Origin: a bacterium
GTDB taxonomy: Bacteria > Patescibacteriota > Minisyncoccia > Phycocordibacterales > GCA-002787175
Assembly (NCBI GenBank): GCA_030699905.1
Contig: JAUYKQ010000010.1
Span: forward strand, 2,554-66,553
DNA length: 64,000 nucleotides
Direction of reading: 5' to 3'
Shown: one piece after another, positions 1 to 64,000 of the stretch
Position numbering within the stretch: the first letter of the stretch is position 1
How the letters are laid out: the number at the start of each line of letters is the position of its first letter
The notes under the pieces: generated by a model
Database searches by the model: none
Seen by the model: the letters and a program-made list of their open reading frames with translations, nothing else
Told to the model about the DNA's origin: nothing
Position numbers and translations under genes: made by a program

Positions 1-938
1 AGCTGACTATATCGGTAGAATCCCAGGGAAGCGGATTATCGCGGATAAAAACGCAGATGAACGCTGATTGGGACAATACCGAGGGAAGATTTGTGTACTA
101 AATAGTGGGAAACAGGACAATGAATAAATTCCTTCTGGAACTGCGTGCGTTCGGATACGTTCGGCCGTACACCCTTAAATGGGAAGCATCCAGATGTTCC
201 GACTTGAATTTATTTAGGCATGAGTGCTGGTGCCATGCTGTCTTGATCGTTCATCGACCCACTAAGGAGGAATCACCACCCTGCGCAGTATATTCCTCCT
301 TCCTACTATTTAGTACATGAATCGCCCGTAGAGACTAAACGTCAGCCACCCTAAACAGCATGTGTTCGGGTGAAGCTATAGTCCGATCCTCTGAAGTAAT
401 TCAGAGAGACAGGCAGAAATGTCCTGTCCGCGTTTCAGATTCGGGTATGATTCGGGATCGTCTTGATTCGAGTCAATTCGGATTTGTTTACGGAGTAACA
501 AGATGCGTAAGACAGGTTGGTCTCCTATCTACTGCAGGCGTTGATTCTTGAAGGGAGTCATCCCTAGTACGAGAGGACCGGGATGAACTGACCTCTGGTC
601 TACCTGCTGTTCCCGCCAGGGGCAACGCAGGGTAGCTATGTTGGGAGTGGATAACTTCTGAAAGCATCTAAGAAGGAAGCCAACCCTAAGATTAGGAATC
701 GAGCGTGCGAAGCACGCAGTTCATCAAGTTGAAAGTTCATAAAGTTGTAAAGTTTATAAAGTAAAAACAAAATTTTCTGTTCTTACTTGATAAACTTGAT
801 AAACTTTTTACTTTACAAACTTGTGATTTGCGCGCTTCGCGCGTGAAGGCCCGTGGCAGATGACCACGTTGATAGGCACCAGGTGTAAGCGTCGTAAGGC
901 GTTCAGCCGAGGTGTACTAATTCGCCGATTCTATTAGG
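1..938 (+). rRNA. rrl: 23S rRNA, 3' portion (partial at window start). Positions 1-~480 are the 3' part of a group I intron (R-like element cccgtagagactaaacgtc at ~336-352, S-like gaagctatagtcc at ~375-388). Mature 23S sequence resumes by ~500; helix 98 carries a 140-nt insertion (703-843).
   Basis: Sarcin-ricin loop agtacgagaggaccgg at ~560-575. ctgaaagcatctaag and the 3'-terminal gttgataggc...gtaagcg...gtactaat match the conserved 23S domain VI. Positions 1-480 lack the conserved peptidyl transferase centre motifs and contain group I P7-like elements. Confidence 0.8.
703..843 (+). repeat. Hairpin insertion module in 23S H98. GC-clamp mini-hairpins gcgtGCGAAGCacgc and gcgcGCTTCGCgcg flank an AT-rich imperfect palindrome built from ataaagt and gataaactt units.
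   Basis: Directly visible inverted symmetry. The same clamp pair flanks a module in 16S V3 (10861-11005), and a variant flanks one in 16S V1. Confidence 0.7.
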
Positions 939-1099
939 AAACTTGTAAATCCTCCATATCATATTTAATATGATATGGAGAAAACTTAATCCTGTTACAT
1001 GGAATTTGATTTAAGCTACGTAGAGATACGTATGAAAAAAGCATGGCTTTTATGCAGGACAAAAAGGAAATTCAGAGTTGAAGTGCATTTGAAAATCCT

Positions 1100-1345
1100 G
1101 TGTTGGTGATTTAACGCCGTGGGTACACCCGATCCCATTCCGAACTCGGCAGTTAAGCGCGGTAGTGGCGATGGTACCCGGCGCTTTGCGCGGAAGCGGC
1201 AAGGCAAGTTCGTCAAGTTATAAAGTGTAAAGTTCATCAAGTTAGAGAATTTCTTACTTGAAGAACTTGATGAACTTTTAACTTGATAAACTCACTTTGT
1301 CCGCTTGTGAACAAAGCGCCGGGGAGAGTAGCTAGTCGCCAACAC
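1100..1345 (+). rRNA. rrf: 5S rRNA carrying a ~145-nt hairpin insertion (~1178-1322) in the helix IV/V arm.
   Basis: 5' gtgttggtg pairs with 3' cgccaacac. Conserved ccgaactcggcagttaagcgcggtagtggcgatggtac and gggagagtag are present. The inserted sequence is ~90% identical to the insert in 16S at 12984-13082. Confidence 0.7.
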
Positions 1346-1407
1346 AGGGAGTTTAAATTTCAATCTCTTTTTCAATTTCTTGTTTTTCATAAAGCGGATA
1401 AAACCAT

Positions 1408-1432
1408 GAAGCGGACACCCCCGCTTTTTTGT
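1408..1432 (+). terminator. Rho-independent terminator after 5S (stem agcgg/ccgct plus T6).
   Basis: GC stem followed by tttttt. Confidence 0.5.
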
Positions 1433-1456
1433 TATTGAAAATATTGTTATCATATA

Positions 1457-1493
1457 GGGACTGTTGCCAAAACGGATATTCGGCAACAGTCCC
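1457..1493. mobile_element. Minimal MITE-like hairpin: gggactgttgcc / ggcaacagtccc 12-bp perfect inverted repeat with a 13-nt spacer. Same terminal repeat as the 164-bp element at 34055-34218.
   Basis: Perfect inverted repeat seen in sequence. Shares GGGACTGTTGCC termini with the longer copy. Confidence 0.55.
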
Positions 1494-1501
1494 ATCTAAC
1501 A

Positions 1502-2257
1502 ATGCCTTTATCTTGGTCATCAAAAAGACAGCTTAAGATTCTGTCGGCGTTAACCGCTCTGGTTCTTTTTCTCGTGGCTCTTCCTGCTTTTTTCGTCCTT
1601 TACGAAGAACCGACTTGTTCAGACGGCAACAAAAACCAAGGTGAACAAGGCGTTGACTGTGGCGGGCCATGTCCCGTTCTTTGCGAGGCGGAAGCTCTTT
1701 CGCCCGTAGTTCACTGGCAGAGGGCTTTTAAGGTTCAAGACGGCGTCTACAACGCGGTGGCTTATGTGGAGAACCCAAACCTTAATTCAGGAGCTTACGA
1801 TGTCCCTTACATTTTCAAATTATACGATTCGGAAAATATTTTAGTCCAGGAAAAGCGCGGTAGGGCTGATATACTGCCAAGGAAAATAACAGGCATCTTT
1901 GAAAGCGGTCTTTTGACCGGCAAACGCGTTCCCGCGCGAGCGACTTTTGAATTTTCAGGGAATTTTCTGTGGGTCAAAGAAGAGCCGGAGGATTTAGACG
2001 TGCGCGTAGTGAGCCGCATCCTTAAAAATGAAGAAACCGCGCCGAGAATTGACGCGGTGGTGGAAAATCTGTCTTTGGAAGAGGTTGTGAACGTTGAGAT
2101 TGTGGTTATAGTTTACAATACCGAAGGCAATGCCATGGCTTCATCTAAAACAATAGTGGACAAAATTCCCAAAGAAGGACAAGCTACCATCACTTTCACA
2201 TGGCCTGCTCCTTTCGGCGAGTCATCGGGAAGGATAGAGACGATAATAAACAGGTAA
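1502..2257 (+). CDS. Hypothetical protein: N-terminal TM anchor plus Cys-rich segment (CSDGNKNQGEQGVDCGGPCPVLCE).
   Basis: ORF with a hydrophobic N-terminus. No recognisable family. Confidence 0.45.
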   Translation: MPLSWSSKRQLKILSALTALVLFLVALPAFFVLYEEPTCSDGNKNQGEQGVDCGGPCPVLCEAEALSPVVHWQRAFKVQDGVYNAVAYVENPNLNSGAYDVPYIFKLYDSENILVQEKRGRADILPRKITGIFESGLLTGKRVPARATFEFSGNFLWVKEEPEDLDVRVVSRILKNEETAPRIDAVVENLSLEEVVNVEIVVIVYNTEGNAMASSKTIVDKIPKEGQATITFTWPAPFGESSGRIETIINR

Positions 2258-2262
2258 CTCTA

Positions 2263-3411
2263 ATGTTCGCAAACATCATAAGCTCTTTCGGCGCGCTTTG
2301 GAAGAGACAAAACATTGATTGGGTATTGGCAGGGTCTGTATTACCACTCGTGGTTTCCGGCCTTGTAACAATGAACTCTTTTACCGGAGAGTCGTTTTTC
2401 TTTGAACGTCAGCTTGTGTGGGCTTCTCTCGGTTTTTTTGTCATGTTTGTTTTGAGTTTTGTGGATTGGCGGTTTCTGCGGAGAACAGATGTTTTAGTTA
2501 CCCTGTTTTCAGCGACTTGCGTGGTGCTTTTTCTCTTGTTTTTTTTAGGTAAGACCGTTAAAGGCGCTCAAAGTTGGTTTGACTTCGGTTTTTTCTCTTT
2601 TCAGCCGTCTGATCCGGCAAAAATAATGGTAATACTTATTCTTGCCAAATATTTTTCCAGACGGCATATAGAAATAGCCCATATCAGGCATATTCTTGTT
2701 TCCGGTTTTTACGCTTTTACGCTCTTTCTTCTGGTTTTTCTTCAGCCGGACTTTGGTTCCGCGATCATCATTTTCATGATTTGGTTTGGAATGGTTTTGG
2801 TTTCCGGCTTGTCAAAAAAACATGTTTTTGCCGTTTTTGCCGTTGCTGTTGTGACTTTTTCCGCCTTGTGGTTTTACGTTTTTGAGCCGTATCAAAAATT
2901 GAGGATAATGAATTTTATCCATCCGCTTGCGGATGTTCGCGGTTCCGGATATAACGCGCATCAGTCAACAATAGCAGTAGGTTCCGGAGAGGTTTTAGGC
3001 AAGGGCTTGGGATATGGAACACAGTCGCGACTTAAATTTCTGCCTGAATATGAGACCGATTTTATATTCGCGGCCTTCGCGGAGGAGTGGGGTTTTGTCG
3101 GTGTTACAATACTTTTCGCTTTTTTTGCGATGGTGATTTACCGCATACTTATGAACGCGGTATATGGAGCCACTAATTTTGAAACTCTTTATGCTTTAGG
3201 TTTGGCCATTCTTTTTATGAGTCATTTTGTAATACACATCGGCATGAATATCGGTGTCTTGCCGGTTACCGGTACGACGGTGCCTTTTTTAAGCTACGGA
3301 GGCAGTCATCTGCTCACGGAGTTTTTGGGGCTTGGGATACTCATGGGAATGCGTCGTTACAACAGGGCGACGCACAGAGAGATGGTGAAAAATGAAATAG
3401 TTGGTATATGA
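2263..3411 (+). CDS. SEDS-family peptidoglycan glycosyltransferase (FtsW/RodA).
   Basis: 10-TM protein with the FtsW/RodA signature GSGYNAHQSTIAVGSGEVLGKGLGYGTQSRLKFLPEYETDFIFAAFAEEWGFVG. Start chosen at the internal MFANIIS so it does not overlap the upstream ORF. Confidence 0.85.
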   Translation: MFANIISSFGALWKRQNIDWVLAGSVLPLVVSGLVTMNSFTGESFFFERQLVWASLGFFVMFVLSFVDWRFLRRTDVLVTLFSATCVVLFLLFFLGKTVKGAQSWFDFGFFSFQPSDPAKIMVILILAKYFSRRHIEIAHIRHILVSGFYAFTLFLLVFLQPDFGSAIIIFMIWFGMVLVSGLSKKHVFAVFAVAVVTFSALWFYVFEPYQKLRIMNFIHPLADVRGSGYNAHQSTIAVGSGEVLGKGLGYGTQSRLKFLPEYETDFIFAAFAEEWGFVGVTILFAFFAMVIYRILMNAVYGATNFETLYALGLAILFMSHFVIHIGMNIGVLPVTGTTVPFLSYGGSHLLTEFLGLGILMGMRRYNRATHREMVKNEIVGI

Positions 3412-3426
3412 TATCGTCTAAGTCGC

Positions 3427-4713
3427 TTACGCGTCGTACACGTTGACTGTTTTTATTAGCATTTCTTCAAATGAAAAGTCGGACATTATTTTTTCTTTGA
3501 GTTTGGCGCCAAACTGTTTTCTGTGGTTTTTACGAAGTATCAGGAATTTAATGGCGCTCCTTAACTCTTCGGCCGATTCCGGCCTTACTAAAATTCCAGA
3601 TTCCATGTCAGTGATTATTTCCGGTATTCCGCCGACACTTGAAGCCACTACCGGCAGACCGGCGGCTCCCGCTTCCAAAACGGCGTAAGGCAGACCTTCT
3701 TTTAGGGAAGGGAACAAGAACAAATCAAGTCCTTTCAAGAAGACAGACGCCTCTTCCATATGACCCTTGAATTTGACGCTGTCTTGAATTTCGTACTTTA
3801 AAACCTGACTTTCCAGATTCTGTCTTTCTTCTCCTTCGCCTACCACGACCAAGACAAAATGTTTATAAGGCAATCCATACAGTTCTTTGTCTTTTAAAAT
3901 GTCGGCAAAGGCCTTTATCGCAAAAAACAGGCCTTTGTTTTTATGAAGTTCTCCAAGAGTTCCTATCATGAATGTTTCTTTGCCGTGTTTGTCATCCGAC
4001 ATTTCTTCTCTGGATTCGGACATTTTTTTGAATTTTTGAGGTCTGACGCCGTTTCTTATGAGGGTGATTTTGTCTTTGGATGTTAAGAAGCAAGGGGAAA
4101 GGTTCTCGTCATCCTTGGAAACGGCAATAACTCGGTCGGAGAAAAACACTGAAAGCCAAGATCCAAAAAACGATACGGCGCGAAAAAAGATGCCCCGTTT
4201 TTCTTTAAATGGCCAGCCGTGAACAGTGAATACGACTCGCGCGGAACTCGCCGTTTGGCTGTCCGTGTTCAAAAATGGAATATGGGAAACAAAATTTGTT
4301 AAAAAAGATGCTAAAGAGCCGAGGAATGCCGCCTTGGGACTGTTTAAATGTATAATGTCAGGCCTTTCTTTTCTTAGGATTTTTACAAGTTCCCAGAGTG
4401 ATTTAAATTCTCCCAGAAAAAAAATTTCCCGCGTAAAAGTTTTGACAAAAACAGTCCTGACTTTTTTTAGGGAAAGTTTTCTCGCAAGCTCTCCGGGTGC
4501 GCTTCCCATGGCACCCGTCCCGCCAAGCACTACCACGTTTTCGTATTTTTCCTTTGGCAGGGAAGTCGCCAAGTCATAAACGTATCTTTGAGCTCCTCCC
4601 CAGTTGCTTTTGGTTATCACAAAAAGCACTTTCTTTTTCAGCACCGGTTCCATGTCTGTATTATATTTCTTTTTTTGGTTTTCCGCCATAAAACTGGAAA
4701 TTGCGCGCCCCAT
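3427..4713 (-). CDS. Glycosyltransferase family 4 (GT-B, group 1). Start may instead be MAENQ (4689) or MEPV (4653).
   Basis: C-terminal EX7E-type motif EGLPYAVLEAGAAGLPVVASSVGGIPEII. Confidence 0.75.
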   Translation of the reverse strand: MGRAISSFMAENQKKKYNTDMEPVLKKKVLFVITKSNWGGAQRYVYDLATSLPKEKYENVVVLGGTGAMGSAPGELARKLSLKKVRTVFVKTFTREIFFLGEFKSLWELVKILRKERPDIIHLNSPKAAFLGSLASFLTNFVSHIPFLNTDSQTASSARVVFTVHGWPFKEKRGIFFRAVSFFGSWLSVFFSDRVIAVSKDDENLSPCFLTSKDKITLIRNGVRPQKFKKMSESREEMSDDKHGKETFMIGTLGELHKNKGLFFAIKAFADILKDKELYGLPYKHFVLVVVGEGEERQNLESQVLKYEIQDSVKFKGHMEEASVFLKGLDLFLFPSLKEGLPYAVLEAGAAGLPVVASSVGGIPEIITDMESGILVRPESAEELRSAIKFLILRKNHRKQFGAKLKEKIMSDFSFEEMLIKTVNVYDA

Positions 4714-4731
4714 GTTGTATCATGTGGGTAC

Positions 4732-6081
4732 ATGTCAGTGAACAACCGCAAAGAAGCCATAGTATTGCTTTTGGGCGACATAATACTTTTGTATTTCGGT
4801 CTCTGGCTCACTTTGTTCGCGCGCCATGGCCGATTGCCGGATAGCGAGCTTCTTTTGGCTCACATAGTTCCTTTTTCTTTCATTTTTCTTGCGTGGCTTA
4901 CTGTCTTTTTTGTAGCCGGTCTTTACGGAAGCCACACTCTTATTTTCAAAAGACGTCTGCCCGGTCTTCTGTTCAAATCTCAAATAGTAAACAGTATTAC
5001 GACTGTTGTTTTTTTCTACGTTATTCCATACTTCGGCATCACTCCGAAAACCATACTTTTCATTTATCTTGTGATTTCTTTCGGTCTGGTTTTGTTTTGG
5101 CGTCTTTACGGTTTCTCCGCTGTCATAAACCCCGCGAAAGAAAACGCAATAATAATCGGCCGTGGAGAAGAACTGAAGGAAATTTTCTACGAAGTCAATT
5201 ATAATCCCAGATACAGCATGAAGTTTATTTCCTCAATAGACACCGACGCGTTGGAGATGATTGACTTTCAGTCCGAAATAGTTGAAAGGGTTTATTCTGA
5301 AAATGTCACTCTTTTTGCCTTGGATTTGCATAATGAAAAGATAAAACCGTTTGTCCCGCATCTTTACAACCTTATCTTTTCCGGCGTCCACTTTGTGGAT
5401 ATGCATAAAATGTATGAAGATATTTGGGGAAGAGTGCCACTGTCGCTTGTTAAATACAACTGGTTTTTGGAAAATATCTCCAGCACGCCCAAGTCATTAT
5501 TTGACGTGTTTAAAAGAAGTATGGATATATTGGTCTCAATACCTCTTCTTTTTGTGCCGGCGGTTTGTTTCCCTTTTGTTTTTGTGGCTATGAAATTGGA
5601 AGACGGCGGTGGCGTCTGGAGCGTGCAGGAGAGAGTAGGCAAGAATAACCTGAAAATAAAGATACTGAAGTTTCGCACAATGACTGTTTCAAACGATTTC
5701 GGCCAGTGGGGCAAAGTTCAAAATAAAGTAACTCGGGTCGGAAATTTTCTAAGAAGGACAAGGTTGGACGAGTTTCCGCAGTTGTGGAACGTGCTTAAGG
5801 GAGACATTTCGCTCATAGGTCCTCGGCCGGAATTTGCCGAAGCGGTAAAACATTATACGGACGAGATACCCTATTACAACGTTAGGCATCTTATAAAACC
5901 GGGTCTTTCCGGATGGGCACAGCTTTATCACGAAAATCATCCTCACCACAAAGCGGACGTTTCCGAAACAAAAGTCAAACTTTCTTACGATTTGTATTAC
6001 ATCAAGAATCGTTCGTTTTGGTTGGATTTTAGGATAGCCCTGCAGACGGTGCGGACATTGTTGTCGCGGTCGGGAATGTAA
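4732..6081 (+). CDS. Polyprenyl-phosphate sugar-phosphate transferase (WbaP/bacterial sugar transferase family): N-terminal TM segments plus a cytoplasmic catalytic domain.
   Basis: C-terminal bacterial sugar transferase motifs KFRTM...DEFPQLWNVLKGDISLIGPRPE. Start at MSVNNRKE. Confidence 0.8.
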   Translation: MSVNNRKEAIVLLLGDIILLYFGLWLTLFARHGRLPDSELLLAHIVPFSFIFLAWLTVFFVAGLYGSHTLIFKRRLPGLLFKSQIVNSITTVVFFYVIPYFGITPKTILFIYLVISFGLVLFWRLYGFSAVINPAKENAIIIGRGEELKEIFYEVNYNPRYSMKFISSIDTDALEMIDFQSEIVERVYSENVTLFALDLHNEKIKPFVPHLYNLIFSGVHFVDMHKMYEDIWGRVPLSLVKYNWFLENISSTPKSLFDVFKRSMDILVSIPLLFVPAVCFPFVFVAMKLEDGGGVWSVQERVGKNNLKIKILKFRTMTVSNDFGQWGKVQNKVTRVGNFLRRTRLDEFPQLWNVLKGDISLIGPRPEFAEAVKHYTDEIPYYNVRHLIKPGLSGWAQLYHENHPHHKADVSETKVKLSYDLYYIKNRSFWLDFRIALQTVRTLLSRSGM

Positions 6082-6192
6082 AGCAGAGCGTGGAACGTGT
6101 AGCATGTAGCATGGAACATAAAAAGAAAATTCTTTTTCTGAATTTAAGGGCGAGTTTGGCGATTTGTTTGAATATGTTCCAGCCCGCCATAA

Positions 6193-6297
6193 CCCCACGA
6201 CACTTTGGCCGACAATTCCTTGGCAAAGAAACTTATCGGTTGGGAGCCGGAGGTGACGCTGGAGGAAGGGATTGATAAACTTAAAGAATTCTGTCAT
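6193..6297 (+). pseudogene. Orphan C-terminal fragment (~34 codons) of an NAD-dependent sugar epimerase/dehydratase gene: ...SLAKKLIGWEPEVTLEEGIDKLKEFCHDKF*.
   Basis: Translated frame gives the typical epimerase C-terminus. No upstream coding continuation (stop at 6190). A second copy of 55 nt of it sits at 6779-6840. Confidence 0.45.
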
Positions 6298-6332
6298 GAT
6301 AAGTTCGTAAGTTTTATAGTAAATACAAAAAT

Positions 6333-6731
6333 ATGAAAAATTCTAAAAACAGTAGATGGGTTAGCGTGATAGTCGGGACACTTTTTCTGTTCGTCGGAAT
6401 ACTATGGTCTATTTCGTCATTTCAGGGTTTCGAACGACATTTTATCAATACGATTCTTATACCGACAGTTTTCATATTTGTCGCGTTTGTATTATTCAAC
6501 TTGCCTTCGGAAAAAGATGGGGATAATTTAGAAACAAAAACAAACCGCTTAGCATCTGTAAGGGGTTCCGCCATTGTCTTTTTAGTGAGTATTGTGGTTG
6601 TTTTTGTCGTTCTTTACTTTGATGTTTCATCAGGAGGTTTGGGCATGTCTTCAATATTTACAATTCCATTGGCAGTAATTTGTTTTATCGTTCTGGTAAT
6701 TCAGCTAATTCTTTATTTCGGTAAAATGTAG
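6333..6731 (+). CDS. Small integral membrane protein (4 predicted TM), hypothetical.
   Basis: ORF with hydrophobic segments. Bracketed by the duplicated epimerase remnant. Confidence 0.4.
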   Translation: MKNSKNSRWVSVIVGTLFLFVGILWSISSFQGFERHFINTILIPTVFIFVAFVLFNLPSEKDGDNLETKTNRLASVRGSAIVFLVSIVVVFVVLYFDVSSGGLGMSSIFTIPLAVICFIVLVIQLILYFGKM

Positions 6732-6778
6732 AGTGGGATTAAAATGGAAAAAGCAAAACTTACAAAAGAAGAGAAAGG

Positions 6779-6840
6779 ACTGCTTGGCAAAGAAACTTAT
6801 CGGTTGGGAGCCGGAGGTGACGCTTGAGGAGGGGATCGGG
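6779..6840 (+). repeat. Second copy of the epimerase C-terminal remnant (direct repeat of 6218-6280; 42 nt identical, ~55 nt similar).
   Basis: cttggcaaagaaacttatcggttgggagccggaggtgacgct is identical in both copies. Confidence 0.6.
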
Positions 6841-6868
6841 GAGTTAAGTAGAAGTTTTAAAAGTTAAC

Positions 6869-7282
6869 ATGAAATTTGTGAACATGAGCCGAACAAAAAT
6901 AACAGCTGTTATAGCGGCAATAATGCTTTTTGTGGCGGGAATATTTATATATGGGATTAGAAAACCGATCTGGTTTGATAGCGGTTTACCAAATGAATTT
7001 TATGGAGGGATTGTTATCCTGTTTAGCATTTTCCACCTACATATCGCGCTTAGTAAAGAAAAATACGATTACCTCACGGGACTGAATGTATCAAGCATAA
7101 TTGCATCTATTTATTATTTTTTGATATGGAATTACGAATTAAATAATCCTACTTCCAATCTTGGTTTAGAGTTCGTCGTTGAGTTCCCGATTATGGTTGC
7201 CGTAATTTTGTTTTATGCGCTTGCTCTTATTCTGAATATTGCCGATTTTCTTTCAAAGATTATTCAAAAAGTAAGAAAATAA
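6869..7282 (+). CDS. Small integral membrane protein, hypothetical.
   Basis: ORF with hydrophobic segments. Confidence 0.4.
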   Translation: MKFVNMSRTKITAVIAAIMLFVAGIFIYGIRKPIWFDSGLPNEFYGGIVILFSIFHLHIALSKEKYDYLTGLNVSSIIASIYYFLIWNYELNNPTSNLGLEFVVEFPIMVAVILFYALALILNIADFLSKIIQKVRK

Positions 7283-7332
7283 TTACCTTTTGACAAGGAA
7301 CCCGAATAAAACCTTTGTTTCTAAGGTAAAAA

Positions 7333-7366
7333 ACGCCTAATACTGACCAGTATTAGCCGTTTTTAG
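7333..7366 (+). terminator. Rho-independent terminator (ctaatactg/cagtattag stem plus T5).
   Basis: Hairpin followed by ccgttttt. Confidence 0.55.
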
Positions 7367-7517
7367 AGGTCCGCACTCATTTCATTACTTTGAGTTACGA
7401 AACTCTATAGGCGGTTCGTTGGAATTGCGTGTAAAAAATTGTGTCATAATTTGAACATTCAAAAAACGGCTATGGCAAAACATTGAAAATTCTGTTGATA
7501 TCCGCTATCATACCGGT

Positions 7518-8801
7518 ATGCTTAAGCACAGAATATGGGCCGTCATAATTTTACTTGCCGCTGTCGGTTTGGGTTTTTTTGTTTTCTCGTCCGAGAAAAA
7601 CAAAACCGATTTCGCTTTTGAATACGGTCTGGACCTTACCGGCGGTACCCATCTTGTTTATAAAGCTCAAACTCAAGAAATTCCTTCCGGTGAACGAGAT
7701 GAGGCGATGCGCTCCCTTCGCGATGTTATTGAAAGGCGTGTCAATCTTTTTGGCGTTTCAGAGCCAATTGTCCAGGTTGAAAAGAGCATTCTCCAAGACG
7801 ATGACCGTCTGATAGTGGAGTTGCCGGGAGTCACAGACGTTGAAGAGGCCGTAAAAAGGATAGGCCAAACGCCGGTTTTGGAATTCCGACTCGGTCTTGA
7901 TATTTCGGATTTCACCGAAGAAGAAATATCCGCTTTAACTGGCGAAGATTTCTGGCAGTACACGGGTCTTACCGGCCGTCTTGTAAAGAGAGCTCAAGTT
8001 TCTTTTGAGGGTGGAGCCACGGGAGTGGCCGAGCCCGCTGTGCTTTTGACCTTCAATGATGAAGGTGCGGAGCTTTTCGCGAGCATTACCAGAGACAATA
8101 CCGGCCAGGTTTTAGGCATATTTCTTGATGGGATACTGATATCGGATCCGGTAATACGGGAAGAGATTCCTACCGGTACTGCCGTTATCTCCGGCAATTT
8201 CAACGCCCAAGATGCCCGTGAGCTTGTTCGAGACCTGAATTTCGGCGCCTTGCCTGTTCCTGTTGAACTCATCTCCACAGAGTCCATCGGCCCCACTCTC
8301 GGTAAAGAGGCCTTACAAAAAGGGCTTAAGGCCGGAGCCGCGGGGCTCTTCCTTGTGGTCGTGTTCATGCTTCTCTGGTACCGTTTGCCCGGTTTAGTCG
8401 CTGTTTTGTCTTTATCTGTTTATCTGGTGTTGATGCTCGCGGTATTCAAGCTCGTGCCGGTTGTTCTTACGGCAGCCGGAGTCGCGGGATTCATAATTTC
8501 AATAGGAATGGCGGTGGACGCCAACATTCTGATTTTTGAACGTCTGAAAGAAGAAATACGCGAAGGCAAGACCGGAGCCGAAGCGGTGCATAGCGCTTTT
8601 AAACGCGCGTGGCTCGCTATTCGTGATGGGAATCTGACCAGCATTCTTACCGCCATCGTGCTTTTTTACGCAGGCACTTTTCTTACACAAAGCTTTGCCT
8701 TAACATTTGGCATGGGTGTTTTGCTTAGCATGCTGACGGCGGTAACCATAACGAGGACATTTCTTTTGGCAATAGTTCGCAAATCTTATTCGGGTAATTA
8801 G
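7518..8801 (+). CDS. secD: Protein translocase subunit SecD.
   Basis: N-terminal TM, large periplasmic domain, C-terminal 5-TM SecD/SecF domain (LAVLSLSVYLVLMLAVFKLVPVVLTAAGVAGFIISIGMAVDANILIFERLKEE). Confidence 0.9.
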   Translation: MLKHRIWAVIILLAAVGLGFFVFSSEKNKTDFAFEYGLDLTGGTHLVYKAQTQEIPSGERDEAMRSLRDVIERRVNLFGVSEPIVQVEKSILQDDDRLIVELPGVTDVEEAVKRIGQTPVLEFRLGLDISDFTEEEISALTGEDFWQYTGLTGRLVKRAQVSFEGGATGVAEPAVLLTFNDEGAELFASITRDNTGQVLGIFLDGILISDPVIREEIPTGTAVISGNFNAQDARELVRDLNFGALPVPVELISTESIGPTLGKEALQKGLKAGAAGLFLVVVFMLLWYRLPGLVAVLSLSVYLVLMLAVFKLVPVVLTAAGVAGFIISIGMAVDANILIFERLKEEIREGKTGAEAVHSAFKRAWLAIRDGNLTSILTAIVLFYAGTFLTQSFALTFGMGVLLSMLTAVTITRTFLLAIVRKSYSGN

Positions 8802-8830
8802 AGTTTTTAAATTCGGGACTGATTAGAGAT

Positions 8831-9769
8831 ATGACTATTATAAAATACAAAAAAATATTCTTTATCGTTACGGCTATTTTCATAGTGGCCGCCATCGCGT
8901 CTATTTCCTTCTTTGGTCTTTCCGTGAGCATTGATTTTACCGGTGGATCCATATTTGAAATAAACTACTCGGCAGAAAGGCCGACAAAAGCGGCGCTTGA
9001 GGAAAGGTTAAGTGGGGAAGGGATAAACGGCTTTTCCGTCCGTCCTTTGGGAGATAGAGGTTTTATCATACGCACGCCCGAGGCGGGGGACGACGAGAGA
9101 GCAAAGGTAGCAAGCGCGATATCTTGGGAAAGTTACGAGTCGTCAATAGACCGTTTCAGCTCTATCGGTCCGACCGTCGGCAGTGAACTGAAAACCAAGG
9201 CCCTTATCGCCATCATCGTTGTTCTTTTGATTATAATTTTCTACATTGCCTACACTTTCAGAAAAGTCGGCGGAGAAAAAGACAGCGTTTCGGCAAGGAC
9301 GGAAGTGGAAACGTTGCCTTCTTCTTTGAAATACGGACTTACCGCCATAATAACTTTAGGACACGACATTATCGTGCCAGCGGGAGCTTTTGCCGTTTAC
9401 GGGTATTTTACAGGCGCTCAAGCAGATGTTCTTTTTGTCATGGCGCTTCTTGCCATACTCGGTTATTCCGTCAATGACACCATAGTCATTTTTGACCGCG
9501 TACGAGAGAATCTTCTCAATAACAAAAAAGATAACCACAAAGAAACATTTGACGAAACGGTCGGCAAAAGCTTGTCTCAAACATACGCTCGTTCCATAAA
9601 CACTTCTCTGACCACTCTTTTTGTTCTCATAACTCTGTTTTTTATCGGTAGCGAAACAACCGCCGCCTTTGCCTTTACTTTGCTTGTTGGCGTCATCGCC
9701 GGCTCGTACTCGTCCATCTGTTTCGCCGCGCCGCTTCTTACGTCGTTCGCGAAAAAAACCCATAATTAA
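8831..9769 (+). CDS. secF: Protein translocase subunit SecF.
   Basis: SecF architecture and motifs (DFTGG..., ITLGHDIIVPAGAFA, DTIVIFDRVRENL). Confidence 0.9.
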   Translation: MTIIKYKKIFFIVTAIFIVAAIASISFFGLSVSIDFTGGSIFEINYSAERPTKAALEERLSGEGINGFSVRPLGDRGFIIRTPEAGDDERAKVASAISWESYESSIDRFSSIGPTVGSELKTKALIAIIVVLLIIIFYIAYTFRKVGGEKDSVSARTEVETLPSSLKYGLTAIITLGHDIIVPAGAFAVYGYFTGAQADVLFVMALLAILGYSVNDTIVIFDRVRENLLNNKKDNHKETFDETVGKSLSQTYARSINTSLTTLFVLITLFFIGSETTAAFAFTLLVGVIAGSYSSICFAAPLLTSFAKKTHN

Positions 9770-9819
9770 AGTCGTGGCAGTCAACCGTCTTCCTGTGGCT
9801 TTTTTGTTGATTAACTTCA

Positions 9820-9847
9820 TTGACAACACATTCAATATGAGTATAAT
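9820..9847 (+). promoter_or_regulatory. Consensus sigma70-type promoter TTGACA-16-TATAAT, ~340 nt upstream of 16S. Candidate rRNA promoter.
   Basis: ttgaca (9820-9825), 16-nt spacer, tataat (9842-9847). Confidence 0.55.
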
Positions 9848-11675
9848 AGCCGATACTGCCTTCAAAGGAGAAGGTGTGGACTTTGACAATTAAAACTTGA
9901 AATATTAAAGATTTGAGACGTGCAAGGTCTCAAAGTCTATTCCTTCCCGGCAGTAGAGAATTAAAAATTTTCACTGCGGGAAAAAAATGATTCCACCGGC
10001 TGACTAAGACAGCCGGCAGAGCAAGTTCAAACTCTTAAAACAACAAACAAAATTTCAGCAAAAACTGTCTTTTGTTTTGTTCCGTTCTAAAAATGCAGAC
10101 AAGATGCAAACAAAACTCCGGCGGACGAGGGAGGCAACTCCTCCGTAGGTCGGAGCGATGTAGGCAATAATGTCCTCATTTCTTAAATTAGAGTTTGATC
10201 CTAGCTCAGGATGAACGCTGGCGGCGTGGATAAGGCATGCAAGTCAAGGGTGTGTGCGGAGCACACAGTTTATAAAGTTATAAAGTCATAAAGTTCATAA
10301 AGTCAGAATCTTCTGCTTTACAAACTTTTTACTTTACGAACTTGTAACTTGTGCGCTTCGCGCACAACCGGCAGACGAGGTAGTAATAAGTAGGAATGTC
10401 CCCAAGAGTCAGGCATAGCTACGCGAAAGCGTGGGTAATTCCTGATGGTCTGACCGCATCACATGGAATGTGAATTAAGTTTATCAAGTTCATAAAGTTG
10501 CAAGTTTATAAAGTAAGACCAATGCCGGATTTTTTAGGCTCGCTTTTCTTACTTGATGAACTTTATAACTTTTTACTTTATAAACTTATTTCGCCTCTCA
10601 TGTGATGCGGTCAGTAAAGTCGCAAGACGCTTTTGGAACAGCCTACTCGGTATCAGCTAGATGGTAGGGTAATGGCCTACCATGGCTATGACGCCTAGGG
10701 GGGGTGAGAGCCCGATCCCCACCGATCGGACTGAGATACGGCCGATACACCTACGGGTGGCTGCAGCCGAGAATATTCCGCAATGGGCGAAAGCCTGACG
10801 GAGCGACGCCGCGTGGTTGATGAAGTTCTTAGGAATGTAAAAACCTTTTATTAGGGAGGAAGCGTGCGAAGCACACTGTACATGACACTGATGACACGAA
10901 TGTAAAGAACGAATGACACGAATAAAATTAACAAGACTTGATTTTATTCGTGTCATTCGCATCTTCTATTCGTAGATTCGTGTCGAGTTCAGCGCGCTTC
11001 GCGCGTTTGACGTTACCTGATGAATAAGGGGTTGCTAAACTCGTGCCAGCAGCAGCGGTAATACGAGTGCCCCGAGCGTTATCCGGAATCATTGGGCGTA
11101 AAGGGTGTGTAGGCGGCTTTGTTAGTCCTCTGTTAAATTCTTCGGCTCAACCGGGGTCTTGCAGGGGATACGGCAAAGCTTGAGGGTGTGAGGGGTGAAT
11201 GGAACTCATGGTGTAGGGGTGAAATCCGTTGATATCATGGGGAACACCAAAAGCGAAGGCAATTCACTGGCGCACTCCTGACGCTGAAACACGAAAGCGT
11301 GGGTAGCGAATGGGATTAGATAATCCTTGCCCGCTAATAAAACATAGGCAAAAGGTGTCTCTCCCGAAGGCGACTTCGGGATGAAAATCTAGCTGTATCG
11401 GGGAAACTCTCTGACACTATGCGCTTACTGGCGCGTTGGAGACAATCCCGAGGGAAGTTTTCTTGCATTGAAAGAAGGTTAATTTACCTGCATTGTAATT
11501 CTTGGAGCAATGCTGGTGCGAGTAAGGGAAAAGAAAAACAACTGTCCATAGTCGGAGGGTTGGGTGTTGCGGGGCTATCTGCACATCTCTTTGTCCAGGA
11601 AAAACCACCAACAGAAAGCGTGAGTAATTCGTGAAAGCGTGAATATGTGTCCCTTACTCAATTTGTTCTTTGGGC

Positions 11676-11754
11676 GCGGATGTAGCTCAGTTGGAATGAG
11701 TATCACCTTGATAAGGTGAGGGTCGCAGGGTTCGAATCCTTGCCATCCGCTCCA
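11676..11754 (+). tRNA. tRNA-Ile(GAU)-like sequence embedded in the 5' half of the 16S site-788 intron. Cloverleaf with a slightly long variable/T region; may be a functional tRNA, a pseudo-tRNA or a tRNA-like intron domain.
   Basis: Acceptor gcggatg/catccgc, D-arm gctcagttggaatgagt, anticodon stem tcacc/ggtga with loop ttGATaa, T-loop ggttcgaatcc, 3' tcca. ~70% identical to bacterial tRNA-Ile(GAU). Confidence 0.55.
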
Positions 11755-11871
11755 TTTTTCCGCCGAATTTTCGAAAAATTTGGCACCTTCTTTCAGTGCA
11801 AGACGACCCCGTAGAGACTATGAAATTGAGCAAGATAGTTGGTGCATTTTCTGTCGTAATGCAAAAAATAT

Positions 11872-12639
11872 ATGCAAAACGCGGATTCAAAATATGTGCC
11901 TTTGTCGAATCAAGTGCGAGCCATTATTCTAGGGTCAATTCTTGGAGATGGGTCGCTCAAGATTCAAAACGAGTACGCCAATGCGAATTTACAAATTCGT
12001 CATTCGGAAACTCAAAAAGACTATCTCTTATGGAAAGCGAATGTGCTTAAAGAGATAGCCGGAGATGGTAGTGTGAGCGTGCAAAAGCCGGATGGATACA
12101 GTACGAAGCCAAAGTGGAGGTTCAGGAGCAAGAGAACTCCAGCATTGACCGAACTGCATCATTTGACCTATAAGCACAATGCCTTGCGCATCAGGCGCAC
12201 ATGGTTAAATCAAATGAACGCTTTGTCGCTCGCCGTATGGTGGTGCGATGACGGTTCACTTATTGGCTACGGAGGCAGAAAAGGGGTGTTTTGTACCGAC
12301 GGCTTTGATGAAGAGTCAGTCAAAATACTTGCTCGCTATCTTGGAGTGGTTTGGAACATACGAGCGATAGTTGCTCCTGTCGGGCGAAAGCGCGATGGAA
12401 AGCAAGATCAGTATTGGCGGTTATGGATTCGTTCGCAGGAAGAATTGAAGAAATTTCTGCGTATTATCCTGCCGTACATACCTGTTTCGAGTATGCTCAA
12501 AAAAGCCATTCTACTCTATAAAGACCCTCAATTTCAACAACGCTGGATATCTGAAGTAATCAAGCTAAGTCCTTTTCCAGAATCTGTCATACTGGCGGAA
12601 TTTGAAAAAAAGAAAGCTAAATGGAATTGCTACAGATAA
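11872..12639 (+). CDS. LAGLIDADG homing endonuclease, double-motif, intron-encoded.
   Basis: Motifs LGSILGDGSL and LAVWWCDDGSL. Located inside the 16S intron. Confidence 0.85.
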   Translation: MQNADSKYVPLSNQVRAIILGSILGDGSLKIQNEYANANLQIRHSETQKDYLLWKANVLKEIAGDGSVSVQKPDGYSTKPKWRFRSKRTPALTELHHLTYKHNALRIRRTWLNQMNALSLAVWWCDDGSLIGYGGRKGVFCTDGFDEESVKILARYLGVVWNIRAIVAPVGRKRDGKQDQYWRLWIRSQEELKKFLRIILPYIPVSSMLKKAILLYKDPQFQQRWISEVIKLSPFPESVILAEFEKKKAKWNCYR

Positions 12640-12818
12640 AGATATAGTCCGGACTGCATGGAAACATGTAGAGCGAGGCAGAAATGCCCTCGCCTCCGCA
12701 TCAGGCGGAAGTAACATTTTCAACCCCAGTAGTCCACGCCCTAAACGATGTTCATTTGCTTTTCGGAGTATCGACCCTCTGAGAGGCGTAGCTAACGCGT
12801 TAAATGAACCGCCTGGGT

Positions 12819-12850
<32 letters not shown>

Positions 12851-13267
12851 AGACGGGGACTTGCACAAGCGGTGGATCATGTGGTTTAATTCGATACTAA
12901 ACGAAGAACCTTACCAAGCCTAGACATCCAAGGGAACTCCAGTAGAAATATTGGAGGCCACCACTTTGCGCGGAAGACGCAAAGTGAGTTCGTCAAGTTA
13001 TAAAGTATAAAGTTCATCAAGTTAGAGAATGTCTTACTTGATAAACTTTAAGAACTTTTGACTTGATAAACTTACTTTGTTCGCTTGCGAACAAAGTGCG
13101 GGGAGGAAGGCGAGGATGACGCCAGATCAGCATGACCCTTTGACGGCTTGGGCTACACACGTGATACAATGGCTGTTACAACACGTTTGCGACGGAGTAA
13201 TCCTGAGCTAATCGTTATAAAAGCAGCCCCAGTTCGGATTGAGGTCTGCAACTCGACCTCATGAAGT

Positions 13268-13314
<47 letters not shown>

Positions 13315-13322
13315 TCAAGTCT

Positions 13323-14262
13323 TGTACTCGGGTCGCCATGCGATCGAGTACGCTAGTTGGTGACCCGTCCTTCGTTAAAATTACGGAGGGCACGGTCCAG
13401 CTGTAATTTTTGAGCTTAATTAAATAAAAACCCCTGCTTATTTTATAAGGGGGGTTTAGGATCTAGAACTCTGAAAGCTGTTGTTGCGAGTTTCTATCTC
13501 TATTCTGCGGGACCGGCGTTGGATCTATTCAAACCAACCGCTTTCGCTTTTGGGGACTGATTTCGAACATTCTTCCAGAACTCCCTGACAAGATCCCTAA
13601 TTAATTAGGTCAGGACTATGTTACATGTTATCATATCTTGTGTTATCAGTCAAGAGCTTGAAAATTACAGCTGGACACGTTTTCGCTGAAGCTATAGCGA
13701 GGCGAGGAAATCCAACCAAGACAATTCACAGTGTCTTGAAGCGAAATACTAGTCTACTGTCCGCGAGGACTATAGATGAAGGAGTAAAGTAGCATTTCTT
13801 AGCTTGAATGCCAGTCATGGCGCATAACAGAGGTTATCCTGCGAGTACATGGAGAAACCTACTGTGTTACAAAAACTGTTATGCGTATCGTGGCATCGAG
13901 ATGAGAAAAAACAGTGTATTCGGTTACCGTGGGAGATCTCACTTGTTCTTTGTTTTTAAAGAGCAAAGTAAGCAATATATTAGGACGGGCAAAAATTTCC
14001 TAAAGTATTGATTAACAATAAGTGAGAAGTCTGCAGAGTCCGTAGTACCTATCGAAGTAAAATTTGATAGGGAAGGGACGAACTTAGAGGTTGTATGTAA
14101 TTTTTAATTTTGCATTGCTTGTCCCGTAGCGAGTTCTGCTCTGCTACAGGGATCATTTTGCATTTTGAGATTTGCATTTTAAATTTCTAAGAACCGCTAG
14201 GGTGCGGGAAAACCGCTTGCCCAGTGGTGTTTGGCTATTGAAAATAAATATCAATTGACCGA
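13323..14262 (+). other. ~940-nt ORF-less insertion in 16S near E. coli site ~1390, between cttgtac and accgcccgtca. Contains a long-range inverted repeat (13395-13411 / 13664-13680). Possibly a degenerate intron or other intervening sequence.
   Basis: Flanking conserved 16S segments gaatacgttctc...cttgtac and accgcccgtcaactcaagggagt. No ORF longer than 67 aa. Confidence 0.5.
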
Positions 14263-14353
14263 AAAACCGCCCGTCAACTCAAGGGAGTTGGGAATACCCG
14301 AAGCGCACGCTTTGCGTGCACTACGGTAAGCTCAATAACAGGGAGTAAGTCGT

Positions 14354-15287
14354 TATTGTAAAATACAATTGCGACCTGTCAAGGAAACTTGACAGAAAAA
14401 TCCAACTGAAATCGGTGAACCCCTCCTCTTTAATTTGTTATAATTAAAGGCATGAAGGCAATACCGAGGGAAGCTGGGAGAGTCACTTATTCAACGGAGA
14501 TTCGAAAGTTAAAAAATATTTCTTTTACCGAGGAGCAAAGAGCTCTCATTATTGGAAGTATTTTAGGCGACGGATGTCTGTGTGATAATTGGTCAAAGAC
14601 CAATTATCGTTTGTTTATCAATCATTGTCTGGGACAAAAAGATTACGTATGGTGGAAATACGGTGTTCTTAAGAATTATATCCTTTCAGAACCTAGATAC
14701 TATGATAGGAATAATTCCCTTACTATCCGGACCATTAGTCACTCTGAATTATCAGAATTGCGGAATGTTTTCTACAGAGATAAACAAAAAATAATTCCTC
14801 AAAATATTCAAGAATTTCTAAAGGATCCTCGCGTGCTTGCAGTATGGTTTATGGATGATGGTAACAATGTTATCCGGAATGGAAAAATTATTGGTTACCA
14901 CATCAACACACAATCATTCACACGAAAAGAAAATAAATTGCTTGCAAAATGTCTGTATGCCATTTACGGCATAGAAGCTCTGTTAGAACGAAATCATAAA
15001 AGGTATAGATTAGCAATTTGGAAGCGAGATTCGAGGTTGAAAATTAGAAACTTGGTAAAGCCGTATGTATTGGAAAGTATGCAATACAAACTCGGTTGAA
15101 TAAGCGACTCTCCTTAGCCCCGTAGAGACTGGATTCCGCTTAAAAGCGGATGAAGATAGCATGCACATAATGTGTCGCAGTGCCTCGACATTGCGATTAC
15201 GGTGCTATAAAACGTTGGCTCCATTGATAATTATCAATCGGATGAAGATATAGTCCATGCCCCAATGAAAATTGGGGAGAGAACATG
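14354..15287 (+). mobile_element. Group I intron at 16S site 1506 (between GUCGU and AACAAGG) with an internal homing endonuclease ORF. 5' exon ends in U; intron ends in G (omega G at 15287). R-like ccgtagagactgg ~15123-15136, S gaagatatagtcc ~15243-15256, P9-like hairpin ccccaatgaaaattgggg.
   Basis: Precise restoration of gtaagtcgt|aacaaggcacgggtagcggaagctgc (h45). Canonical P7 elements are present. Confidence 0.75.
14452..15099 (+). CDS. LAGLIDADG homing endonuclease, double-motif, intron-encoded.
   Basis: Motifs IIGSILGDGCL and LAVWFMDDGN. Confidence 0.85.
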   Translation: MKAIPREAGRVTYSTEIRKLKNISFTEEQRALIIGSILGDGCLCDNWSKTNYRLFINHCLGQKDYVWWKYGVLKNYILSEPRYYDRNNSLTIRTISHSELSELRNVFYRDKQKIIPQNIQEFLKDPRVLAVWFMDDGNNVIRNGKIIGYHINTQSFTRKENKLLAKCLYAIYGIEALLERNHKRYRLAIWKRDSRLKIRNLVKPYVLESMQYKLG

Positions 15288-15765
15288 AACAAGGCACGGG
15301 TAGCGGAAGCTGCTCGTGGAATATTTCAAGTGAACAATGTCAGGAGCGGATTATCGCGGATAAAAACGCTGATAGACGCCGATGACTGAACGAGTCGATA
15401 TCGCTATCTCTACGGAGTAAGCGGTGGATAAGATTAATATCCTAAAAAAAATCTGACAGACCGGAAAGACGGCACCCGCCGTATCACATGGAATGTGATA
15501 GCGGAAATCCAAAGCACGAAATACTAAATCCTAAACAATATCAAAATTCAAATGACAAAAATTCCAAACAGTAGTCTCTATTTTGAATTTAATATTTTGA
15601 TAATTTGAATTTGTTTCGGATTTCGGTATTAGAATTTCGGATTTTCCGCATCATCGTGTCTCATGTGATGCGGCGGTAAGGAACGGAACAAAACAAAGGA
15701 CAGAAGGTAAAAGAAATTTCAATTTCTAATTGTCTAATTCACATAGATGAAGACAAAGAAGGGTC

Positions 15766-15799
15766 AAAAAAACGGCTAAATATATTTAGCCGTTTTTTT
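15766..15799. terminator. Bidirectional rho-independent terminator: palindrome cggctaaata|tatttagccg flanked by A7 and T7.
   Basis: Perfect palindrome with flanking A/T runs. Confidence 0.6.
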
Positions 15800-15842
15800 G
15801 TTGCTATAGCGCGCTATTTTTGGTATATTTTCAGAGTAATTT

Positions 15843-15919
15843 GCGAGTGTAGCTCAGGTGGTTAGAGCACTCCACTGATAATGGAGAGGTCCCAAGTTCG
15901 AGTCTTGGCACTCGCACCA
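15843..15919 (+). tRNA. tRNA-Ile(GAU), with encoded CCA.
   Basis: gcgagtg ta gctc aggtggtta gagc a ctcca ctGATaa tggag aggtc ccaag ttcgagt cttgg cactcgc a cca: a canonical cloverleaf. Confidence 0.85.
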
Positions 15920-15973
15920 CTAATTCCTAATGTCGCTTAAAATGTCATACGCCTTTGTTGCGCGCTCCGTTCT

Positions 15974-16924
15974 TTATTTTCCTCCAACCAAACACACTAC
16001 GGTCCCATCAAAATTTCTGTTTTCTCTTACGGCTTGAATCAAACCGGCTATGGCTAACACCCCGTTTGGAGTCAGTTCCAAATCTGCTTTTTCTTTGACT
16101 AACTTTTGGGCCACCAGAATTTCTTCATTTGAAACAATCCAAGCCCCGCCACCGCTTTTATTTACAAAAAGTTTTACCCGCTCTTTGCGATGCCCGATTT
16201 TATCAACAATGGCGTCAGCGAGCGACTTTTCCTCTGCGACTTCTTCCGCCTTTTTTCCCAAAAGCAGACGAGCAATAGCATTACACCCGCTTGTCTGCGT
16301 AATATGATGGGCTACGAGTTTGTTTCTCCGGTAGATGTCCGCGGCGAGTCCTTCCGCCGTAGTACCCGAAGAACAGGCGGTGAAAATGTCTCTGACGTCG
16401 GGAATCTCCAAAATTTCCTCCGCCAGCTCAAAATATCCGATAAGAGCCGTGTCGTCGGTTGATTGTCGCAAACTCCGCACCTCGCCGCTTTTCGTAAATT
16501 CCAAAAGTTTCTGCTTAGGCCGTTCCTCTTCTATTATTTCAATTCTCCCGTCCTTCGTTTTCGCGAGTTCTTTTTTCTTTTCCTCATTTATATTTTTGCC
16601 GATAAAGACGGTAAGCGACAGGTCCTTTTCCGAAAGTGTTGCGAAGTGTCTTACCGCCGCCAGTCCTGCGTTTCCTGAAGAAGAAATGGCAAAACGGCGC
16701 GTCCCTTCGCTTTTGTACAGGTCAATCATGCGGGGAATAGAACGACCCTTATGCGAGCCGTACGGATGCAAGTCCTCCCGTTTTAAAAACAACCTTCTCA
16801 GCCCCAATGACGCGGTCAGTTTAGGATATTCCTCAGCGGGAGTTACGGTTTTAAATTCAGTTTCTCCGTCACTCCTTTCCGCTGAGTCGTTCCCGACAGT
16901 CAACGTTTTTTCCTGTTTTGACAT
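15974..16924 (-). CDS. PLP-dependent fold-type II enzyme, threonine synthase-like.
   Basis: PLP-lysine motif HPYGSHKGRS (compare ThrC PTGSFKDRG) and the glycine loop SSSGNAG. Confidence 0.6.
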   Translation of the reverse strand: MSKQEKTLTVGNDSAERSDGETEFKTVTPAEEYPKLTASLGLRRLFLKREDLHPYGSHKGRSIPRMIDLYKSEGTRRFAISSSGNAGLAAVRHFATLSEKDLSLTVFIGKNINEEKKKELAKTKDGRIEIIEEERPKQKLLEFTKSGEVRSLRQSTDDTALIGYFELAEEILEIPDVRDIFTACSSGTTAEGLAADIYRRNKLVAHHITQTSGCNAIARLLLGKKAEEVAEEKSLADAIVDKIGHRKERVKLFVNKSGGGAWIVSNEEILVAQKLVKEKADLELTPNGVLAIAGLIQAVRENRNFDGTVVCLVGGK

Positions 16925-17027
16925 AGTGTATGGGATTTAGCGTATAGCTTACAGCTAAGAAAGTCAATTGAATTTATGCGGGTTTCAGGTAGAATATAGA
17001 GCGTTATACTTTTAATCACAAATCAAT

Positions 17028-17102
17028 CTCTAATTTCTGCTCGAATCCTCTCGAATTCCGATTCGGGACGATTAGAGTTCTTAATTCGGGATTGATTAGA
17101 GA
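17028..17102. repeat. Intergenic repeat, family 'ctctaatc / attcgggatt / gattagag', copy 1.
   Basis: Shares 8-15-nt blocks with copies at 18893-19020, 20327-20412 and 24721-24765. Confidence 0.5.
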
Positions 17103-17104
17103 AA

Positions 17105-17272
17105 ATGAAATTAATTTGTATTGAATGCAAAAACGAAATTGATACGTCTCCGTATCCGAACTTGTCAAAAAACCAGACATTGGAATGCAACCACTGTGGC
17201 ATCTCTCTTCTGGTGTCTGACGTAAAAGACAGTGGGGAAGTGGAAGTGGAAATCGCCGATGAGGGTAAATAG
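17105..17272 (+). CDS. Small (55 aa) Cys4 zinc-ribbon protein (CxxC...CxxC) with an acidic C-terminal tail; LysW-like in organisation. Not in the ORF track (<60 aa).
   Basis: MKLICIECKNEIDTSPYPNLSKNQTLECNHCGISLLVSDVKDSGEVEVEIADEGK. Two CxxC pairs ~25 aa apart. Confidence 0.35.
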   Translation: MKLICIECKNEIDTSPYPNLSKNQTLECNHCGISLLVSDVKDSGEVEVEIADEGK

Positions 17273-17346
17273 AATAATGTAACGTGTAGCTTGTAACGCA
17301 AAACATCAGGAAGTGACGCAAGGCGGACTTCCTTAAACTTGTTGAA

Positions 17347-18813
17347 TCACGAATCTTTAATCTGTCTTACCGTTTCCTCTATCATCCCCCTGAAACCGTG
17401 AGAACCGAGAAAGGATACCACATCTCCTTTTCTAATATTCGCTTTGATATACTGAATCACTTCCTCGTCTTTTTCTATGTATTTTGTGTTTACAAGTGTT
17501 TTGGATATCGTATGCGCGAGCTCGGCCCCTCCCATCGGAGCTTCCTTTTCCGGAGAAATTTTCTGTTTTGTAAGGCGAGGGATAATTACCAAGTCAGCAT
17601 CTTTAAAAGCGTCATCATAGGTTTTTTTCGCCATCTTCTCCCGTCCTCCGATATTCGGCTCAAAAATAGCAATGATTTTGGAGTTGCCATAAATAGAGCG
17701 GAGTTCCGCGAGAGTAAAGCGAGCTTTGCTTGGCGAGTGGGCTATGTCGTCAATAATGACAATGTCGTTCGCGTATCGTTTCTCAAGGCGACGTTTTAAG
17801 CCCTTAAATTCCGCCAAGGCCTTTTTTATAGTTTCCGGCTCAATTCCGATTTCTCGGGCCATGGCGAAAGCACCTGTAATATTTTCGGCATTGTAAAGTC
17901 CGATCATCGGCGAATTGATACGATGTGCCGTATTATTGTGGACAATCTCAAAAGTCAGCCCGTTCTTGTCTTGCCGGACATTTTCGTATCGGTACGTAGA
18001 GTCGGAACTTTTTCCGTATGAAGTAACTTGACTGCCTTCAATAACTTTTTTCACGCCCGGGTCGTCTATGTTTGCCAAGATATTTTTTTTGTCAGGAATA
18101 GAGTTAACAAGATTTTGAAAAGTTTCAAAATACGAGTCCTCTGTCTCATACATATCGGCGTGGTCCCAAGACACAGCAGTCAAAAGCAATCGGGTTGGTT
18201 TGTAATACGCAAATTTCGGCTTCTTGTCCCAAATGGCGGCTTGATACTCGTCTCCTTCAACGACACTCAAGTCGCTACCCGTGATTTTTCCGCTCGCGTG
18301 AGATAGCGAAAGTCCGCCAAAAAAATAGTTCGGATTGACTCCGGCGTATTCAAGTATAAAAGAAAGCAGGGCCGATGAAGTCGTTTTTCCCCATGTTCCG
18401 GCTACGACAACGGACTCATTTTTGACAATAAATTTGCCGACCGCCTCGGCAAAAGACAAAATGGGGATGTTTTTTTCTTTGGCAAAAATAATTTCCGGAT
18501 TGCTTTCACTTGTTCCGCCACCACCCGCTACCACCAAGTCAGGAGTTCCCACTCTTTCGTTTCCTCCCTGCTCCACCCCTCCTCTTTGAGGAGGGGTGTC
18601 CGTTCTGACGGACGGGGTGGTGTCTTTTGTTTTCATCCTCTCCGGATGCCAGCCCGCCCAAAATTCCACCCCTGCCTCTTTAAGTGCGTTTGATACGGGT
18701 GGGAAAAAGCCCTTGTCGCTTCCTGTTACTTTGTATCCGGCCGTTTTAAGCGCGACTGCAAGCGCTGATGTTCCAACACCGCAGATTCCAATAATGTGTA
18801 TGTGATTGGTCAT
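17347..18813 (-). CDS. murC: UDP-N-acetylmuramate--L-alanine ligase-like (MurC/Mpl family) with an in-frame low-complexity insertion (TTPSVRTDTPPQRGGVEQGGNERVGTP) encoded by two perfect GC-rich palindromes.
   Basis: N-terminal IHIIGICGVGTSALAVALKTAGYKVTGSD and ATP-binding VVVAGTWGKTTSSALL. Start at MTNHIHIIG. Confidence 0.65.
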   Translation of the reverse strand: MTNHIHIIGICGVGTSALAVALKTAGYKVTGSDKGFFPPVSNALKEAGVEFWAGWHPERMKTKDTTPSVRTDTPPQRGGVEQGGNERVGTPDLVVAGGGGTSESNPEIIFAKEKNIPILSFAEAVGKFIVKNESVVVAGTWGKTTSSALLSFILEYAGVNPNYFFGGLSLSHASGKITGSDLSVVEGDEYQAAIWDKKPKFAYYKPTRLLLTAVSWDHADMYETEDSYFETFQNLVNSIPDKKNILANIDDPGVKKVIEGSQVTSYGKSSDSTYRYENVRQDKNGLTFEIVHNNTAHRINSPMIGLYNAENITGAFAMAREIGIEPETIKKALAEFKGLKRRLEKRYANDIVIIDDIAHSPSKARFTLAELRSIYGNSKIIAIFEPNIGGREKMAKKTYDDAFKDADLVIIPRLTKQKISPEKEAPMGGAELAHTISKTLVNTKYIEKDEEVIQYIKANIRKGDVVSFLGSHGFRGMIEETVRQIKDS

Positions 18814-18892
18814 AAGTTGTTCAATCCGCACTGCGCCCGCCATAGCTTCAAAGCGAAGGCGGGGATGCCGATGATGTGTATGTGTGAAGTCA

Positions 18893-19020
18893 TAATCTCT
18901 AATCAAACCCGAATTCTCTAATCAGACACGAATTAAAGTCGCGAATACTCCCTAATATCAGATTCGAGATTGATTCGGGATAAAATTCTTATTTTACTAT
19001 TCGGGTTTATTAGTGATAAT
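18893..19020. repeat. Intergenic repeat, family 'ctctaatc / attcggg', copy 2, immediately upstream of the murC-like gene.
   Basis: atctctaatcaaacccgaattctctaatcag...gattgattcggg. Confidence 0.5.
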
Positions 19021-19079
19021 AACTGAAAATCGTCGGAAAATACAGGTGTTGACAGACCGTTGTATCGCTTGTTCTACGA

Positions 19080-19571
19080 GTGTATAATTATAGCAGTTTA
19101 ATCAATTTAACTTTAAATATGGAAAAGCATAATAATTTCGAGGCCGTGGCTATTGAGGCAGACATGGAAAATAATGAAAAGGAGGGGTGGTTGGCGCACA
19201 GAGTGTCTACTTTAAGAAGTTTTGTATTAGCTGATGTGGTAAAGGTCATCCAAAAAAAGATGGCTGATGATTTGCGTCTTAAAAAAGCAAGTGACAGGAG
19301 GGGAGGATCTACCGCATTGTCACTAAATTTTTCTGATATGGCAGGGGTTAGAACGGATTTACGGCCAGCGTCACGAGATAGAATCGATTGGCTTTTGGTT
19401 GATAATGACGGTTATGGAAAAGACATCCCTTTAAGTGCCGTATTGGAGGTTGTGAAAAAAGAACTGATGATTAGATATGAAGAAAAGTTGGAGTTGCTTG
19501 GAAGTGATTCGTCGGAAGAAGACCTTTCGCAAGTTGCGTTTGAACCCATTCCCGGTAGAGAAAATGTATAA
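19080..19571 (+). CDS. Hypothetical protein (start possibly MEKHNNF at 19122).
   Basis: ORF. Upstream TTGTAT-17-TATAAT promoter-like sequence at ~19060-19087. Confidence 0.4.
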   Translation: MYNYSSLINLTLNMEKHNNFEAVAIEADMENNEKEGWLAHRVSTLRSFVLADVVKVIQKKMADDLRLKKASDRRGGSTALSLNFSDMAGVRTDLRPASRDRIDWLLVDNDGYGKDIPLSAVLEVVKKELMIRYEEKLELLGSDSSEEDLSQVAFEPIPGRENV

Positions 19572-19606
19572 TCTACCTGACTTCAGGTATATCTCACACA
19601 TACCAT

Positions 19607-19634
19607 ATCCATTATTCGGCCGGATAATGGATAA
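19607..19634. terminator. Bidirectional terminator hairpin between convergent genes (tccattattcgg|ccggataatgga).
   Basis: Perfect 13-bp palindrome in an AT-rich context. Confidence 0.5.
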
Positions 19635-19640
19635 AATAAT

Positions 19641-20324
19641 TTAAGATTTGTTGAGGGGTAATTCATTCAATAGCTTTTTTATTGCTTCCGTGTCCGTGTT
19701 CCACTCGTTCCCGTCAAACCATTCCATGCCTTCAAATTGGAGTTTGTACGTGTCAGAAGGTCTCTGGAGTGAACCTATGTAAAAATATTTTCTGCCGTCC
19801 TCTTTTGCTTGTTGAATTGCAAGAAGCATCATGCCGAGACCTGTGTCTTTTGGGGCTTCAGATTCGTAAAAAGGATAGGAGTAGTGAAAAATATTCGGCG
19901 AGTCGTAACAGATTGTGTAAGCAAACGTGTAGCGTGTAGCGTGTAGCGTGTAGCGGAGGAGGCAGTTGAAATTGCTTTTTTCGGGATTAGTTAAAAGTTC
20001 TTTAATTTTGTTCGCGCTAAAGTCCGCATCGCGGGACGCATAAAAGTCCTTGGCCATTTTGCCGATGGGCCAGGAATAGCGTGTATCGTCTGAAGACAAA
20101 GACAAGGGGAGAGGGAGTTTCTCCATCTTCAATCCTTCGCATTTTTTTAAGATACGCCGGTTCTCGCTTGAGAGCTCAAATTTTGAAAGGGCAATTCTCG
20201 CGCTTCTGGTTTGGTGCATTACTCCTTTGCCAAGACGGGTGAAAACATAACCATTGTTGTACAAGGCCTCAACGCTTTCGTGAGAAAAGTCGGTAATGGT
20301 TTTTTCGTTCCAGTGTAAATACAT
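19641..20324 (-). CDS. Aminoacyl-tRNA--protein transferase-like protein (Bpt/Ate1 C-terminal family). Contains an in-frame (gtgtagc)x4 tandem repeat.
   Basis: C-terminal YFYIGSLQRPSDTYKLQFEGMEWFDGNEW resembles the Bpt motif YLGYW...SxKMxYKxxFxPxE. Confidence 0.45.
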   Translation of the reverse strand: MYLHWNEKTITDFSHESVEALYNNGYVFTRLGKGVMHQTRSARIALSKFELSSENRRILKKCEGLKMEKLPLPLSLSSDDTRYSWPIGKMAKDFYASRDADFSANKIKELLTNPEKSNFNCLLRYTLHATRYTFAYTICYDSPNIFHYSYPFYESEAPKDTGLGMMLLAIQQAKEDGRKYFYIGSLQRPSDTYKLQFEGMEWFDGNEWNTDTEAIKKLLNELPLNKS

Positions 20325-20326
20325 GT

Positions 20327-20412
20327 TCTCTAATCAATCTCTAATTTTCATCTCAAATTTCCCGAATCCCTATTCGGGATTATTAGTGTTTAGATTTGGG
20401 ATTGATTGGTGA
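20327..20412. repeat. Intergenic repeat, family 'ctctaatc / attcgggatt', copy 3.
   Basis: gttctctaatcaatctctaat...cccgaatccctattcgggattattag...gggattgattgg. Confidence 0.5.
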
Positions 20413-20416
20413 CTTA

Positions 20417-21595
20417 TCAATGCAGAGCTATCCATATTCCTGTCATTACAAATGCCAAATGTATTATCCAGAAACGCATTATGACTTTCTCCTCGCTCCA
20501 GCCAATAAGCTCAAAATGGTGGTGCAGAGGCGCCATTTTAAAAATCTTTTTGCCAAAAATGGTTCGGGATGCTATTTGCAATACTACCGACAGAGCTTCC
20601 ACGTAAAACATAAAAGCCAAGAAAACCAAGGCCACCATTTGATTTATAACTATGGCATTTATTGCCAAAAGAGCCCCAAGTCCCAAAGAACCGACATCAC
20701 CCATCTGAAATCTCGCCGGTTTGATGTTAAAATAAGTATAAGTTACAAGGGCTCCAACCACTGTCGCGTTTAAAATCGCAACTTCCGTAAAACCGCCCAT
20801 CCAAGAAAGGATCAAAAGGGAACCGAAGGTTGGAATAAGCATACCGCCGGCAAGTCCGTCCATACCGTCCGCGATATTCACCGCGTTGGCTGTAAACATC
20901 ACTACAAAAATAATAAGCGGAATCAAAAGAATCCCGATATTTAAAAAGCTGTCTGCTCCTGCCGGGCCTAAGAATGTTGAACCTCCGTTTTCTAAAAAAG
21001 GAATGTAGATTTCCCTCCAGTGTTCTCCAAGTTTAAAAAATATCCACCATGCCGTAATGGCGCCCGCCAAAAATTGCAAAATAAGTTTCTCGTGAACATG
21101 AACGCCTTTGCCGGGGTGCGACCCTATCCACATGGACATTCTCTTGAAAACAACCCAAGGCAGAGTGATGGCGAGCCATACTCGGGCTTTTAAGTCGTGA
21201 TGCACGCGGATAAGAAGCAGTGTTTGTTTCAGGCCACGACTCCTTCTTTTTGTGCCGAAAATGTTCAGGATGTCGTCTAAGGCGCCGAGAAAGGCAGAAA
21301 GAAGCATAACTCCAATCGGTACCCAAGTAAAACTACGTTCCCAGTTAAAAAGTAGGGTGATGACCGCGACGGTAAATATGACAAGAATCCCACCCATTGT
21401 CGGGGTGTTCATTTTGCTTTTGCGGGACTCCAAAAGCAGTGTCGGGTCATAGCCACCACGCCTTCCCACGGTAATGTCGTATTTATACAAAAAATGCGTC
21501 ATTATCGGCGCTAAGCCAAAAGACACCACTATGGCCATGGGAATAAAGCCGATAATCAAGGAAAGGTTGGATGCGTCTAAAACAACTTCAGACAT
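20417..21595 (-). CDS. mraY: Phospho-N-acetylmuramoyl-pentapeptide transferase MraY.
   Basis: 10-TM protein with MraY motifs NAVNIADGMDGLAGG and HHHFE. 392 aa. Confidence 0.9.
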   Translation of the reverse strand: MSEVVLDASNLSLIIGFIPMAIVVSFGLAPIMTHFLYKYDITVGRRGGYDPTLLLESRKSKMNTPTMGGILVIFTVAVITLLFNWERSFTWVPIGVMLLSAFLGALDDILNIFGTKRRSRGLKQTLLLIRVHHDLKARVWLAITLPWVVFKRMSMWIGSHPGKGVHVHEKLILQFLAGAITAWWIFFKLGEHWREIYIPFLENGGSTFLGPAGADSFLNIGILLIPLIIFVVMFTANAVNIADGMDGLAGGMLIPTFGSLLILSWMGGFTEVAILNATVVGALVTYTYFNIKPARFQMGDVGSLGLGALLAINAIVINQMVALVFLAFMFYVEALSVVLQIASRTIFGKKIFKMAPLHHHFELIGWSEEKVIMRFWIIHLAFVMTGIWIALH

Positions 21596-21741
21596 AGGGG
21601 AATATTATCACATGTTTGCAAAACCGATAACACGAAGAAAAACCCGAGTCGCCGGCCGAGACGCGCCTCATCTGGAATTCCGTAGTCGGCATTCTCGGCT
21701 TGTCTTTAGAGAAGTCAAGTTAACGAGGTAGTAAAATCAAT

Positions 21742-23757
21742 CTAAAACCATTTAAGTCGCCTGATGCTAACTTCTGACTTTTTCGCTCTTTCTTGGGTGA
21801 GGTTTTCCGCGCCCATTTTTCCATTTTCCACCCATTTTTGCTCGGAAACGGGTTTTGTAACGTCCGTGATTTCTATAACGCCCTCTCTCACGCCGTGGCC
21901 GTAAGGTCCATCAGAAGGCCATGCCAGCGAGTGAACGTATTTTAACTTCAGGGGAGTTTCTTCTTGGCGCTTGACTTCGGAAATCACGACCATGTGGTTA
22001 AACTGCCTCTCGTCTTCACTGTCGTGCAACATGCTTATAAAGTCGCCCGGGGACACTTCGTCAATTCTCACTTCTTTGCTGTTTGCGTCGTGGGAAAAAG
22101 TGGCTACCGAGGTGTTTTGTATCGTGCGCAGACGAGAGAGAAGCGCTCGCGAGAACGATTTTGAATTTGAAAAAGAGATACGAGATTTTAAAGCTCCACA
22201 GCCGCGAGCGATGCCCTCGGCATTTAAAACGTGGTAGGCAAAACCGGAGCAGTCCACGCCGATCCTGTTGTCAACCAGGATTTTGATGATATTTTCTTTA
22301 TCAAGTTTGGAAAAATCCATGTGGTTTTTCATAAAGATAAGTTCTGCCTCTTCTTTTATTTCCTCAACACTGCCTTTTCCTATGGCCGCTTTTACCGCTC
22401 CGCGAATTCCCGATCTGCGGTTGTTGAAGTAGGGGCAGGGCACAGGCACCGGAAGGGGTAGGTGAAGGTAGTTGTTCACAATGGCAATAGCTTCCGGCAA
22501 AAGTTTTTTTGTCGTGACATTAAACAGAGGGAGAAGACGTTTTATCTTTTCGCCGTTTTGATTTAAGTTTTTTTGATCGGCAAGCACGCTGTCTTGGCTT
22601 TGTATTTGCAAGATGGCGGCGTTCGGCTTGTCTTCATTTTTCGCGTGAACCGAAAGTCCTTCTTTTCCAAATTTGTCAGTTTTAAGAAGAGGGGCTGTGT
22701 TTAACCAGTCGTCAGTTAGGCGCTGAATTAGCTGTCCGCCATTTCTAAGTTCCGTGGAAGGCAGGTCGGGCAGGGGCATTTCCAGAAGAGCTAAGAGGTG
22801 CTCTTCAAAAACAGAAAGGCCGGTAGGGTCGTTTTTCTTCTGCAAAGTGGCTTCCCACGCGACATTGGCTGTTTGTCTGGCGTTTACCTCCAAAAGATAA
22901 ATTCTACGCGTTTTTTCGTCCATCGCAAAATCCGCCCCGAAAAGTCCGCGCCACTTATGTTTTTGGAAAATCATGCCGATGTCGCTCATTATTTCTCTTA
23001 TCTGCAACGTCTGTTCTTTGGATAGCATTTTCTTGGGTAGTCCCCAGTCGTTGCCTACGGATGAAAAAGGCAAGTCGGTAAAAGGAGACAGTCCGGTAAT
23101 TTGAAAACTTATGTTGCCGTGAGCTATTTTCGTATCAAAGACCACGGCGTTTGTCGTAAACACCGGCCCTTTTATGTATTCGCTCAAGCGGACTTCTCTT
23201 TCCGGAAATTTCGTTTTAAGTTTTGAAAGTTCGGCGTTGTTTGTTACAAGCAGTGTTCCTTCGCCTGAATGGGCGTGGTTAAACTGTATTATTGAGGGAT
23301 ATTTTTTCAGGTTAATTTCTTTTATCTTTGAAATCACATGAGGAGGCAGAAACTTTGACGAGTTCTCAAGCCACTGTCCTTGACTCGTTTTTTCTTCGGC
23401 CAGACGGGCGATCTCTGACGGCGGATTTAAAAGAGTGATGCCCAGTTCTTTTGCCGTTCTTTCAATGGCGAGAGTGTTCTTGAAAACCAATAAACCGGCC
23501 TTGCCAAGGCGGGAAAAAAGCTCTATTGACTCTTCGCGTTTCAAAAGCTCGTGCGTGTCAAGTTTTTTTTCTGAAACAACAACCGTTACGTTTTCTTTCG
23601 TTCCATAAAGAGGGTCTGCATCTTTTCGCGCTTTGTTAGTGATAATATGGTATCCCTCGGTAGGCAATGGCAAGCCACACGCCCTTTCCAAGTCGCGGGT
23701 AACATAGACCACGGGGTTGTTCTTGATATTTTCGTACAACGGAGAATGTTGACTCAT
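21742..23757 (-). CDS. Fusion protein: N-terminal ATP-grasp domain plus C-terminal papain-like (NlpC/P60- or CHAP-like) Cys/His peptidase domain. Putative cell-wall peptide ligase/hydrolase.
   Basis: ATP-grasp core LLEVNARQ. C-terminal VDCSGFAYHVLN...FNHMVVISE arranged as Cys...His. Confidence 0.5.
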   Translation of the reverse strand: MSQHSPLYENIKNNPVVYVTRDLERACGLPLPTEGYHIITNKARKDADPLYGTKENVTVVVSEKKLDTHELLKREESIELFSRLGKAGLLVFKNTLAIERTAKELGITLLNPPSEIARLAEEKTSQGQWLENSSKFLPPHVISKIKEINLKKYPSIIQFNHAHSGEGTLLVTNNAELSKLKTKFPEREVRLSEYIKGPVFTTNAVVFDTKIAHGNISFQITGLSPFTDLPFSSVGNDWGLPKKMLSKEQTLQIREIMSDIGMIFQKHKWRGLFGADFAMDEKTRRIYLLEVNARQTANVAWEATLQKKNDPTGLSVFEEHLLALLEMPLPDLPSTELRNGGQLIQRLTDDWLNTAPLLKTDKFGKEGLSVHAKNEDKPNAAILQIQSQDSVLADQKNLNQNGEKIKRLLPLFNVTTKKLLPEAIAIVNNYLHLPLPVPVPCPYFNNRRSGIRGAVKAAIGKGSVEEIKEEAELIFMKNHMDFSKLDKENIIKILVDNRIGVDCSGFAYHVLNAEGIARGCGALKSRISFSNSKSFSRALLSRLRTIQNTSVATFSHDANSKEVRIDEVSPGDFISMLHDSEDERQFNHMVVISEVKRQEETPLKLKYVHSLAWPSDGPYGHGVREGVIEITDVTKPVSEQKWVENGKMGAENLTQERAKKSEVSIRRLKWF

Positions 23758-23827
23758 GGAGAGTAGTATAAGGTAGAAAGGGTAAAGTATAAAGGAGAAA
23801 AGCAGAGCTTTAAACGTCTATACTGTG

Positions 23828-23968
23828 AATTACGAAATACTTGCTTTTTACCCCCCCCACTCGGAAAGCTCCCAAAAAAGTGACCGCTCCAAGGGCGCTT
23901 GCCGGGGGCTCAAGTCACTTTTTTGTGACTTTCCTCGTGGGGGGGTGCCTGCCGTATTTCGTAACTCA
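23828..23968. repeat. ~140-nt long imperfect palindrome with nested stems (cgaaatac/gtatttcg, tacccccccc/gggggggt, aaaaaagtgac/gtcacttttttg) in the divergent region between the ATP-grasp gene and rsmI. MITE-like or regulatory.
   Basis: Inverted symmetry is visible. The C8/G7 homopolymer arms are atypical for this AT-rich genome. Confidence 0.55.
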
Positions 23969-24035
23969 AAGTGTGTTCAGTATTCATTTCTCGCATGCTC
24001 ATTGCGTGTTTAGCGTTCCGTGGTATTGTACTTTA

Positions 24036-24728
24036 ATGATGAAAAGTGATGGCATTTTATACGTTGTAGCCACTCCAATAGGTAATATGGAAGATATCAC
24101 CCTGCGCGCTTTGCGGACGCTTAAAGAGGCCGATATCATTCTCTGTGAAGACACCCGCGTAACGAAGCGGATTTTAGACAGGTACGAAATAAAAGATAAA
24201 AAGTTGTCCGTTTGGAACGAAGAGAGAAGTGGCGTATCTGCCGATAAAGTCACTGAATGGCTTGGAGAGGGGAAGAAGATCGCGCTTGTTACAGATGCTG
24301 GTACACCGGGAATTTCAGATCCGGGTGGAAAGCTTCTAATATCAATCAAGGAGAGCTTGCCTGAAGTTAAAATTGAGGCAATTCCCGGCCCAAGCGCACT
24401 TACATCTGCGCTTTCTGTCGCAGGTATTCCCCTGCACGATTTTGTTTTCCTGGGTTTTTTGCCTCACAAAAAGGGAAGGGAAACTATTTTTAAAGAAATT
24501 GCCACCGCAAAAAGGCCGTATGTTTTTTACGAGTCGCCGCATCGCATTTTAAAAGCCCTTGAGTCCCTTAAAAAGTTTTCGCCGGAGAAAAAAATTACCA
24601 TTTGTCGTGAGCTTACCAAAATCCACGAAGAAGTCGTATCCGGCACGGCTAACGAGCTTTTGGAGTATTTTGAAAATAACAAGGAAAAGGTAAGAGGGGA
24701 GTTTGTGGTAATAATATCGGATCTCTAA
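24036..24728 (+). CDS. rsmI: 16S rRNA (cytidine1402-2'-O)-methyltransferase RsmI.
   Basis: ILYVVATPIGNMEDITLRALRTLKEADIILCEDTRVTKRIL...VTDAGTPGISDPG: the tetrapyrrole-methylase-fold RsmI signature. Start at MMKSDG. Confidence 0.8.
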   Translation: MMKSDGILYVVATPIGNMEDITLRALRTLKEADIILCEDTRVTKRILDRYEIKDKKLSVWNEERSGVSADKVTEWLGEGKKIALVTDAGTPGISDPGGKLLISIKESLPEVKIEAIPGPSALTSALSVAGIPLHDFVFLGFLPHKKGRETIFKEIATAKRPYVFYESPHRILKALESLKKFSPEKKITICRELTKIHEEVVSGTANELLEYFENNKEKVRGEFVVIISDL

Positions 24729-24765
24729 TCAAATTCTAATTTTTCCTCGAATAATCACTAATAAA
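24721..24765. repeat. Intergenic repeat, family 'ctctaatc', copy 4.
   Basis: atctctaatcaaattctaatttttcctcgaataatcactaat. Confidence 0.4.
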
Positions 24766-24766
24766 T

Positions 24767-25012
24767 ATGGACACAGTAACTACAATAGGGACAATAGGTG
24801 CGGGGATTATCCTTGTTTTCTTTCTTCTAAACCAGGCGCACAAAATAGATAGAGACAGTATGGCTTATGATGTGGGGAACTTTATAGGAGGAGGGCTTTT
24901 GGTCGTATACTCAATCTTCATACAATCTTGGCCTTTCCTTGCTTTAAATATCGTCTGGACGCTCTTTTCTTTCAAAGACATGTTTTTAAATTTTAAAAAA
25001 CGCCACTTTTGA
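24767..25012 (+). CDS. Small membrane protein (2 TM), hypothetical.
   Basis: ORF with hydrophobic segments. Confidence 0.4.
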   Translation: MDTVTTIGTIGAGIILVFFLLNQAHKIDRDSMAYDVGNFIGGGLLVVYSIFIQSWPFLALNIVWTLFSFKDMFLNFKKRHF

Positions 25013-25080
25013 CAGGCGGTAAAACCGGCGTTTTGCTTTGAGCGAAGCGGAACTTTAAACTTTTAACTTGTAACTAGAAA

Positions 25081-25107
25081 ATAGACCGGCTACAGCCGGT
25101 CTATTTT
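25081..25107. terminator. Bidirectional terminator (atagaccgg/ccggtctat), overlapping the stop codon of the PCD gene.
   Basis: 9-bp perfect stem with A/T flanks. Confidence 0.55.
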
Positions 25108-25416
25108 CGCCGCCAATATAAAATCGTTTTCCGTAAGACCGCCGATGGAGTGAGTGTAAAGAGTAACTTCCACGTATCCCCATCCGAATTTAATATCCGG
25201 ATGATGGCCCTCTTTTTCGGCTATTTCGCCGATTTTATTTACGAAAGCAAGCGCTTCGGCAAAATCTTTAAATTCAAATTTACGCTTAAGTCGCTCGTGT
25301 TCTTCCCATGTCCAGTCCGGAACTTGCCGTGAAAATTCCTTGATTTCATTCAACATCAAGTGCCCCCTGCCCAGCTCGCATGATTCGCATGTTTCTTTGT
25401 GGAGTTCTTTACTCAT
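25090..25416 (-). CDS. Pterin-4a-carbinolamine dehydratase (PCD/PhhB).
   Basis: EGHHPDI...GWGYVEVTLYTHSIGGLTENDFILAAKID. Start at MSKEL. Confidence 0.7.
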   Translation of the reverse strand: MSKELHKETCESCELGRGHLMLNEIKEFSRQVPDWTWEEHERLKRKFEFKDFAEALAFVNKIGEIAEKEGHHPDIKFGWGYVEVTLYTHSIGGLTENDFILAAKIDRL

Positions 25417-25578
25417 ATGTTTGTATTTTACCATAAGTAATCTTGAATTACGAAGCATAGCGTGGTTGGTGTGGTCGGTGGACGGCATCATAAACTTATC
25501 TTCAGTTAGTGGCAGCCAAGGTTACGGGTTTACATTTTCCGCGCTCGGTACATAATTAAGTAAGATAAGGAGGTATGC

Positions 25579-25929
25579 ATGAAAAATACAAAAGAAAAGG
25601 TCGCTGACCTGGAAGCGGCAGAGGCCCGTCTCAGAAGAACTTTAAATGAGGCGGTAGAGCAAGAGGAGAAGCTCAATAAAGAGCTTGATAGGGCTACGCA
25701 CCTAAGGGTGGAACTTGTGAAGCTCCGTGCAGAGTTTAGTGCCGAACGAGAATCTTTGCCCGCCGATCCGAATGCCATTGTAAGCTGGCGAAAGCGGTTT
25801 ACTGATGCCATTAAGGAGATCAGTCACGCCTGCGACGCCATTTATCAGCGCATGCAAAAGGCCCAAAGGGCCGCGGAAAAACGCAACACGGCTTCAGAAG
25901 AAGCCGAGGAAGAGAAAAAGAAAAAATAA
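25579..25929 (+). CDS. Coiled-coil protein with a Lys/Glu-rich tail, hypothetical. Strong SD aaggagg 7 nt upstream.
   Basis: ORF with a canonical RBS. Confidence 0.5.
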   Translation: MKNTKEKVADLEAAEARLRRTLNEAVEQEEKLNKELDRATHLRVELVKLRAEFSAERESLPADPNAIVSWRKRFTDAIKEISHACDAIYQRMQKAQRAAEKRNTASEEAEEEKKKK

Positions 25930-25934
25930 TCACA

Positions 25935-25976
25935 AGGCCGCGCGTTTTTCCACCTGCGCGGCCTTTACTTTTTTAT
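25935..25976 (+). terminator. Rho-independent terminator (aggccgcgc/gcgcggcct plus T-run).
   Basis: GC stem followed by ttactttttt. Confidence 0.6.
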
Positions 25977-26056
25977 GTTAAGATATCTCATGTACCACAT
26001 TTCCTATTCACTTATTTACAGTATTCGGATATAATCTGTAGATTCGCATTATAATT

Positions 26057-26401
26057 ATGGCCAAATCAAAAACTCTCATAACATTAAGCATTTTTCTGAT
26101 TTTGTTGCCTTTTTTGGGTTTTCCGATATCATGGGATCGTTTTTTTGTTGCAAGCATAGGAGTTGTCTCCGGTCTTTTAGGTGTGTCATATTACAGAAAA
26201 GAAAAAGAAAAAATGAGAAGGCAAAATAGAAAAAGTGTGGCGACTGATACTCCGATATTTATGGAAAACAAGCTCGCCGGCAGTCCTTATTTTAACAAAA
26301 ACGACTCATATTCTCCTTACGGCAAAGGACTTTCCAAAGAGGGAGTGAATGATATGACTAACCAAAAAGTCCGAAATGCCGAGACCACTGAAACAAATTA
26401 A
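26057..26401 (+). CDS. Small membrane protein, hypothetical.
   Basis: ORF with an N-terminal double TM. Confidence 0.4.
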   Translation: MAKSKTLITLSIFLILLPFLGFPISWDRFFVASIGVVSGLLGVSYYRKEKEKMRRQNRKSVATDTPIFMENKLAGSPYFNKNDSYSPYGKGLSKEGVNDMTNQKVRNAETTETN

Positions 26402-27701
26402 AAGGGAAGAAAAAAAGCAAAATCCACGCGTTTTTCTTTTACTGGCCGGAGGGTCTTTTTCTTTGATGTTTGTTGCCGGTTTTTTATCTTTTTATTTTAC
26501 TCCGGAAGCGCTTCCTTTTGAATACCAATCTCTTGAAAACGGCAGGGCCAGTATTTCTTTTCCTTTGGATGTTAAAGAAGAAAAAGATAAGAAGAACAAT
26601 GTCTTTGTCGCGCATGTCGCCACACCCGAAGCAGTCAAAGCCATCTACATGACGAGCTGTGTGGCAGGCACGCCGTCTTTCCGAGAGAAACTCATTCGTC
26701 TCGCGGAAGAAACGGAAATAAACAGCATAATCATAGATGTCAAGGACTACAGCGGTCGTTTGGCTTTTCCTCCGGAGAGCGAGAGTTTGTCCCACGCTTA
26801 CCCAAGCACGTGCGCCGTGGCAGACCTAAGAGGGGTCGTTGAAGATTTGCATGACAGAGGCATTTACGTTATAGCTCGCATCACGGTTTTTCAAGATCCT
26901 CATCTGGCCATGTTGCGTCCGGACCTTGCAGTTTTGAAGGAAAGCGACCGCAGTGTCTGGAAAGACAACAAGGGCTTGTCTTTTACCGACCCCGGAGCCA
27001 GAGAAGTGTGGGATTATACAGTGCGAATAGCAAAGGAAACGCATGCTTTGGGTTTTGACGAGCTTAACTTTGACTACATACGTTTTCCTTCAGACGGTCC
27101 GATGAAAGACATTTATTTTCCCAAAAGCCAAAACCGTCCCAAAGCGGATGTCCTGGAGGATTTTTTTAAATTTCTTTCCGAAGAACTTGATTACACGGAT
27201 GACTCTGGCCATAAGCCGGTACTTTCCGCCGACCTTTTCGGCATGACCACGAACGCCGTGTCAGGTTTTGACTTAAACATAGGCCAGGTTTGGGAAAAAA
27301 CCTTGCCTTACTTTGACTATATTTCACCGATGGTCTACCCATCACACTATCCTTCCGGATTTAACGGCTGGAAAGACCCCAATAAACATCCTTACGAGAT
27401 CGTAAACTTTGCCATAAGCGAAGCTGTAAAGAAGACCGTAGCGACTTCCACCAGAGTATTTACCATAGGTTCCACTGAAATAGCTTCAACTTCTCCCGCG
27501 TTATACACCAAAAAAGCATACGATAAAAATAAAGTTCGCCCTTGGCTTCAGGATTTTGATTATGGAGGCAACTACGACATAGCGGAAGTCAAAGCGCAAA
27601 TACAGGCGGTGTATGACGTCGGTCTTTCTTCTTGGTTGCTTTGGTCGCCAAGCAATGTTTATACTCGGGGTGCCCTTTTGTCGTCTCAAGATGTTAACTG
27701 A
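26376..27701 (+). CDS. Membrane-anchored putative TIM-barrel glycoside hydrolase (GHL/DUF4015-like).
   Basis: N-terminal TM. GTPSFREKLIRLAEETEINSIIIDVKDYSG and DELNFDYIRFP blocks typical of the glycoside-hydrolase-like families. Confidence 0.4.
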   Translation: MPRPLKQIKREEKKQNPRVFLLLAGGSFSLMFVAGFLSFYFTPEALPFEYQSLENGRASISFPLDVKEEKDKKNNVFVAHVATPEAVKAIYMTSCVAGTPSFREKLIRLAEETEINSIIIDVKDYSGRLAFPPESESLSHAYPSTCAVADLRGVVEDLHDRGIYVIARITVFQDPHLAMLRPDLAVLKESDRSVWKDNKGLSFTDPGAREVWDYTVRIAKETHALGFDELNFDYIRFPSDGPMKDIYFPKSQNRPKADVLEDFFKFLSEELDYTDDSGHKPVLSADLFGMTTNAVSGFDLNIGQVWEKTLPYFDYISPMVYPSHYPSGFNGWKDPNKHPYEIVNFAISEAVKKTVATSTRVFTIGSTEIASTSPALYTKKAYDKNKVRPWLQDFDYGGNYDIAEVKAQIQAVYDVGLSSWLLWSPSNVYTRGALLSSQDVN

Positions 27702-27749
27702 ACGAAACAGAAATTTTACAAATTTACCTACATGATGTATTATAAGTGT

Positions 27750-27829
27750 GGGCCGGACTGCGGATTTGTGCCAAAAAGGAGGTGTGCTTCCCTTCTTTCT
27801 TTTAGGGTCCGCGGTTCCGGCCCTTTTTG
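27750..27829 (+). terminator. Long hairpin (gggccggactgcgg / ccgcggttccggccc) plus T5; candidate terminator for the upstream gene.
   Basis: 14-bp stem with a 45-nt loop followed by tttttg. Confidence 0.4.
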
Positions 27830-27876
27830 TATCCCGAGTTTTCATATATCTGCATCTTGAGTTATCCCCACCCTTC

Positions 27877-27904
27877 TTGACTCTATTTTAAAAAGCAGTA
27901 GAAT
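27877..27904 (+). promoter_or_regulatory. Sigma70-like promoter TTGACT-16-TAGAAT driving the candidate ncRNA.
   Basis: ttgact (27877-82), 16-nt spacer, tagaat (27899-904). Confidence 0.45.
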
Positions 27905-27911
27905 GTTTATC

Positions 27912-28301
27912 CAGGGTACATCATGAAGCACGGGTTTGTTTATTGCGGTGCGGACGTACCGCGCAAATCCTATGATGCGGGGAAAAATGCGAGGGCGATG
28001 CCATAGGCATACGCTCTCAAGAATCAAAGTTGTTATGGCACGAGAAGACGTAGTGGTGCGAGATCGTCTGGCGATGGAAGTGTTTGACGACAAAAATGGC
28101 CCGAGGAATCCATTGGAGATTCCCGGAAGCAGCGAAAGAATGGCACTCCTTAAAATGTGTCCACGGGGAGTCTCGGATAAGAGATGGCCCGAGGGGGTGA
28201 GGGATGCCGGCGGTAACACAATCTGTCGGGCTGGTTGAGAAGGTGAAGTCAGTCGGATCTTTTCCTGGCGCGAAGTGGAACTTCGCGCCAGTGTTTTTTT
28301 T
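27912..28301 (+). ncRNA. Candidate structured RNA (~390 nt), GC-richer than its flanks, promoter-to-terminator bounded. Class unknown: no RNase P, tmRNA or SRP signature found. Alternatively a 5' leader for the downstream ATPase gene, or a degraded small gene.
   Basis: Bounded by the promoter (27877-27904) and a strong terminator (28265-28301). Only low-complexity non-protein-like ORFs on either strand. Confidence 0.35.
28265..28301 (+). terminator. Strong rho-independent terminator (ctggcgcgaagt / acttcgcgccag plus T8).
   Basis: 12-bp perfect stem, 3-nt loop, tgtttttttt. Confidence 0.7.
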
Positions 28302-28413
28302 ATATTCTTTAAATAGTTGTATAATATAACCAACAACCTACTGCATACCGCCAACAACAAAAGTAAAGAAAACCCCGCTTTATTTTTTGCATAGTTGTAA
28401 GTTGTTGATTGCC

Positions 28414-30246
28414 ATGGAGGACTCCAACAAAATCACATACTTGGCCCAAACCGATTCCAGAAATCGTAAAGTGCCTTTCGGCATAAAAGCTCGCGACCGT
28501 TCGAGACATGTTTACGTTATCGGCAAAACAGGAATGGGAAAGTCCACTCTTCTTGAAAACATGGCCGTCCAGGATATGAGAGAAGGCAACGGCATGGCCT
28601 TCATAGACCCGCACGGCAAAACGGCCGAGCTTTTGCTTGATTACGTTCCGGAACACAGAATAAAAGACGTTTTGTATTTCGCCCCTTTTGACATGGAGTA
28701 TCCTATATCTTTCAATATTCTGGAAGACGTTGGCCCGGACAGACGCCACTTGGTGGCCAACGGTCTTATGAGTACTTTTGAAAAAATTTGGGTGGACGCT
28801 TGGAGCGCCCGCATGTCATATATTTTAAACAACACCATTCTCGCCCTTTTGGAATTTCCGGATGCCACGCTCCTCGGCGTAAACCGCATGTTTGCCGACA
28901 AAGAGTACAGAAAAAGAGTGGTGGACAATATAACAGACCCGTCCATCAGATCATTCTGGGTGGACGAATACGCCAAGTACACTGACCGTTACACTCAAGA
29001 GGCCACTCCGGCAATACAAAACAAAGTCGGCCAGTTTACCTCAAACCCGCTTATACGAAACATCATAGGCCAGCCACGGTCATCTTTTGACTTGCGTAAA
29101 ATAATGGACGAAAAGAAAATCGTAATCGTCAATCTCTCAAAAGGGCTCGTGGGAGAGGGGAACGCGAACTTGCTTGGCTCCATGCTTATAACCAAAATGT
29201 ACCTATCGGCCATGAGTCGCGCCGACACCCATGAAGTTGAGTCGCGCCTTCCGAATTTCTACCTTTACGTTGATGAATTTCAGTCCTTTGCCAACAAATC
29301 GTTCGCCGACATTTTAAGCGAAGCCAGAAAGTATAAACTGAATCTGACCATCGCTCATCAATATATAGAGCAAATGGAGGAAGAAGTTCGAGCCGCCGTA
29401 TTCGGCAATGTCGGCACCACGGTCGCTTTTCGTGTAGGAGCTTTTGATGCCGAGGTTTTGGAAAAAGAGTTCGCCCCGCAGTTTACGGCGGAGGATTTGG
29501 TAAATCTCGGGTTTGTCCAAATTTATTTAAAGCTCATGATAGACGGTATTTCGTCTCCGCCTTTTTCGGCGACTACTTTGCCTCCCATTGAAAAACCCCT
29601 TGTCTCTTATAAAGACCGAGTCATCGCCTCTTCGCGGGAAGTTTTCGGCCAGCCCCGTTTCAAAGTGGAGGAAAACATATGGGCTTGGCATTCTGAATTT
29701 AAATACGAAAACAATCGTTCGGATCCCAGAGATAATCGTTCGGATCTAAGAGAGAAACCGAAAAACACCAAGCCGGATATCGGCAACAGGCCGAACGTTC
29801 ACATGGAAAGGCAGAATGCTCCATATCGTGGCAACTCTTCGGAAGACAGGAGAAACCCGACAAAAAACAGAAACGAAATACCCATAAACAAAACGAATGT
29901 TTTTACAGGAAACGGAAACGCTGTTTCCGGTGGCCCCAAAAGTCCCTCTTTGCATCTTTCTAATCTTCAAGCGCCAAGAAAAGTTGACGTTGAGCAGAAA
30001 AAAGCGCCGACCGGACAGCACCTTTCTGAACTTAGAGCCGCTTTAGCGTCAGTTCTTGAATCGGAAAACAACAAAAATAACACTGCCGGCGCTCTGAAAG
30101 AGAGCCAATTTAAGAGGCCGGAACCCAGACCGGTAAATCCGCAAAGGCCTGAAGAAAAAAAAGAACCCAAAGCTCCGTCCTCCTTGGCAGGGCAGGAGGT
30201 GCCGGAAAATATTTTGAGGGAAACTTTGCGGGTGGAAGGGGAGTGA
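28414..30246 (+). CDS. P-loop ATPase of the TraD/TraG/VirD4 coupling-protein / DUF87 family, with a ~200-aa disordered, charged C-terminal tail.
   Basis: Walker A VIGKTGMGKST, Walker B LYVDEFQ, conserved TrwB-like blocks. Tail rich in R/N/P/E/K. Confidence 0.6.
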   Translation: MEDSNKITYLAQTDSRNRKVPFGIKARDRSRHVYVIGKTGMGKSTLLENMAVQDMREGNGMAFIDPHGKTAELLLDYVPEHRIKDVLYFAPFDMEYPISFNILEDVGPDRRHLVANGLMSTFEKIWVDAWSARMSYILNNTILALLEFPDATLLGVNRMFADKEYRKRVVDNITDPSIRSFWVDEYAKYTDRYTQEATPAIQNKVGQFTSNPLIRNIIGQPRSSFDLRKIMDEKKIVIVNLSKGLVGEGNANLLGSMLITKMYLSAMSRADTHEVESRLPNFYLYVDEFQSFANKSFADILSEARKYKLNLTIAHQYIEQMEEEVRAAVFGNVGTTVAFRVGAFDAEVLEKEFAPQFTAEDLVNLGFVQIYLKLMIDGISSPPFSATTLPPIEKPLVSYKDRVIASSREVFGQPRFKVEENIWAWHSEFKYENNRSDPRDNRSDLREKPKNTKPDIGNRPNVHMERQNAPYRGNSSEDRRNPTKNRNEIPINKTNVFTGNGNAVSGGPKSPSLHLSNLQAPRKVDVEQKKAPTGQHLSELRAALASVLESENNKNNTAGALKESQFKRPEPRPVNPQRPEEKKEPKAPSSLAGQEVPENILRETLRVEGE

Positions 30247-30278
30247 TTTTAACCGAACCGCGGACACGCGTCTGAGAA

Positions 30279-31844
30279 ATGTCATTAAATTTTAAAAAAG
30301 CGGTACTCTTTTTTTCGGTTTCATTTTTTTTGACTTTTCCGGCTTTTGCTGAAGTTGTTCAATTCAAATTTGTTTCCGAACCTCAAAACGTGCCAGCCGG
30401 AGAGGTTTCAAAACAAATAACCATTCAGGCGCAGAATTCCTCGGGTGACAGCGAGGGTATAAGCCAGACGGCCTGCGTTTACCTGTCCACGTCGTCACTT
30501 TCAGGGCAGTTTTCTTCCAGTCAGGCAGATTGGGTTTCTACCAATGTTCTTACCGTAAATAAAACATGGGCCAACCGAAATTTTTATTACAAGGACACAT
30601 CTTCCGGTTCCCATGAAATAAAGGCGGTCATAGCTTTTAGGCCGGAAAGCGAAAGCCGCTCTTGCGTCGGGTGGCCTGTGGAGGAATGGGGCGTAAATTA
30701 CCGGATATCGCAGACGATTCTCATCGGGGAAGTCACCGGGGAAGCGGGGGTTGAAAATTTCGTTTCAAGCGCGCCGGAGGGGACTGCTACCGAGAACGAA
30801 AAAAGCGGCGTTTTATCAACACCCTCTGTCTCTCGCGTCAGAGCTTTTATAGATGCGCCGGAAGTGGGAACAGCTCGAGGTTCGGTTTTCTTTGATGGTA
30901 AAGCGTTTGATGAAAAAAACGAGCTTTTAAAAACAGCCGATTACTATTGGAGTTTTGGAGACGGCGCGACCGCTATGGGGGAGAATGTTTCGCATATATA
31001 CCGAGAACCCGGCAAATATGCCGTTTCCTTAAGGGTTGAGAAGGATGGAGAAAGTTCTCTTGCCCGCGCCACTGTGAAAGTGGTAGCGGGGAACTTTCAT
31101 ATCTCTCAAATCAAAGAGGGTCCGAATGGATATATAGAGATAAGAAATGATAATACCCATGAACTGGACATGTCTTTGTGGAGGATTGAAAACGGTGGCA
31201 GATTTTTTTCTTTTCCACGAAATACCGTTATTCTTGGAAGTACCGCGGTTTCTTTTCCGGCTTCAGTTACGCAAATTGTCGCCAGTTCTTTTTCTTCAGC
31301 GCCTCGTCTTCTTTTTCCGGACGGCAAAGTGGCCGCCGAGTACTCGTTTGAAAGTAAAAAAGAGACAGAAGATGTTTTAAAGAACCAACCGACTGAAAAA
31401 GACAGCTCACCGGCAGTCACAAGCTCTGTTCAAGACGGCCAAGACGAAGATGCGTCTGTTGTTCCGGAGACCTTTTTCGCAGGGACGGAAGATAATCCGC
31501 CCAAGGAAGACGCTCGGAATGAAAAACTCGCGGTTAACGAGAACGACAGGGAAGAGGGATTAGTAGAGACAGACCGGAGCGAATCTGAAGAATTAAAGCA
31601 GGTGCATAACTTGGCCTCAGTTTCATCCGCGTACGGCGACGAAAGGAAAGATAGTCGCCTGCCGGCCAAATGGCTTTGGGGCGCGTTTCTATTTTCTGTC
31701 TTGGGAATTGTCGCCTCCGCTTCAGTCGGTCGTTTGGCCACTTTGTCGCAAAGAAGCACGATTTTGGAAGATGAAGAAAGCTTTCCGGTTTCGGACAACA
31801 AGCAATCGGATTTAAACGCGGATGACTTTACTGTTATAAGGTAA
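30279..31844 (+). CDS. Secreted/surface protein: signal peptide, PKD domain, lamin-tail (LTD) domain, acidic linker, C-terminal TM anchor.
   Basis: PKD motif YYWSFGDGATAMGENVSHIYREPGKYAVSLRV. LTD-like ISQIKEGPNGYIEIRNDNTHELDMSLWRIENGG. C-terminal WLWGAFLFSVLGIVASASVG. Confidence 0.6.
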   Translation: MSLNFKKAVLFFSVSFFLTFPAFAEVVQFKFVSEPQNVPAGEVSKQITIQAQNSSGDSEGISQTACVYLSTSSLSGQFSSSQADWVSTNVLTVNKTWANRNFYYKDTSSGSHEIKAVIAFRPESESRSCVGWPVEEWGVNYRISQTILIGEVTGEAGVENFVSSAPEGTATENEKSGVLSTPSVSRVRAFIDAPEVGTARGSVFFDGKAFDEKNELLKTADYYWSFGDGATAMGENVSHIYREPGKYAVSLRVEKDGESSLARATVKVVAGNFHISQIKEGPNGYIEIRNDNTHELDMSLWRIENGGRFFSFPRNTVILGSTAVSFPASVTQIVASSFSSAPRLLFPDGKVAAEYSFESKKETEDVLKNQPTEKDSSPAVTSSVQDGQDEDASVVPETFFAGTEDNPPKEDARNEKLAVNENDREEGLVETDRSESEELKQVHNLASVSSAYGDERKDSRLPAKWLWGAFLFSVLGIVASASVGRLATLSQRSTILEDEESFPVSDNKQSDLNADDFTVIR

Positions 31845-31865
31845 ATTGTCCGACACCTCTTCATC

Positions 31866-32876
31866 GTGTATATTGTTTGTATGAAAATCGTCATTGCCAC
31901 AGGTATTTATCCTCCGCAAATCGGCGGTCCTGCCCAATATGCCAAAAATTTGGCCCTCGCATTTGAGTCGCTCGGGCACGCTGTTTCTGTCGTTCATTAC
32001 AAGTTTGAAAACCTGCTTCCTACCGGTCTGCGTCATGTTTTCTTCTTTTTGCGTGTTTTCGGCAGAATGCTAAAAGCTGATTTTGTCGTATCACTGGACT
32101 CTTTCAGTGTTGGTTTCCCGACTGCCGTGGCCACCGGAATTTTGGGGAAAAAACATGTCATGCGCACCGGCGGAGATTTTCTGTGGGAGTCGTATGTGGA
32201 GAGAACGGGAGACACTGTTCTTTTGAAAAATTTTTACGACACAAGATTGGCCAAACTGTCTTTTAAAGAAAAAGTCATTTTCTCTTTAACGAAGTGGACT
32301 CTGAAAAAGGCCGACAAGGTGGTTTTCAGCACCGACTGGCAGAGAAGCATCTGGGCTCGGCCTTATGAGATGAACTGGCAAAATACTGCCATTATTGAAA
32401 ACTACTATGGACCGAAAGAAAAGTCGGAAAAACCGACAGTAAAGACCTTTTTGGGGGCGACACGCAAACTAAAATGGAAAAACCACGCCCGACTCAAATC
32501 GGCTTTTGCCATGGCGAAAGTGAAGGAGCGAGATATAGAGCTTGATCTTGAAAACGAGCCATACGATAAATTTATTCAAAAAATGAAGAAATGTTATGCC
32601 GTGGTACTTTTGTCTTTGGGTGACATAAGTCCGAATATGATATTGGACTCTGTACGCTTTTCCAAACCCTTTATATTGACCAGAGAAAACGGTCTTTACG
32701 ACAGGTTGAAAGACGTCGGAATGTTCGCGGATCCTGAAGATGAAAACGATATCGCGGAAAAGATAAAAGACCTATGCCAGCCGGAGGTTTATGAAGAGTA
32801 CCGAAGAAGAGTGGAGGGTTTCACTTTCGTGCACACTTACGAAGATATCGCGAAAGAATTTTTATCACTGTCATGA
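31866..32876 (+). CDS. Glycosyltransferase, GT4-like (GT-B).
   Basis: N-terminal MKIVIATGIYPPQIGGPAQYAKNLA typical of the GT4 N-domain. Confidence 0.55.
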   Translation: MYIVCMKIVIATGIYPPQIGGPAQYAKNLALAFESLGHAVSVVHYKFENLLPTGLRHVFFFLRVFGRMLKADFVVSLDSFSVGFPTAVATGILGKKHVMRTGGDFLWESYVERTGDTVLLKNFYDTRLAKLSFKEKVIFSLTKWTLKKADKVVFSTDWQRSIWARPYEMNWQNTAIIENYYGPKEKSEKPTVKTFLGATRKLKWKNHARLKSAFAMAKVKERDIELDLENEPYDKFIQKMKKCYAVVLLSLGDISPNMILDSVRFSKPFILTRENGLYDRLKDVGMFADPEDENDIAEKIKDLCQPEVYEEYRRRVEGFTFVHTYEDIAKEFLSLS

Positions 32877-34054
32877 AGGTCTTATCCATAGGAACAGACA
32901 GAAAATTATTTGAAGAAGAAAGCGACGTCCTGTCGCGAACTTTGGAGTACGCGAAACTTTTTGACGAGCTTCATGTTATCGTCTTCACGACAAAAAAATT
33001 CAAGATTCGAAATTTGAGATTTAAGAACGGAGACAGGAAGATGGCGATATCGGATAATTGTTGGATTTATCCGACCTGTTCACGGAATCGCTGGTTTTAT
33101 GTTTTTGACGCAATTGCCCTCGGTGTTCAGATCCTAAGTCATAAATCTGAAATTACAAATCAGGAAAACGGCTTTGTTGTTTCCTGTCAAGACCCTTTTG
33201 AATGCGGTCTTGCCGGCGCGCGTATTGCAAAAAAAACCGGCGCTAAACTTCACGTACAGATTCATACCGACTTTTTGAGTCCTTATTTTAAAAAAGGAGG
33301 TTTTCTAAACATGGTTCGGCTATTTTTAGCCGGCCGTGTCTTGCCTAAAGCAGACGCCATACGGGTGGTATCAAAACGCATTGCCGATTCTTTGGTCTTT
33401 AAATATAAAAATATAAAGGTGTCAAAACTTTCAATTCTGCCCATGTTTTTGGATGAGGGAAAAATAAAAAACGCTCCCGTAACCGCGGATTTACATAAAA
33501 AATATCCAAAGTTCACTTTTATCGTTCTTGTGTTGTCTCGTTTTACAAAGGAGAAAAACATACTCTTGGCCATTGACGCTTTTTCCAGAGTCGTCCTAAA
33601 ACATCCGCGCGCCGGCCTTGTCATTGTCGGTTCCGGTCCACAGATGTCGTTCCTCAAGGCGCAAGTGGCGCGAAGCAATTTATCTCAAAACGTCGTGTTT
33701 GAAGGTTGGACTTCCGACCCATACTCCTACATCAAAAGTTCTGATTTGGTTTTGCAGACGTCTTGGTACGAAGGTTACGGTCTTGCTGTCGCGGAATCTC
33801 TTCTTTGCGGTATACCGGTTGTTTCCACTTCTGTCGGGGTGGCGACGGAACTTCTCATGGATAACGCGTATTCGTTTGTTTGCGAACCCGGGGACGCAAA
33901 ATGCCTTTCAGAAAAAATGACGGCTTTTATGGAAAAAAGAACTCTTTTCGGATTTGTGGTTGAAAATGCGCGGAGGAAATTGCAAGGCGGCCTTCCCACA
34001 AAAGAAGAGTACTTGAGAAAATACAAAAATTCGGTTTTTTCAGTATTTTCTTAA
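32873..34054 (+). CDS. Glycosyltransferase family 4.
   Basis: EGYGLAVAESLLCGIPVVSTSVGVATELL (EX7E). Confidence 0.7.
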   Translation: MKVLSIGTDRKLFEEESDVLSRTLEYAKLFDELHVIVFTTKKFKIRNLRFKNGDRKMAISDNCWIYPTCSRNRWFYVFDAIALGVQILSHKSEITNQENGFVVSCQDPFECGLAGARIAKKTGAKLHVQIHTDFLSPYFKKGGFLNMVRLFLAGRVLPKADAIRVVSKRIADSLVFKYKNIKVSKLSILPMFLDEGKIKNAPVTADLHKKYPKFTFIVLVLSRFTKEKNILLAIDAFSRVVLKHPRAGLVIVGSGPQMSFLKAQVARSNLSQNVVFEGWTSDPYSYIKSSDLVLQTSWYEGYGLAVAESLLCGIPVVSTSVGVATELLMDNAYSFVCEPGDAKCLSEKMTAFMEKRTLFGFVVENARRKLQGGLPTKEEYLRKYKNSVFSVFS

Positions 34055-34218
34055 GGGACTGTTGCCGAATAGGCTTTTGAGTTGATTTTTTCAAAATTCG
34101 TGCGAGGCGAAGTTTCAAATTTATGGCTTAATGCTCTAAAGTATTGGCCAAAAATTTGAAACAAGCCGTAGCCGAATTTTGGGGAAATCAGCCAAAATGG
34201 ATATTCGGCAACAGTCCC
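34055..34218. mobile_element. MITE-like element, 164 bp, with perfect 17-bp terminal inverted repeats GGGACTGTTGCCGAATA. Inserted exactly at the TAA stop of the upstream glycosyltransferase gene, with TTAA on both flanks (possible target site duplication).
   Basis: Left TIR 34055-34071, right TIR 34202-34218 (reverse complement). The same 12-nt termini form the hairpin at 1457-1493. Confidence 0.7.
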
Positions 34219-34445
34219 CTTAAAGCATGTTTGAAAAACCTATCGCGATGCCGATTTTGCAAAATTTGAGGAAAAAATGGTGAAGATGAGGGAAGTGTAC
34301 CGAGGTGCTCTGACCGAAGATGAGTCATTTTTTACCGAATTTTGCGGAATCGGCGCGCGAAACAGTCCGCTTGCGGATTTCTTAAATATCTGTGGTAGGG
34401 TTTTCAAACATGTTCTAAATTCAGATTTTGATATAAAATGTTTCA

Positions 34446-35402
34446 ATGTCCAAAAATCTTCTTATAGGATTTATAGGCCAGGGCTACATCGGCAGAAACT
34501 ATGCAGATGATTTTGAAAGGCGGGGATACTCCGTGACGAGGTACGCCTTGGAGCCAGAATATTCCGCCAATAAAGAAAAGATAAAAGAATGCGACATCGT
34601 ATTCATTGCCGTGCCTACACCGACTGTGCCCGCCGAAGCTTTACGCAAAGGCGCGGATGTGCCCGCCGACTTGTCCGCCAAAGCTTTAGCGTCGGAGGAA
34701 GCTTCCCGTGAAGGAGGGCGACTTTCCGTGAAATTTGACGATTCAATCTTGCGCGATGTAGTTCCTCTTGTCGGCAAAGGCAAGATAGCCGTTATAAAAT
34801 CCACCATTTTGCCGGGGACTACGATGTCAATTCAGCGTGAAAATCCTGATGTCATTGTTTTGAACTCCCCTGAATTTTTAAGCGAAGCGACAGCCGATAA
34901 AGACACAGGGATGCCTTTTATGAACATTGTCGGAATGCCGGAAGACAGCCCGAGTTTCCGTTCTGCGGCCGAGAGGGCGCATTCGGTATTGCCGAAAGCT
35001 CCTTTCTCGCTGACTTGCAAAAGTATTGAAGCGGAAATAATAAAATACGCTCATAACGGATCGGGTTATACGCAGATAATTTTCTTCAATGCAATGTATG
35101 ATATTGCGCGGAAACTTGGTGCTGACTGGGAGCCGATAGAAAAGGCGATCTTGAACGACCCTTTGGTCTGTGGCCGTTACGCGAAGCCCGTCCACAAAAG
35201 CGGTCGAGGAGCGGGAGGAAATTGTTTTATAAAAGATTTCGCCGCTTTGTCAAAGTTTTATGCGGAAAATACCTCTGACTCAAAAGGCGCGGCATTTTTC
35301 CAAGCAGCCGAGAGAAAAAATATTGAGCTTTTGCGTTCCACAGGCAAAGACACAGGACTTTTGAAAGGAGTTTATGGCGAAGATGTTTCAAATAATCCCT
35401 AA
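34446..35402 (+). CDS. UDP-glucose/GDP-mannose dehydrogenase family protein. Short (318 aa, lacks the C-terminal UDP-binding domain) with an in-frame Ala/Glu/Ser-rich insertion.
   Basis: Rossmann N-terminus IGFIGQGYIG, IAVPTPT, NPEFLSEATA, GRGAGGNCFIKD. Confidence 0.6.
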   Translation: MSKNLLIGFIGQGYIGRNYADDFERRGYSVTRYALEPEYSANKEKIKECDIVFIAVPTPTVPAEALRKGADVPADLSAKALASEEASREGGRLSVKFDDSILRDVVPLVGKGKIAVIKSTILPGTTMSIQRENPDVIVLNSPEFLSEATADKDTGMPFMNIVGMPEDSPSFRSAAERAHSVLPKAPFSLTCKSIEAEIIKYAHNGSGYTQIIFFNAMYDIARKLGADWEPIEKAILNDPLVCGRYAKPVHKSGRGAGGNCFIKDFAALSKFYAENTSDSKGAAFFQAAERKNIELLRSTGKDTGLLKGVYGEDVSNNP

Positions 35403-35445
35403 AATGCAAACTTGTACTTTTGTATCCAAGATATATAATTAACCG

Positions 35446-35712
35446 ATGTCTAAATCCCTCCAAAACAAATCTTCTAAAACCGTTCAAGCGAAAGAATATA
35501 CAGGTGATGATGTCAAGCGGTTTATAAATATAATCCAGGAGGAAAACAGGGCTAATTTTAAGATGATGTGCGAGCGGTTTGATTGCATACAAAGGACTTT
35601 GGACATTCACACTAAAATGCTAATGGAGTCAATCGTCTGCATGACAAAAACATCGGGGCGATTCATCAATGTCATACGCGTATCCGTTATTGAAAAGAAA
35701 GTCGCGCAATGA
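35446..35712 (+). CDS. Small hypothetical protein.
   Basis: ORF overlapping the next gene start by 4 nt. Confidence 0.3.
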   Translation: MSKSLQNKSSKTVQAKEYTGDDVKRFINIIQEENRANFKMMCERFDCIQRTLDIHTKMLMESIVCMTKTSGRFINVIRVSVIEKKVAQ

Positions 35713-36746
35713 AACTTCTTATCGTTACGCAGAAAGTTGATAAAAAAGACCCGACACTCGGGTTTTTTCACAGTTGGATTGAAGAGTTTGCCAAACGTTG
35801 CGAGTCCGCAATTGTGATTTGCCTTGAAAAAGGCCAGTATAATCTGCCTCATAACGTGCAAGTTTTCTCTCTCGGCAAAGAACAAAAAGCTTCTCGTTTT
35901 AAAATACTTTTTACTTTTTACTTTTTACTTTTCAGCTTGCGTCATCGCTATGACGCCGTCTTTGTTCATATGAACGAGGAGTACGTTTTGCTGGCAGGCC
36001 TTTTTTGGAGATTGACGGGCAAGAAAATCTTTTTCTGGCGAAATCACCCGAGGGGTGGAATATTCACTCGTTTGTCCGTTTTTCTTTCGGACAGAGTATT
36101 TTACACTTCAAATCTGTCTTTTACCGCGGGCTTTAAAAATGCTTCCGTGATGCCCGCTGGCGTGGACACGTCCATTTTTAAGCCGTCTGAAAGTTTCCAA
36201 AGAAGAAAGCATTCTATATGCATGGTTGGTCGAGTGGCCAAGATAAAAGGTATTGACGTGGCCCTGCGCGCTTTGAAGTTTACAGCGGAAATTTATCCTG
36301 AAACGGTTTTGACTATCGTGGGCCCTACCGCTGTTGAGGATGAAAAATATCGCGCCGAACTCCAAAAATATATCCAAGAAAACAACCTTTCGGGAAACGT
36401 GGTTTTTAAAGGCGCTCTGCCACAGTCAGAACTTCCTGTAATTTACGGCGGTCATGAAATATACTTGAATCTTACTGACGACGGTTCTTTTGACAAAACA
36501 ATAGTGGAAGCGGCCGGTTGCGGTTCTTTCGTCGTTACCTCAAACTCTTTTTTGTTCGGCCATCTTCCAAAAGAATGCGCGACTGAAAAAGACCCTCAAA
36601 GCGTGGCGCGCTCTTTAACCGACGCGTTTAAACTCCAAAACAGAGAAAAAATAGCCGGAGAATTGGAGGTGTTCGCGAACAACCATTCTCTTTCAAAACT
36701 TATGGAAAAAGTTACCGCTGAGATGATTGCATTCGGCTTAAAATAA
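35709..36746 (+). CDS. Glycosyltransferase family 4.
   Basis: VGRVAKIKGIDVALRAL...EAAGCGSFVVTSN. Confidence 0.7.
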   Translation: MKLLIVTQKVDKKDPTLGFFHSWIEEFAKRCESAIVICLEKGQYNLPHNVQVFSLGKEQKASRFKILFTFYFLLFSLRHRYDAVFVHMNEEYVLLAGLFWRLTGKKIFFWRNHPRGGIFTRLSVFLSDRVFYTSNLSFTAGFKNASVMPAGVDTSIFKPSESFQRRKHSICMVGRVAKIKGIDVALRALKFTAEIYPETVLTIVGPTAVEDEKYRAELQKYIQENNLSGNVVFKGALPQSELPVIYGGHEIYLNLTDDGSFDKTIVEAAGCGSFVVTSNSFLFGHLPKECATEKDPQSVARSLTDAFKLQNREKIAGELEVFANNHSLSKLMEKVTAEMIAFGLK

Positions 36747-36767
36747 TATATATTAGAGGAAACCGAC

Positions 36768-37745
36768 ATGTTGTCTTTTTTTATAAAACAAACTCGTATA
36801 AAAATACGCCATATAAGCAACACTTTCCGTTCGCCAACCGGCAAGTCGCCCAAAATCATAATAACAGGTGGTCTGGGGTTTATCTTTTCTCATGTTACTG
36901 AATACTACGTTCAGAAGGGCTGGGACGTGGTTGTCATAGACAACCTCTCTGAAGGCAGTTGTCCGGAAATAATAGACGATTCTTTTACGCACTACCACTA
37001 TCACATGGCCGACCCAAGAGTGGTGAATCTCATACTTCGGGAGAACCCCGATTATGTAATCCACGCGTCTTCCGTTACCGATGTGGACTACTCAATCAGA
37101 GAACCGTACAGAACCGTCCGTAAAAATATTTTAAGCACCCTGCATGTTTTTGAGGCCTGTCGGATTCTGCCTAATCTTAAAAAACTGATTTACGTTTCCA
37201 CCGATGAGGTCTTTGGTGAGTGCGACCATAAAATGCGTGAAGATGAAATAATGCTCCCGAAAAATCCATACTCCTGCGCCAAAGCGGCCGGCTCTCTTGT
37301 CAGGGTCGCTTACGACAACACTTATCCGGCTTTGCGAGGCAAGACGGCGGAAACAAGATTTTGCAACGTGTTCGGCCCGAGGCAAGACAAGGCCAAGATA
37401 ATGTCGGCCATAAAGAAAAGTATAGAAGAAGGATATTCAATACCTCTTCATCAGGAAGGCAAGGGATACAGAGAATATATTTACGTCAAGAACATTCCGC
37501 CTGCCATTGACCTTATTCTTGAGAAGGGGCTCGGTGTTTACAATGTCACGCTAAATGACGGCTTCACTACAAAAAGTTTGATAGAAAAAGCCAGAGAGGT
37601 TACGGGCATGGAAATTAAAACTCATCCCTCTCACAGGCCGGGCATGGATCTTAAATATCAAATGGACGGTTCAAAGATACGAGAACTGGGGTGGGAACCG
37701 CTTTACACTTTTGAGGAGGGGTTGAAGGAATATCTTTTGGATTAG
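36768..37745 (+). CDS. NAD-dependent sugar epimerase/dehydratase, RmlB-like NDP-hexose 4,6-dehydratase family (SDR).
   Basis: GGLGFIFSHV Rossmann motif. Catalytic YSCAKAAGSLV (YxxxK, RmlB-like). Confidence 0.7.
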   Translation: MLSFFIKQTRIKIRHISNTFRSPTGKSPKIIITGGLGFIFSHVTEYYVQKGWDVVVIDNLSEGSCPEIIDDSFTHYHYHMADPRVVNLILRENPDYVIHASSVTDVDYSIREPYRTVRKNILSTLHVFEACRILPNLKKLIYVSTDEVFGECDHKMREDEIMLPKNPYSCAKAAGSLVRVAYDNTYPALRGKTAETRFCNVFGPRQDKAKIMSAIKKSIEEGYSIPLHQEGKGYREYIYVKNIPPAIDLILEKGLGVYNVTLNDGFTTKSLIEKAREVTGMEIKTHPSHRPGMDLKYQMDGSKIRELGWEPLYTFEEGLKEYLLD

Positions 37746-37837
37746 AAAAAAGATAAAAGGAAAGGAGGCCTTTGGGGCCTCCTTTTTGAAGAACGAAGTA
37801 TATCCGAAGCTTCGCTTCGGAGACAGGACGAAAGGTT

Positions 37838-38362
37838 TTACAGCCAGCCCCTGTAAACAGAATAGTAGCGAACCATTAGCTCGTACGGTCTGTTTAACCA
37901 TTTTCTCCTGGCCCACCATTGGCTGTTTTTCGGGTCGTAAATTTCTTCTATACCCGAAGGCACGAGAGGAATAAGTCCCACATTCCTTGCGGACTGAAAC
38001 GCTCTCCAGTAGTGAGGGTAGTATGAAACCATGACTACCCTCTTGACACCTAATTTGTCACAATGAGATTTTAGCCAAAGGGTTATATCCCATGTGTTGA
38101 GGTAATTCGGCGATGCTTCCGTCTGGCGTAAACTAACGGCAGTTAGCGGAACATTCGGCAGGTATGGTTTCAGCTCTCCTTGAATTATTACTGGCACTCT
38201 CAGTTGAGCATAGAGAGTTTCTACGACGCTTGCCAGAAATATGTTGACCATACTTGGCTTAGAATCGCTGTTTTCTGCGGCCGCATGCGACATGATCGCT
38301 CCGGCATCCTTGATGCTTGTTTCCGGCACTTGCCATGAGGTAGTACACTTCCAAATTTTCAT
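37838..38362 (-). CDS. DUF218 (YdcF/ElyC-like) domain protein.
   Basis: KRVVMVSYYPHYWRAFQSARNVGL resembles the DUF218 C-terminal motif. Paralogous to 52005-52538. Confidence 0.4.
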   Translation of the reverse strand: MKIWKCTTSWQVPETSIKDAGAIMSHAAAENSDSKPSMVNIFLASVVETLYAQLRVPVIIQGELKPYLPNVPLTAVSLRQTEASPNYLNTWDITLWLKSHCDKLGVKRVVMVSYYPHYWRAFQSARNVGLIPLVPSGIEEIYDPKNSQWWARRKWLNRPYELMVRYYSVYRGWL

Positions 38363-39033
38363 TCCATCTCCTTTGCCAACCCCAGATTCTTATTTGTGTT
38401 CTCCACGGCTTTGATGAAGCCGTGGAGAAGGTTGACGTAATCGATGGCCAGTTTCTTTGCTTTGGGAAGGCGAAGTTTTGGCGGATACTCGATGATATTG
38501 TTTCTCAAATCGTCGAGTACACTTTTGGGCTCGTGATAAGTTGAGGCGGGATTTCGCTTTCCGTCCAAGTACTCGAATTCGAAAGCGGGAATATCGGACT
38601 GGAATTGCCCGGCTCGAATTATCACCGACGGCATGAGATTTGATAGACGATCGGCGTCCATCAATACTTGCTGGACGAGCGATTGGTCGTCTCGGTTCAG
38701 TTCGGCGTGTCTTAGCACTGCCTGAACAATTTCTTCCAGTTCTTGAGGGGTGAAGTATCCCTCGGGTAGGAATGCGAGGCGTTTTCTAACATGATACTCT
38801 TCCGCTCCCTTATCTCCCTTCGGAACAATTCTGTCGGTGGAGTGGAGCATGGAAGCAACCCACGCTTTGGTTCCCGTCCGTGCGTCCGGCGATATCATAA
38901 CCGCGATTTGGGCGACGGTGATATCGTGGTCAAGGCCGTGGCCTTGATGTTGTCTCGTTGAATTTTCATGGCCGGCTTTTACCGCTTCATAAAAGCGGGC
39001 AAACTTTTGCCGGAATACTTCAAAACTTCTCAT
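38359..39033 (-). CDS. HD-domain phosphohydrolase-like protein.
   Basis: HQGHGLDHDITVAQIAV...D metal-binding His/Asp pattern. Confidence 0.45.
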   Translation of the reverse strand: MRSFEVFRQKFARFYEAVKAGHENSTRQHQGHGLDHDITVAQIAVMISPDARTGTKAWVASMLHSTDRIVPKGDKGAEEYHVRKRLAFLPEGYFTPQELEEIVQAVLRHAELNRDDQSLVQQVLMDADRLSNLMPSVIIRAGQFQSDIPAFEFEYLDGKRNPASTYHEPKSVLDDLRNNIIEYPPKLRLPKAKKLAIDYVNLLHGFIKAVENTNKNLGLAKEME

Positions 39034-39128
39034 TCGTTCCCTTTCTTTTTGGTTCTTGTTTTACCGTGTTCCACAAATATATTAGCATAACTATGTGCAA
39101 GTGTCAATGCATGTAATGTTTTGCGGAT

Positions 39129-41327
39129 ATGATAAAATTTACGCATTATATGAGAAAGGTAAAGCTATTTAAACCATTTGTCAGCTGGTATGCCGTCTGG
39201 AATGTCATCAAAACACTCCGAAGTAGCCAGCTCGCGGAAGGTCCAAGGGTCAAAGAATTTGAAGAAAAGTTTGCCAAGAGGTTTGGGCTGGGAAATGTTG
39301 TGGCGGTCAATTCCGGGACGGCGGCTTTAGAGCTTGCCTATGAACTTGCGGGAATTGGAGAGGGGGATGAGGTCATAACCCCGATTTTGACATGTCTTTA
39401 TCAAAACGAAACGGTCTTGCTTTCTGATGGTCGTAAAATGTCGATAAAAAAAATGGTTAATCAAAAATATAACGGTGAAGTCGTTTCTTACAATCTAAAG
39501 ACTGGAGAATTTGAAAATAAAAAAGTCATCGGCTGGCATAAAAATCCCATTGCGGGCAGAAAATGGTATAGAGTATACTTTGAAAATTCTATTGTTTCTC
39601 GATCTCAGTCTGGTCGTAAAGGGGTGTGGCTTACTGAAAACCATCCTATTCTTACTAAGAGAGGGTATATTCTCGCAAAAGATTTGAAGAAAAATGATAT
39701 GGTTGCTACTTCTTTTTATTCACTAAATGACAAACAGAAAGAACTTTTTGAAGGCAGTATGCTTGGTGACGGGTATATTAGATTTGGCAGATCTGATAAC
39801 TCTTCGTGCAGATTTGGTTTTTTGCAGCAAAAGGTAAATGAGGATTATGTTAACTTGAAAATTAAAGCATTGAACTCTTTTGCGCATCAAAGTTATAACA
39901 AAGGGAAGTACAAACAGAGCGGTGAAGCTGTCGGGGCGATTTTTCGTTCTTCGCCTATCTGGAACTTAGAAAGGAAAAATTGGTATAAAAACGGTAAGAA
40001 AATTTTACCGACTTCGTTTCGAGAAATTACACTTTTTTCTCTTGCTGTCTGGTATATGGATGACGGAAGTAGGCAGGGGAATTCCGCGGTCATTTGTTCA
40101 GAATCTTTTACCCTTGCAGATAATGAGAGATTGATAAGCATATTGAATGATAGTCTTGGTGTGAAAGCTTCAATACAAAGTAATTATAGACACGGTAAAT
40201 TGGTTCCACGTATATACATAGGTAATGGCCACAATGGAGGTAAAATAATTAAAAAAGCGAATGCTTTTAAGTTTTTTAGAATGGTAGCCCCTTATATCCC
40301 GGAATCTTTGAGATATAAGTTGCCAGAGGATATAAGGTTGAATTGCCCATTTAATCCAAAATTGTGGGAGCTGAATAGGTCAAGGATTTTTTATGATTCT
40401 GTTTCCGTTATAAAAAATAAAAAACCTCTTGATGTTAAAAAGCACTTAAATTGGGTTTACTGCATTGATGTTGAAGACAATCACAATTTTATTTCCAAGA
40501 ACATAATTTTACACAATTGCACCGCCACAAATATCCCATTCGTCAGAAGAAAGGCAAAAATAATATTCGCCGATATTGACCGTGATTTGAACATAAGCGT
40601 GGAGGATGTCAAAAGGAAAATCACTGCCAAAACAAAAGCCATAATTTTCGTCCATTTCGGAGGCAACAATCGGGGATTGAAAGAGCTTTTGGAAATCGCT
40701 CGAGAAAAAAACATCATTTTGATAGAAGACGCGGCTCAAGCTGTCATCTCTGATTTTTGGGGTAAAAGCGACTATACTTGCGTTTCGTTTCAAGCAATAA
40801 AAACACTGACAACCGGAGACGGCGGCGCATTGCTGTGCAAGAAAAAAGACGATTATGAAAAAGCAAAAAAACTTCGCTGGTTCGGTTATGACAGAGAAAA
40901 AAAACAAAAATTCGGCGATGTTGACCTGAAGGATGCCGGATACAAATATCACATGAACGATATAAGCGCTTCTATTGGCCTCGGTAATTTGAAAGTTTTT
41001 GATAAAGCCGTGGCGCATCACAGAAAACTTATGACCACTTATAAAGAGTGCGGTATCACAGCGTATCCGTGGTTTGCTTTGCTATTGACGGAGAAACGAG
41101 ATGAGCTTAGAGCATATCTGAAAGACCACGGCATAGAGAGCGGTATGCAACACTACCGAAACGATATTTATACGATATTCGGCGGAAGAAAGAATTTTCC
41201 CATAATGGATGAGATTGAGAATAAGTATTTGCTTTTGCCTCTGCATATGGGAGTGACAATATCCGATGTAAAAAAGATATGTAATTTAATTAAAATATTT
41301 AATGAATCTTCTGATACGACCGCTTAA
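39129..41327 (+). CDS. DegT/DnrJ/EryC1/StrS-family PLP-dependent NDP-sugar aminotransferase (ArnB/perosamine synthetase-like), interrupted by an in-frame intein.
   Basis: Extein N-part ...GNVVAVNSGTAALELAYELAGIGEGDEVITPILT, then intein, then extein CTATNIPFVRRKAKIIFADID...SFQAIKTLTTGDGGALL... Confidence 0.85.
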   Translation: MIKFTHYMRKVKLFKPFVSWYAVWNVIKTLRSSQLAEGPRVKEFEEKFAKRFGLGNVVAVNSGTAALELAYELAGIGEGDEVITPILTCLYQNETVLLSDGRKMSIKKMVNQKYNGEVVSYNLKTGEFENKKVIGWHKNPIAGRKWYRVYFENSIVSRSQSGRKGVWLTENHPILTKRGYILAKDLKKNDMVATSFYSLNDKQKELFEGSMLGDGYIRFGRSDNSSCRFGFLQQKVNEDYVNLKIKALNSFAHQSYNKGKYKQSGEAVGAIFRSSPIWNLERKNWYKNGKKILPTSFREITLFSLAVWYMDDGSRQGNSAVICSESFTLADNERLISILNDSLGVKASIQSNYRHGKLVPRIYIGNGHNGGKIIKKANAFKFFRMVAPYIPESLRYKLPEDIRLNCPFNPKLWELNRSRIFYDSVSVIKNKKPLDVKKHLNWVYCIDVEDNHNFISKNIILHNCTATNIPFVRRKAKIIFADIDRDLNISVEDVKRKITAKTKAIIFVHFGGNNRGLKELLEIAREKNIILIEDAAQAVISDFWGKSDYTCVSFQAIKTLTTGDGGALLCKKKDDYEKAKKLRWFGYDREKKQKFGDVDLKDAGYKYHMNDISASIGLGNLKVFDKAVAHHRKLMTTYKECGITAYPWFALLLTEKRDELRAYLKDHGIESGMQHYRNDIYTIFGGRKNFPIMDEIENKYLLLPLHMGVTISDVKKICNLIKIFNESSDTTA
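39393..40517 (+). mobile_element. Intein (375 aa) with a LAGLIDADG homing endonuclease domain, inserted at the conserved PxxTF(I/V)ATAN motif of the DegT aminotransferase.
   Basis: Starts CLYQNETVLLSDGRK (intein block A) and ends NIILHN followed by +1 Cys. Internal LAGLIDADG motifs SMLGDGYI and LAVWYMDDGS. Length divisible by 3. Confidence 0.8.
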
Positions 41328-42090
41328 ATATATCAATAGTTTGCCGTTTCCCGTCACCGTTCGCCATTACGCATCGTTTGGTCACATAGGGAGACGTCTG
41401 AAAGATGGCGAATTGCGCTCAAAAGAAAGCTGGCAAACTCTTCGAGATGAACATCCCCGCTACAGAATCCCGCAAGACAGAGAGACATGGATACACGAAC
41501 TTTCTTTAAACAAGGATGGTCAGGACGACAAGTTGCAGGAAAGGATAAATGCCTTTGTTGCCCTAATTGAAAAAGAAGGTATAAGGACTGTATATTCTAT
41601 TGGAGCCGGTGGTGGGGTTTTTGAGTATTATTTAAAAAAACGATTGCCTTATATTAAGATCGTAGCATCTGAGTTAACCCAAATGGGCGTCGATCGGTTG
41701 CGACGGGTTTTTATTGAATGTGATACTGTGGAGCGTTTTGATGCCCTTAACGCGGAACATTGGAAGAAAATTGGTTCGGACCCGGAAGGTGTCGTTTTCA
41801 TATACCGCAACGAGCGTGAGTTTTCAGATGAGGACTGGAGGAAAATGTTTCGTTACATGGACGAAGCTGGCGTTCAAAAAGTATTTTTGGGGATTATGTA
41901 TATGCTAACGGTGTCTGCTTTTGTCCAAGAAAAAATAAGGAATTTAAAGCGCAGGTTTCGGGGAGAATCCGTTACGTTTGTCGGATACTTGAGAAGTCAC
42001 GAAGCATTTAGAACTTTTTGGGAAGACAGGTATAATGAACGGGAGATAAGCTTTCCAAATTGTCGAGGACTGTATTTAACCAGAACTTAA
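41302..42090 (+). CDS. Class I SAM-dependent methyltransferase-like protein.
   Basis: Motif I VYSIGAGGGVFEYYL. Confidence 0.45.
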   Translation: MNLLIRPLKYINSLPFPVTVRHYASFGHIGRRLKDGELRSKESWQTLRDEHPRYRIPQDRETWIHELSLNKDGQDDKLQERINAFVALIEKEGIRTVYSIGAGGGVFEYYLKKRLPYIKIVASELTQMGVDRLRRVFIECDTVERFDALNAEHWKKIGSDPEGVVFIYRNEREFSDEDWRKMFRYMDEAGVQKVFLGIMYMLTVSAFVQEKIRNLKRRFRGESVTFVGYLRSHEAFRTFWEDRYNEREISFPNCRGLYLTRT

Positions 42091-42095
42091 TTTAT

Positions 42096-42926
42096 ATGAA
42101 AACAGCAAAAAAGTTAGCCGTTATCGCCGGGGGGTGGCATTTCCCCATAGCATTCTTTGAACAGATAGCGGCGCAAAAGATACCTGAAGCATGGGAGGTT
42201 CAAATGTTTTTGGTATCACATCGTGATCCGTCATACGCCATAGAGGAAAAAAAGAATCTATTGCTGAATTTAGGGTATGACCGAAGAGCTCTCTATGACC
42301 GTCTTTTGTATCGTAAGGTCGCAACCGTGGAAGAAATAGAGGCATTAGGATGGAAATACGTATTGGAGCCGAATACGATGGGAGATTGGGGAAATACCAA
42401 CCAGTGGCTTGAGAAGAACGATTATAAAAATTATGACAAGTTTCTCGTCACGCACGATGACAACTTCATCCTTACCGACCGGATGTTCATGGACATTCTT
42501 CCGCAAGAAGATTGGCTTATTTTGACGAATTCTACCGGCAACGCGCAACGACGACTCCGTCAATGGTTGCATTTACCAAAGCCGTTCGCCTTACGCGGTT
42601 CGTTTGAATTTTTTACGCGCGAGATGTTTGATCTTATGGGCGGGAAATTTGATCTTTCACGCACCACTCTTACTCGCGAGGGTCAATTTACCACCTCGGG
42701 GGATTTTTCAGAGTTGAGTGACTGGAATCAAAACGATAAACCATTGAGGGATTTTATTTCGGCCCACAATCTTAAAGATAAAATAAAAGCCCTGTCACCG
42801 TTTTACCGCATGAGCAAATACTGTCTGGAAGGAGAAAGGGGATATATTCACAAGACAGAAAAATCCAACACCAAGGAAGAAGAAAAAGGACTTGACGCGG
42901 TAGAGGTGTATTATGGCAGAAAATAA
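42096..42926 (+). CDS. Hypothetical protein.
   Basis: ORF in operon context. Start at MKTAKK. Confidence 0.4.
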   Translation: MKTAKKLAVIAGGWHFPIAFFEQIAAQKIPEAWEVQMFLVSHRDPSYAIEEKKNLLLNLGYDRRALYDRLLYRKVATVEEIEALGWKYVLEPNTMGDWGNTNQWLEKNDYKNYDKFLVTHDDNFILTDRMFMDILPQEDWLILTNSTGNAQRRLRQWLHLPKPFALRGSFEFFTREMFDLMGGKFDLSRTTLTREGQFTTSGDFSELSDWNQNDKPLRDFISAHNLKDKIKALSPFYRMSKYCLEGERGYIHKTEKSNTKEEEKGLDAVEVYYGRK

Positions 42927-42950
42927 AACCAAGCCGTTCTTTGGATTAAC

Positions 42951-44336
42951 ATGACCGACTTTTTCCGAAAACATAAAATAGTGGTTATCATCTTTGCTCT
43001 GGCGCTTATCGCCAGGGCGGCTCTGTTTTTCATAAATCTGGACGCGAATGGCGGTAATTTTGAAGAAACCGTTCACGGTTCCGACTGGTATTTTGAAGTG
43101 GCGAAAAACTTGGAGGCAGGAGAGGGTTTTGCCATATTTGCCGGAGAGCCGAGCGCCATACATGTGCCGTTATATCCTCTGTTTTTGTTTTTTTCGCTTT
43201 TTCTCTTCGGCAACTTCGCTTTCGCTGTCGTGGTTCAGGTCATAATCGGGTCTATCATACCCGTATTGGGCAAAATTGTGGCATTCAAAATAGTGCCGTC
43301 CGAAAAAATCTCGCTTCTTGTCGGTTTTTTTCTCGCTCTTGAACCGAACTTTGTCCTTTTTTCGTCAATTTTCTTTACTGAAACGCTTTTCATTTTCATC
43401 TTCCTTTTGTTTTTTATCGCCTTCCTGACGTATTTTAAAAATACCGACGCGCGGTTTCTGGCTTTAAGCGCTTTGCTTTTAGGCATGGCTACTCTTATAA
43501 AAACGGTAACACAATTTTTACCCATTATTTTACTTCCGCTTTTGTGGTGGTTTGTCAGAAAAAAACTGCCGATAAAAACCGTTTTTCTTCACTTCGGATT
43601 GTTTGCGGTTGTGTTTGTACTTGTCTTATCTCCGTGGTTGTATAGGAATTACAAGGTTTTTGGCGCTCCCGGAATGACCATTATGCCGACTTTGAACCTT
43701 TACGCCACTTTGGTCCCTTCCGTTTTGTCCGTGGAAAACGGAACGAGTTTTAACGAAGCGCGAGATGCTTTTCTAAAGCAGACCGGAGTGGATCTCAAAA
43801 CTTTAACTTTCGCCAATGCTTCAGATTTTAACAAAGAGGCCTTTGGGGAGCTGTGGCAAAACAAACTATCGTTCATTAAAGTGTCAGCCGTTAACATATT
43901 TACTTTCTTTACACACGACGGCATGCTCACTGTTCTTGAAAACGCCGGAATAACTCCGGAGAGGTATCTTTCAAGGTCGGCGCTTGAGCTTTTCTTTTTC
44001 TCACCCGTCCAATTTGCAAAAACGGTCTACCAATATATTTTCTCTCCTTTCGTTCTTGTGCTCGTTATGCGTCTCTTTTGGCTACTTGTAACCGCGCTTT
44101 TCTTAGTGGGAACAATACTGCTTTTGCGCCGGAAAATGTTCACTGTTTCAGTCGCTCTTTCTCTGGCGACGGTTCTGTATTTTGCCGGTACGACCCCTTC
44201 AAACGGTCTTACCGTAAACGCGCGTTTTAGAATGCCTGTTTATCCGATAATACTGACAATCGCTCTATACTCCGTCTTTGAAAGAAAAAGGCAAAAGGAC
44301 GACTATTCTTCTCTAAATCCTGTTTCAACAAAATGA
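42951..44336 (+). CDS. GT-C fold glycosyltransferase (ArnT/PMT, GT39/GT83-like), polytopic membrane protein.
   Basis: ~12 TM. N-terminal loop with conserved acidic residues (DANGGNFEETVHGSDWYFEVAKNL). Operon context with GT2 and the aminotransferase. Confidence 0.55.
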   Translation: MTDFFRKHKIVVIIFALALIARAALFFINLDANGGNFEETVHGSDWYFEVAKNLEAGEGFAIFAGEPSAIHVPLYPLFLFFSLFLFGNFAFAVVVQVIIGSIIPVLGKIVAFKIVPSEKISLLVGFFLALEPNFVLFSSIFFTETLFIFIFLLFFIAFLTYFKNTDARFLALSALLLGMATLIKTVTQFLPIILLPLLWWFVRKKLPIKTVFLHFGLFAVVFVLVLSPWLYRNYKVFGAPGMTIMPTLNLYATLVPSVLSVENGTSFNEARDAFLKQTGVDLKTLTFANASDFNKEAFGELWQNKLSFIKVSAVNIFTFFTHDGMLTVLENAGITPERYLSRSALELFFFSPVQFAKTVYQYIFSPFVLVLVMRLFWLLVTALFLVGTILLLRRKMFTVSVALSLATVLYFAGTTPSNGLTVNARFRMPVYPIILTIALYSVFERKRQKDDYSSLNPVSTK

Positions 44337-45469
44337 AAATCACCTATATCGTAAATACACGAATGCCTAATCAAAGGGCTCACGGTTTTCAAATAGCCAA
44401 AACCTGCGAGAAATTTGCCGAATTGGGAAACGACGTTGAACTGTGGCATCCTTACAGAATAAACGACATAGGCGATGACGTTTTCGCCTATTACGGGTTG
44501 AAGAAAAATTTCAAAATCAGGGTTATTTCGGTTTTCGATCCTTTGTTTTTGGAAAGGTATATAGGAGCTCTGGCTTTTCATTTACAGTCGATGGCGTTTT
44601 TTCTTACGGTCTTTTTTTCGCCGATTGAAAAGGGCAGGGTGGTATTTACTCGCGATTTTATGGTGGCTTTTCTTTTAAGGGCGCGCGGATTTGAGGTTGT
44701 TTACAACGCGCACAATTGGTCCGGACACCGTTCTTTTTTTTCATTCCTTCTGGACAAGAAGGTGAAAATTGTCTGCAATTCCGAAGGTACATGCGCAAAG
44801 TTGAAAGATAGAGGTTTTGAAAATTCTCTTGTGGCGCGTAACGGCGTTGAAATTTCTGAATTTACCACAGTGGAGAGCAAGTCAGACATAAAGAAAAAAC
44901 TGTCTATACCCGCGGATAAAAAAGTGATAATGTATGCGGGTAACCTCTATAGATGGAAAGGCGTTGATGTTATCTTGGAAGCAGTCAAACTGCCGGAAGT
45001 CAAAAGCTTGAATGCTGTAGTTTTTATAGTCGGTGGCGACGAAAACGACGTAGAGGCATACAAGAAAAAAGTGGAAGAGGAAAACATTTCCGGCGTCGCC
45101 TTTTCCGGACATGTTTTGCGCAAAGACATACCTTTTTACCTTAAAGCGGCGGATGTCTTGATTTTGCCAAACAGCGCGGAGTCGGAAGAATCCGTAAGCT
45201 ATACTTCGCCTATAAAAATGTTTGAATACATGGCAAGTGGCGTTCCGATAATCGCTTCCGACCTTCCTTCCATTCGTGAAGTGCTAAACGATAGGAGCTG
45301 TTTTTTTGTAAAACCGGACAGACCGGAAGAGCTCGGCGGGGCTATTTCCAAAATGCTTTCAGACAGCTCGCTTTGCAAAAGAATCGCGGACCAAGCCCTT
45401 TTGGACGTAAAAAAATATACTTGGGACGAATATGCCAAGAAAATCATTCTGTTTCTTGAAAAGAATTAA
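44333..45469 (+). CDS. Glycosyltransferase family 4.
   Basis: PIKMFEYMASGVPIIASDLPSIREVL. Confidence 0.7.
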   Translation: MKITYIVNTRMPNQRAHGFQIAKTCEKFAELGNDVELWHPYRINDIGDDVFAYYGLKKNFKIRVISVFDPLFLERYIGALAFHLQSMAFFLTVFFSPIEKGRVVFTRDFMVAFLLRARGFEVVYNAHNWSGHRSFFSFLLDKKVKIVCNSEGTCAKLKDRGFENSLVARNGVEISEFTTVESKSDIKKKLSIPADKKVIMYAGNLYRWKGVDVILEAVKLPEVKSLNAVVFIVGGDENDVEAYKKKVEEENISGVAFSGHVLRKDIPFYLKAADVLILPNSAESEESVSYTSPIKMFEYMASGVPIIASDLPSIREVLNDRSCFFVKPDRPEELGGAISKMLSDSSLCKRIADQALLDVKKYTWDEYAKKIILFLEKN

Positions 45470-45470
45470 A

Positions 45471-46646
45471 ATGAAAAAGAATGTTGATTTTTACAATAAA
45501 GAAAGCCGGCTGTACTCCGAGAAAAGATATCTCGGTCCCACTGACAACTTTATAAAGTATTTCTTTAGACGACGCCTTTCCATTCTTTTGGAGTTTGTGA
45601 AAAGGGAAGCGTCCGGTCATCAAAGGGGCTTGTCTCTTTTGGATATCGGTTGCGCCGATGGTTTTGTGATGAGGGAAATTTGCGATAAAAACTTCAGATG
45701 GGCGGAAAAATTTACAGGCATAGACACCTCGCCTCAAATGGTAGAAAGAGCCGTGGCAAAGTACGGGGCCGACAAGAGATTTTCTTTTTTTGTAAGAGGG
45801 GAGGAGCCGAGAGAAAAATACGATATTGTCGTGGAAATAGGGGTTCCGTTGTCAGATTGGCGAGAGGAATTCAGATACGTTCTTTCAAAACTCAAAGACG
45901 ACGGCGTATACATATTTTCCACTCCCGGGTCAAAAAATTCTCTTTATTCAAGAATAAAAAAGGATTTTCACGTTGAAAACCCGATGTCTTTTAAAGAGTT
46001 TGATTCTTTGGTGTCCGAATTCTTTGAAGTCAAAAGAGTCAAGAATTATGCTTTTTTTGTGCCGTTTTTGTGGCGTTTTCCGAGAATAGCCAGAATAAAA
46101 CAGCCATTTTTTGAAGCGATTTTGGGATTTGTTTTTCCCAAAATCAGCCATGAAAAGATTTTTCTGCTCAAAAAAAAGGCAGATAAACCGTCGTTTAAAA
46201 TTTCAAACGCCGGTTTTGTGAAGTCGGTTTTTGACGGTTTGGTTTTGAAAAAACACATCTTTTTCTTTCTCGTCAGGTATCTTTTTGCCGGTCTAACTTC
46301 TTTTTTTACAAATATTTTTCTTTTGTTTTTGTTCGCGGGAGTTCTTGGCTGGTGGTACTTGTACGCTTCCACTTTGGCTTTCGCCATTTCGGTTTTGGTC
46401 AGTTTCGTTGTTCAAAAATTGGTTACTTTCAGGGACACCACAAGGGACAAAGTCCATTATCAGGCAGGCATGTATGTCGTAATAGCTCTTTTTAACATAT
46501 GCGCCAATGCCGTTATGATGCTTGTTTTTGTGGAGAAATTCGGCATTCCGTATATGTTTTCGCAAGTTATTTCTGCCGGTTTTATAGCAGTGTGGAGCAT
46601 ATTTGTTTATAGGTTTATTATATTTCCTCGGGGTAGAATATATTGA
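45471..46646 (+). CDS. Fusion: SAM-dependent methyltransferase (N) plus GtrA-like membrane domain (C).
   Basis: Motif I LLDIGCADGFVMREI. C-terminal 4-TM GtrA-like segment FLVRYLFAGLTSFFTNIFLLFLF...VQKLVTFRD. Confidence 0.55.
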   Translation: MKKNVDFYNKESRLYSEKRYLGPTDNFIKYFFRRRLSILLEFVKREASGHQRGLSLLDIGCADGFVMREICDKNFRWAEKFTGIDTSPQMVERAVAKYGADKRFSFFVRGEEPREKYDIVVEIGVPLSDWREEFRYVLSKLKDDGVYIFSTPGSKNSLYSRIKKDFHVENPMSFKEFDSLVSEFFEVKRVKNYAFFVPFLWRFPRIARIKQPFFEAILGFVFPKISHEKIFLLKKKADKPSFKISNAGFVKSVFDGLVLKKHIFFFLVRYLFAGLTSFFTNIFLLFLFAGVLGWWYLYASTLAFAISVLVSFVVQKLVTFRDTTRDKVHYQAGMYVVIALFNICANAVMMLVFVEKFGIPYMFSQVISAGFIAVWSIFVYRFIIFPRGRIY

Positions 46647-46647
46647 T

Positions 46648-47379
46648 ATGTGGTACAGATTTTTGGAAAAATTGCACAACAAAATTCTTTTTCTTCTCGG
46701 ATTCGGAAATCCGGATATGCGCGCAAACGGCGAATTACGCGCTTTGAGTTATGTCAAAAGCCGTCTGTCGCTCTCCGGGTCGGGCAAGATGGTGGTTTTT
46801 GACGTGGGAGCAAATGTCGGTGAATATTCCAGGGCGGTTTTAGACATCTTTCCTGAAGCTGACCTTTATCTTTTTGAACCGCAAAAAGAGCTTTTTGCCA
46901 AACTCTCAAAAGAATTTACGAATGTTTTCAAACTGGGACTAAGCGACAAGGCGGGAGTCGGACCTATTTACGGGAACAAAGACAAAAAAGGACTGGCTTC
47001 TCTTTACAATCGGAATTTGGAACACTTTAACTTGGAGCTTGCCAAACAGGAGGACGTGGAACTCGGCACCGTTTCAGGTTTTTGCGCCGGAAGAAAAATC
47101 TCCAGAATACACCTTCTCAAACTTGACGTTGAGGGGCACGAACTTCGTGTTCTTGAGGGAGCGAAAGAGATGTTTGGGAATATTGACTTTATCCAATTTG
47201 AATTTGGCGGTTGTAACATTGATTCCAAAACTTTCTTTCAGGACTTCTGGCGGTTACTCTCTAAACGTTATAAAATTTACAGGATAACCGGTGGGGGACT
47301 TAGGGAAATAAATCGGTACGAGGAGAGAAATGAAATATTTTTAACGTCAAATTATTTGGCGGAAATCAAAAAAAAATGA
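46648..47379 (+). CDS. FkbM-family methyltransferase.
   Basis: VVFDVGANVGEYS...YLFEPQ...KLDVEGHELRVLEGA. Confidence 0.7.
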   Translation: MWYRFLEKLHNKILFLLGFGNPDMRANGELRALSYVKSRLSLSGSGKMVVFDVGANVGEYSRAVLDIFPEADLYLFEPQKELFAKLSKEFTNVFKLGLSDKAGVGPIYGNKDKKGLASLYNRNLEHFNLELAKQEDVELGTVSGFCAGRKISRIHLLKLDVEGHELRVLEGAKEMFGNIDFIQFEFGGCNIDSKTFFQDFWRLLSKRYKIYRITGGGLREINRYEERNEIFLTSNYLAEIKKK

Positions 47380-48095
47380 CAAATAAAAAACTTTCAATAA
47401 TAATACCGGCGTGGAACGAAGAAAAGACGGTCGGCAAAGTAATTGAAAAGGTTTTAGCCGCGCCATTTCCCGTTGGTTGGCAAAAAGAAGTTATCGCCGT
47501 AAATGACGGTTCTTCAGACGGAACAAAAGCGGTGATTGACAGTTTTTCCACGAGGATAAAAGCCGTTCACATGTCCAAAAACGGTGGGAAAGGGAGCGCC
47601 GTGAAGGAAGGGTTGAAAAAAGCTTCTGGAGATTTTGCCGTCATTCAGGATGCCGACCTTGAGTGTGATCCCGCGGAGATAGCTCTGCTTCTTGAAGCTC
47701 TTCAGAAATCGCCTCAAGAAAAAACAGCTGTCATGGGTTCTCGTGAGATGTTTTACGGCAACCAGAAGGACTGGTCTTTGTCGCGACTTGGTTCTCTGTC
47801 CATAACCACTCTTATCAACTTTCTTTACGGCTCTTCTTTTTCGGACGCTCTCATGTGTTACAAGCTTTTTCCTCGCCGAACTTTCGGTTATTTTCAAGGG
47901 GGAGGTTTTGACTCCGAAATGATTTTCCTTGTAAATCTTTTGAAGGACGGCTATAAAGTCATTGAGGTGCCTGTTACTTATAATCCAAGAGACAAGGGTC
48001 AAGGTAAAAAAATAAGCTATATCCACGGAGTGCAGATTATCTTTAAAATTTTGCGTTTGTGGATTTCGCATAAGTTTGGTAAAAAAAATGAATAG
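47376..48095 (+). CDS. Glycosyltransferase family 2 (polyprenyl-phosphate glycosyltransferase, DPM1/ArnC-like).
   Basis: LSIIIPAWNEE...VIAVNDGSSDGT...VIQDADLECDP. Confidence 0.75.
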   Translation: MTNKKLSIIIPAWNEEKTVGKVIEKVLAAPFPVGWQKEVIAVNDGSSDGTKAVIDSFSTRIKAVHMSKNGGKGSAVKEGLKKASGDFAVIQDADLECDPAEIALLLEALQKSPQEKTAVMGSREMFYGNQKDWSLSRLGSLSITTLINFLYGSSFSDALMCYKLFPRRTFGYFQGGGFDSEMIFLVNLLKDGYKVIEVPVTYNPRDKGQGKKISYIHGVQIIFKILRLWISHKFGKKNE

Positions 48096-48798
48096 CCAAA
48101 ACAAACTAAGTTCCGTTTCTTTTTTCTGTCCGGCCTATAGGGAGGAGAAAAACCTTCCCGACCTTATTCCAGTCGTCTCGGATTTTTTGGAGAAAAACGC
48201 TTTGAAATACGAGATTTTGATAATTGAGGACGGCAGTCCGGACAACACTTTTCAAGTGGCAAAAGATTTGGCCAAACGTTTCCCTCATGTACGCGTTATT
48301 CATCATGAAAAAAACGCCGGTTACTCGGCGACTCTTAAGGAGGGTTTTGAAATATCGCAATATGATTATGTAATGTATACGGATGGCGACAATCAATACA
48401 ACGTTTTTGATTTTGAACCCGGTTTGCATTTGCTTGAGAGCAATGACGTCATAGCCGGATACGCCATAAAAAAAGCGGTTTCTCCCTTTAGGAAGTTTCA
48501 GTCATGGACGCACAATTTTTTAATATCTTTGCTTTTTTTCACCGCTTTTCGGGATATAAACTGTTCAATGAAAATATTTAAGAGAAAGGTTATAGAAAAT
48601 TTGGAGATTAAAAGCAATCCTCGTGGGGCTTTCATTGATGCCGAAATGATGATAAAAGCCAAGCGTACGGGTTTCAAAATAAAGCAATTCCCGGTGACTC
48701 ATTATGAAAGGAAGGTTGGGATAGCTATCGGTTCAAAGCCGAGTGTTATTTTCCATACAATCACAGACATGATAAAGCTTAGACTGGGCTTGCTGTAA
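48076..48798 (+). CDS. Glycosyltransferase family 2 (polyprenyl-phosphate glycosyltransferase-like).
   Basis: SFFCPAYREEKNL...ILIIEDGSPDNT...YVMYTDGDNQY. Confidence 0.75.
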   Translation: MVKKMNSQNKLSSVSFFCPAYREEKNLPDLIPVVSDFLEKNALKYEILIIEDGSPDNTFQVAKDLAKRFPHVRVIHHEKNAGYSATLKEGFEISQYDYVMYTDGDNQYNVFDFEPGLHLLESNDVIAGYAIKKAVSPFRKFQSWTHNFLISLLFFTAFRDINCSMKIFKRKVIENLEIKSNPRGAFIDAEMMIKAKRTGFKIKQFPVTHYERKVGIAIGSKPSVIFHTITDMIKLRLGLL

Positions 48799-48802
48799 AA
48801 AT

Positions 48803-49567
48803 TTGTCAATGAGAGAAAAATTCTATAAAACCTACTTTAAGATTGAGAAAGAGCATTGGTTGATGAAAGTGCGTCGGCGCGTTGTTTTTGACGTCCTTCA
48901 TAACGTACTTGAAAAAAATAAAGAGAGTAAAATCCTTGATTTCGGATGCGGTTCCGGGATTCTCGTGGAAGAATTATCTTCCGAGGGTTACAAAGCATTT
49001 GGTGTAGATGTTTCAAGAGAAGCGATTAGGTTTGGAAATTCAGAAGGTATTAAAAATATTAAAGTCATGGCCTCGGACAAGATAGATTTTCCGGATAACG
49101 TATTTGATGTCGTAACGGCTCTTGATGTATTGGAGCATTTAGAGAATGAAAAGTTGTCGATGAAAGAGATTGAAAGAGTCTTAAAACCCGGTGGAGTCCT
49201 CATCGTTATGGTTCCTGCTTATATGTTTTTGTGGGGGGTTCAGGATGAAGTGGCGCATCATTATAGAAGATATACCGAGAGCTCTCTGCTTACGGTGATT
49301 AAGAAATCCGGATGTATTTTACCATTCAGGACAACATACTTTAATAGTTTTCTTTTTTTTCCGATTGCGGCTGTTCGCCTGTTGAGCAGGGCGTTGAATC
49401 TAAGGAATAGAGAATCTGATTTTGATATCAACAATGTATTTTTGAATAAATTGTTTTTTGCTATTTTTAATTTGGAAAGAATTCTTCTAAAAAAAATTAG
49501 TTTTCCTTTCGGAGTTTCTATATTGTCGGTATGTAAAAAGTCAGAAAAATCTGGAGATCTGTTTTAG
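48803..49567 (+). CDS. Class I SAM-dependent methyltransferase.
   Basis: ILDFGCGSGILVEEL...LKPGGVLIVMVP. Confidence 0.7.
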   Translation: MSMREKFYKTYFKIEKEHWLMKVRRRVVFDVLHNVLEKNKESKILDFGCGSGILVEELSSEGYKAFGVDVSREAIRFGNSEGIKNIKVMASDKIDFPDNVFDVVTALDVLEHLENEKLSMKEIERVLKPGGVLIVMVPAYMFLWGVQDEVAHHYRRYTESSLLTVIKKSGCILPFRTTYFNSFLFFPIAAVRLLSRALNLRNRESDFDINNVFLNKLFFAIFNLERILLKKISFPFGVSILSVCKKSEKSGDLF

Positions 49568-49568
49568 T

Positions 49569-50948
49569 TCATTGTTCTTTTATGATGAGATTACTTACGG
49601 AAGAATTTTTACTATCTGGGATATGTAGAGTTAGTTCGGATACTTTTGAAGAAAGTGAGTATGTATAGATTTGAAGAAGGTTTATCGTTATCTTATAAAG
49701 TCGTTTGTCAGCATTCGTTAGGTACGCGGTGTAGTCGTCCACCCTTATTTTTCCGGCTTCTCCCGTCGTTTCAAAATCATTATTATAGCTAAAAGAAAGT
49801 TCTATATTACCAGAGACATTATCAGTGGTGAGCACAAATTCCACCGTGGTGAGTTCCTCAGGATCAAATTCACCGGACTTTATAAGCACGTTACCTTTGA
49901 CATGGTCACTCCTGAAGCTTTCTTGTGAATCTTCAGGGGGAGACGCTTCCATTCTAAGGCGAACAGGAGACGTGTAATATGTTCTGATCGCGGACCCTTC
50001 TTTTCCCAGAAGCCTTAAAAACTCGGGGTTGGTTGAATCTCTAACGCTTGAGACCGTTTTTACGGTTTTGGTCTTGACATCCGGAGGCATAAATTCGTTT
50101 TGCGCAAGTGCAATCGGCGTATCTGTCCCGAAGAACCAAATGTAGTCGGCCAAAGTGTATCCGGGCATTCCTTGAAAAATATGCGCTCCGGTGAGGTTCG
50201 GAATTGTTACAGGTTCGCCGTTTTGGGAAAGAGCGGCCAGTTCTTTGATTAAAGTGTCTTCCAGTTTGAGGACGGCCTCCTTTCTTTGGACGGATTCTTC
50301 CTTTAACCTTAAAGAATGGAATGAAAAAACTTGCTGAAGAGCCAATATGACGATTATTGTCGCGATGACAACTTTTCCGGCAGTTTCTTTTTTTGCTCTT
50401 ATAAACCACAAAGCTCCGAGGGTCAAAAATATGGAATAAAAATAGTACGGCGGTCCGGCATATCTGTAGTCAAAATCCGGCACAGTGTTGTGGTCCGGCC
50501 GAGCCAATATCACCATCAAAATTGAAATAAATATTCCCAAAAGGAGGTAAGCGGTTATATAATGTTCTTTCTTGGACGAGTATTTATGGACAAGCCACAG
50601 CAAAGCTCCATTCAGTAACAAAATCAAAATCTCTAAAGTCGGCCACAGTTTTTCCGCGCTTTTCACTACGGCTGGGTGGGCCGCTATTTTTTCCATATCT
50701 GGAGCAAAAGCGGAAAGGGAAACGCCGGAAGCGAACAATGAAGAAAAGTTCCTTGCCAGAGGAACAGGTCTCCAGTTCTCTTTTCTTTGTATGGAAGAAT
50801 CTGTTTCCAATATGCCTCCATCAAGCGACGTCAGAAATGTTCCCGGCTGTATGACGGTAAATGTGATAAAGAAAAACAAAGCATATAGCACGGCAACCGC
50901 GGTTACTAAGGCGAGAGGTATTTTGTTTTCTTTAAGAAATTTATTCAT
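49569..50948 (-). CDS. Integral membrane protein with a large extracytoplasmic C-terminal domain, hypothetical. May be the 3' half of a split gene with 50941-51852.
   Basis: Multiple TM segments. 8-nt overlap with the upstream ORF. Confidence 0.4.
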   Translation of the reverse strand: MNKFLKENKIPLALVTAVAVLYALFFFITFTVIQPGTFLTSLDGGILETDSSIQRKENWRPVPLARNFSSLFASGVSLSAFAPDMEKIAAHPAVVKSAEKLWPTLEILILLLNGALLWLVHKYSSKKEHYITAYLLLGIFISILMVILARPDHNTVPDFDYRYAGPPYYFYSIFLTLGALWFIRAKKETAGKVVIATIIVILALQQVFSFHSLRLKEESVQRKEAVLKLEDTLIKELAALSQNGEPVTIPNLTGAHIFQGMPGYTLADYIWFFGTDTPIALAQNEFMPPDVKTKTVKTVSSVRDSTNPEFLRLLGKEGSAIRTYYTSPVRLRMEASPPEDSQESFRSDHVKGNVLIKSGEFDPEELTTVEFVLTTDNVSGNIELSFSYNNDFETTGEAGKIRVDDYTAYLTNADKRLYKITINLLQIYTYSLSSKVSELTLHIPDSKNSSVSNLIIKEQ

Positions 50949-51852
50949 GTATGTTATGTGTGCGTGGGTTTCCGTCTTTGAAACTTTTTACAGCAATCAT
51001 AAATATGATAATGGTCGGTATGGTCCAGATGCCGGACGTGTCCACTAATAATGAACACATCAAAGCAGTGGCAAAAATAGTCATATATTTTTTTTCCCGC
51101 GAGTCAAGCCAAGCGAGATAACTCCACGTCGCTATGGAAAAAAATAAAAGCACTTGCGGGTAAACGGTCATTATGTAAAAACCGGTAAATATCTCCGTCC
51201 AGCCGGAGGCGCCGGCAAAGATGATTAAGAAAATGAAAAAACTTGAGAGTTCAAACCCCAGTCGTTTGAAAGTTAGATAAGTGAAAAAGGGAATGAGAGC
51301 GAAAAGTACGAAAAAGAAAATGTTGTAGGGAAGCGGATTTAGTCCGAATAAAAGGTCAAGAGCTTTCATTTCGGCAATAAAGAGAAGGAGGACGTGGTCG
51401 TTGCCGTGAGGCAGAAGAATTGACTCGGAAAAAGGCAGGGAATGATTGAGGCCGACAATTTCAAAATCGTCCATGTTAAAGTAGCCGTTTAGAATGTTTC
51501 CGCCGTGGCTTAAGAATACAAACAGAAGACAGATTAAGAGAATCAGCGTGTTTTGTTTCGCGTTGCTTAATGATTCAAAAAAACGCTTTAAATTTTCCAA
51601 AATTTGCCGTAACTTTTTTTGGAAAAATAAAAAAGAACCAAAAGCGATGAGTGATATAATGACGGATAGTATAAGGCCGTTTTTTATGCCTGCGAAATAT
51701 ATTTTGGCGGTTGGGCCGAAAAGTTCCAACCTTGACATGTCAAAATTAAGGACGACCGCGAGTGCGAAGGAGGACAGTAAAAAAGCGCCACCCAAAATAA
51801 AAAAATGAATATTTTGAATAAAAAAAGCCGAAAATTTTCCTGCGGTTTTCAT
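50941..51852 (-). CDS. Polytopic membrane protein, hypothetical (possibly the N-terminal part of a GT-C/polymerase-like protein).
   Basis: 8-9 TM segments. Confidence 0.4.
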   Translation of the reverse strand: MKTAGKFSAFFIQNIHFFILGGAFLLSSFALAVVLNFDMSRLELFGPTAKIYFAGIKNGLILSVIISLIAFGSFLFFQKKLRQILENLKRFFESLSNAKQNTLILLICLLFVFLSHGGNILNGYFNMDDFEIVGLNHSLPFSESILLPHGNDHVLLLFIAEMKALDLLFGLNPLPYNIFFFVLFALIPFFTYLTFKRLGFELSSFFIFLIIFAGASGWTEIFTGFYIMTVYPQVLLFFSIATWSYLAWLDSREKKYMTIFATALMCSLLVDTSGIWTIPTIIIFMIAVKSFKDGNPRTHNIHE

Positions 51853-52004
51853 TGTTGTAAATAGTAACCTTTTTTGTCGGAGCTGTCATGACAAGGTGCT
51901 ATTGACAATAGTTATTAAGATGGTACTCTTATCAGAAGTGGATTGTGGCCAGCTATCTTTTGTGCTACAACTTCGTGTTTTCAGGATAAGCTCTTAAAAA
52001 TATT

Positions 52005-52538
52005 TTGATTATGAAATACCTACTGATCCCATCGTGCGAAGTCGCGAGACGTGACAAGTTGTCCGGCACGACCACGGAGAGACGTCTCAAGAGGGGAATT
52101 TCTCTCTGGAAAAGTGGAGGGTTTGACAGGATAATTGTCTCAGGAGGGATATGTTTTCCTCCGGACGTGCAGACATTATCAATGGCTTTTCTCATGTTCT
52201 CGTGGCTTAAAGAACGTGGCATCTCTGGGGAAGTTATACTGTGCGAAGGTATGTCAAAAGACACCTTTGAAAACATCGCCTTCTCGCTTGCTTTTATAGA
52301 GAGTGACCGAGACGCTGAAATCACGATAGTCACTCATTGGCAACACGCCCTACGGTTTTGGGCAACCTTGCGGTTTGGATATAGGGATTGTGTCGCCAGC
52401 GTAATACCGATGTGGTATTGGGTGAATCTGAAAGATTTCACTCTGGAATGGGCGATGCTTCTTGTTCATCTATTGGATCCGAGAGGCAAATGCTTCATTG
52501 CTCAATGGAATAGAAGACGACGCTCATTTTTCATTTGA
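52005..52538 (+). CDS. DUF218 (YdcF/SanA/ElyC-like) domain protein.
   Basis: RIIVSGG and MSKDTFENIAFS motifs. Confidence 0.55.
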   Translation: MIMKYLLIPSCEVARRDKLSGTTTERRLKRGISLWKSGGFDRIIVSGGICFPPDVQTLSMAFLMFSWLKERGISGEVILCEGMSKDTFENIAFSLAFIESDRDAEITIVTHWQHALRFWATLRFGYRDCVASVIPMWYWVNLKDFTLEWAMLLVHLLDPRGKCFIAQWNRRRRSFFI

Positions 52539-52698
52539 GCCATTCAAAACTGATCGGCATACTATCATGCGAGGTCAGTTTTTTTGTCTTCCTAATACTA
52601 TGATTCCAGTAAAATAAAATATTGTTAACTGCTTTTGTCACGCTTTTTTTACTCCAATCTTTATTCCTGTCATCCATTGTGAAAAAAGTTAACGAATC

Positions 52699-52726
52699 TT
52701 GGCAAGGTTTTTTAAAGTGGTATCAT
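52699..52726 (+). promoter_or_regulatory. Sigma70-like promoter TTGGCA-16-TATCAT.
   Basis: ttggca (52699-704), 16-nt spacer, tatcat (52721-726). Confidence 0.35.
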
Positions 52727-52767
52727 GTAAAAAGTTAGGTAAACAACGAACCAAGAAAGGGTATAGC

Positions 52768-53265
52768 ATGTTAACAAAAGGTGAGGAAGCGGAATTGGCC
52801 AAACTTATAGAAAAAATGGAATGGCCTTTGCCCCATGATGTTTTCCACGCGCTTGTGAAAAAAATAATCACAGTGCCGGTTGAATTGGCGGTCTTTGACA
52901 AGGGAATGGGACGAATTCTACTGCACTACAGGGAAGATGAGGAGTTCAAGGGGTGGCATATGCCGGGTACTGTGGTCAGGGACAACGAAGATGTCAAAGG
53001 AGCGATACAACGACTCCTTACGGACGAGTTGGAGTTGGAAGACAATTCCAGCGTAACTTGGCCGGAGAATCACGGTTGGTTGGAAGTCAAAAGGAAGATC
53101 GGAGTCAGACACTTAATCTCGCTTCTTTTCTCTTGTCGCATGGTCAAGGACTACGGTGGTCCTGGCGATTTTTTTGAGGTAAATAGGTTGCCAAACGACA
53201 CTCTCAAGCACCACAGGGTGCTGGTAAAAGAGATCCTTGCAAGGATGGGACGAGGAGGGTTATAA
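52768..53265 (+). CDS. Nudix hydrolase-like protein.
   Basis: Degenerate Nudix box GTVVRDNEDVKGAIQRLLTDELEL. Start at MLTKGEE. Confidence 0.35.
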   Translation: MLTKGEEAELAKLIEKMEWPLPHDVFHALVKKIITVPVELAVFDKGMGRILLHYREDEEFKGWHMPGTVVRDNEDVKGAIQRLLTDELELEDNSSVTWPENHGWLEVKRKIGVRHLISLLFSCRMVKDYGGPGDFFEVNRLPNDTLKHHRVLVKEILARMGRGGL

Positions 53266-53283
53266 AACCTGATACATTTTTCA

Positions 53284-53323
53284 AGCGGCAGGAAAACGAG
53301 AGTTTTCCTGCCGCTTTTATTTG
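53284..53323 (+). terminator. Rho-independent terminator (agcggcaggaaaac / gttttcctgccgct plus T-run).
   Basis: 14-bp perfect stem and tttatttg. Confidence 0.65.
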
Positions 53324-53352
53324 AAATCGCAATATGCTATTCTGAAAGAATT

Positions 53353-54315
53353 ATGAAAATTCTTATCACGGGAGGGGGAGGTTTTCAGGGCAGTCATTTG
53401 ACCGAATACCTCATATCAAAAGGTCACGATATTTCAGTTTTGAATACATATTCGGAGGCCTCCAAAGCCAACTTGTCTCAAGTGAAAGACAAGATAGATC
53501 TTATCTGGGGAAGCATAACCGATAAAGAGATAGTGGATAAAAGCGTCAGAGGCCAAGATGTCGTATTCCATTTGGCTGCTCATATAAATGTTGACGAGTC
53601 GCTGAAAGAAGACCCTATGGTTTTTTTCCACGGCAATATTTTAGGCACATACAACGTTTTGGAGGCGGTTAAAAAAAACGGTAATCGTTTGATACTTACT
53701 TCTACCTGCGAAGTTTACGGAGACGGCCATGACTTGAAAGACAGCGAGCTTCTTGACGAGACGGCGGAGCTTCGTCCAAACAGTCCTTACGCCGCTTCCA
53801 AAGTGGCCGCCGATAGAATAAGTTACTCGTATTTCAAATCATTCGGAGTGGATATAACTATTGTCAGACCATTTAACTTGTTTGGAGAAAGGCAAAAAAG
53901 CGGACGCTTCGGAGCTCTCATCCCGATTTTGGTGGCAAATGCCATGAGAGGAGAAGATTTGGTCATTTTCGGAACAGGGGAATCCACGAGAGATTATACT
54001 CACGTGAGCGACATAATACAGGCCTACGATATTGTATTGAATAACGGCGAGGCCCTCAAAGGCAAAGCTATCAACTTTGCAAGCGGTCAAAACACCAAGA
54101 TTAAGGATATCGCGGAATATATCGCGAAACGTTTCGGCGTCAAGGTGGTCCACGGTCCGGAAAGGCCGGGGGAAGTCCTGCGTTTTCCTTCCGACATATC
54201 TTTCGCCAAAAGCTTTGGCTATTCTCCAAAGGTTTCAGTTTGGGACGGCATAGACAAATATATAGAGTGGGCGATATCCGAAGAGTATAAGAAGTCCATA
54301 AAGTCGACTTATTAA
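53353..54315 (+). CDS. NAD-dependent sugar epimerase/dehydratase (SDR).
   Basis: MKILITGGGGFQGSHL. Catalytic YAASKVAADRI (YxxxK). Confidence 0.75.
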   Translation: MKILITGGGGFQGSHLTEYLISKGHDISVLNTYSEASKANLSQVKDKIDLIWGSITDKEIVDKSVRGQDVVFHLAAHINVDESLKEDPMVFFHGNILGTYNVLEAVKKNGNRLILTSTCEVYGDGHDLKDSELLDETAELRPNSPYAASKVAADRISYSYFKSFGVDITIVRPFNLFGERQKSGRFGALIPILVANAMRGEDLVIFGTGESTRDYTHVSDIIQAYDIVLNNGEALKGKAINFASGQNTKIKDIAEYIAKRFGVKVVHGPERPGEVLRFPSDISFAKSFGYSPKVSVWDGIDKYIEWAISEEYKKSIKSTY

Positions 54316-55253
54316 TAATTCACTAAAGTGCAGTATTTGTTCTCAAAGTAGGAATTCTTGTCGCTATAGTATTGCCAGTCCATTTTATCTTTTTTGAAGA
54401 TGATGTGGGGGATATTTCCGTACCATGAAGCAAAAGCGCCGAAACTGGAGTCGGAACCTATAATTGTCCGGGTTTTTGCTAAAAGGAAAAGGTCGGTCAC
54501 GGCATCCTCTTTCGAAATATAAACATTCAATCCATTGAAGAATTTGCTTTGGACCGCGCCATCGGACGTTATCACAAAAAGCGTGTTGCTTTCATCTATG
54601 TTATTCTCTCGCATGTACTCATCAAGAATTTCTCTGACTCTTTTTTGTTCAATAAAATATTCTCCGCTCTTGAAAAAAGCATAGTCGCCTTGCCGTATGT
54701 GGACTCCTACTATGTTGTTGTATTTTAAACGCAAGGGTCGTAATATTTCTTCCGTCCGATTCATGATTTCTTTTTTCGGCGCAAAAACATCAAGCAGTTC
54801 TTTTCTGAATTTTCTTAACCCTTCCGGATTTCTAAAAAGCCAGCCAACCATGTAAACGACATCGCTGTCCTCCTCTTTTCTAAAAAGTTCCGGCGGTCTT
54901 TGCGTCGGCGGGAGGCAATACGTTTTGCTTTCCAAGTTTTCGGATGAGACAACTTTTTGCGAAAACATAATCTCAATCGGTTTCAGGTAAATTATCTTAT
55001 AAATCAATTTCGCTATTTTAACACGCAGGCCGTTTCTTCTTTTCCTATATGATTTGAAAGGGGAGAAGAAAAGCGTTTTTATAAACTTATTTCCGACCGG
55101 CATGTTGAAAAACTCTCCGTATTGGAAAAAAGAATAGTTTAGGCATTCACGGTCGTGTTCCAAACAGTAAGCATAAATACTTGCAAAATTCCAAAGCTGG
55201 TTTCCCAGCTCGCCTCCGCCATGCCAAAGTATTATTGTTTTTTTCCGTTTCAT
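54312..55253 (-). CDS. GT11-like glycosyltransferase (alpha-1,2-fucosyltransferase family).
   Basis: N-terminal GGGELGNQLWNFA (compare GT11 GGLGNQMFQYA) and HIRQGDY (HxRRxD motif). Confidence 0.55.
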   Translation of the reverse strand: MKRKKTIILWHGGGELGNQLWNFASIYAYCLEHDRECLNYSFFQYGEFFNMPVGNKFIKTLFFSPFKSYRKRRNGLRVKIAKLIYKIIYLKPIEIMFSQKVVSSENLESKTYCLPPTQRPPELFRKEEDSDVVYMVGWLFRNPEGLRKFRKELLDVFAPKKEIMNRTEEILRPLRLKYNNIVGVHIRQGDYAFFKSGEYFIEQKRVREILDEYMRENNIDESNTLFVITSDGAVQSKFFNGLNVYISKEDAVTDLFLLAKTRTIIGSDSSFGAFASWYGNIPHIIFKKDKMDWQYYSDKNSYFENKYCTLVNY

Positions 55254-56023
55254 TTTTGAAAATGATACAACCCCGTGCCAAATCCTTTTGATTTGTCGTA
55301 TTGAGCGGTCATTTTATCTCCGTAAATATACATCTCCTCTGCTAATTTCAAGGACGAGAATATTTCCAATACATAGTCGCGCCTAAAAGCCCTGTGGGCG
55401 TTGAAATACGTGATATTGTCGCGGTCAACCGGAACCGAAACATACAAGTTTCCGCCTTCCGCGAGAACTCTGGAAAGCTCTTTTACCGATTTTTCCGAAC
55501 CGAAAGAGTCAAGCGGGTCTCCGTATCGTCCGAGCCCAACGTGTTCTATGACGCATATTGAACTTAGTGATTTTATACTGCCGTTTTCAAAAGGGAGGTC
55601 TAAAAGGTCTCCTTTCGTGAAGGAGAGTCCCTGCATTGAAAAGGGCAGTGGTCTTATGTCTATCATGGTTGTCGGCGTGAACTGCGAGATGATGCCCATC
55701 ATTTTGGCGTCCGAACCGATATCAAAGTGCCTCTCCGGTTTGTTTTCAAAAATTTTTTTGGCGCACCAGGAATTCTGGAAAAAATACACGGGGGCAAGAG
55801 GAGTGATGTCCGTTTTGTCAAAAATACGCGGATACAAGTCCTCCGTCTTTAAGGTGAAATTGTTATTTGGTTTTATATTTTTGTATTTCCGATAATCACC
55901 AAAAAAAATCAAAAGAGTTCGACATTTCTGAAAAGTACCATATTGTCCTTTGAATGTTTGGAAAATAATGACAATAAACTTCAGAAAAGAAATCTTTTTT
56001 AATGTTCGCCTCGGTGTTTTCAT
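55250..56023 (-). CDS. Putative class I SAM-dependent methyltransferase (DUF268-like).
   Basis: FDIGSDAKMMG...LAEGGNLYVSVP. Confidence 0.4.
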   Translation of the reverse strand: MKTPRRTLKKISFLKFIVIIFQTFKGQYGTFQKCRTLLIFFGDYRKYKNIKPNNNFTLKTEDLYPRIFDKTDITPLAPVYFFQNSWCAKKIFENKPERHFDIGSDAKMMGIISQFTPTTMIDIRPLPFSMQGLSFTKGDLLDLPFENGSIKSLSSICVIEHVGLGRYGDPLDSFGSEKSVKELSRVLAEGGNLYVSVPVDRDNITYFNAHRAFRRDYVLEIFSSLKLAEEMYIYGDKMTAQYDKSKGFGTGLYHFQK

Positions 56024-56035
56024 GTTTATGAATAG

Positions 56036-56941
56036 CTATCTCGCGATGTATGAATCGGTTTTCTTGATTTGATAAGCTTTCTTTTCGTTTAATTCAATAA
56101 AAAACTTGTTTCTGTTCGGGAACATCAGTGTGTACAAAAAACTGAAAACGGGGTCAAAAATTTTCCATCCGAGTTTTGATTTGCCGTAAAAGAACAATTT
56201 TACAAAAAAAGGCAAGATTCCGCCCTTTTTTGATATGTCCGACTGTTCGTCTCTGTACTTTTTCATGTTGTCCGTGAGTTGTCCTTTGTTCTTTCTAAAC
56301 CGGCTGACAGTGGAGTTTAGCGACCACAGTTTAGCCCGTTTGGCGAACTCTATCCATAGGTAGTAATCTCCGGCGAGCTTGTATTTATCGGGAACACTTC
56401 CGATTTTCCGCCAAAGCTCTCGTCTCCAGAAAACGCTATCCTGATGAATAAAATAGGTGTATCTTCCGTATATTCCTTTTGCTATCCACTTGCGGTTATA
56501 AATATAACATATGCCCGGCTCGTCTTTGTTCTCGTCTTCAAAGCGAAACGAAGTAATGCCTTTAAGCCATGATACTTCGGCAAAATGGGAAAAAACGGCT
56601 GAAATTTTGGCAAACGCTTCCGGCAGGTATGTGTCATCGGAATTTATCCACGCGTAAATGTCTCCCGTGGCTTTTGTAAACCCTTTGTTTATGGCGTCAT
56701 ACATTCCTCTGTCTTTTTCAGAAGTCCATTTTAAGCTAACCCCTCGGCATTTCAAAGGGAAAGAACCGGAAGACACTTTCTCCGCGTATGACTTTATGAT
56801 TTCGGTCGTGCCGTCAGTTGAACCGCCGTCTTCTATGATGTATTCAATCTCAAAATCGCCCTCTTGGGAAAGGACGCTCTCAATGGTCTCGGCTATGTAT
56901 TTTTGGCCGTTATAAACGGGGGTGACGATACTGAATTTCAT
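56036..56941 (-). CDS. Glycosyltransferase family 2.
   Basis: FSIVTPVYNGQKYIAETIESVLSQ...IIEDGGSTDGT...WINSDD. Confidence 0.75.
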   Translation of the reverse strand: MKFSIVTPVYNGQKYIAETIESVLSQEGDFEIEYIIEDGGSTDGTTEIIKSYAEKVSSGSFPLKCRGVSLKWTSEKDRGMYDAINKGFTKATGDIYAWINSDDTYLPEAFAKISAVFSHFAEVSWLKGITSFRFEDENKDEPGICYIYNRKWIAKGIYGRYTYFIHQDSVFWRRELWRKIGSVPDKYKLAGDYYLWIEFAKRAKLWSLNSTVSRFRKNKGQLTDNMKKYRDEQSDISKKGGILPFFVKLFFYGKSKLGWKIFDPVFSFLYTLMFPNRNKFFIELNEKKAYQIKKTDSYIAR

Positions 56942-57020
56942 GGTAGATGCGCTTATAAATAGTGGCAGATACCCTTACAAATGGGACATGCGAATAAAAG
57001 AAGTTGCGAAGAGTGGGCGT

Positions 57021-57887
57021 TCATGTCAGATATTTTTCGTATTCGTCGTACTTTTCATTTTGATTTTTGACTCGCCAGAGATAAAGGGGGATTTTGAAAG
57101 CAAAGCTCTTCTTAAATGTTTCTGCGACTTGGAAATTGAAATCACGATCAGCGCCACGCCCGACAAATGTCGGCCAAACACGATGGTCTCTTTTCCTAAA
57201 TTTCACTTTTTCCAAAATTTCTCGTTTGAAAAGGGGACTGTTCCCCGCGCAGGGGTATGGGTCAAGGGATCTGAAGAAAAGTTTGTTTATAAATCTGAGC
57301 TGTTTTATGCGGAAAGGGACGAGAGAGTGTAAGTTCCCAAATAGTGACATGGCGATTCCTTTTGTCCGCTGTCTAAGCTTCTCTATTTCCTTCGGGTTCA
57401 TAACGGCATCAGGATGATCTTTTAAAATTCTTTCGAAATCAAGTTTTTTGCCAGAAAGGGAAGGGTCGAATTTTTGCCAGTCGATACACACATGGTTTGA
57501 ATCGTATTTTAATGCCAATTCATATTCGGTTTCGATCCTGTTTAAGAGCGAGACATCGTCTGCGTCTTGGAAAGTAATCCATTGGCCTTGAGCTTTTTCA
57601 AATCCGTAATTTCTGGCAATCCAGCCCGCGTTTATGTTTCTGCCTTGCTCATTGAATCTCTCCGGGTCGTCATACCTAAGGGGGTAATAAAAGACATTTC
57701 CCAATCCTTTGAATTTTTCTACAACCTCTTTTGTGCTGTCTTCGCTGTTGTCATCAATAACGATAATTTCCAGATTTTTATAGGTCTGATTCAGCATACT
57801 CCGTATGGCGCCTTCTATCGTCGCAGAAGAATTATGCGCCGGAATAATGACCGATATAAGGGGCTGGTTTTTATCGCCTAGCGTCAT
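57021..57887 (-). CDS. Glycosyltransferase family 2.
   Basis: ISVIIPAHNSSATIEGAIRSMLNQTY...IIVIDDNSEDST...QDADD. Confidence 0.75.
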   Translation of the reverse strand: MTLGDKNQPLISVIIPAHNSSATIEGAIRSMLNQTYKNLEIIVIDDNSEDSTKEVVEKFKGLGNVFYYPLRYDDPERFNEQGRNINAGWIARNYGFEKAQGQWITFQDADDVSLLNRIETEYELALKYDSNHVCIDWQKFDPSLSGKKLDFERILKDHPDAVMNPKEIEKLRQRTKGIAMSLFGNLHSLVPFRIKQLRFINKLFFRSLDPYPCAGNSPLFKREILEKVKFRKRDHRVWPTFVGRGADRDFNFQVAETFKKSFAFKIPLYLWRVKNQNEKYDEYEKYLT

Positions 57888-57893
57888 TTGGAT

Positions 57894-59096
57894 CTATAAT
57901 TTAAGAATATTATCAATAAAGCCGGCAAATGTCCTGCTAAACGCTTCTTTCGTGTGGTTTTTCCTCGCGAACGACCACACTTCGCGAGAGAGCTTTTTGA
58001 CCTCCTTCGGTGGAAGAGTTGAAAAGTCCTCTACCGCTTCAGCGATATTTTCTATTGAAGGTTCGTCTATAACCTTGCTCGGAGCTTCCTCATAGATGCC
58101 TGTATTTCGCGTTACGATAGGGAAGATGCCCGCCTGCATGGCGTGTACGGTAGCTCCGCCACCGCCTTCGGAAGCTGACATGTATACGGTCGCGCCACAT
58201 TTGTTGAAGATGTCTAAAATGTTGATGCCGTCAGTCATGATTTTTCCGTCTTTCATGATTTTGGGTCGGCTATAGCGTTTTATATTCGGCAGAGAAAGCT
58301 CGCGCGCATATATTCTCTCAAATTCTTTCTCAAACGCGGATGGTCCCACGACGGAGAGATTTAGATGGGGGAGGGAAGCGAATGTCTCTACAACGAGATC
58401 GAGACCCTTCAATATCGCTCCGCCTCCTCCGAACCATAAGAAGTTCTTTCTGGCCTTATTGAAATCTTTATTTTCCGGAAACTCGTATATGTCCATTGCC
58501 GGCACGGGGACTTTTAGTATTTCTTTTCCAAATTTTTCGTATGTACCATGCACGGTCTTGTTGCCGTATCCCAGGATGAAGTCCGCGACAGACGGGTCGC
58601 TGGTCATGGGGTCTGTTCGTTTGGCCGGGAGGGTTACCCCCCGCCTTTTCTCAAAATTCCTCAATCTTTTTGCCTCAGCTTCGTTTTGGAATGAAGGATG
58701 AGAGGCCACGAGAAACATAACTTTTTTGCATTCTTTGGGAAGGTAACGCGATAATCTTTCAAGATTATACTGCATGTCTATACAAACAGCGTATTTTTTT
58801 CTCGGGACGAACCTAAAGTCGTCCCAGTTTGTAACATCAACATCGTATCCCCGATCCAGGAAAAGTTTTGCGATTTCTAAACATGTCCAATAATTCGGAT
58901 GCGGGTCGGTAAAGTATTCTCCCGGCGCTTGGATAAAGGGGCCTGTTATAAAAGAAAGCAATACTACCCCTTTTTTATTTTCCGGGGTATGGAGAGAAAC
59001 AAGCCCAAAGGCCTTATTCGTGATTTTGTTTTTATATGCGGTTATATACCGTCCCAATATATTTGTCATATATTTGTTTGATGGGATTCCAGCCAT
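57894..59096 (-). CDS. GT-B fold glycosyltransferase (GT1/GT4-like).
   Basis: C-terminal EGGGGATVHAMQAGIFPIV (GT-B nucleotide-binding motif). Confidence 0.5.
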   Translation of the reverse strand: MAGIPSNKYMTNILGRYITAYKNKITNKAFGLVSLHTPENKKGVVLLSFITGPFIQAPGEYFTDPHPNYWTCLEIAKLFLDRGYDVDVTNWDDFRFVPRKKYAVCIDMQYNLERLSRYLPKECKKVMFLVASHPSFQNEAEAKRLRNFEKRRGVTLPAKRTDPMTSDPSVADFILGYGNKTVHGTYEKFGKEILKVPVPAMDIYEFPENKDFNKARKNFLWFGGGGAILKGLDLVVETFASLPHLNLSVVGPSAFEKEFERIYARELSLPNIKRYSRPKIMKDGKIMTDGINILDIFNKCGATVYMSASEGGGGATVHAMQAGIFPIVTRNTGIYEEAPSKVIDEPSIENIAEAVEDFSTLPPKEVKKLSREVWSFARKNHTKEAFSRTFAGFIDNILKL

Positions 59097-60817
59097 AGCT
59101 CAAGACAGAAAAGTACCCAGACCTTGTAATACATACCCTTGTTTTTTTTACTGTAAAAAAGGGAAACAATCTCTCGCACGGCTTCTTTTTCAAGAAATTC
59201 ATACACATGCGCCGTGTTCCCGAATTTTTCCAGAATAAGCGTTTTCAGTTCCTTTGTACGCAACCATTCTTCAACCGGCGCGCCAAAACCTTGTTTTCGC
59301 CGATAGACAAATTCTTTCGGCATGATTTCAGCGAGGATTTCCTTCAAAATGATTTTGTTTTCGTTTTTGTTCATCTTGTACTCTATCGGCAGATTATACA
59401 CGAATTCAGCCAGTTTATAATCAAGAAAAGGGGAGCGTACCTCAAGTCCGTGCATCATGCTCATCCTGTCTATCTTGGTTAAAAGCTGTCCGGGAAGATA
59501 CACGGACAAATCAAAAAGATTTATCTTTTCAATATCATTCAAACCCTCGAAACTTTTGAGATTGAAATCCGACGAACTTTTCTGTCCGCGAAGTTTTCTT
59601 ATCTCCCCGGGAGTGAAAATAGATATGTTTTTCAAGTATCCTTTAAATGGGCTAAGAAACAGTTTTTGGAAAGTGTGTTTTTTCCACGAAAGGTGCCAGT
59701 GCTTCTGATACCAGCCGTATCCCATGAATAGTTCGTCCGCGCCGTCTCCGGAGAGGGCGACCTTGACCCTCTCCGAAGCGAATTTAGAAAGGAGGGATTG
59801 AGGAAAGAGAGATGAATCCGCGTGAGGTTCGTCAAGGTATTTCAAACAATCTTTTAAGACGTCAATCTGGTCTTCGCTGGCTTGGAGAGTGAAATGGTCT
59901 GTGCCTATTTTGTCAGATGCTTCTTTGGCGTATGGCAATTCGTTTCGGTGCGACCCGTATCCCAAGGAGAAAGTTTTAATCGGTAAAGGTGAAAATTTTT
60001 GAGCGTATGCCGTCACCATAGTTGAATCAACTCCTCCCGATAAAAAGCTTCCAATTTCCACATCAGCCACCATTCTTTTCCTAACCGCTTCGGTAAAAAG
60101 TTTTTTTATTTCTTCTTTGGCGTCTTCGTAAGTAATATCCAAGGGTCTCTGCTCCGGTTGCCAGTATCTACTTTTTTGAAGCTTGCCGTTTTCGTATACG
60201 GCGTATTCGGCAGGGGAGAGTGTGAAGATGTTTTTATAAACCGTCTTCCACGGCGGAATATACATGAGGGTGAGGTAGTCGTCTATGGCTTCAGGTGATA
60301 TCTCGCCCTTAATCTTTCCGGATGCAAAAAGGGCTTTTATTTCCGATGCTACCAAGAGGTTATTTGAATCATCGTAGGCGTAATAAATGGGCTTCTTTCC
60401 GAAACGATCGCGAGCCATGAAAAGCTTCTGCTTTCCTTCGTCCCAAATTGCAAAAGCGAACATGCCATCCAAATATTTCGGGCAGTCGGTTCCGTATTCC
60501 TGATATGCTTTGAGGATTACTTCAGTGTCGGAGTTGGTGCTAAAAATGTAACCTTTCGTTTGAAAATCCATTTTCAGTTCTTTGTAATTGTATATTTCTC
60601 CGTTGAAACTTATGGCGATATTTCGCTTATTGTCGCGCATCGGCTGATGCCCGCCGGAGAGGTCTATTATGGAGAGACGAGTTTGCCCCAAAATACAGTT
60701 GGGGAATTCCAATATGCCTTTATCGTCCGGCCCTCTTTTTTCAAGAGAAGCAATCATTGCATTTGTATTTATGCGACAATCCGACGATTTTTTTACTATT
60801 GCGATAATTCCACACAT
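59066..60817 (-). CDS. asnB: Asparagine synthetase B (glutamine-hydrolysing) family amidotransferase; glycan-modifying WbpS-like in this context.
   Basis: N-terminal MCGIIAIV (Ntn Cys) and PP-loop SGGVDST. Confidence 0.8.
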   Translation of the reverse strand: MCGIIAIVKKSSDCRINTNAMIASLEKRGPDDKGILEFPNCILGQTRLSIIDLSGGHQPMRDNKRNIAISFNGEIYNYKELKMDFQTKGYIFSTNSDTEVILKAYQEYGTDCPKYLDGMFAFAIWDEGKQKLFMARDRFGKKPIYYAYDDSNNLLVASEIKALFASGKIKGEISPEAIDDYLTLMYIPPWKTVYKNIFTLSPAEYAVYENGKLQKSRYWQPEQRPLDITYEDAKEEIKKLFTEAVRKRMVADVEIGSFLSGGVDSTMVTAYAQKFSPLPIKTFSLGYGSHRNELPYAKEASDKIGTDHFTLQASEDQIDVLKDCLKYLDEPHADSSLFPQSLLSKFASERVKVALSGDGADELFMGYGWYQKHWHLSWKKHTFQKLFLSPFKGYLKNISIFTPGEIRKLRGQKSSSDFNLKSFEGLNDIEKINLFDLSVYLPGQLLTKIDRMSMMHGLEVRSPFLDYKLAEFVYNLPIEYKMNKNENKIILKEILAEIMPKEFVYRRKQGFGAPVEEWLRTKELKTLILEKFGNTAHVYEFLEKEAVREIVSLFYSKKNKGMYYKVWVLFCLELWLESHQTNI

Positions 60818-60854
60818 ATAGATTAGTCCATAAAGTCGAAAGTTTAAGATTGAT

Positions 60855-61730
60855 TTAAAGTTTTAACCAACTATGGGGAATAATATCTGCTGGTTCAGTC
60901 GTCTTATCTAAAAACCATTTTTTAGGAGCAATTACGGTCTTATTTGCATTTTCATTTAACCACGCACCCCACCAGCTAAAACTAGAATTTGCAATAATAT
61001 TACTTTTACACTTCGTCATTAGTATCATCTCTTCAAAGTCGCTAAGCGAAAAGTCAGATGCAAATACGGGGCTATTTAAGAAATGCAAATTATTCTTCAC
61101 CCAATCAGTGTCATCCGAGAATACATAGAATTTCGGGTTAGGATATTTTTTGCCGATCTCGTTTACGGCTTTATTGTAATATTCTGCGGAACATAACCCG
61201 TAATTTTTTAAAAGTTCGGGATTTGAAACATAATCTCCTCTCCGTATATGGATCGATACCGAATCAGATGAAGCGATCTCTTCAATCCTCTGCGACATTT
61301 CTGGAGGGATTTCCTTTAGTGTAAATTCCCTCCGAATCGTCTCTTCAATGTCTTTGAAATATTTTTCGCTCTGCCAATACCCATCCATGTACACATCGTC
61401 CTTTAATTCAAGTACGTGAGGATTAAAACCGAATCCCTTCTCTGTTATATAAATGGAGCTGTCGGCGACCATTCTGTTGTATATAAATCTGAAATATCTG
61501 ATATTACTTTTCTTATATATCTTGAAACGTCGGATATCCTTTTTCGAGGCATTGTCTCCCGTTATGTTAAATTTATCAAGCGAAAATGACCGCACGGTGG
61601 AATTTCCACCTCCACTGAAAAAACTCAAATCAAGTTTAAGCTCGGCCTTGTTTACTTTCGCCACTCTTCGCGCCGTTGCATACTGAAACATCTGATTGCC
61701 GAGACCTCCCATTAGTTTAACCATTATCAT
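60855..61730 (-). CDS. GT11 alpha-1,2-fucosyltransferase family glycosyltransferase.
   Basis: MVKLMGGLGNQMFQYA and SIHIRRGDY. Start at the internal Met so as not to overlap the upstream GT2 gene. Confidence 0.7.
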   Translation of the reverse strand: MIMVKLMGGLGNQMFQYATARRVAKVNKAELKLDLSFFSGGGNSTVRSFSLDKFNITGDNASKKDIRRFKIYKKSNIRYFRFIYNRMVADSSIYITEKGFGFNPHVLELKDDVYMDGYWQSEKYFKDIEETIRREFTLKEIPPEMSQRIEEIASSDSVSIHIRRGDYVSNPELLKNYGLCSAEYYNKAVNEIGKKYPNPKFYVFSDDTDWVKNNLHFLNSPVFASDFSLSDFEEMILMTKCKSNIIANSSFSWWGAWLNENANKTVIAPKKWFLDKTTEPADIIPHSWLKL

Positions 61731-62620
61731 ACGAATTTTTTTAAAAACTTTCTGTAATTTCTCTGCTTCATGTGAATGAAAAAAGCTCGCGGAAGACGGA
61801 TTAGGAGCAAGAGGGCGCATAGAGGGCGGTACGAAGTTCCTTTCAGGGCTTCCATATGGCTTTTGAAGTAGGTGTCAAACCGGCCATAAGGGAACATGTG
61901 GTTTTTCGGGTCTTTTATGATTATTCTTTTCACCGAGCTTACGCTGTCATTTTTGGTTGAATTGGGACTTGAAAATCCGCCGTGCCTTTTTTTGAAAAGC
62001 ACTCGCGAATCCACATAGACCTTAAAACGACTCACAACCGCCAAACTGAAATGATAATCCGAACCCCACTCTCTTTTTTGCGGATAGATTTCCCACGCTT
62101 TTCGTACGACTTCGGTTTTGAAAAGGGCGTACATAAAGTGGTTTTTTCCCAATATTTCCGGCTGGAGAACATATTTCGTTACCTGCCTTATCCCCGGTTT
62201 TCCGGAAAACTTTGTGAATTCCGTCATTTCTCGTAAATTTCTGCCGTAAGAATCCACGTCCGCGACGACTGTTTGCGCGACATCAACGTTTCTTTTTTCT
62301 ATATTTTCAACGCACACTTTGATAAAGTCCTTTTCCCAGATGTCATCGTGAGAGGCCCACATGAAATATGGCGTATCTGCTTGGTCCATTACAAATTTTA
62401 AGTTGGGAAACATTCCCAGATTTTTTTCTTGTTTGCAGTATTTCACTCGCGCGTCTCTTCTCATGTATTCCATGCATATTTTTTCCGTAGTGTCTTTGGA
62501 CGCGTCATTGGATATGAAAAGGGTAATGTCCCTAAACGACTGACCAAGAAGGGACTCTATGGCTTGTCGCATAGTCGCTTCTCCGTTATATACAGGCATT
62601 CCTATAAATACTTTTGACAT
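61727..62620 (-). CDS. Glycosyltransferase family 2.
   Basis: VFIGMPVYNGEATMRQAIESLLGQSF...FISNDASKDTT. Confidence 0.75.
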   Translation of the reverse strand: MSKVFIGMPVYNGEATMRQAIESLLGQSFRDITLFISNDASKDTTEKICMEYMRRDARVKYCKQEKNLGMFPNLKFVMDQADTPYFMWASHDDIWEKDFIKVCVENIEKRNVDVAQTVVADVDSYGRNLREMTEFTKFSGKPGIRQVTKYVLQPEILGKNHFMYALFKTEVVRKAWEIYPQKREWGSDYHFSLAVVSRFKVYVDSRVLFKKRHGGFSSPNSTKNDSVSSVKRIIIKDPKNHMFPYGRFDTYFKSHMEALKGTSYRPLCALLLLIRLPRAFFIHMKQRNYRKFLKKFV

Positions 62621-62623
62621 AAG

Positions 62624-63322
62624 TTATTTGACCCTTTTTAAGTATCCGTTAACATTGAATGTCGCGTTCTTACCGAACATATCGCAATATTTTATATCAA
62701 CTTCAAAATTGCTGTCAGAATTTAAAAACTCTCTAATCGCCCTAAGAGGACCTCCATTAAATCCCTTTTCTTTGGACAGATAATTTACAATACCGTCTTC
62801 CACGATAAAATAGGAACCGATTGAAACGAGCGGGGCGAATTTGCGAAGGGCTCCAATAGTATCTTCATACATATGAGATCCGTCCTCTATTACGAGCACT
62901 TTAGAAAATCCTTTGGTTTCCTTGATATCATATTTCTCCCATCCTTCTGTGAACAGTTTAATTCTCGGATGCCGCGCCAGTGATTCGTCTGATTGTTTTT
63001 TTATGTCTATAGTGTGAATGGTTCCATGTCCCAGTGTTTCCATGATGTCTGCCATATACAGGGTCCCTCCACCTATGTTTGTTCCGATATCAATAACAAG
63101 GTCCGGCTTTACGGAACAAATTATCATCTGGTAAATTACATAATCAAAAGGGCATTTAAGAGCTGGAATTCCTCTGTAAGTAACCTCAAAATGTCCCGAG
63201 TAGATGGAGTTCGTGTCAAAATATATCTGCTCATTTTTCGGAGCAAACATGAATTGTTTTTTTAGTAACCGATAAATAAAAAACACTTTATCCGGCAAAA
63301 ATTTTCTTAGTATCTGTTTCAT
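62624..63322 (-). CDS. Cephalosporin hydroxylase (CmcI)-family class I SAM methyltransferase (sugar O-methyltransferase-like).
   Basis: PDLVIDIGTNIGGGTLYMA and VLVIEDGSH motifs. Confidence 0.65.
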   Translation of the reverse strand: MKQILRKFLPDKVFFIYRLLKKQFMFAPKNEQIYFDTNSIYSGHFEVTYRGIPALKCPFDYVIYQMIICSVKPDLVIDIGTNIGGGTLYMADIMETLGHGTIHTIDIKKQSDESLARHPRIKLFTEGWEKYDIKETKGFSKVLVIEDGSHMYEDTIGALRKFAPLVSIGSYFIVEDGIVNYLSKEKGFNGGPLRAIREFLNSDSNFEVDIKYCDMFGKNATFNVNGYLKRVK

Positions 63323-63389
63323 AAAATTCAGGATTTATAGTTTTTATATAGTCCCTCGGGGCAGATCCTCTGGGGACCATATAAGCTCC

Positions 63390-63550
63390 TCGGCTCGCCC
63401 CGTTAGAAGCTTTGCTTCTAACGGGGCTCGGGAGTGAAAAGTCAAAGCACTTTTCACTCCTCTCGCATAACGATCGCTTATATAGACATACTATATAAGC
63501 TCCTCGGCTCGGGAGTGAAAAGTCAAAGCACTTTTCACTCCTCTCGCTCT
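63390..63550. repeat. Two direct copies of a ~55-nt unit, each with a 12-bp perfect hairpin (ggagtgaaaagt caaagc acttttcactcc). The first copy carries an extra nested hairpin (ccccgttagaagc/gcttctaacgggg).
   Basis: ataagctcctcggctcg...ggagtgaaaagtcaaagcacttttcactcctctcgc is repeated. Confidence 0.55.
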
Positions 63551-63557
63551 ACGTCGC

Positions 63558-64000
63558 TTATAAACCATCCTTGGTCTCATAATCGCCACCCCAACAGGAT
63601 CTTATCCGTTTTAGTGTGCTGAAGGCCTCATCAATGGCTTTAAGTGCGTTATTGATGTTAAATTTACTGTCATAATATTTTTTTACTTTGCCATCTTTTT
63701 TGTCATTTAGCATCAGCATAATTTGATTGGCTATGTCGTCAGGGTCTAATCCGTCAAAGTAATAACCGTAATTTCCTAGTTGTTCAACGTGTCCCGGTAA
63801 GTTGGTACAAGCTACCGGACAATCCAACTCCGCTGCCTCAAGAAGAGGCATGTTGGTTGGTCCCAGCAACGTCGGCATGACCAGACCTTGAGATTTGTTG
63901 TAGAGCCAACGCAATTCTTCCAGTGAGACAAATCCCAAATCAATCACATTATTTTCCAGTTTCAGGTCAGTAATAGTTTTTAGTATGTACTTCTTGTTAC
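63558..64000 (-). CDS. Glycosyltransferase family 4, C-terminal part (gene continues past the window end).
   Basis: LVMPTLLGPTNMPLLEAAELDCPVACTNLPG (GT-B C-domain). Confidence 0.55.
   Translation of the reverse strand, partial: NKKYILKTITDLKLENNVIDLGFVSLEELRWLYNKSQGLVMPTLLGPTNMPLLEAAELDCPVACTNLPGHVEQLGNYGYYFDGLDPDDIANQIMLMLNDKKDGKVKKYYDSKFNINNALKAIDEAFSTLKRIRSCWGGDYETKDGL

Follow-up and report, generated by a model that had tools for sequence, protein, structure and literature searches.

The window, a stretch of 64,000 nucleotides (64 kb), carries rRNA genes of an uncultured Parcubacteria (CPR) bacterium. Homologues of the neighbouring ORF occur only in Parcubacteria/Patescibacteria MAGs, at no more than 57% identity, and SecD shares 49% identity with its counterpart in a Parcubacteria MAG, the best match among GTDB genomes; a search of these genomes for conserved synteny found no rRNA near this match. 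The closest sampled relatives are distant, with at most 57% identity for the neighbouring protein and 84-94% for 16S exon segments.

The arrangement of the rRNA genes is unusual. They are unlinked, with 23S-5S (1-930 onwards) 9 kb upstream of 16S-tRNA-Ile (10183-15919) on the same strand, and cell-envelope and SecDF genes are located between the two groups. The genes concerned here are the following (coordinates are those of the window):

507-930, + strand: 3' end of the 23S rRNA, downstream of a group I intron (2593 site) that occupies position 1 to ~506
1099-1346, + strand: 5S rRNA gene including an insertion, 248 nt, recognized by Rfam RF00001 and delimited by fold and alignment with relatives
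10183-15330, + strand: 16S rRNA gene, with exons at ~10183-11322, 12724-13317, 14264-14353 and 15288-15330 and three introns

The gene at 1099-1346 is the orthologous 5S rRNA gene and probably the only 5S of the organism. With 52.6 bits against RF00001 (gathering threshold 38) it belongs to this family, and the gene order 23S-5S-ORF251-FtsW is conserved, one relative having a normal 110-nt 5S at the same position. The length of 248 nt is about twice the 107-112 nt found in relatives. In the fold of 1099-1346, helix I is formed by TGTGTTGGTGA with TCGCCAACACA, 1099-1111 being paired to 1334-1346, and the gene proper closes with GAGAGTAGCTAGTCGCCAACACA, the pairing partner of TGTGTTGGTGA at its 5' end; nothing unusual is seen in helices II/III and loop C. 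Loop E is made up of GATGGTAC ... GGAGAGTAG, with a long arm (1177-1323) between its two halves. The full 248 nt fold into a core with a single long arm (-114.9 kcal/mol, z = -9.7). Alignment with the 5S genes of six CPR relatives shows that the core matches on both flanks of the insertion and contains the conserved blocks CCGAAC, AGTTAAG and GAGAGTAG. Fold and alignment therefore support the preliminary description of this DNA, which had noted recognisable 5S ends and loops and a long hairpin in the helix IV/V arm; the hairpin is now placed at the helix IV tip.

The distance from GGTAC to GGAGAGTAG is 146 nt in the window, 8-14 nt in most relatives and about 33 nt in one of them (L146). The net insertion amounts to ~135-140 nt and the inserted cassette to ~138 nt; the cassette is absent from the 5S genes of the six relatives. 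According to both fold and alignment, the insertion pairs with itself and not with the core, which is the property by which Stepanov and Fox define an expansion segment. A search with the 5S model, put forward in the preliminary description as a means of defining the insertion point, detected the gene but not the insertion limits, since the RF00001 match starts at 1101 and is wrongly closed at 1219, inside the insertion. The parts of the arm are as follows:

1177-1323, + strand: extended helix IV arm, with the stem CCCGGCG (1177-1183) / CGCCGGG (1317-1323) around the cassette, from the fold
1184-1204, + strand: 5' mini-hairpin of the 5S cassette, CTTTGCGC-GGAA-GCGGCAAGG; the same module occurs in 16S helix 40 (h40) of the window and of the relatives L137 and L106
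1205-1294, + strand: long AU-rich central hairpin of the 5S cassette
1295-1316, + strand: 3' mini-hairpin of the 5S cassette, CTTTGTCCG-CTTG-TGAACAAAG, weaker than its 16S copy

The 3' arm of the central hairpin is built from 9-nt tandem repeats (ACTTGATGA), and the 5' arm contains complementary AAGTTCATCAAGTT-type motifs. The whole 5S arm (1177-1323) forms a near-continuous stem of ~50 bp at the helix tip (-56.1 kcal/mol, z = -7.2). The insertion contains no ORF, and as an extended, ORF-less stem-loop on a helix tip it has the characteristics of the intervening sequences that are excised by RNase III. A group I or group II intron can be rejected, because no intron match was obtained over 1177-1323 or 12964-13103 at E-values up to 1, and the size of 138 nt is also too short for either type. 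The only Rfam matches in these stretches were chance matches to microRNA models, which dismisses an intron or tRNA-like identity of the insertion.

The counterpart of the 5S cassette lies in the 16S rRNA gene:

12964-13103, + strand: 16S helix-40 expansion hairpin, paralogue of the 5S insertion and its presumed source, with 87.9% identity in 140 nt

Positions 1184-1323 align with this hairpin over 140 nt without a gap and with 17 differences (123/140 identical), both basal mini-hairpins included, and the match has a blastn E-value of 7e-47 in a search within the window. An identity of about 90% had been stated before; the present value agrees with it, and the match is longer than was then stated. 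The differences are scattered, and the longest identical run is 23 nt. Like the 5S copy, the 16S copy folds into a long imperfect hairpin (-54.8 kcal/mol, z = -8.1), the 5S copy being the less well paired of the two. It has lost the pairs of positions 22/23 with 110/111 and those at positions 79 and 86, and its 3' mini-hairpin has a stability of -3.1 kcal/mol, compared with -9.4 kcal/mol in the 16S copy. The changes at positions 14, 15 and 118 of this copy add three G-C pairs to the hairpin when it is drawn as an extended rod.

The 5S/h40 pair is the closest-matching part of a wider related set, which includes hairpins in 23S helix 98 (H98), 16S helix 6 (h6) and 16S V2. The further hairpins in the rRNA genes are:

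705-842, + strand: related hairpin in 23S helix 98
10254-10363, + strand: related hairpin in 16S helix 6 (V1), 87% identical to the V1 hairpin of L137
10461-10604, + strand: related hairpin in 16S V2 (helix 9/10 region), taken as 10457-10608 in the comparison with the spacer hairpin
10865-11002, + strand: hairpin in 16S helix 17 (V3), with the same cassette layout and an unrelated centre
15484-15680, + strand: hairpin of 200 nt in the 16S-tRNA-Ile spacer, whose base copies that of the 16S V2 hairpin

A AAGTTYATMAAGTT-type motif is common to the hairpins in 23S helix 98, 16S helix 6 and 16S V2, and the hairpin arms consist of 8-9-nt tandem repeats that are mirrored on the other strand. The bases of the spacer and V2 hairpins (CCGYATCACATGGAATGTG ... 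TCTCATGTGATGCGG) are identical at 20/21 and 15/15 positions while their centres are unrelated, and the V2/spacer pair is a second duplication of a cassette base within the operon. Matches to the hairpin family outside the rRNA genes are absent from the 64 kb. The 5S hairpin hence belongs to a cassette-like set, built from tandem repeats, on the rRNA helix tips of this genome. For helices h6, h17 and H98 and the 5S helix IV/loop D, a shortening in CPR and an exposed position at the ribosome surface have been described, and h10 is a reported gap; h40 does not belong to these helices (PMC9297842). The V2 hairpin of the window sits in the h9/h10 region.

Cassettes of this type with AAAGTT repeats were observed in L121, a related Parcubacteria contig, at 8880-8990 in the 16S leader and at 10975-11090 directly 3' of the 16S, thus outside the mature rRNA. 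Their layout is mini-hairpin, repeat hairpin, mini-hairpin.

A metagenome scan with a 16S 21-mer located just 3' of the window hairpin yielded 120 related 16S loci; a separate scan with an exact 21-mer from the hairpin core gave no match. At the h40 tip, about 20 of the 120 loci contain a hairpin of graded length, between 30 and 175 nt; relatives without the expansion read GAGACTGCCCCCTCTCGGGGGAGGAAGG. The 16S element, which the preliminary description had assigned to V6, is therefore the helix-40 expansion of the clade, shared with these ~20 relatives, and the assignment to V6 arose because a ~128-nt gap in the window 16S abuts the hairpin to V6 (see below). Ten larger expansions have a constant layout, consisting of the h40 stem, a 5' mini-hairpin, a long variable hairpin and a 3' mini-hairpin. 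The mini-hairpin stems covary among lineages (CTTTGCG/CGCAAAG, CTTTTTGAGC/GCTCAAAAAG, AAGCGCG/CGCGCTT and CCAAG/CTTGG). Compared with the window 16S copy, L137 and L106 have a near-identical 5' module and an identical 3' module, and the 3' junction GCGAACAAAG-TGCGGGG-AGGAAGG is the same in all three. The 16S copy thus has the modules and the end (...CAAAG-TGCGGGG-AGGAAGG) that characterize the h40 expansion, and the 5S copy carries both modules. The occurrence of the basal modules in the window 16S, L137 and L106 indicates that they are ancestral at h40. With their GGAA and CUUG caps, the mini-hairpins of the h40 expansion look more like parts of a stable mature RNA than like a mere cleavage signal. 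Of the 18 relatives with a large expansion, 16 lack any h40 paralogue elsewhere in the locus; no full-length one was found, and the only partial matches are those in L090 and L109.

Since relatives have an h40 expansion with the same basal modules and a 5S without insertion, we infer from the sequence comparison that the 5S cassette is a paralogue copied from the helix-40 expansion in the 16S of the same organism and that the direction was from 16S to 5S. The full account that we favour, with a probability of roughly 0.6, is a DNA-level copy of the 16S h40 cassette onto 5S helix IV, whose transcript is probably excised. The copy would have been made at the DNA level from the 16S into the 5S gene, 11.8 kb apart on the same strand, probably by ectopic gene conversion or template switching. 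Short homology flanking the hairpin, the common strand and the 11.8-kb distance fit either process. Similar host stems may have helped, as h40 reads CCCCGCA/TGCGGGG followed by AGG and 5S helix IV reads CCCGGCG/CGCCGGG followed by GAG; helix IV of one relative reads CCCGC-TT-GCGGG. The 5S copy would since have diverged by 12% from the 16S copy.

In the RNA, the hairpin would be transcribed within the 23S-5S operon, fold into a rod of ~50 bp and be cut by an RNase specific for double strands, in the way in which RNase III processes the intervening sequences of bacterial rRNA. The predicted product is a nicked 5S, the two pieces of which are still base-paired. A near-continuous duplex of ~50 bp is a natural RNase III substrate, and this speaks against retention of the hairpin in the mature rRNA; by analogy with intervening sequences, its excision from the 5S transcript appears probable. 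Bacterial rRNA intervening sequences are located in helices 25 and 45 of the 23S rRNA in Salmonella, Leptospira, Coxiella and others, and RNase III excises them without religation. The window cassette shares with them an AU-rich stem-loop of 100-150 nt that replaces a helix tip, contains no ORF and is patchy among relatives, but it is found in 5S and not in 23S rRNA, it has two conserved flanking mini-hairpins, and its excision is putative. The short ORF-less insertions in CPR 16S and 23S rRNA are likewise suspected to be RNase III-processed intervening sequences (PMC11270868), and for most CPR rRNA insertions a comparison of gene and transcript led to the prediction that they are introns (Brown et al. 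2015, in PMC9297842). An insertion in helix IV should moreover collide with the cavity in which this helix docks in the 50S subunit (PMC7812874). A motif search detected no RNase III signature motif in the 64-kb window.

A possible, though clearly less probable, fate is that the hairpin is retained and that the mature 5S has ~248 nt, with a protruding expansion segment like that of Halococcus morrhuae; in Halococcus, a 108-nt 5S insertion remains part of the ribosome (PMC7530397). Retention is consistent with an insertion that folds alone and leaves the 5S core fold untouched, with the conserved and covarying junction architecture of the parent h40 expansion, which is typical of stable RNA, and with the three G-C pairs that the substitutions at 14, 15 and 118 add to the rod; 5S expansions that stay in the ribosome have precedents in prokaryotes (PMC7812874, PMC7530397). 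However, helix IV/loop D docks inside the 50S subunit, and a helix IV insertion of only 69 nt was judged likely to be sterically incompatible (PMC7812874); Parcubacteria otherwise shorten helix IV, their 5S being described as reduced at helix IV/loop D (PMC9297842). A farther-reaching version, in which the cassettes are actively spreading, rRNA-operon-specific modules that move from one helix tip to another and in which functional ribosomes contain the 5S copy, is unlikely. If it were true, the 248-nt bacterial 5S would be the largest known in prokaryotes.

Both fates take the 5S cassette as a copy of the h40 expansion. A different origin, in which the cassettes are autonomous mobile palindromic elements of the MITE or REP type that reside in helix tips and the 5S copy arose by transposition, is even less likely. 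Several related cassettes are present in 23S, 16S, 5S and spacer, the L121 cassettes also occupy the leader and trailer of the 16S, and the palindromic form is shared with MITEs. Yet there is no target-site duplication, the flanks CCCGGCG/CGCCGGG being inverted and not direct repeats, and no associated gene, and the restriction of all copies to the rRNA genes within the 64 kb does not conform to MITE or REP elements. The sites share layout and repeat motif, but a full-length match exists only in the 5S/h40 pair, and arms of 8-9-nt tandem repeats are what growth by slippage in situ would produce. In relatives, the h40 expansions are graded in length and always occupy one site, and 16 of the 18 large ones are without a paralogue elsewhere in the locus. 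Of the two processes named in the preliminary description, transposition and gene conversion, copying is thus the sensible reading, whereas transposition is left unsupported by the lack of a target-site duplication, an associated gene and a copy outside the rRNA genes.

It is very unlikely that the 5S insertion is an assembly chimera, into which 16S hairpin reads were threaded, or that the gene is a dead 5S pseudogene beside a normal copy. The insertion is documented by short-read metagenome assemblies of a single organism, and the adjoining 16S shows that such an assembly can hold local errors. A chimera is nevertheless difficult to reconcile with the 17 scattered differences and the short identical runs between the copies. 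Logan contig L001 (run SRR13727534) is 100% identical to window positions 1129-6248 and covers the insertion and both junctions, continuing into the neighbouring genes. The Logan assembly uses k = 31, and as no 31-mer is common to both hairpin copies, an assembly with this k cannot confuse them. The protein adjoining the 5S (1502-2257) is present on a Logan contig of SRR13727534 and in an NCBI MAG (locus tag Q8P86_01375, on a 92.5-kb contig). The identical independent assembly therefore makes mis-assembly of the 5S, which the preliminary description had named as the observation that would overturn its claim, unlikely. As for a pseudogene, some helix IV insertions were viewed as steps in that direction by Stepanov and Fox (PMC7812874), but the 5S core of the window retains all blocks conserved in relatives, at the orthologous position, and CPR genomes are described as normally having one rRNA copy (PMC9297842). 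Further Logan contigs agree with the window over 11297-12749 and 14403-15306, as does a second run (SRR26726065) over 11544-12750.

The 16S gene itself has a defect directly upstream of the hairpin:

12957-12964, + strand: junction of a ~128-nt gap in the 16S; the 3' half of V6, the stretch from the h34 5' strand to h39, and the h40 5' strand are absent

At this junction, the window 16S runs from the V6 inner hairpin (…ATTGGAG GCCACCAC) directly into the cassette. The length of the missing stretch is that measured in L137, and its expected sequence is ACAGGTG...GTCGTCAGTTCGTG...CGCAACCC...GAGACTGCCCCGCA. The whole window was searched with E. coli and L137 queries by blastn (word size 7) and nhmmer --max; the h34-h39 motifs (GTCGTCAGYTCGTG ... 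CGCAACGARCGCAACCC) are absent from all 64 kb, and the 16S as assembled is not intact. The segment is present in every relative with enough upstream sequence. No independent contig extends over 12750-13330, as the Logan 16S contigs stop at 12749/12750 and resume at 14403, and neither exact look-ups of small ORFs (13017-13169 and 12886-13017) nor a homology search with the 44-aa junction ORF retrieved one.

To our knowledge, no ribosome lacks helix 34, and CPR have one rRNA copy; a local assembly or consensus error is for these reasons the likely cause of the gap and is favoured over a real, very recent deletion. Decay of the 16S into a pseudogene is rejected for the rest of the gene, in which only 6 of 600 clade-invariant columns deviate, two of these changes resembling a compensatory pair. 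A collapse of repeats between the two hairpin copies is an unlikely cause, because both arms of the 16S hairpin share the mismatch pattern of the 5S copy, which marks the hairpin as one whole element. The breakpoints of the gap share few bases at most, so that a simple k-mer collapse is no explanation. That the 16S truly lacks h34-h39 and that the segment is supplied from elsewhere is very improbable. The probable defect slightly lowers the trust in the adjoining 16S partner stretch, the 3' junction of which still matches relatives exactly. It also calls for caution with MAG-derived 16S sequences, as 128 universally conserved bases are missing here although the rest of the gene looks perfect.

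Expanded 5S rRNAs were screened by Stepanov and Fox in Rfam, 5SrRNAdb and all RefSeq genomes, which yielded 89 cases with insertions of 13-109 nt in Clostridiales, Halanaerobiales, Thermoanaerobacterales, Alteromonadales and Halobacteriales; the insertions in 5S, 16S and 23S were concluded to be independently acquired (PMC7812874). The window 5S resembles these expansions in having a self-pairing helix in a conserved core, in its sporadic taxonomic occurrence and in the undisturbed core fold. It differs from them in its length (~138 nt compared with a maximum of 109 nt), in its host, as CPR/Parcubacteria are not listed there, and in its location at the helix IV tip together with an identifiable donor, 16S h40 of the same genome (PMC7812874). 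For CPR, the survey by Tsurumaki et al. gives no insertion of at least 100 bp in 645 5S genes (PMC11270868). Taken with the prokaryotic maximum of 109 nt, this agrees with the earlier remark that 5S insertions are rare. The window contains the first large CPR 5S insertion, which is longer than any reported in prokaryotes and for which a donor can be identified in a different rRNA of this genome. Such genes may escape 5S surveys that rely on models, because Rfam ends the gene inside the insertion; Rfam-based detection would truncate genes like the window 5S, and this may explain the absence of insertions among the 645 genes (PMC11270868). The 16S and 23S hairpins of the window are members of the class of short ORF-less CPR insertions described by Tsurumaki et al. 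(2024, PMC11270868; 2022, PMC9297842), with which the 5S cassette shares the phylum, a length below 200 bp and the position on stem-loop tips. Sequence identity between insertions in different rRNAs is not reported in the accessible portion of that survey (PMC11270868).

The gain of rRNA expansions is usually inferred from comparisons across distant species, whereas in this genome a donor and a recipient appear side by side, only 12% diverged, with a helix-tip module of the small subunit apparently grafted onto the 5S of the large subunit. The presence of both in one genome makes it possible to test where the expansion came from and whether it arose by copying between GC-rich stems that resemble each other. 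According to Hancock and Dover, eukaryotic rRNA expansion segments reportedly evolve by compensatory slippage and share simple motifs. The cassettes of the window are similar to these segments in their mirrored arms of short tandem repeats and in the recurrence of the same motif in several expansions of one genome. Unlike them, they occur in a bacterium, and the 5S/h40 pair is a full-length duplication and not just the result of a motif bias.

The three 16S introns comprise two with LAGLIDADG_2 genes and one that is group II-like at ~position 1400. The latter, an ORF-less insertion at 13318-14263, contains a match to a group II intron domain (14009-14078, 44.3 bits) and corresponds to 16IS9, a site at which an accumulation of group II-like insertions has been published for CPR. 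The first intron (~11323-12723) harbours a tRNA-Ile(GAU) at 11676-11754 (57.5 bits), upstream of the LAGLIDADG gene, and the sequence of this intronic tRNA is confirmed by Logan contigs of two runs; in the 120 related loci, no 16S gene contains a tRNA. A second, different tRNA-Ile(GAU) occupies the usual spacer position (15843-15919). The 3' end of the 16S (15288-15330) reads ...GCTGCTCGTGGAATATTTCAAG, without the CCTCC anti-Shine-Dalgarno sequence, and L121 has the same ending. The anti-Shine-Dalgarno sequence is described as absent in about half of Parcubacteria (PMC9297842), and its loss and rRNA introns are both published CPR traits (PMC9297842, PMC11270868). Between the two groups of rRNA genes, two 54-nt stretches (6219-6272 and 6783-6836) are 96% identical and flank small membrane-protein ORFs, and Logan contig L001 ends at this repeat. 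The repeats are suspected to be remnants of an epimerase gene that relatives carry beside the sugar transferase.

Follow-up and report, generated by a model that had tools for sequence, protein, structure and literature searches.

The window analysed here (64,000 nt; GenBank assembly GCA_030699905.1, contig JAUYKQ010000010.1, positions 2,554-66,553, forward strand) carries a 16S rRNA gene that is spread over about 5.1 kb and lies apart from the 23S and 5S genes. What interrupts this gene, is it complete, and does its unlinked position belong to the organism or to the assembly? The interval 10183-15322 is the bacterial 16S rRNA gene of a Patescibacteria/CPR bacterium with seven insertions, three introns and four hairpin modules, whose total length is ~3.8 kb. 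Interrupted and unlinked rRNA genes are already documented for CPR bacteria (PMC11270868; 10.1101/705046). Here, we show the anatomy of this gene, its homology to the genes of relatives and its synteny. We consider it quite probable, taking the reading as a whole, that this is a CPR 16S gene forming its own transcription unit within a clade-conserved gene order, carrying three mobile introns and four modules, and incomplete as assembled.

Anatomy of the interrupted 16S gene

Rfam returned two SSU_rRNA_bacteria matches, at 10183-11392 (646 bits) and 12576-13354 (366 bits). Insertion lengths were taken as anchor-to-anchor distances against ~60-110 related 16S genes drawn from 120 fetched loci (designated by L numbers), not all of which are true 16S relatives. 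The closest relative is a MAG ~93% identical over aligned 16S segments, and the nearest relative bearing a name is a Candidatus Vogelbacteria MAG. A separate assembly, the Logan contigs from two SRA runs, is 100% identical to the window over 1129-6248, 6795-10215, 11297-12749, 11544-12750 and 14403-15306. The gene and its surroundings comprise the following features.

9820-9847, + strand: promoter-like site TTGACA-16-TATAAT (12/12 consensus match; putative function)
10065-10088, + strand: leader strand of a 24-bp leader-trailer processing stem (pairs with 15680-15703)
10183-15322, + strand: whole 16S gene as assembled (Rfam and relatives; exons ~1330 nt)
10263-10357, + strand: module 1, tip of h6 (95-nt insert by Rfam alignment; +102 nt against relatives; fold z = -8.6)
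10461-10604, + strand: module 2, in h10 (144-nt insert by Rfam alignment; +157 nt against relatives; z = -12.0)
10871-11002, + strand: module 3, in h17 (132-nt insert by Rfam alignment; +141 nt against relatives; z = -10.7)
11322-12722, + strand: intron 1, group I, between GAUUAGAU and ACCCC, ~E. coli 794/795 (boundary ambiguous by 1 nt, 11323-12723)
11454-11807, + strand: peripheral domain of intron 1 enclosing a tRNA-like gene (closing stem 11454-11479 / 11785-11807 in the MFE fold)
11676-11754, + strand: tRNA-Ile(GAU)-like gene nested in intron 1 (ARAGORN; RF00005, 57.5 bits)
11872-12639, + strand: gene for a 255-aa LAGLIDADG_2 homing endonuclease, within the intron 1 P8 region (Pfam 109 bits, full-length)
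12964-13103, + strand: module 4, h40 site, 140 nt (fold z = -9.3)
13330-14265, + strand: ORF-less group IIC-type intron, 936 nt, between GUACUC and ACCGCCCG, 1396/1397 (rns-1396/16IS9 site; boundaries from uninterrupted relatives)
14009-14078, + strand: group II D1-D4 motif (RF01998, 44.3 bits; gathering score 35)
14192-14229, + strand: 14-bp helix resembling domain V; CGC triad with G.U; its 3' strand has a 2-nt bulge (covariation)
14230-14265, + strand: D6 hairpin and intron end, following the domain V-like helix
14354-15287, + strand: intron 3, group I, between GUCGU and AACAAGG, ~E. coli 1498/1499 (terminal G at 15287)
14452-15099, + strand: gene for a 215-aa LAGLIDADG_2 homing endonuclease, within intron 3 (Pfam 133 bits, full-length)
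15470-15675, + strand: spacer module in the 16S 3' trailer (fold z = -7.5)
15680-15703, + strand: trailer strand of the processing stem (pairs with 10065-10088)
15765-15800, no strand assigned: terminator-like hairpin separating the 16S unit from tRNA-Ile, with a T run on each strand

The promoter-like site, which stands 335 nt upstream of the gene, is followed by the stem-bracketed gene (RNAduplex -38.7 kcal/mol for the stem; z = -6.6 versus shuffles) and then by the terminator-like hairpin, a layout that suggests a separate transcription unit for the 16S. The gene has no CCUCC tail, and the anti-Shine-Dalgarno sequence is absent across the clade.

All three introns sit in universally conserved sequence. 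Intron 1 adds 1401 nt between GGGATTAGATA and CCCCAGTAG, a site across which uninterrupted relatives read GGGATTAGATACCCCAGTAG, and intron 3 adds 934 nt between GTAAGTCGT and AACAAGG. Judged by sequence motifs, both are group I introns, with J8/7-P7 motifs and 7-bp guide pairings across both junctions: GGUGUCU (11354-11360) pairs with AGAU/ACC in intron 1, with U.G at the 5' splice site, and UUGCGAC (14369-14375) pairs with GUCGU/AA in intron 3, where the splice site again has U.G. P7 is formed by 11807-11822 and 12639-12654 in the former and by 15118-15132 and 15244-15259 in the latter, and the weak but specific RF00028 matches (34 bits, E = 7e-6, and 32.8 bits, E = 1.5e-5, respectively) fall under the gathering score of 50. 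The intron 1 endonuclease matches PDB entry 6x1j (E = 1e-4) and is 84% identical in amino acids to the ORF of a homologous intron in L078; that of intron 3 matches I-SceI structures (E = 2e-14) and is 50-56% identical to same-site ORFs in relatives, four of which (L049, L096, L029 and L056) carry homologues of the intron. From the behaviour of this family we infer that the introns spread by endonuclease-driven homing and that the RNA splices itself. The last nucleotide of intron 1, as of its L078 homologue, is A, where exon ligation needs a terminal G, an observation that speaks against this reading; in tRNA introns of Patescibacteria, ligation is blocked when the terminal G is changed to C (PMC13011429).

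The tRNA-like gene nested in intron 1 encodes CCA and has U73, a weak D arm and one extra base. It is 73% identical to the resident tRNA-Ile downstream and 100% identical in Logan contigs from two runs, and across 97 related loci no tRNA was found inside a 16S gene. The counterpart domain in L078 is shorter and without a tRNA, and its closing stem is of different sequence yet complementary.

The group IIC-type intron accounts for an excess of 936 nt between GTACTC and ACCGCCCG. Its domain V-like helix is 100% paired in four distinct sequences, with three compensatory pairs, and RF01998 also scores above gathering in L129, L062 and L049; RF00029 gave no match to the intron. The window copy starts with an 8-nt 5' linker (GGGUCGCC) before AUGCG rather than with GUGYG, ends AA rather than AU, and contains ~345 extra nt at 13363-13707. 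Eight family members (L006, L049, L062, L074, L075, L095, L099 and L129) encode a single-motif LAGLIDADG ORF, at the position of which the window copy has ~100 nt of unrelated sequence. It is a group IIC intron that has lost its LAGLIDADG ORF, and it looks partly degenerate.

Hairpin modules occur outside the 16S gene as well, and module fold z-scores range from -7.5 to -12.

~700-845, + strand: rod-like 23S module (fold -60.4 kcal/mol; z = -8.1)
1184-1323, + strand: 5S module, 140 nt, in the helix IV hairpin loop

The 5S module is the single insertion when the gene is aligned end to end with the 5S genes of four relatives; it is reproduced by the Logan contig covering 1129-6248 and is 88% identical to the h40-site module. 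Module 2, in h10, is 94% identical to L129 modules seated in h17 and in the spacer, while the flanks of the spacer module are 96% identical to the L129 spacer module and its core 77% identical to the L129 h40 module. L109 and L078 have a module with the same flanks as module 4 in the h40 loop. The seating of modules in different helices in the closest relative implies that they are mobile cassettes. They most resemble intervening sequences, and RNase III would then excise them from the rRNA without religation; alternatively, they may stay in the ribosome as expansion segments.

Covariance models (Rfam matches to SSU, LSU, 5S and tRNA) and comparison with related genomes, against which insertion sites, lengths and synteny were all measured, agree with the initial annotation that the 16S gene is heavily interrupted over ~5.1 kb, that it bears four hairpin modules (at h6, h10, h17 and the h40 site) and that it holds two group I introns with intact homing endonucleases, both ORFs being full-length LAGLIDADG_2, the guide pairings present and RF00028 sub-threshold. 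The "940-nt ORF-less insertion" described there is real and ORF-less, but measures 936 nt and is a group IIC intron of a known family (RF01998, domain V-like helix). The figure of ~1.25 kb of rRNA-like sequence was right in being much shorter than the locus; the measured remainder is ~1330 nt, and the low estimate concealed a true shortfall against the 1480-1510 nt of uninterrupted relatives.

A segment missing from the 3' major domain

12950-12973, + strand: junction lacking ~122 nt, reading ...ATTGGAGGCCAC / CACTTTGCGCGG... (comparison with relatives)

The segment absent at 12955-12963 comprises the 3' part of h33, the 5' strand of h34, h35-h39 and the 5' strand of h40; from CGAAGAACCTTACC to the end of the h40 5' strand, relatives measure 169 nt and the window 46. 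This segment is present in all the true 16S relatives found among the 120 fetched loci, and neither its conserved motifs nor a 143-node profile built from 93 relatives matched anywhere in the 64 kb. With ~122 nt of the 3' major domain missing, a normal 30S head could not be built from the gene as written. No independent contig spans the junction.

That two contigs were joined across the gene's most conserved stretch seems somewhat more likely than a real deletion. In its full form this explanation holds that the gap is an artefact of assembly or curation and that the gene is complete in the cell, probably with a further intron near 1078 as in the closest relatives; two contigs would have broken on either side of a conserved, community-shared stretch and then been joined end to end. 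We hold this fuller account with belief and doubt in about equal measure. The missing piece is conserved core (GTCGTCAG...GCAACGAGCGCAACCC) with lineage-specific sequence on both sides, and this organism's Logan contigs all break within conserved 16S stretches. To the right of the junction the sequence opens on the first base of a repeated module, and the L129 contig likewise begins within a module of this kind. The retained exons, including the partnerless h34 3' strand, do not deviate at conserved columns (0 changes at columns conserved in at least 97% of relatives), and in the close relatives L129, L078, L123 and L062 an intron occupies exactly this interval, which would make assembly harder. 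A single 16S copy, usual in CPR genomes (PMC11270868), also favours a complete gene here. However, the junction has no Ns, no long repeat and a possible overlap of only ~3 nt (CAC), and an independent assembler arrived at exactly the same sequence for the rest of the locus.

An unlikely, though substantial, alternative is that the deletion is real, this 16S copy having been inactivated recently while another, intact one elsewhere in the genome makes the ribosomes. Loss of the h34-h40 segment would fit such a copy, and maturation could be impaired both by the terminal A of intron 1 and by the ORF-less group II intron with its AA end and 345-nt extra insert; yet the retained exons have no excess of substitutions, neither the promoter-like site nor the 24-bp processing stem is damaged, and the terminal A recurs in L078, whose h34-h40 is intact. 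Moreover, Rfam found no second 16S copy within the 64-kb window, and one copy is the rule in these genomes (PMC11270868).

It is highly improbable that the gene is expressed as written, the subunit working without h34 5' to h40 5' or receiving the piece in trans, in the manner of fragmented organelle rRNAs. Elsewhere the gene does look fully constrained, and these rRNAs may already be cut at modules, but no fragment like the missing piece occurs anywhere in the window, and all true 16S relatives fetched, including the one ~93% identical, keep it in place. Furthermore, h34 is part of the decoding site, and its 3' strand is kept unchanged, which is sensible only if the partner strand exists.

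Gene order around the 16S gene

1-506, + strand: predicted group I intron of the 23S gene, 3' part, clipped by the window start (J8/7-P7 motifs)
507-930, + strand: 23S rRNA 3' end (RF02541 match 542-930, 195 bits)
1097-1348, + strand: 5S rRNA gene including its module (RF00001 match 1101-1219)
1502-9769, mixed strands: protein genes between 5S and 16S (Pfam)
15843-15919, + strand: resident tRNA-Ile(GAU), canonical, A73 (72 bits)

The putative 23S intron has the J8/7-P7 motif GAAGCTATAGTCCG at 372-385 and CCCGTAGAGACTA at 325-337, both of which are also found in the two 16S group I introns, and the 23S exon restarts at 507 (GTAAGACAGGTTGGTC), ~E. coli 2593 in our own alignment. Between 5S and 16S, Pfam identifies an unknown ORF, FtsW, a GT4 glycosyltransferase (- strand), a sugar transferase, SecD and SecF. 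The order 23S-5S, ftsW...secD-secF, 16S, tRNA-Ile is conserved across the clade. The same protein-gene block lies upstream of 16S in relatives, SecD-SecF doing so in ~30 loci and the whole FtsW-to-SecF block recurring in several; tRNA-Ile(GAU), here 97% identical to its L129 orthologue, follows within 1.5 kb downstream of 16S in 55 of 97 related loci; and L033 has 23S-5S, ~6 kb of genes and then 16S-tRNA, all on one strand. In every relative scanned, a 23S gene after the 16S is absent.

The 16S gene is thus unlinked from 23S-5S, with ftsW, secDF and others between, and followed by tRNA-Ile, as had been claimed and as the Pfam genes, their strands and the tRNA at 15843-15919 confirm. The 23S-5S...16S-tRNA-Ile order noted earlier is likewise real, but it is no peculiarity of this contig, being clade-conserved (L033, secDF synteny). 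That the order reflects a chimeric contig, a possibility raised in the same annotation, is scarcely credible: rRNA genes are frequent misassembly points, but the single-strand order of L033, the SecD-SecF and FtsW-SecF synteny and the absence of any 23S after 16S contradict it, as do one Logan contig (L124) covering secD, secF and the 16S 5' end and another (L130) covering 5S and ftsW through the sugar-transferase gene (to 6248).

Comparison with known systems

Patescibacteria are listed among the clades with exclusively unlinked rRNA genes (Brewer et al., 10.1101/705046), and the parting of 16S and 23S by protein genes seen here is not essentially different; the exact neighbourhood is given here and its conservation demonstrated. 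Insertions in CPR rRNA genes were reported by Brown et al. 2015 and summarised by Tsurumaki et al. 2024 (PMC11270868): 48% of 16S genes have them, a single gene can hold as many as 16, and their combined length reaches 5,627 bp, a maximum above the ~3.8 kb found here. The present gene resembles them in its multiple insertions, its group I introns with LAGLIDADG_2 genes at recurrent conserved sites, its short ORF-less insertions (<200 bp) at helix tips and its ORF-less group II-like insertion at ~1400, the only position of such insertions in CPR 16S, 14 of them ORF-less (PMC11270868). It differs in that the 5S gene carries 140 nt, whereas none of 645 5S genes had an insertion of at least 100 bp; in the tRNA gene inside an intron, of which that survey mentions none; in sequence-related modules shared by 16S, 23S, 5S and spacer, undescribed there; and in the ~122 nt of rRNA absent from the window copy.

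The modules resemble the intervening sequences of bacterial 23S and 16S rRNA, which are processed by RNase III, in being ORF-less, AU-rich extended helices, 100-200 nt long, that take the place of variable-helix tips and occur patchily among close relatives, at a locus whose leader-trailer stem is typical of RNase III processing. Unlike intervening sequences, the modules, known here from sequence, recur many times within a genome, in the 16S, 23S and 5S genes and the spacer, have common GC-clamp flanks and repeat-flavoured arms, and occupy different helices in genomes ~93% identical over aligned 16S segments.

Self-splicing introns were reportedly described by Salman et al. in 2012 in the 16S genes of giant sulfur bacteria, and the Thiomargarita sites 795, 1078 and 1495 presumably also match sites used in the Patescibacteria clade studied here. 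The group IIC-type intron resembles the rns-1396 family of these bacteria (PMC13190283) in its site between conserved GUAC(A/U)C and ACCGCCCGU, in its IIC-type domain V with the CGC triad, and in the single-motif LAGLIDADG ORF that relatives carry in domain IV. The window copy departs from that family in its lack of an ORF, its 8-nt 5' linker, its 345-nt extra insert and its AA end. A 2026 survey placed rns-1396 in Thiotrichaceae only (PMC13190283), whereas here the family occurs in Patescibacteria.

Organization of the interrupted 16S rRNA locus

The bacterial SSU rRNA model (RF00177) matched two pieces of the 16S gene, 10183-11392 (646 bits) and 12576-13354 (366 bits), and the 3' exons were recognised through alignment to relatives. 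Rfam also matched the 3' end of a 23S gene (542-930), a 5S gene (1101-1219), a tRNA-Ile(GAU) (15843-15919) and, unexpectedly, a second tRNA-Ile(GAU) at 11676-11754 within the first large insertion. The scan with SSU, LSU and group I models proposed in the initial annotation thereby recovered the 16S, 23S and 5S genes, and the group I core model (RF00028) scored 34.0 bits (E = 7e-6) and 32.8 bits (E = 1.5e-5), both under its gathering score of 50. For comparison, 120 related loci (handles beginning with L) were retrieved from metagenomes with the pattern GATGACGCCAGATCAGCATG, and five more were taken from GTDB genomes; a SecF peptide-pattern scan of genome contigs returned zero relatives, the patterns being too specific. 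L057 was rejected as a true relative: it matched by chance, within a coding region of high GC content, and is the sole locus without the h34-h37 motifs. Insertion boundaries were set from the distances between conserved anchors relative to the clade median and from reading the sequences of uninterrupted relatives. These distances, together with a fourth hairpin module of 140 nt, agree with the inventory and coordinates of 16S insertions first read from the sequence alone, which are correct.

Features of the 16S gene, with excess of anchor distance over the clade median
10183-15322, plus strand: interrupted 16S rRNA gene
h6, plus strand: hairpin module, excess 102 nt
h10, plus strand: hairpin module, excess 157 nt
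h17, plus strand: hairpin module, excess 141 nt
11322-12722, plus strand: intron 1 (group I), between GGGATTAGATA and CCCCAGTAG, excess 1401 nt
12964-13103, plus strand: fourth hairpin module (h40 site), 140 nt long
13330-14265, plus strand: group IIC insertion, between GTACTC and ACCGCCCG, excess 936 nt
14354-15287, plus strand: intron 3 (group I), between GTAAGTCGT and AACAAGG, excess 934 nt

An alternative 3' end of the gene at 14390-14435, where a GAAA-loop hairpin and CCCCTCCTC resemble h45 and an anti-Shine-Dalgarno sequence, was rejected because the junction reads GTCGT/AACAAGG in uninterrupted relatives, the true h45 lies at 15294-15319, and the clade is without CCUCC. This anti-Shine-Dalgarno motif is absent from the window, where the 16S 3' tail (15320-15345) is GGAAUAUUUCAAGUG, and occurs within 30 nt after h45 in none of 99 related loci; its absence is a trait of the clade and not a defect of the window copy. 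Shine-Dalgarno-like motifs precede 5 of 42 window ORFs compared with 15% of random 17-mers, and are thus not enriched.

The 5S and 16S genes are separated by 8.8 kb containing six ORFs, five of which have Pfam assignments (FtsW, a GT4 glycosyltransferase, a sugar transferase, SecD and SecF). Taking as unlinked a 16S-23S distance above 1.5 kb with other genes in between, the 16S gene is unlinked from the 23S-5S pair by intervening protein genes, as had been proposed, and the arrangement is kept in relatives. SecD-SecF lies upstream of 16S in about 30 related loci, a larger gene block recurs in L024, L035, L009 and L033, and in L033 a 23S-5S pair is followed after about 6 kb by 16S-tRNA on a single strand; none of the relatives scanned has a 23S gene downstream of 16S. 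Unlinked rRNA genes have been documented for Patescibacteria (10.1101/705046).

The 16S unit is preceded by a promoter-like TTGACA-16-TATAAT sequence (12/12 match, 9820-9847) and followed by a terminator-like hairpin (15765-15800). Its leader (10065-10088) pairs with its trailer (15680-15703) over 24 bp without interruption (-38.7 kcal/mol, z = -6.6), in a duplex that ties the ends of the 5.6-kb unit together; the stem emerges when the trailer is extended to 15842, whereas with the trailer to 15480 the duplex is no better than shuffles (z = -0.2). Because the 23S-5S...16S order recurs in relatives and this stem joins both ends of the unit, a contig chimera at the scale of the locus was rejected, and the unlinked arrangement is taken as ancestral to the clade. 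Logan contigs, assembled separately from two SRA runs, reproduce the window with 100% identity over 1129-6248, 6795-10215, 11297-12749, 11544-12750 and 14403-15306.

Group I and group II introns

The two group I introns were initially described as carrying intact homing endonucleases, and the ORFs of both indeed encode full-length LAGLIDADG_2 (PF03161) proteins, scoring 109 bits in intron 1 and 133 bits in intron 3 and covering positions 1-161 and 2-165 of the 168-position profile. Each translation contains two LAGLIDADG motifs (ILGDGS/WWCDDGS and ILGDGC/WFMDDGN), and the nearest solved structures for both are I-SceI-type enzymes. Near the 5' end of each intron a 7-nt guide sequence pairs continuously over the ligated exon junction (P1/P10), with a U.G pair at the 5' splice site: GGUGUCU (11354-11360) pairs with AGAU/ACC in intron 1, and UUGCGAC (14369-14375) with GUCGU/AA in intron 3. 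These pairings were read directly off the sequence. The introns share the P7 strands CCCCGUAGAGACU...AGAUAUAGUCC, the latter forming the J8/7-P7 motif, and have homologs at the corresponding positions in relatives (L078 for intron 1; L049, L096, L029 and L056 for intron 3). Both are predicted to self-splice. Cleavage of an intronless target has been demonstrated for one CPR enzyme, I-ShaI (PMC11270868), and by analogy the two window LAGLIDADG proteins would cleave intronless sites, their putative targets being GGGATTAGATACCCCAGTAGTCC and GTAAGTCGTAACAAGGCACGG.

The introns differ at their 3' ends. Intron 3 possesses the terminal guanosine (omega G), at 15287, whereas the last nucleotide of intron 1 is A whichever boundary is taken (12722/12723). 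A terminal A at this site is also found in L001, L002, L078 and both Logan contigs; in L085 and L102 the intron at this site has a terminal G. The P7 guanosine-binding pair of intron 1 looks standard. Since a terminal G-to-C change stops exon ligation in Patescibacteria tRNA introns (PMC13011429), the terminal A leaves the completion of intron 1 splicing unexplained.

The tRNA-Ile(GAU)-like gene nested in intron 1 sits in a peripheral domain closed, in the predicted fold, by a stem formed by 11454-11479 and 11785-11807. In L078 this domain is shorter and without the tRNA, and its closing stem differs in sequence yet is complementary. The acceptor stem of the nested tRNA is perfect, its anticodon loop is canonical and its CCA is encoded; its oddities are U73, one extra base and a D arm that is weak. 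Its identity to the resident tRNA-Ile is 73%, no tRNA-Ile of the related loci matches it at more than 76%, and a tRNA lies inside the 16S gene in none of 97 related 16S loci. That the locus represents two half genes with a spacer tRNA in between was rejected, because the junction is base-exact, the guide sequence spans it, and the L078 intron occupies the identical site without a tRNA. The endonuclease ORF starts 117 nt downstream of the nested tRNA. We speculate that the tRNA may be a captured passenger, or that it may act as a processing signal at which RNase P would cut and so release the endonuclease mRNA. A group I intron lineage that lacks the terminal G and hosts a tRNA-like gene is among the more useful side observations.

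The window also holds the end of a 23S group I intron (1-506, cut by the window start), which terminates just ahead of GTAAGACAGGTTGG (~2593) and has the core motifs CCCGTAGAGACTA and GAAGCTATAGTCC in common with the 16S introns. A 39-nt direct repeat, 90% identical (AGCGGATTATCGCGGATAAAAACGC...), occurs in this intron (30-68) and just past the 16S 3' end (15345-15383). Two other direct repeats lie outside the rRNA loci, one of 54 nt (6219-6272 and 6783-6836, 96% identity, 564 nt apart) and one of 42 nt (63425-63466 and 63506-63547, 100% identity, 81 nt apart).

The insertion at 13330-14265, at 16S position 1396/1400 (GUACUC/ACCGCCCG), had been recorded as a 940-nt ORF-less insertion. Its length is 936 nt and no ORF exceeds 67 aa, but it is a group II intron of a known family. 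The group II D1-D4 model (RF01998), which covers an 84-position motif and not the full six-domain structure, scored 44.3 bits against a gathering score of 35, and was above threshold in L129 (the closest relative), L062 and L049 as well. The domain V/VI model (RF00029) gave no match even at E = 10, and domain V was located by eye, backed by covariation: a 14-bp helix (14192-14229) has a 2-nt bulge in its 3' strand and a CGC triad in which the G takes part in a G.U pair, is fully paired in four distinct sequences, and is compensated at all three of its variable pairs. A D6-like hairpin lies 3' of this helix.

Same-site members of the family occur in L006, L049, L062, L074, L075, L095, L099 and L129, and six of these (L049, L074, L095, L099, L062 and L129) contain a single-motif LAGLIDADG ORF (GFIDGEGSF...) between the D1-D4 motif and domain V. 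The window copy appears to be an ORF-less derivative of this LAGLIDADG-bearing family. It begins GGGUCGCC-AUGCG, with an 8-nt linker ahead of AUGCG instead of GUGYG, and ends in AA where AY is expected and its relatives have AU; a 5' terminal linker has been described in some LAGLIDADG group II families (PMC13190283). Since the ORF is lost, ~345 extra nt are present at 13363-13707, and both termini are atypical in these respects, the copy may be decaying. A variable insert of ~340 nt early in domain I is found in the window, in L129 (1655-1995) and in L062, with sequences that differ among them; in L049-type copies it is only ~20 nt. The window insert has a terminator-like hairpin (13428-13460) and no ORF above 35 aa.

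Hairpin modules and the missing h33-h40 segment

Long rod-like folds are formed by the four 16S modules, the 23S 3' end (~700-845), the 5S gene (1184-1323) and the 16S 3' trailer (15470-15675); none was found outside the rRNA loci in the 64 kb. The modules fold at -49 to -79 kcal/mol (z of -7.5 to -12) and, as placed by the Rfam alignment, stand in place of variable helix tips. They share a common build, in which a GC-rich base supports an AU-rich distal arm made up of short repeats (ATAAAGTT, for example). In the base a short palindromic arm is present twice, and the two copies can fold as a clamp or as a pair of small tetraloop hairpins. In the 5S gene (1097-1348) the module occupies the helix IV loop, and the remainder aligns end to end with the insertion-free 5S genes of four relatives; a survey of 645 CPR 5S genes recorded no insertion of at least 100 bp (PMC11270868). 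Over 140 nt, the 5S module and the module at the h40 site share 88% identity, and the h40 loops of relatives hold a module with the same flanks and unrelated central arms.

The module occupants differ by site between the window and L129, whose aligned 16S segments are ~93% identical. The window h10 module (10449-10617) is 94% identical to the h17 and spacer modules of L129 (1-133 and 3461-3617), the window h40/5S module (12958-13106) matches the L129 h44 module (3006-3142), and the window h17 module (10942-10996) matches an L129 module just 3' of 16S (3308-3359). The core of the window spacer module (15501-15647) in turn matches the L129 h40 module (1224-1367), with spacer flanks that are 96% identical. 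Because the occupants differ in this way, the cassettes appear to have been exchanged among helix tips about as fast as the rRNA diverged, or faster. The presence of related modules in different helices of such similar 16S genes points to rapid and so far unexplained swapping of structured cassettes.

The window copy of 16S lacks the full universal set of helices h34-h40 of the 3' major domain. Neither of the conserved motifs GTCGTCAGCTCGTG and GGTTAAGTCCCGCAACGAGCGCAACCC occurs anywhere in the window, and a 143-position profile built from 93 relatives found no match there (best E = 2.8); both motifs are present in every fetched locus with enough upstream sequence, save one chance non-rRNA match. 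The stretch between CGAAGAACCTTACC and the point where the h40 5' strand ends is a constant 169 nt in relatives, compared with 46 in the window. The ~122 nt that are gone comprise the 3' part of h33, the 5' strand of h34, h35-h39 and the 5' strand of h40, and ...ATTGGAGGCCAC/CACTTTGCGCGG... is the sequence across the junction (12950-12973). L129, L078, L123 and L062, the closest relatives, keep the segment, with an intron inside. This intron, at ~1078 between GTCGTCAGTTCGTGGTTTGAA and GAATTGTTCCCTTAAGTGGGG, is found in L129 (740-1128), where it is ORF-less, and in L078, L123, L062/L081 and L056. L078 also contains a LAGLIDADG_2-like ORF ~32% identical by tblastn to the window's intron 3 enzyme.

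A plausible origin of the gap is an end-to-end join of two contigs, because what is lost is exactly the part of the gene that other organisms share most, and the right edge of the gap is the first base of a repeated module. Such an artefact would imply an alternative path ATTGGAGG...GTCGTCAGTTCGTG...GTAACGAACGCAACCC...CCCCG-CACTTTGCG. The alternative is a real deletion, which would be recent: the retained exons show zero change at columns conserved in at least 97% of relatives, which argues against long-standing decay. No independent contig over the junction was obtained, the five spurious ORFs there (12886-14011) being absent from the gene-position index, and the PALP gene likewise. That the 16S is expressed exactly as assembled, with h34-h40 dispensable or supplied in trans and a precursor cut or spliced at seven places to free the intron tRNA-like RNA, is very improbable. 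Much more probable than such expression is that the modules are mobile cassettes that shift among the helix tips of 16S, 23S, 5S and the spacer.

Relation to known rRNA insertions

The nearest known counterparts of the modules are the intervening sequences excised by RNase III, with which they share a long near-perfect helix at variable tips. Excision of the modules by RNase III, leaving a fragmented rRNA, is a candidate mechanism by analogy; within the 64 kb no RNase III signature motif was found. The group II insertion agrees with the rns-1396 group IIC LAGLIDADG family first seen in Thiomargarita and reported as confined to Thiotrichaceae (PMC13190283); in contrast to that report, we find the family in several Patescibacteria contigs. 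It agrees as well with a survey of CPR rRNA genes by Tsurumaki et al., in which group II-like, LAGLIDADG_1-bearing insertions were found only at ~1400 of 16S, 14 of them ORF-less (PMC11270868).

We found no description of an insertion in 5S, of the relatedness and site-swapping of the modules, of a tRNA-like gene in an rRNA intron, of the terminal-A intron lineage, or of rns-1396 introns outside Thiotrichaceae. The remaining elements are familiar. In CPR bacteria, as many as 16 insertions and a total insert length of as much as 5.6 kb have been recorded for one 16S gene, and LAGLIDADG group I introns, group II-like insertions at ~1400 and short ORF-less insertions are all known from their interrupted 16S genes (PMC11270868). 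Such genes escape primers and annotation, and the locus matters mostly as a warning in this respect. The interrupted, unlinked 16S gene described here is one more example of a catalogued CPR phenomenon.

Follow-up and report, generated by a model that had tools for sequence, protein, structure and literature searches.

A probable mobile group I intron with a tRNA-like gene in its P6 loop interrupts a Parcubacteria-type 16S rRNA gene

[quoted passage not shown] The survey assigns LAGLIDADG_2 endonucleases to 16IS5 and 16IS10, and activity has been demonstrated for I-ShaI, a related CPR enzyme of a 23S site (PMC11270868). The likeness to our locus extends to host group, gene, intron class and endonuclease family, to the existence of versions with and without an ORF whose cores are highly similar, and to a group II-like insert near position 1400 of the same gene; however, tRNA is mentioned 0 times in the survey, and neither a P6 cargo position nor an alternation of A and G at the intron terminus is described there (PMC11270868). 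The intron analysed in this study is 1,401 nt long and spans positions 11322-12722 (+) of the 64-kb stretch of DNA under analysis (hereafter, the window), where it lies in the 16S rRNA gene of a groundwater CPR bacterium assigned to Parcubacteria (Taylorbacteria-like).

Group I introns with LAGLIDADG genes in CPR rRNA genes were reportedly noticed by Brown et al. in 2015, and Salman is said to have described in 2012 several introns within one bacterial 16S gene, at sites near 795, 1396 and 1495 and with LAGLIDADG genes. The latter sites would fall in the same three neighbourhoods as those occupied here, in a different phylum; no tRNA cargo is known from those introns. Extended or ORF-bearing P6 loops occur in phage T4 td/nrdB-type and Tetrahymena-type introns, in which, as here, the peripheral P6 tolerates large insertions with the core undisturbed, although their cargo is a homing endonuclease ORF or structural RNA and not a tRNA. 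Bacterial rRNA operons in turn carry tRNA-Ile and tRNA-Ala in the 16S-23S spacer, from which RNase P cuts them out of the rRNA precursor. The tRNA-like gene described below would resemble these spacer tRNAs in its transcription from the rRNA promoter, and it shares with them the Ile GAU anticodon, which is also present here at 15843; what sets it apart is its location, within an intron of the 16S gene, together with its non-canonical T stem and its U73. Intron-located tRNA genes have been described in mitochondria, namely in Ophiostomatales mitogenomes (PMC7902536) and in a Leucomyxa cob intron (PMC11528492). These are likewise nested in an intron and co-transcribed with the host gene, but they are mitochondrial and lie mostly in introns of protein genes. 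No bacterial intron-borne tRNA was found in the literature searched.

Site, core fold and endonuclease of the intron

Both junctions were read directly. The 5' exon (10183-11321, +; 646 bits with Rfam SSU_rRNA_bacteria) ends in GGGAUUAGAU at U793, with GGGATTAGAT directly before 11322, the first intron nucleotide, whereas 12722 is the final intron nucleotide and is followed by ACCCCAGTAGTCC, the second exon (12723-13327, +) beginning with A794 (ACCCCAGUAGUCC). The limits of 11322-12722 given in a preliminary description of this DNA were thus exact; its site of ~788 was displaced by 5 nt, the insertion lying between U793 and A794 in the 790 loop. The E. coli numbering is our own count, anchored on the 785F primer, m3U1498 and A1518/A1519. 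Homologous introns at the identical site were found in 14 genome loci, which include Taylorbacteria, Nomurabacteria, Doudnabacteria, Wolfebacteria and Campbellbacteria, and also in 120 loci from metagenomes. The locus does not owe its existence to a single assembly: 11297-12749 and 11544-12750 are matched at 100% identity by contigs of two other sequencing runs.

The window copy fell short of the gathering score of Rfam RF00028 (50), reaching only 34 bits (E = 1.7e-5) with a match limited to 12474-12671, a 3' stretch that follows the P6 and P8 inserts; two homologous copies, the ORF-less L059 (55.6 bits) and L086 (51.1 bits), scored above the gathering score. A fold model of 89 pairs, comprising P1 to P10, was canonical at 87.3% in 48 distinct sequences, compared with 39-44% when the partners were slid, and compensatory changes were detected at 51 of the 89 modelled pairs. 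Rfam's own structure line fits L059. Compensatory changes are abundant in P2, P5, P6a, P9, P9.1 and P9.2, while P6 is invariant and P1, P4, P7 and P10 are nearly so. The preliminary description had called a group I intron with a LAGLIDADG endonuclease and had named the lack of a group I core fold as grounds for rejecting this call; a complete, covarying core was found instead, and the endonuclease family was confirmed as detailed below. It is thus very probable that 11322-12722 is a mobile group I intron interrupting the 790 loop of a Parcubacteria-type CPR 16S gene. No group II match was obtained within 11322-12722; the sole such match in the window, at 14009-14078, belongs to a neighbouring insertion.

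The 5' part of the model begins with a hairpin that extends P1 (UUGCC...GGCAA, 11327-11351, +) and covaries as TTGTC/GACAA, GTCAC/GTGAC and CGGCTA/TAGCCG. It is followed by the internal guide sequence GGU-GUCU (11354-11360, +), whose GUCU pairs with exon AGAU (790-793) as P1 and whose GGU (11354-11356) pairs with exon ACC (794-796) as P10. The U793.G wobble and the two adjoining P1 pairs were constant in the 48 sequences, the outermost pair, A790-U11360, was canonical in only 23 of them, and P10 was canonical in 47-48. This invariant guide sequence places the 5' splice site after U793 and the start of the 3' exon at A794. P2 is a hairpin with a GCGA loop (11362-11381, +), in which all 8 pairs showed compensatory changes and 96% were canonical. 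For P3, CUAGCU (11389-11394, +) was paired with AGUUGG (11837-11842, +; 83% canonical) in the register of Rfam's P3 in L059, comparison with which led us to drop a first register, UAGCUGU/AUAGUUG. The segment 11398-11451 (+) comprises P4 (UCGGGG/UCCCGA; four of six pairs constant, 96.5% canonical), J4/5 AAA, P5 (11408-11415/11435-11442; compensatory changes at six of eight pairs, 93% canonical), P5a (11421-11434, loop UUACUG) and J5/4 CAA. In most sequences UUACU of the P5a loop is complementary to AGUAA of the intron tail, at positions that barely vary, and a pseudoknot is possible there.

In the 3' half, P7 is formed by GAGACUAU with a bulged A (11814-11821, +) and AUAGUCC, the S element (12644-12650, +); six of its seven pairs, including the G-C pairs, as well as the bulged A, are invariant in the 48 sequences. 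G11816-C12649 would correspond to the guanosine-binding pair, a function that we presume by analogy to G264-C311 of Tetrahymena. P8 (11850-11860, +, with 12626-12636) holds the ORF in its loop and is less well paired (66% canonical), because ORF-containing and ORF-less variants align poorly. The region 12654-12709 (+) folds into P9 and P9.1, both with GAAA loops, and P9.2, which were canonical at 99, 88 and 84% and compensatory at six of seven, seven of eight and five of five pairs, respectively.

The gene within the P8 loop (11872-12639, +) encodes a 255-aa LAGLIDADG_2 homing endonuclease, which matched Pfam PF03161 with 109.4 bits (cut-off 25; E = 2.4e-31) and carries two LAGLIDADG motifs in its translation, ILGSILGDGSL (IILGSILGDGSL) and LAVWWCDDGSL. 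Among its 969 homologues, those with a named source all come from Parcubacteria-group CPR bacteria. The enzyme would be expected to cut intron-less 16S rDNA at U793/A794 and thereby to promote homing.

The P6 loop and its tRNA-like gene

P6 opens with an invariant GGG base and continues into a long P6a clamp (5' strand with P6 base, 11452-11478, +; 3' strand with P6, 11786-11810, +). The clamp covers 22 positions, of which 21 are paired and one is a U-C mismatch; it was kept in the minimum-energy fold, and compensatory changes were detected at 10 of the 13 pairs tested. Across 121 copies of the intron family the P6 cargo measured between 10 and 624 nt. Over half of the members have a minimal hairpin in P6, and the cargos include small ORFs of either orientation, tRNA genes and a further endonuclease gene. 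The P6 loop is a hot spot of cargo swapping, which goes further than the surveys consulted describe.

Three elements lie inside the clamp of the window intron. The first is a 190-nt structured RNA (11479-11668, +; fold z = -2.9), with a stem between GAGUAAGGGA (11522) and UCCCUUACUC (11651). It is specific to the window copy: it is missing from the aligned L059 cassette, BLAST matched it neither in 149 loci nor at any other place in the window, Rfam gave no family at E up to 5, and it contains no plausible ORF. The second is a tRNA-Ile(GAU)-like gene (11676-11754, +). The third is a trailer hairpin (11762-11784, +) common to L059 and L086; in relatives with sense-ORF cargos a hairpin occurs at the same place. 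Both the P6 loop and the tRNA inside the intron had been overlooked in the preliminary description.

The tRNA-like gene was called by ARAGORN and scored 57.5 bits with Rfam RF00005 (gathering score 29), and its minimum-energy fold is the cloverleaf (z = -3.2). It has a GAU anticodon, A37, A38 and an encoded CCA, and the universal U8, G18G19, U33 and T-loop UUCGAAU are intact. Two features are unusual. In the Rfam alignment the T stem has 6 bp, with an extra g.u pair, which gives a 13-bp acceptor/T stack in place of the canonical 12-bp stack of a 7-bp acceptor and a 5-bp T stem; and the discriminator is U73, whereas A73 is present in all tRNA-Ile genes recovered from the loci of related CPR bacteria. 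At the same spot, the related ORF-less intron L059, from an independent metagenome, carries a canonical tRNA-Thr(CGU) (65.5 bits, 7/5 stems). The two genes have in common the leader, the acceptor stem, U73-CCA and the trailer hairpin, and differ in all five anticodon-stem pairs, every one of which is still paired, which points to selection acting on the fold or else to functional tRNA parts having been imported recently. Only these two tRNA calls were obtained among the 121 family cargos. In a third case, L086, a degenerate cloverleaf that was rejected by ARAGORN and Rfam lies between the same cassette flanks and looks like decay. A recent copy of a host tRNA was discarded as the source, as the best identity to the 68 tRNAs in the loci was 75%, the level seen between unrelated class I tRNAs. 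An exact 30-nt scan of metagenomes for the tRNA body returned 0 matches. By eye, tRNA-like pieces were also perceived in the cargos of L029, L035/L058 and L048, but they were unsupported by Rfam at E up to 0.1; for L048, ARAGORN with introns allowed gave a dubious 146-nt "tRNA-Pro".

No + strand promoter was found inside the intron, so that expression of the cargo must come from the rRNA transcript. We tentatively propose, as a possibility, that the P6 loop is a cargo position for expressed tRNA genes, Ile-GAU here and Thr-CGU in L059. Transcription from the rRNA promoter would yield the tRNA-like RNA, which RNase P and a 3' nuclease would most likely excise from the intron or its precursor, with the P6a clamp holding the nicked ribozyme together.

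It may well be, however, that the tRNA-like gene is a decaying passenger, captured in P6 by recombination and without a role for intron or host, an explanation to which we give somewhat less than even weight. On this view the P6 loop takes up inserts of any kind and the gene is tolerated for no other reason, with which the extreme diversity of P6 cargos agrees. The extra pair of the T stem, U73 instead of the A73 of host tRNA-Ile genes and the state of the L086 cassette all point in this direction, and so does the presence of a normal tRNA-Ile(GAU) at 15843-15919, 3 kb downstream, which makes the intron copy redundant. Against a passenger in decay speak the intact universal positions and an anticodon stem in which all five pairs differ between the window copy and L059 and all are kept.

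The conservation of the acceptor stem, U73 and CCA between the "Ile" and "Thr" versions also fits a different role, in which the tRNA shape would serve as a processing signal and not in decoding. Cleavage of the intron RNA within P6 by RNase P (and RNase Z) would then, for example, linearise or inactivate the excised intron or free its downstream part as endonuclease mRNA. L086 would agree with this, since it keeps a 7-bp acceptor stem and ACCA on a non-tRNA body, as would an acceptor/T-arm minihelix in the L035/L058 cargos and the 22-position clamp, which would hold the nicked P6 together. We consider this role unlikely, given that L059 has the tRNA without an endonuclease ORF, that more than half of the family, with its minimal hairpin, needs no such signal, and that the minihelix-like cases were found by eye and are not significant in Rfam.

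Terminal nucleotide, splicing and related introns

Following group I chemistry, from which the individual steps are inferred, the intron would be transcribed within the pre-16S rRNA and fold into a complete P1-P10 ribozyme. The guide 5'-GGU-GUCU-3' would pair with AGAU, so that cleavage takes place at the U793.G wobble, and at a later stage with ACC of the 3' exon. Exogenous guanosine bound at the P7 G-C pair would attack after U793, and the free 3'-OH of U793 would then attack after A12722, ligating the exons and restoring GGGAUUAGAUACCCC.

The conserved 3' tail AGUAACAUUUUCA (12710-12722, +) ends in A12722, the terminal (omega) nucleotide, so that the lack of an obvious omega-G recorded in the preliminary description holds for the window intron. 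It does not refute a group I intron: in the 54 distinct family introns that could be scored, the guide-defined 3' end is always a purine (A in 34, G in 20; about 63% vs. 37%) and never a pyrimidine. The ORF-less L059 likewise ends in A (AUA, followed by ACCCC). In model introns, a terminal A with an unchanged P7 G-C binding pair slows exon ligation. A terminal A combined with a constant P7 G-C pair therefore means that splicing here may be inefficient or need a protein helper.

Taken further, self-splicing could be incomplete without omega-G, the intron depending on a protein cofactor (a LAGLIDADG maturase or a host factor) or being removed by hydrolysis or other nucleases. We regard such dependence as distinctly unlikely. 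A terminal A in 34 of 54 family members with the P7 G-C pair unchanged would be in its favour, but ORF-less members such as L059 end in A as well, and a Coxiella burnetii 23S group I intron without canonical omega-G is reportedly self-splicing, as the title of a 2007 paper by Raghavan et al. puts it. Going by that title, the Coxiella intron resembles ours as a group I intron of bacterial rRNA that ends in a nucleotide other than G, and differs in being a single case in 23S rRNA, whereas here both A (63%) and G (37%) occur as alternatives in a whole 16S family. In favour of a maturase, LAGLIDADG proteins are established to act as such on organellar introns (PMC11270868; PMC3984707). The A-ending majority with its constant guanosine pocket offers a ready comparative system for how group I ribozymes cope without omega-G.

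It is highly improbable that the insertion is an intervening sequence cut by RNase III without religation (leaving fragmented 16S rRNA) or a misassembly: the former has been discussed as possible for CPR rRNA genes (PMC11270868) and rRNA regions of metagenome-assembled genomes are prone to the latter, but the group I core at the locus is complete and covaries, the guide pairs with both exons, the site lies within the conserved, functionally essential 790 loop and not at a helix tip, the contigs of the two sequencing runs are identical across both junctions, and the independent metagenome of L059 shows the same architecture.

Two further group I introns are present in the window. One (14354-15287, +) is inserted after U1498, before A1499, 8 nt from the position 1506 originally assigned to it; it is preceded by AAGTCGT, ends in CATG and is followed by AACAAGG, and it has a LAGLIDADG_2 ORF (14452-15099), a guide GCGAC (14371-14375) and an omega-G (15287). 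The other is the 3' part of a 23S intron (1-505, +; Rfam Intron_gpI 39 bits, E = 5e-7), truncated by the window start, which terminates with GUAACAAGAUG, followed by CGUAAGACAG, at 505 and not at 480 as first described. Each of the three sequence blocks that had been reported as shared by these insertions has exactly three copies in the 64-kb window; the copies all lie on the + strand, in constant order and within the three rRNA insertions: ACAATMCCGAGGGAAG at 73, 11442 and 14458; CCCGTAGAGACT at 325, 11808 and 15119; and GAAGMTATAGTCC (with at most one mismatch) at 372, 12638 and 15244. Three matches were reached in 0 of 100 dinucleotide shuffles for each block. The blocks correspond to the catalytic-core elements P4'/P6, J6/7-P7 and J8/7-P7'; the P9.1 loop and a GUAACA tail are also common to the intron at 11322-12722 and the 23S copy, and beyond these features a mixed alignment of the three introns was mostly uninformative. 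Of the suggestion that they are paralogous members of one spreading family, kinship is borne out by the common subgroup-specific core motifs; recent spread is not, since the relation is distant, with the two endonucleases only 29% identical and ORFs in different loops. As judged from their sequences, the three introns are of the same structural type and are relatives of long standing rather than recent copies.

Among CPR bacteria such an intron is ordinary, and its importance is mainly practical, since inserts of this kind disrupt 16S primers and annotation. With a tRNA nested in an intron that itself sits in a 16S gene, the biology of rRNA, tRNA and mobile elements meets in genomes that have a single rRNA operon. 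If the tentative reading of the P6 loop as a position for expressed tRNA genes is true, these would be, as far as the literature searched shows, the first intron-borne tRNAs in bacteria, and such a cargo would turn a selfish intron into an asset for its genome-reduced host, or would make its loss difficult. A functional tRNA at this position would change both how the tRNA complements of CPR bacteria are counted and how the persistence of their introns is explained.

Group I fold and boundaries of the 793 intron

The insertion at 11322-12722 (+ strand, 1,401 nt) is a group I intron, and the evidence from its family is clear. A protein-seeded genome scan recovered 14 loci with this intron in the identical position, and a metagenome scan with DNA patterns added at least 120 further loci. 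The structure was modelled by hand, checked against the Rfam structure line for L059 (an ORF-less relative from these scans), and evaluated, with variable loops trimmed out, on the 48 distinct sequences among the matches listed. In this set, 87.3% of the cells of the 89 modelled pairs were canonical, versus 39-44% in a control in which the 3' partner was shifted by 1-3 columns. Compensatory double changes occurred in P2 (8 of 8 pairs), P5 (6 of 8), P9 (6 of 7), P9.1 (7 of 8), P9.2 (5 of 5) and the P6 extension (10 of 13); P6 itself was invariant, and P4 and P7 nearly unchanging. The invariant AAGGUGUCUC holds a textbook guide sequence, in which GUCU (11357-11360) pairs with exon AGAU, U793 forming a wobble with G, and the adjoining GGU (11354-11356) pairs with ACC of the 3' exon (794-796). 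These pairings with both exons place the 5' splice site after U793, so that exon 2 begins at A794. The canonical pairing, the compensatory changes and the guide thus uphold the group I assignment made in the preliminary description. In the Rfam search proposed there as a check, RF00028 matched only the 3' part of the window copy (12474-12671; 34 bits, E = 1.7e-5), below the gathering score of 50, whereas the 482-nt L059 copy (55.6 bits) and a second relative, L086 (51.1 bits), exceeded it. By analogy with group I biology, the 793 intron would be spliced.

The coordinates 11322-12722 first assigned to the intron are exact: exon 1 stops at 11321 (...GGGATTAGAT) and exon 2 begins at 12723 (ACCCCAGTAGTCC). 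The spliced junction between U793 and A794 is predicted to read ...GGGAUUAGAU-ACCCCAGUAG, and a product reading GGGAUUAGAUA-CCCCAG would restore the helix 24 pairs U783-A799, G784-C798, G785-C797 and G786-C796. An A adjoins each of the junctions, which allows the intron to be placed after either U793 or A794. Site numbers follow E. coli and were counted from the universally conserved GGATTAGATACCCTGGTAGTCC, the 785F primer region of 16S. By this count, the site originally placed at ~788 was 5 nt off, and the one placed at 1506 was 8 nt off, that insertion following U1498 (AAGUCGU before it, a final intron G, and AACAAGG after it).

Given the splice sites set by the guide sequence, the last intron nucleotide is A12722, in agreement with the earlier remark that no omega-G was obvious. 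Among the 54 distinct full-length members in the matches listed, this nucleotide is A in 34, G in 20 and a pyrimidine in none; the position therefore behaves as omega, with A as its majority state. The P7 pair matching the guanosine pocket (G11816-C12649), together with the bulged A11815, is invariant in the 48 sequences listed. The title of a study of two self-splicing introns in Coxiella (ref. 29 in PMC11270868) reports a bacterial rRNA intron without a canonical omega-G, so that its absence is unusual but not disqualifying; ligation may be slower or aided by a protein.

Two further features were observed. Endonuclease-bearing copies carry about 15 extra nucleotides, GAAAUUGAGCAAGAU, between P7 and P3' (11822-11836 in the window), a segment lacking from L059 (corresponding to L059 7887-7889); the surrounding CUAU/AUAG could form a hairpin competing with P7. 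The conserved P5a loop UUACU (11425-11429) and the AGUAA of the conserved 3' tail (12710-12714) are complementary and hardly vary; the two may pair over a long range and so help to place the 3' splice site.

Endonucleases and the relation among the three introns

The three sequence blocks that the preliminary description saw as shared among the introns are real and non-random. The 64 kb contain exactly three copies of each, ACAATMCCGAGGGAAG at 73, 11442 and 14458, CCCGTAGAGACT at 325, 11808 and 15119, and GAAGMTATAGTCC at 372, 12638 and 15244, always on the + strand and in identical order in all three insertions, and three matches per block were reached in 0 of 100 shuffles. The U1498 intron (14354-15287) has the textbook boundary already attributed to it, with a P1 in which exon GUCGU pairs with GCGAC (14371-14375), including a U.G wobble and a hairpin in the P1 loop, and with omega-G at 15287. 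With the 793 intron, the 23S intron (3' part only, 1-505) has in common not only the core blocks but also the P9.1 loop GCAGAAAUG and the GUAACA tail.

The claimed LAGLIDADG gene of the 793 intron was likewise borne out. It lies in the P8 loop (11872-12639; Pfam LAGLIDADG_2, 109 bits, E = 2.4e-31), its stop codon overlapping the P8 3' strand, and its translation contains IILGSILGDGSL and LAVWWCDDGSL; with these two motifs, the 255-aa protein is probably a monomeric two-motif enzyme. Its presumed target is intron-less 16S rDNA with GGGATTAGATACCCCAGTAGTCC, where it would mediate homing by analogy with known systems; for a LAGLIDADG enzyme from a CPR 23S site, cleavage at the place of its own insertion has been demonstrated (PMC11270868). 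The LAGLIDADG_2 ORF of the U1498 intron (14452-15099; E = 1.5e-38) lies between the P4'/P6 block and P7 rather than in P8, and the two proteins are only 29% identical. Judged from sequence, the three introns are paralogous only in the loose sense of one structural type with shared core blocks. They represent old lineages, each specific to its site, rather than recent copies, and some of the similarity noted at first is general group I core consensus. The 793 intron is itself a mosaic: among the loci listed, its 5' part is nearest to L069 (97%), its endonuclease gene is nearest to L097 (94%), and its cargo is unique.

Interrupted rRNA genes of the host

The window belongs to a CPR/Parcubacteria genome. 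All source-named members of the 969 homologues of the endonuclease are from Parcubacteria-group CPR bacteria, and the nearest genome locus, at 92% protein identity, belongs to a Candidatus Taylorbacteria assembly. The 16S gene (~10183-15330) is heavily interrupted by expansion hairpins and three large insertions: the 793 intron, a second of ~936 nt near position 1395/1396 (~13328-14263), and the U1498 intron of 934 nt. The sole match in the second insertion was Rfam group-II-D1D4-1 (14009-14078, 44 bits), with no long ORF and, in the Rfam search, no domain V; it lies where CPR bacteria are known to have a "group II-like" site, near 1400. The 23S gene (3' part, 506-930), the intron preceding that part (ending at 505) and the 5S gene lie 9 kb upstream of 16S. 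The rRNA genes are split rather than arranged in one operon: 23S-5S (1-1345) and 16S-tRNA-Ile (10183-15919) share a strand but are separated by protein genes.

AT-rich, near-perfect long hairpins with repeats of the AAAGTTCATAAAGTT type (fold z = -7 to -8) form one family inserted in 5S, 16S (at least 4 places) and 23S rRNA, at 1184-1323, 12964-13103, 10254-10363, 10474-10590, ~10870-11006 and 705-842; the copies in 5S and 16S have 88% identity across 140 nt. Past its hairpin, the 5S gene seems to resume (...GGGGAGAGTAGCTAGTCGCCAACA at ~1318-1345) and would therefore contain an insert exceeding 100 nt, a kind found in none of 645 5S genes in a CPR survey (PMC11270868). In the region 15320-15460, the 16S 3' tail directly past helix 45 has the sequence GGAAUAUUUCAAG, which shows no evident copy of the usual anti-Shine-Dalgarno CACCUCCUU. 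The ~80 nt that come next (15345-15420) match two segments from the periphery of the 23S intron (30-68, 90%; 469-498, 73%) joined without a catalytic core, and look like a core-less intron remnant.

The P6 loop and its tRNA

The P6 loop and its content went unnoticed in the preliminary description. Across the 121 family copies listed, the P4'/P6 and J6/7-P7 blocks lie 10 to 624 nt apart. About half have a minimal P6 hairpin, and the others hold unrelated inserts: small ORFs in sense orientation with a hairpin after them (L001, L002, L005, L025, L056, L070), antisense small ORFs (L024, L028, L049, L074, L082, L102, L114), or a LAGLIDADG gene. The last, in L037 and L039 (loops of 614-624 nt), occupies P6, as does the ORF of the window's U1498 intron, and not P8. 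Several small ORFs encode short hydrophobic peptides, and one group, antisense to the rRNA, has TTGACA/TATAAT-like hexamers of its own adjoining the P6 stem; a small hydrophobic ORF covered by abundant antisense intron RNA is reminiscent of type I toxin-antitoxin pairs, although this is pure speculation.

In the window, a P6 stem of 22 positions and 21 pairs (11457-11478/11786-11807) encloses 307 nt, comprising a structured segment of 190 nt, a tRNA-Ile(GAU) call (11676-11754) and a trailer hairpin (11762-11784). The entire arm folds as a clamp with independent sub-domains (z = -6.9), and the 190-nt segment has no relative in the loci or the window sequence and no Rfam family. The tRNA was called by ARAGORN, scores 57.5 bits with Rfam, and has a cloverleaf as its minimum-energy fold. 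Among the 121 cargos listed, ARAGORN found one further tRNA, a fully canonical tRNA-Thr(CGU) at the same P6 place in L059 (65.5 bits), whose 16S also carries an additional group I intron at a different site (L059 6706-7221, Rfam 58.9 bits). The two cassettes have in common the leader TTTGTTCTTTGGGC, the start of the acceptor stem, U73-CCA and the trailer hairpin; the tRNA bodies are only 73% identical. In L086, the same flanks surround a degenerate four-arm fold ending in ACCA. Contigs of two different sequencing runs match 11297-12749 and 11544-12750 at 100% identity; the nesting is therefore no quirk of one assembly.

What the tRNA is for was weighed among three readings, of which a tolerated or decaying passenger is somewhat the likeliest, though this preference is tentative. 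A working tRNA is possible but doubtful. In its favor, U8, G18G19, U33, A37, the T-loop UUCGAAU and the encoded CCA are intact, and pairing is kept across divergent copies, all 5 anticodon-stem pairs differing on both sides between the window and L059 and all 5 still pairing. Against it, an inserted g.u pair gives a 6-bp T stem, U73 replaces the A73 of every related-CPR tRNA-Ile recovered from the loci, and a normal tRNA-Ile(GAU) lies just past the 16S gene (15843-15919). Moreover, the gene is no recent copy of any recovered tRNA (identity at most 75%), and no + strand promoter was found within the 793 intron, so that it could be expressed only from the rRNA precursor. That the element serves as an RNase P processing signal is less probable still. 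By analogy with RNase P biology, the tRNA would be released from the intron.

CPR bacteria are known to have LAGLIDADG-bearing group I introns at several conserved 16S and 23S sites, variants that lack an ORF and, near 1400, a group II-like insert (PMC11270868), and the preliminary description was correct in identifying an intron of this known kind. The same survey makes no mention of tRNA anywhere, and in the literature searched intron-located tRNA genes are reported for organelles only (PMC7902536, PMC11528492). Group I and RNase P biology suggest splicing, homing and tRNA release. What goes beyond the known CPR introns is the nested tRNA, a P6 loop that swaps its cargo, and a terminal nucleotide that is A in the majority of the family.
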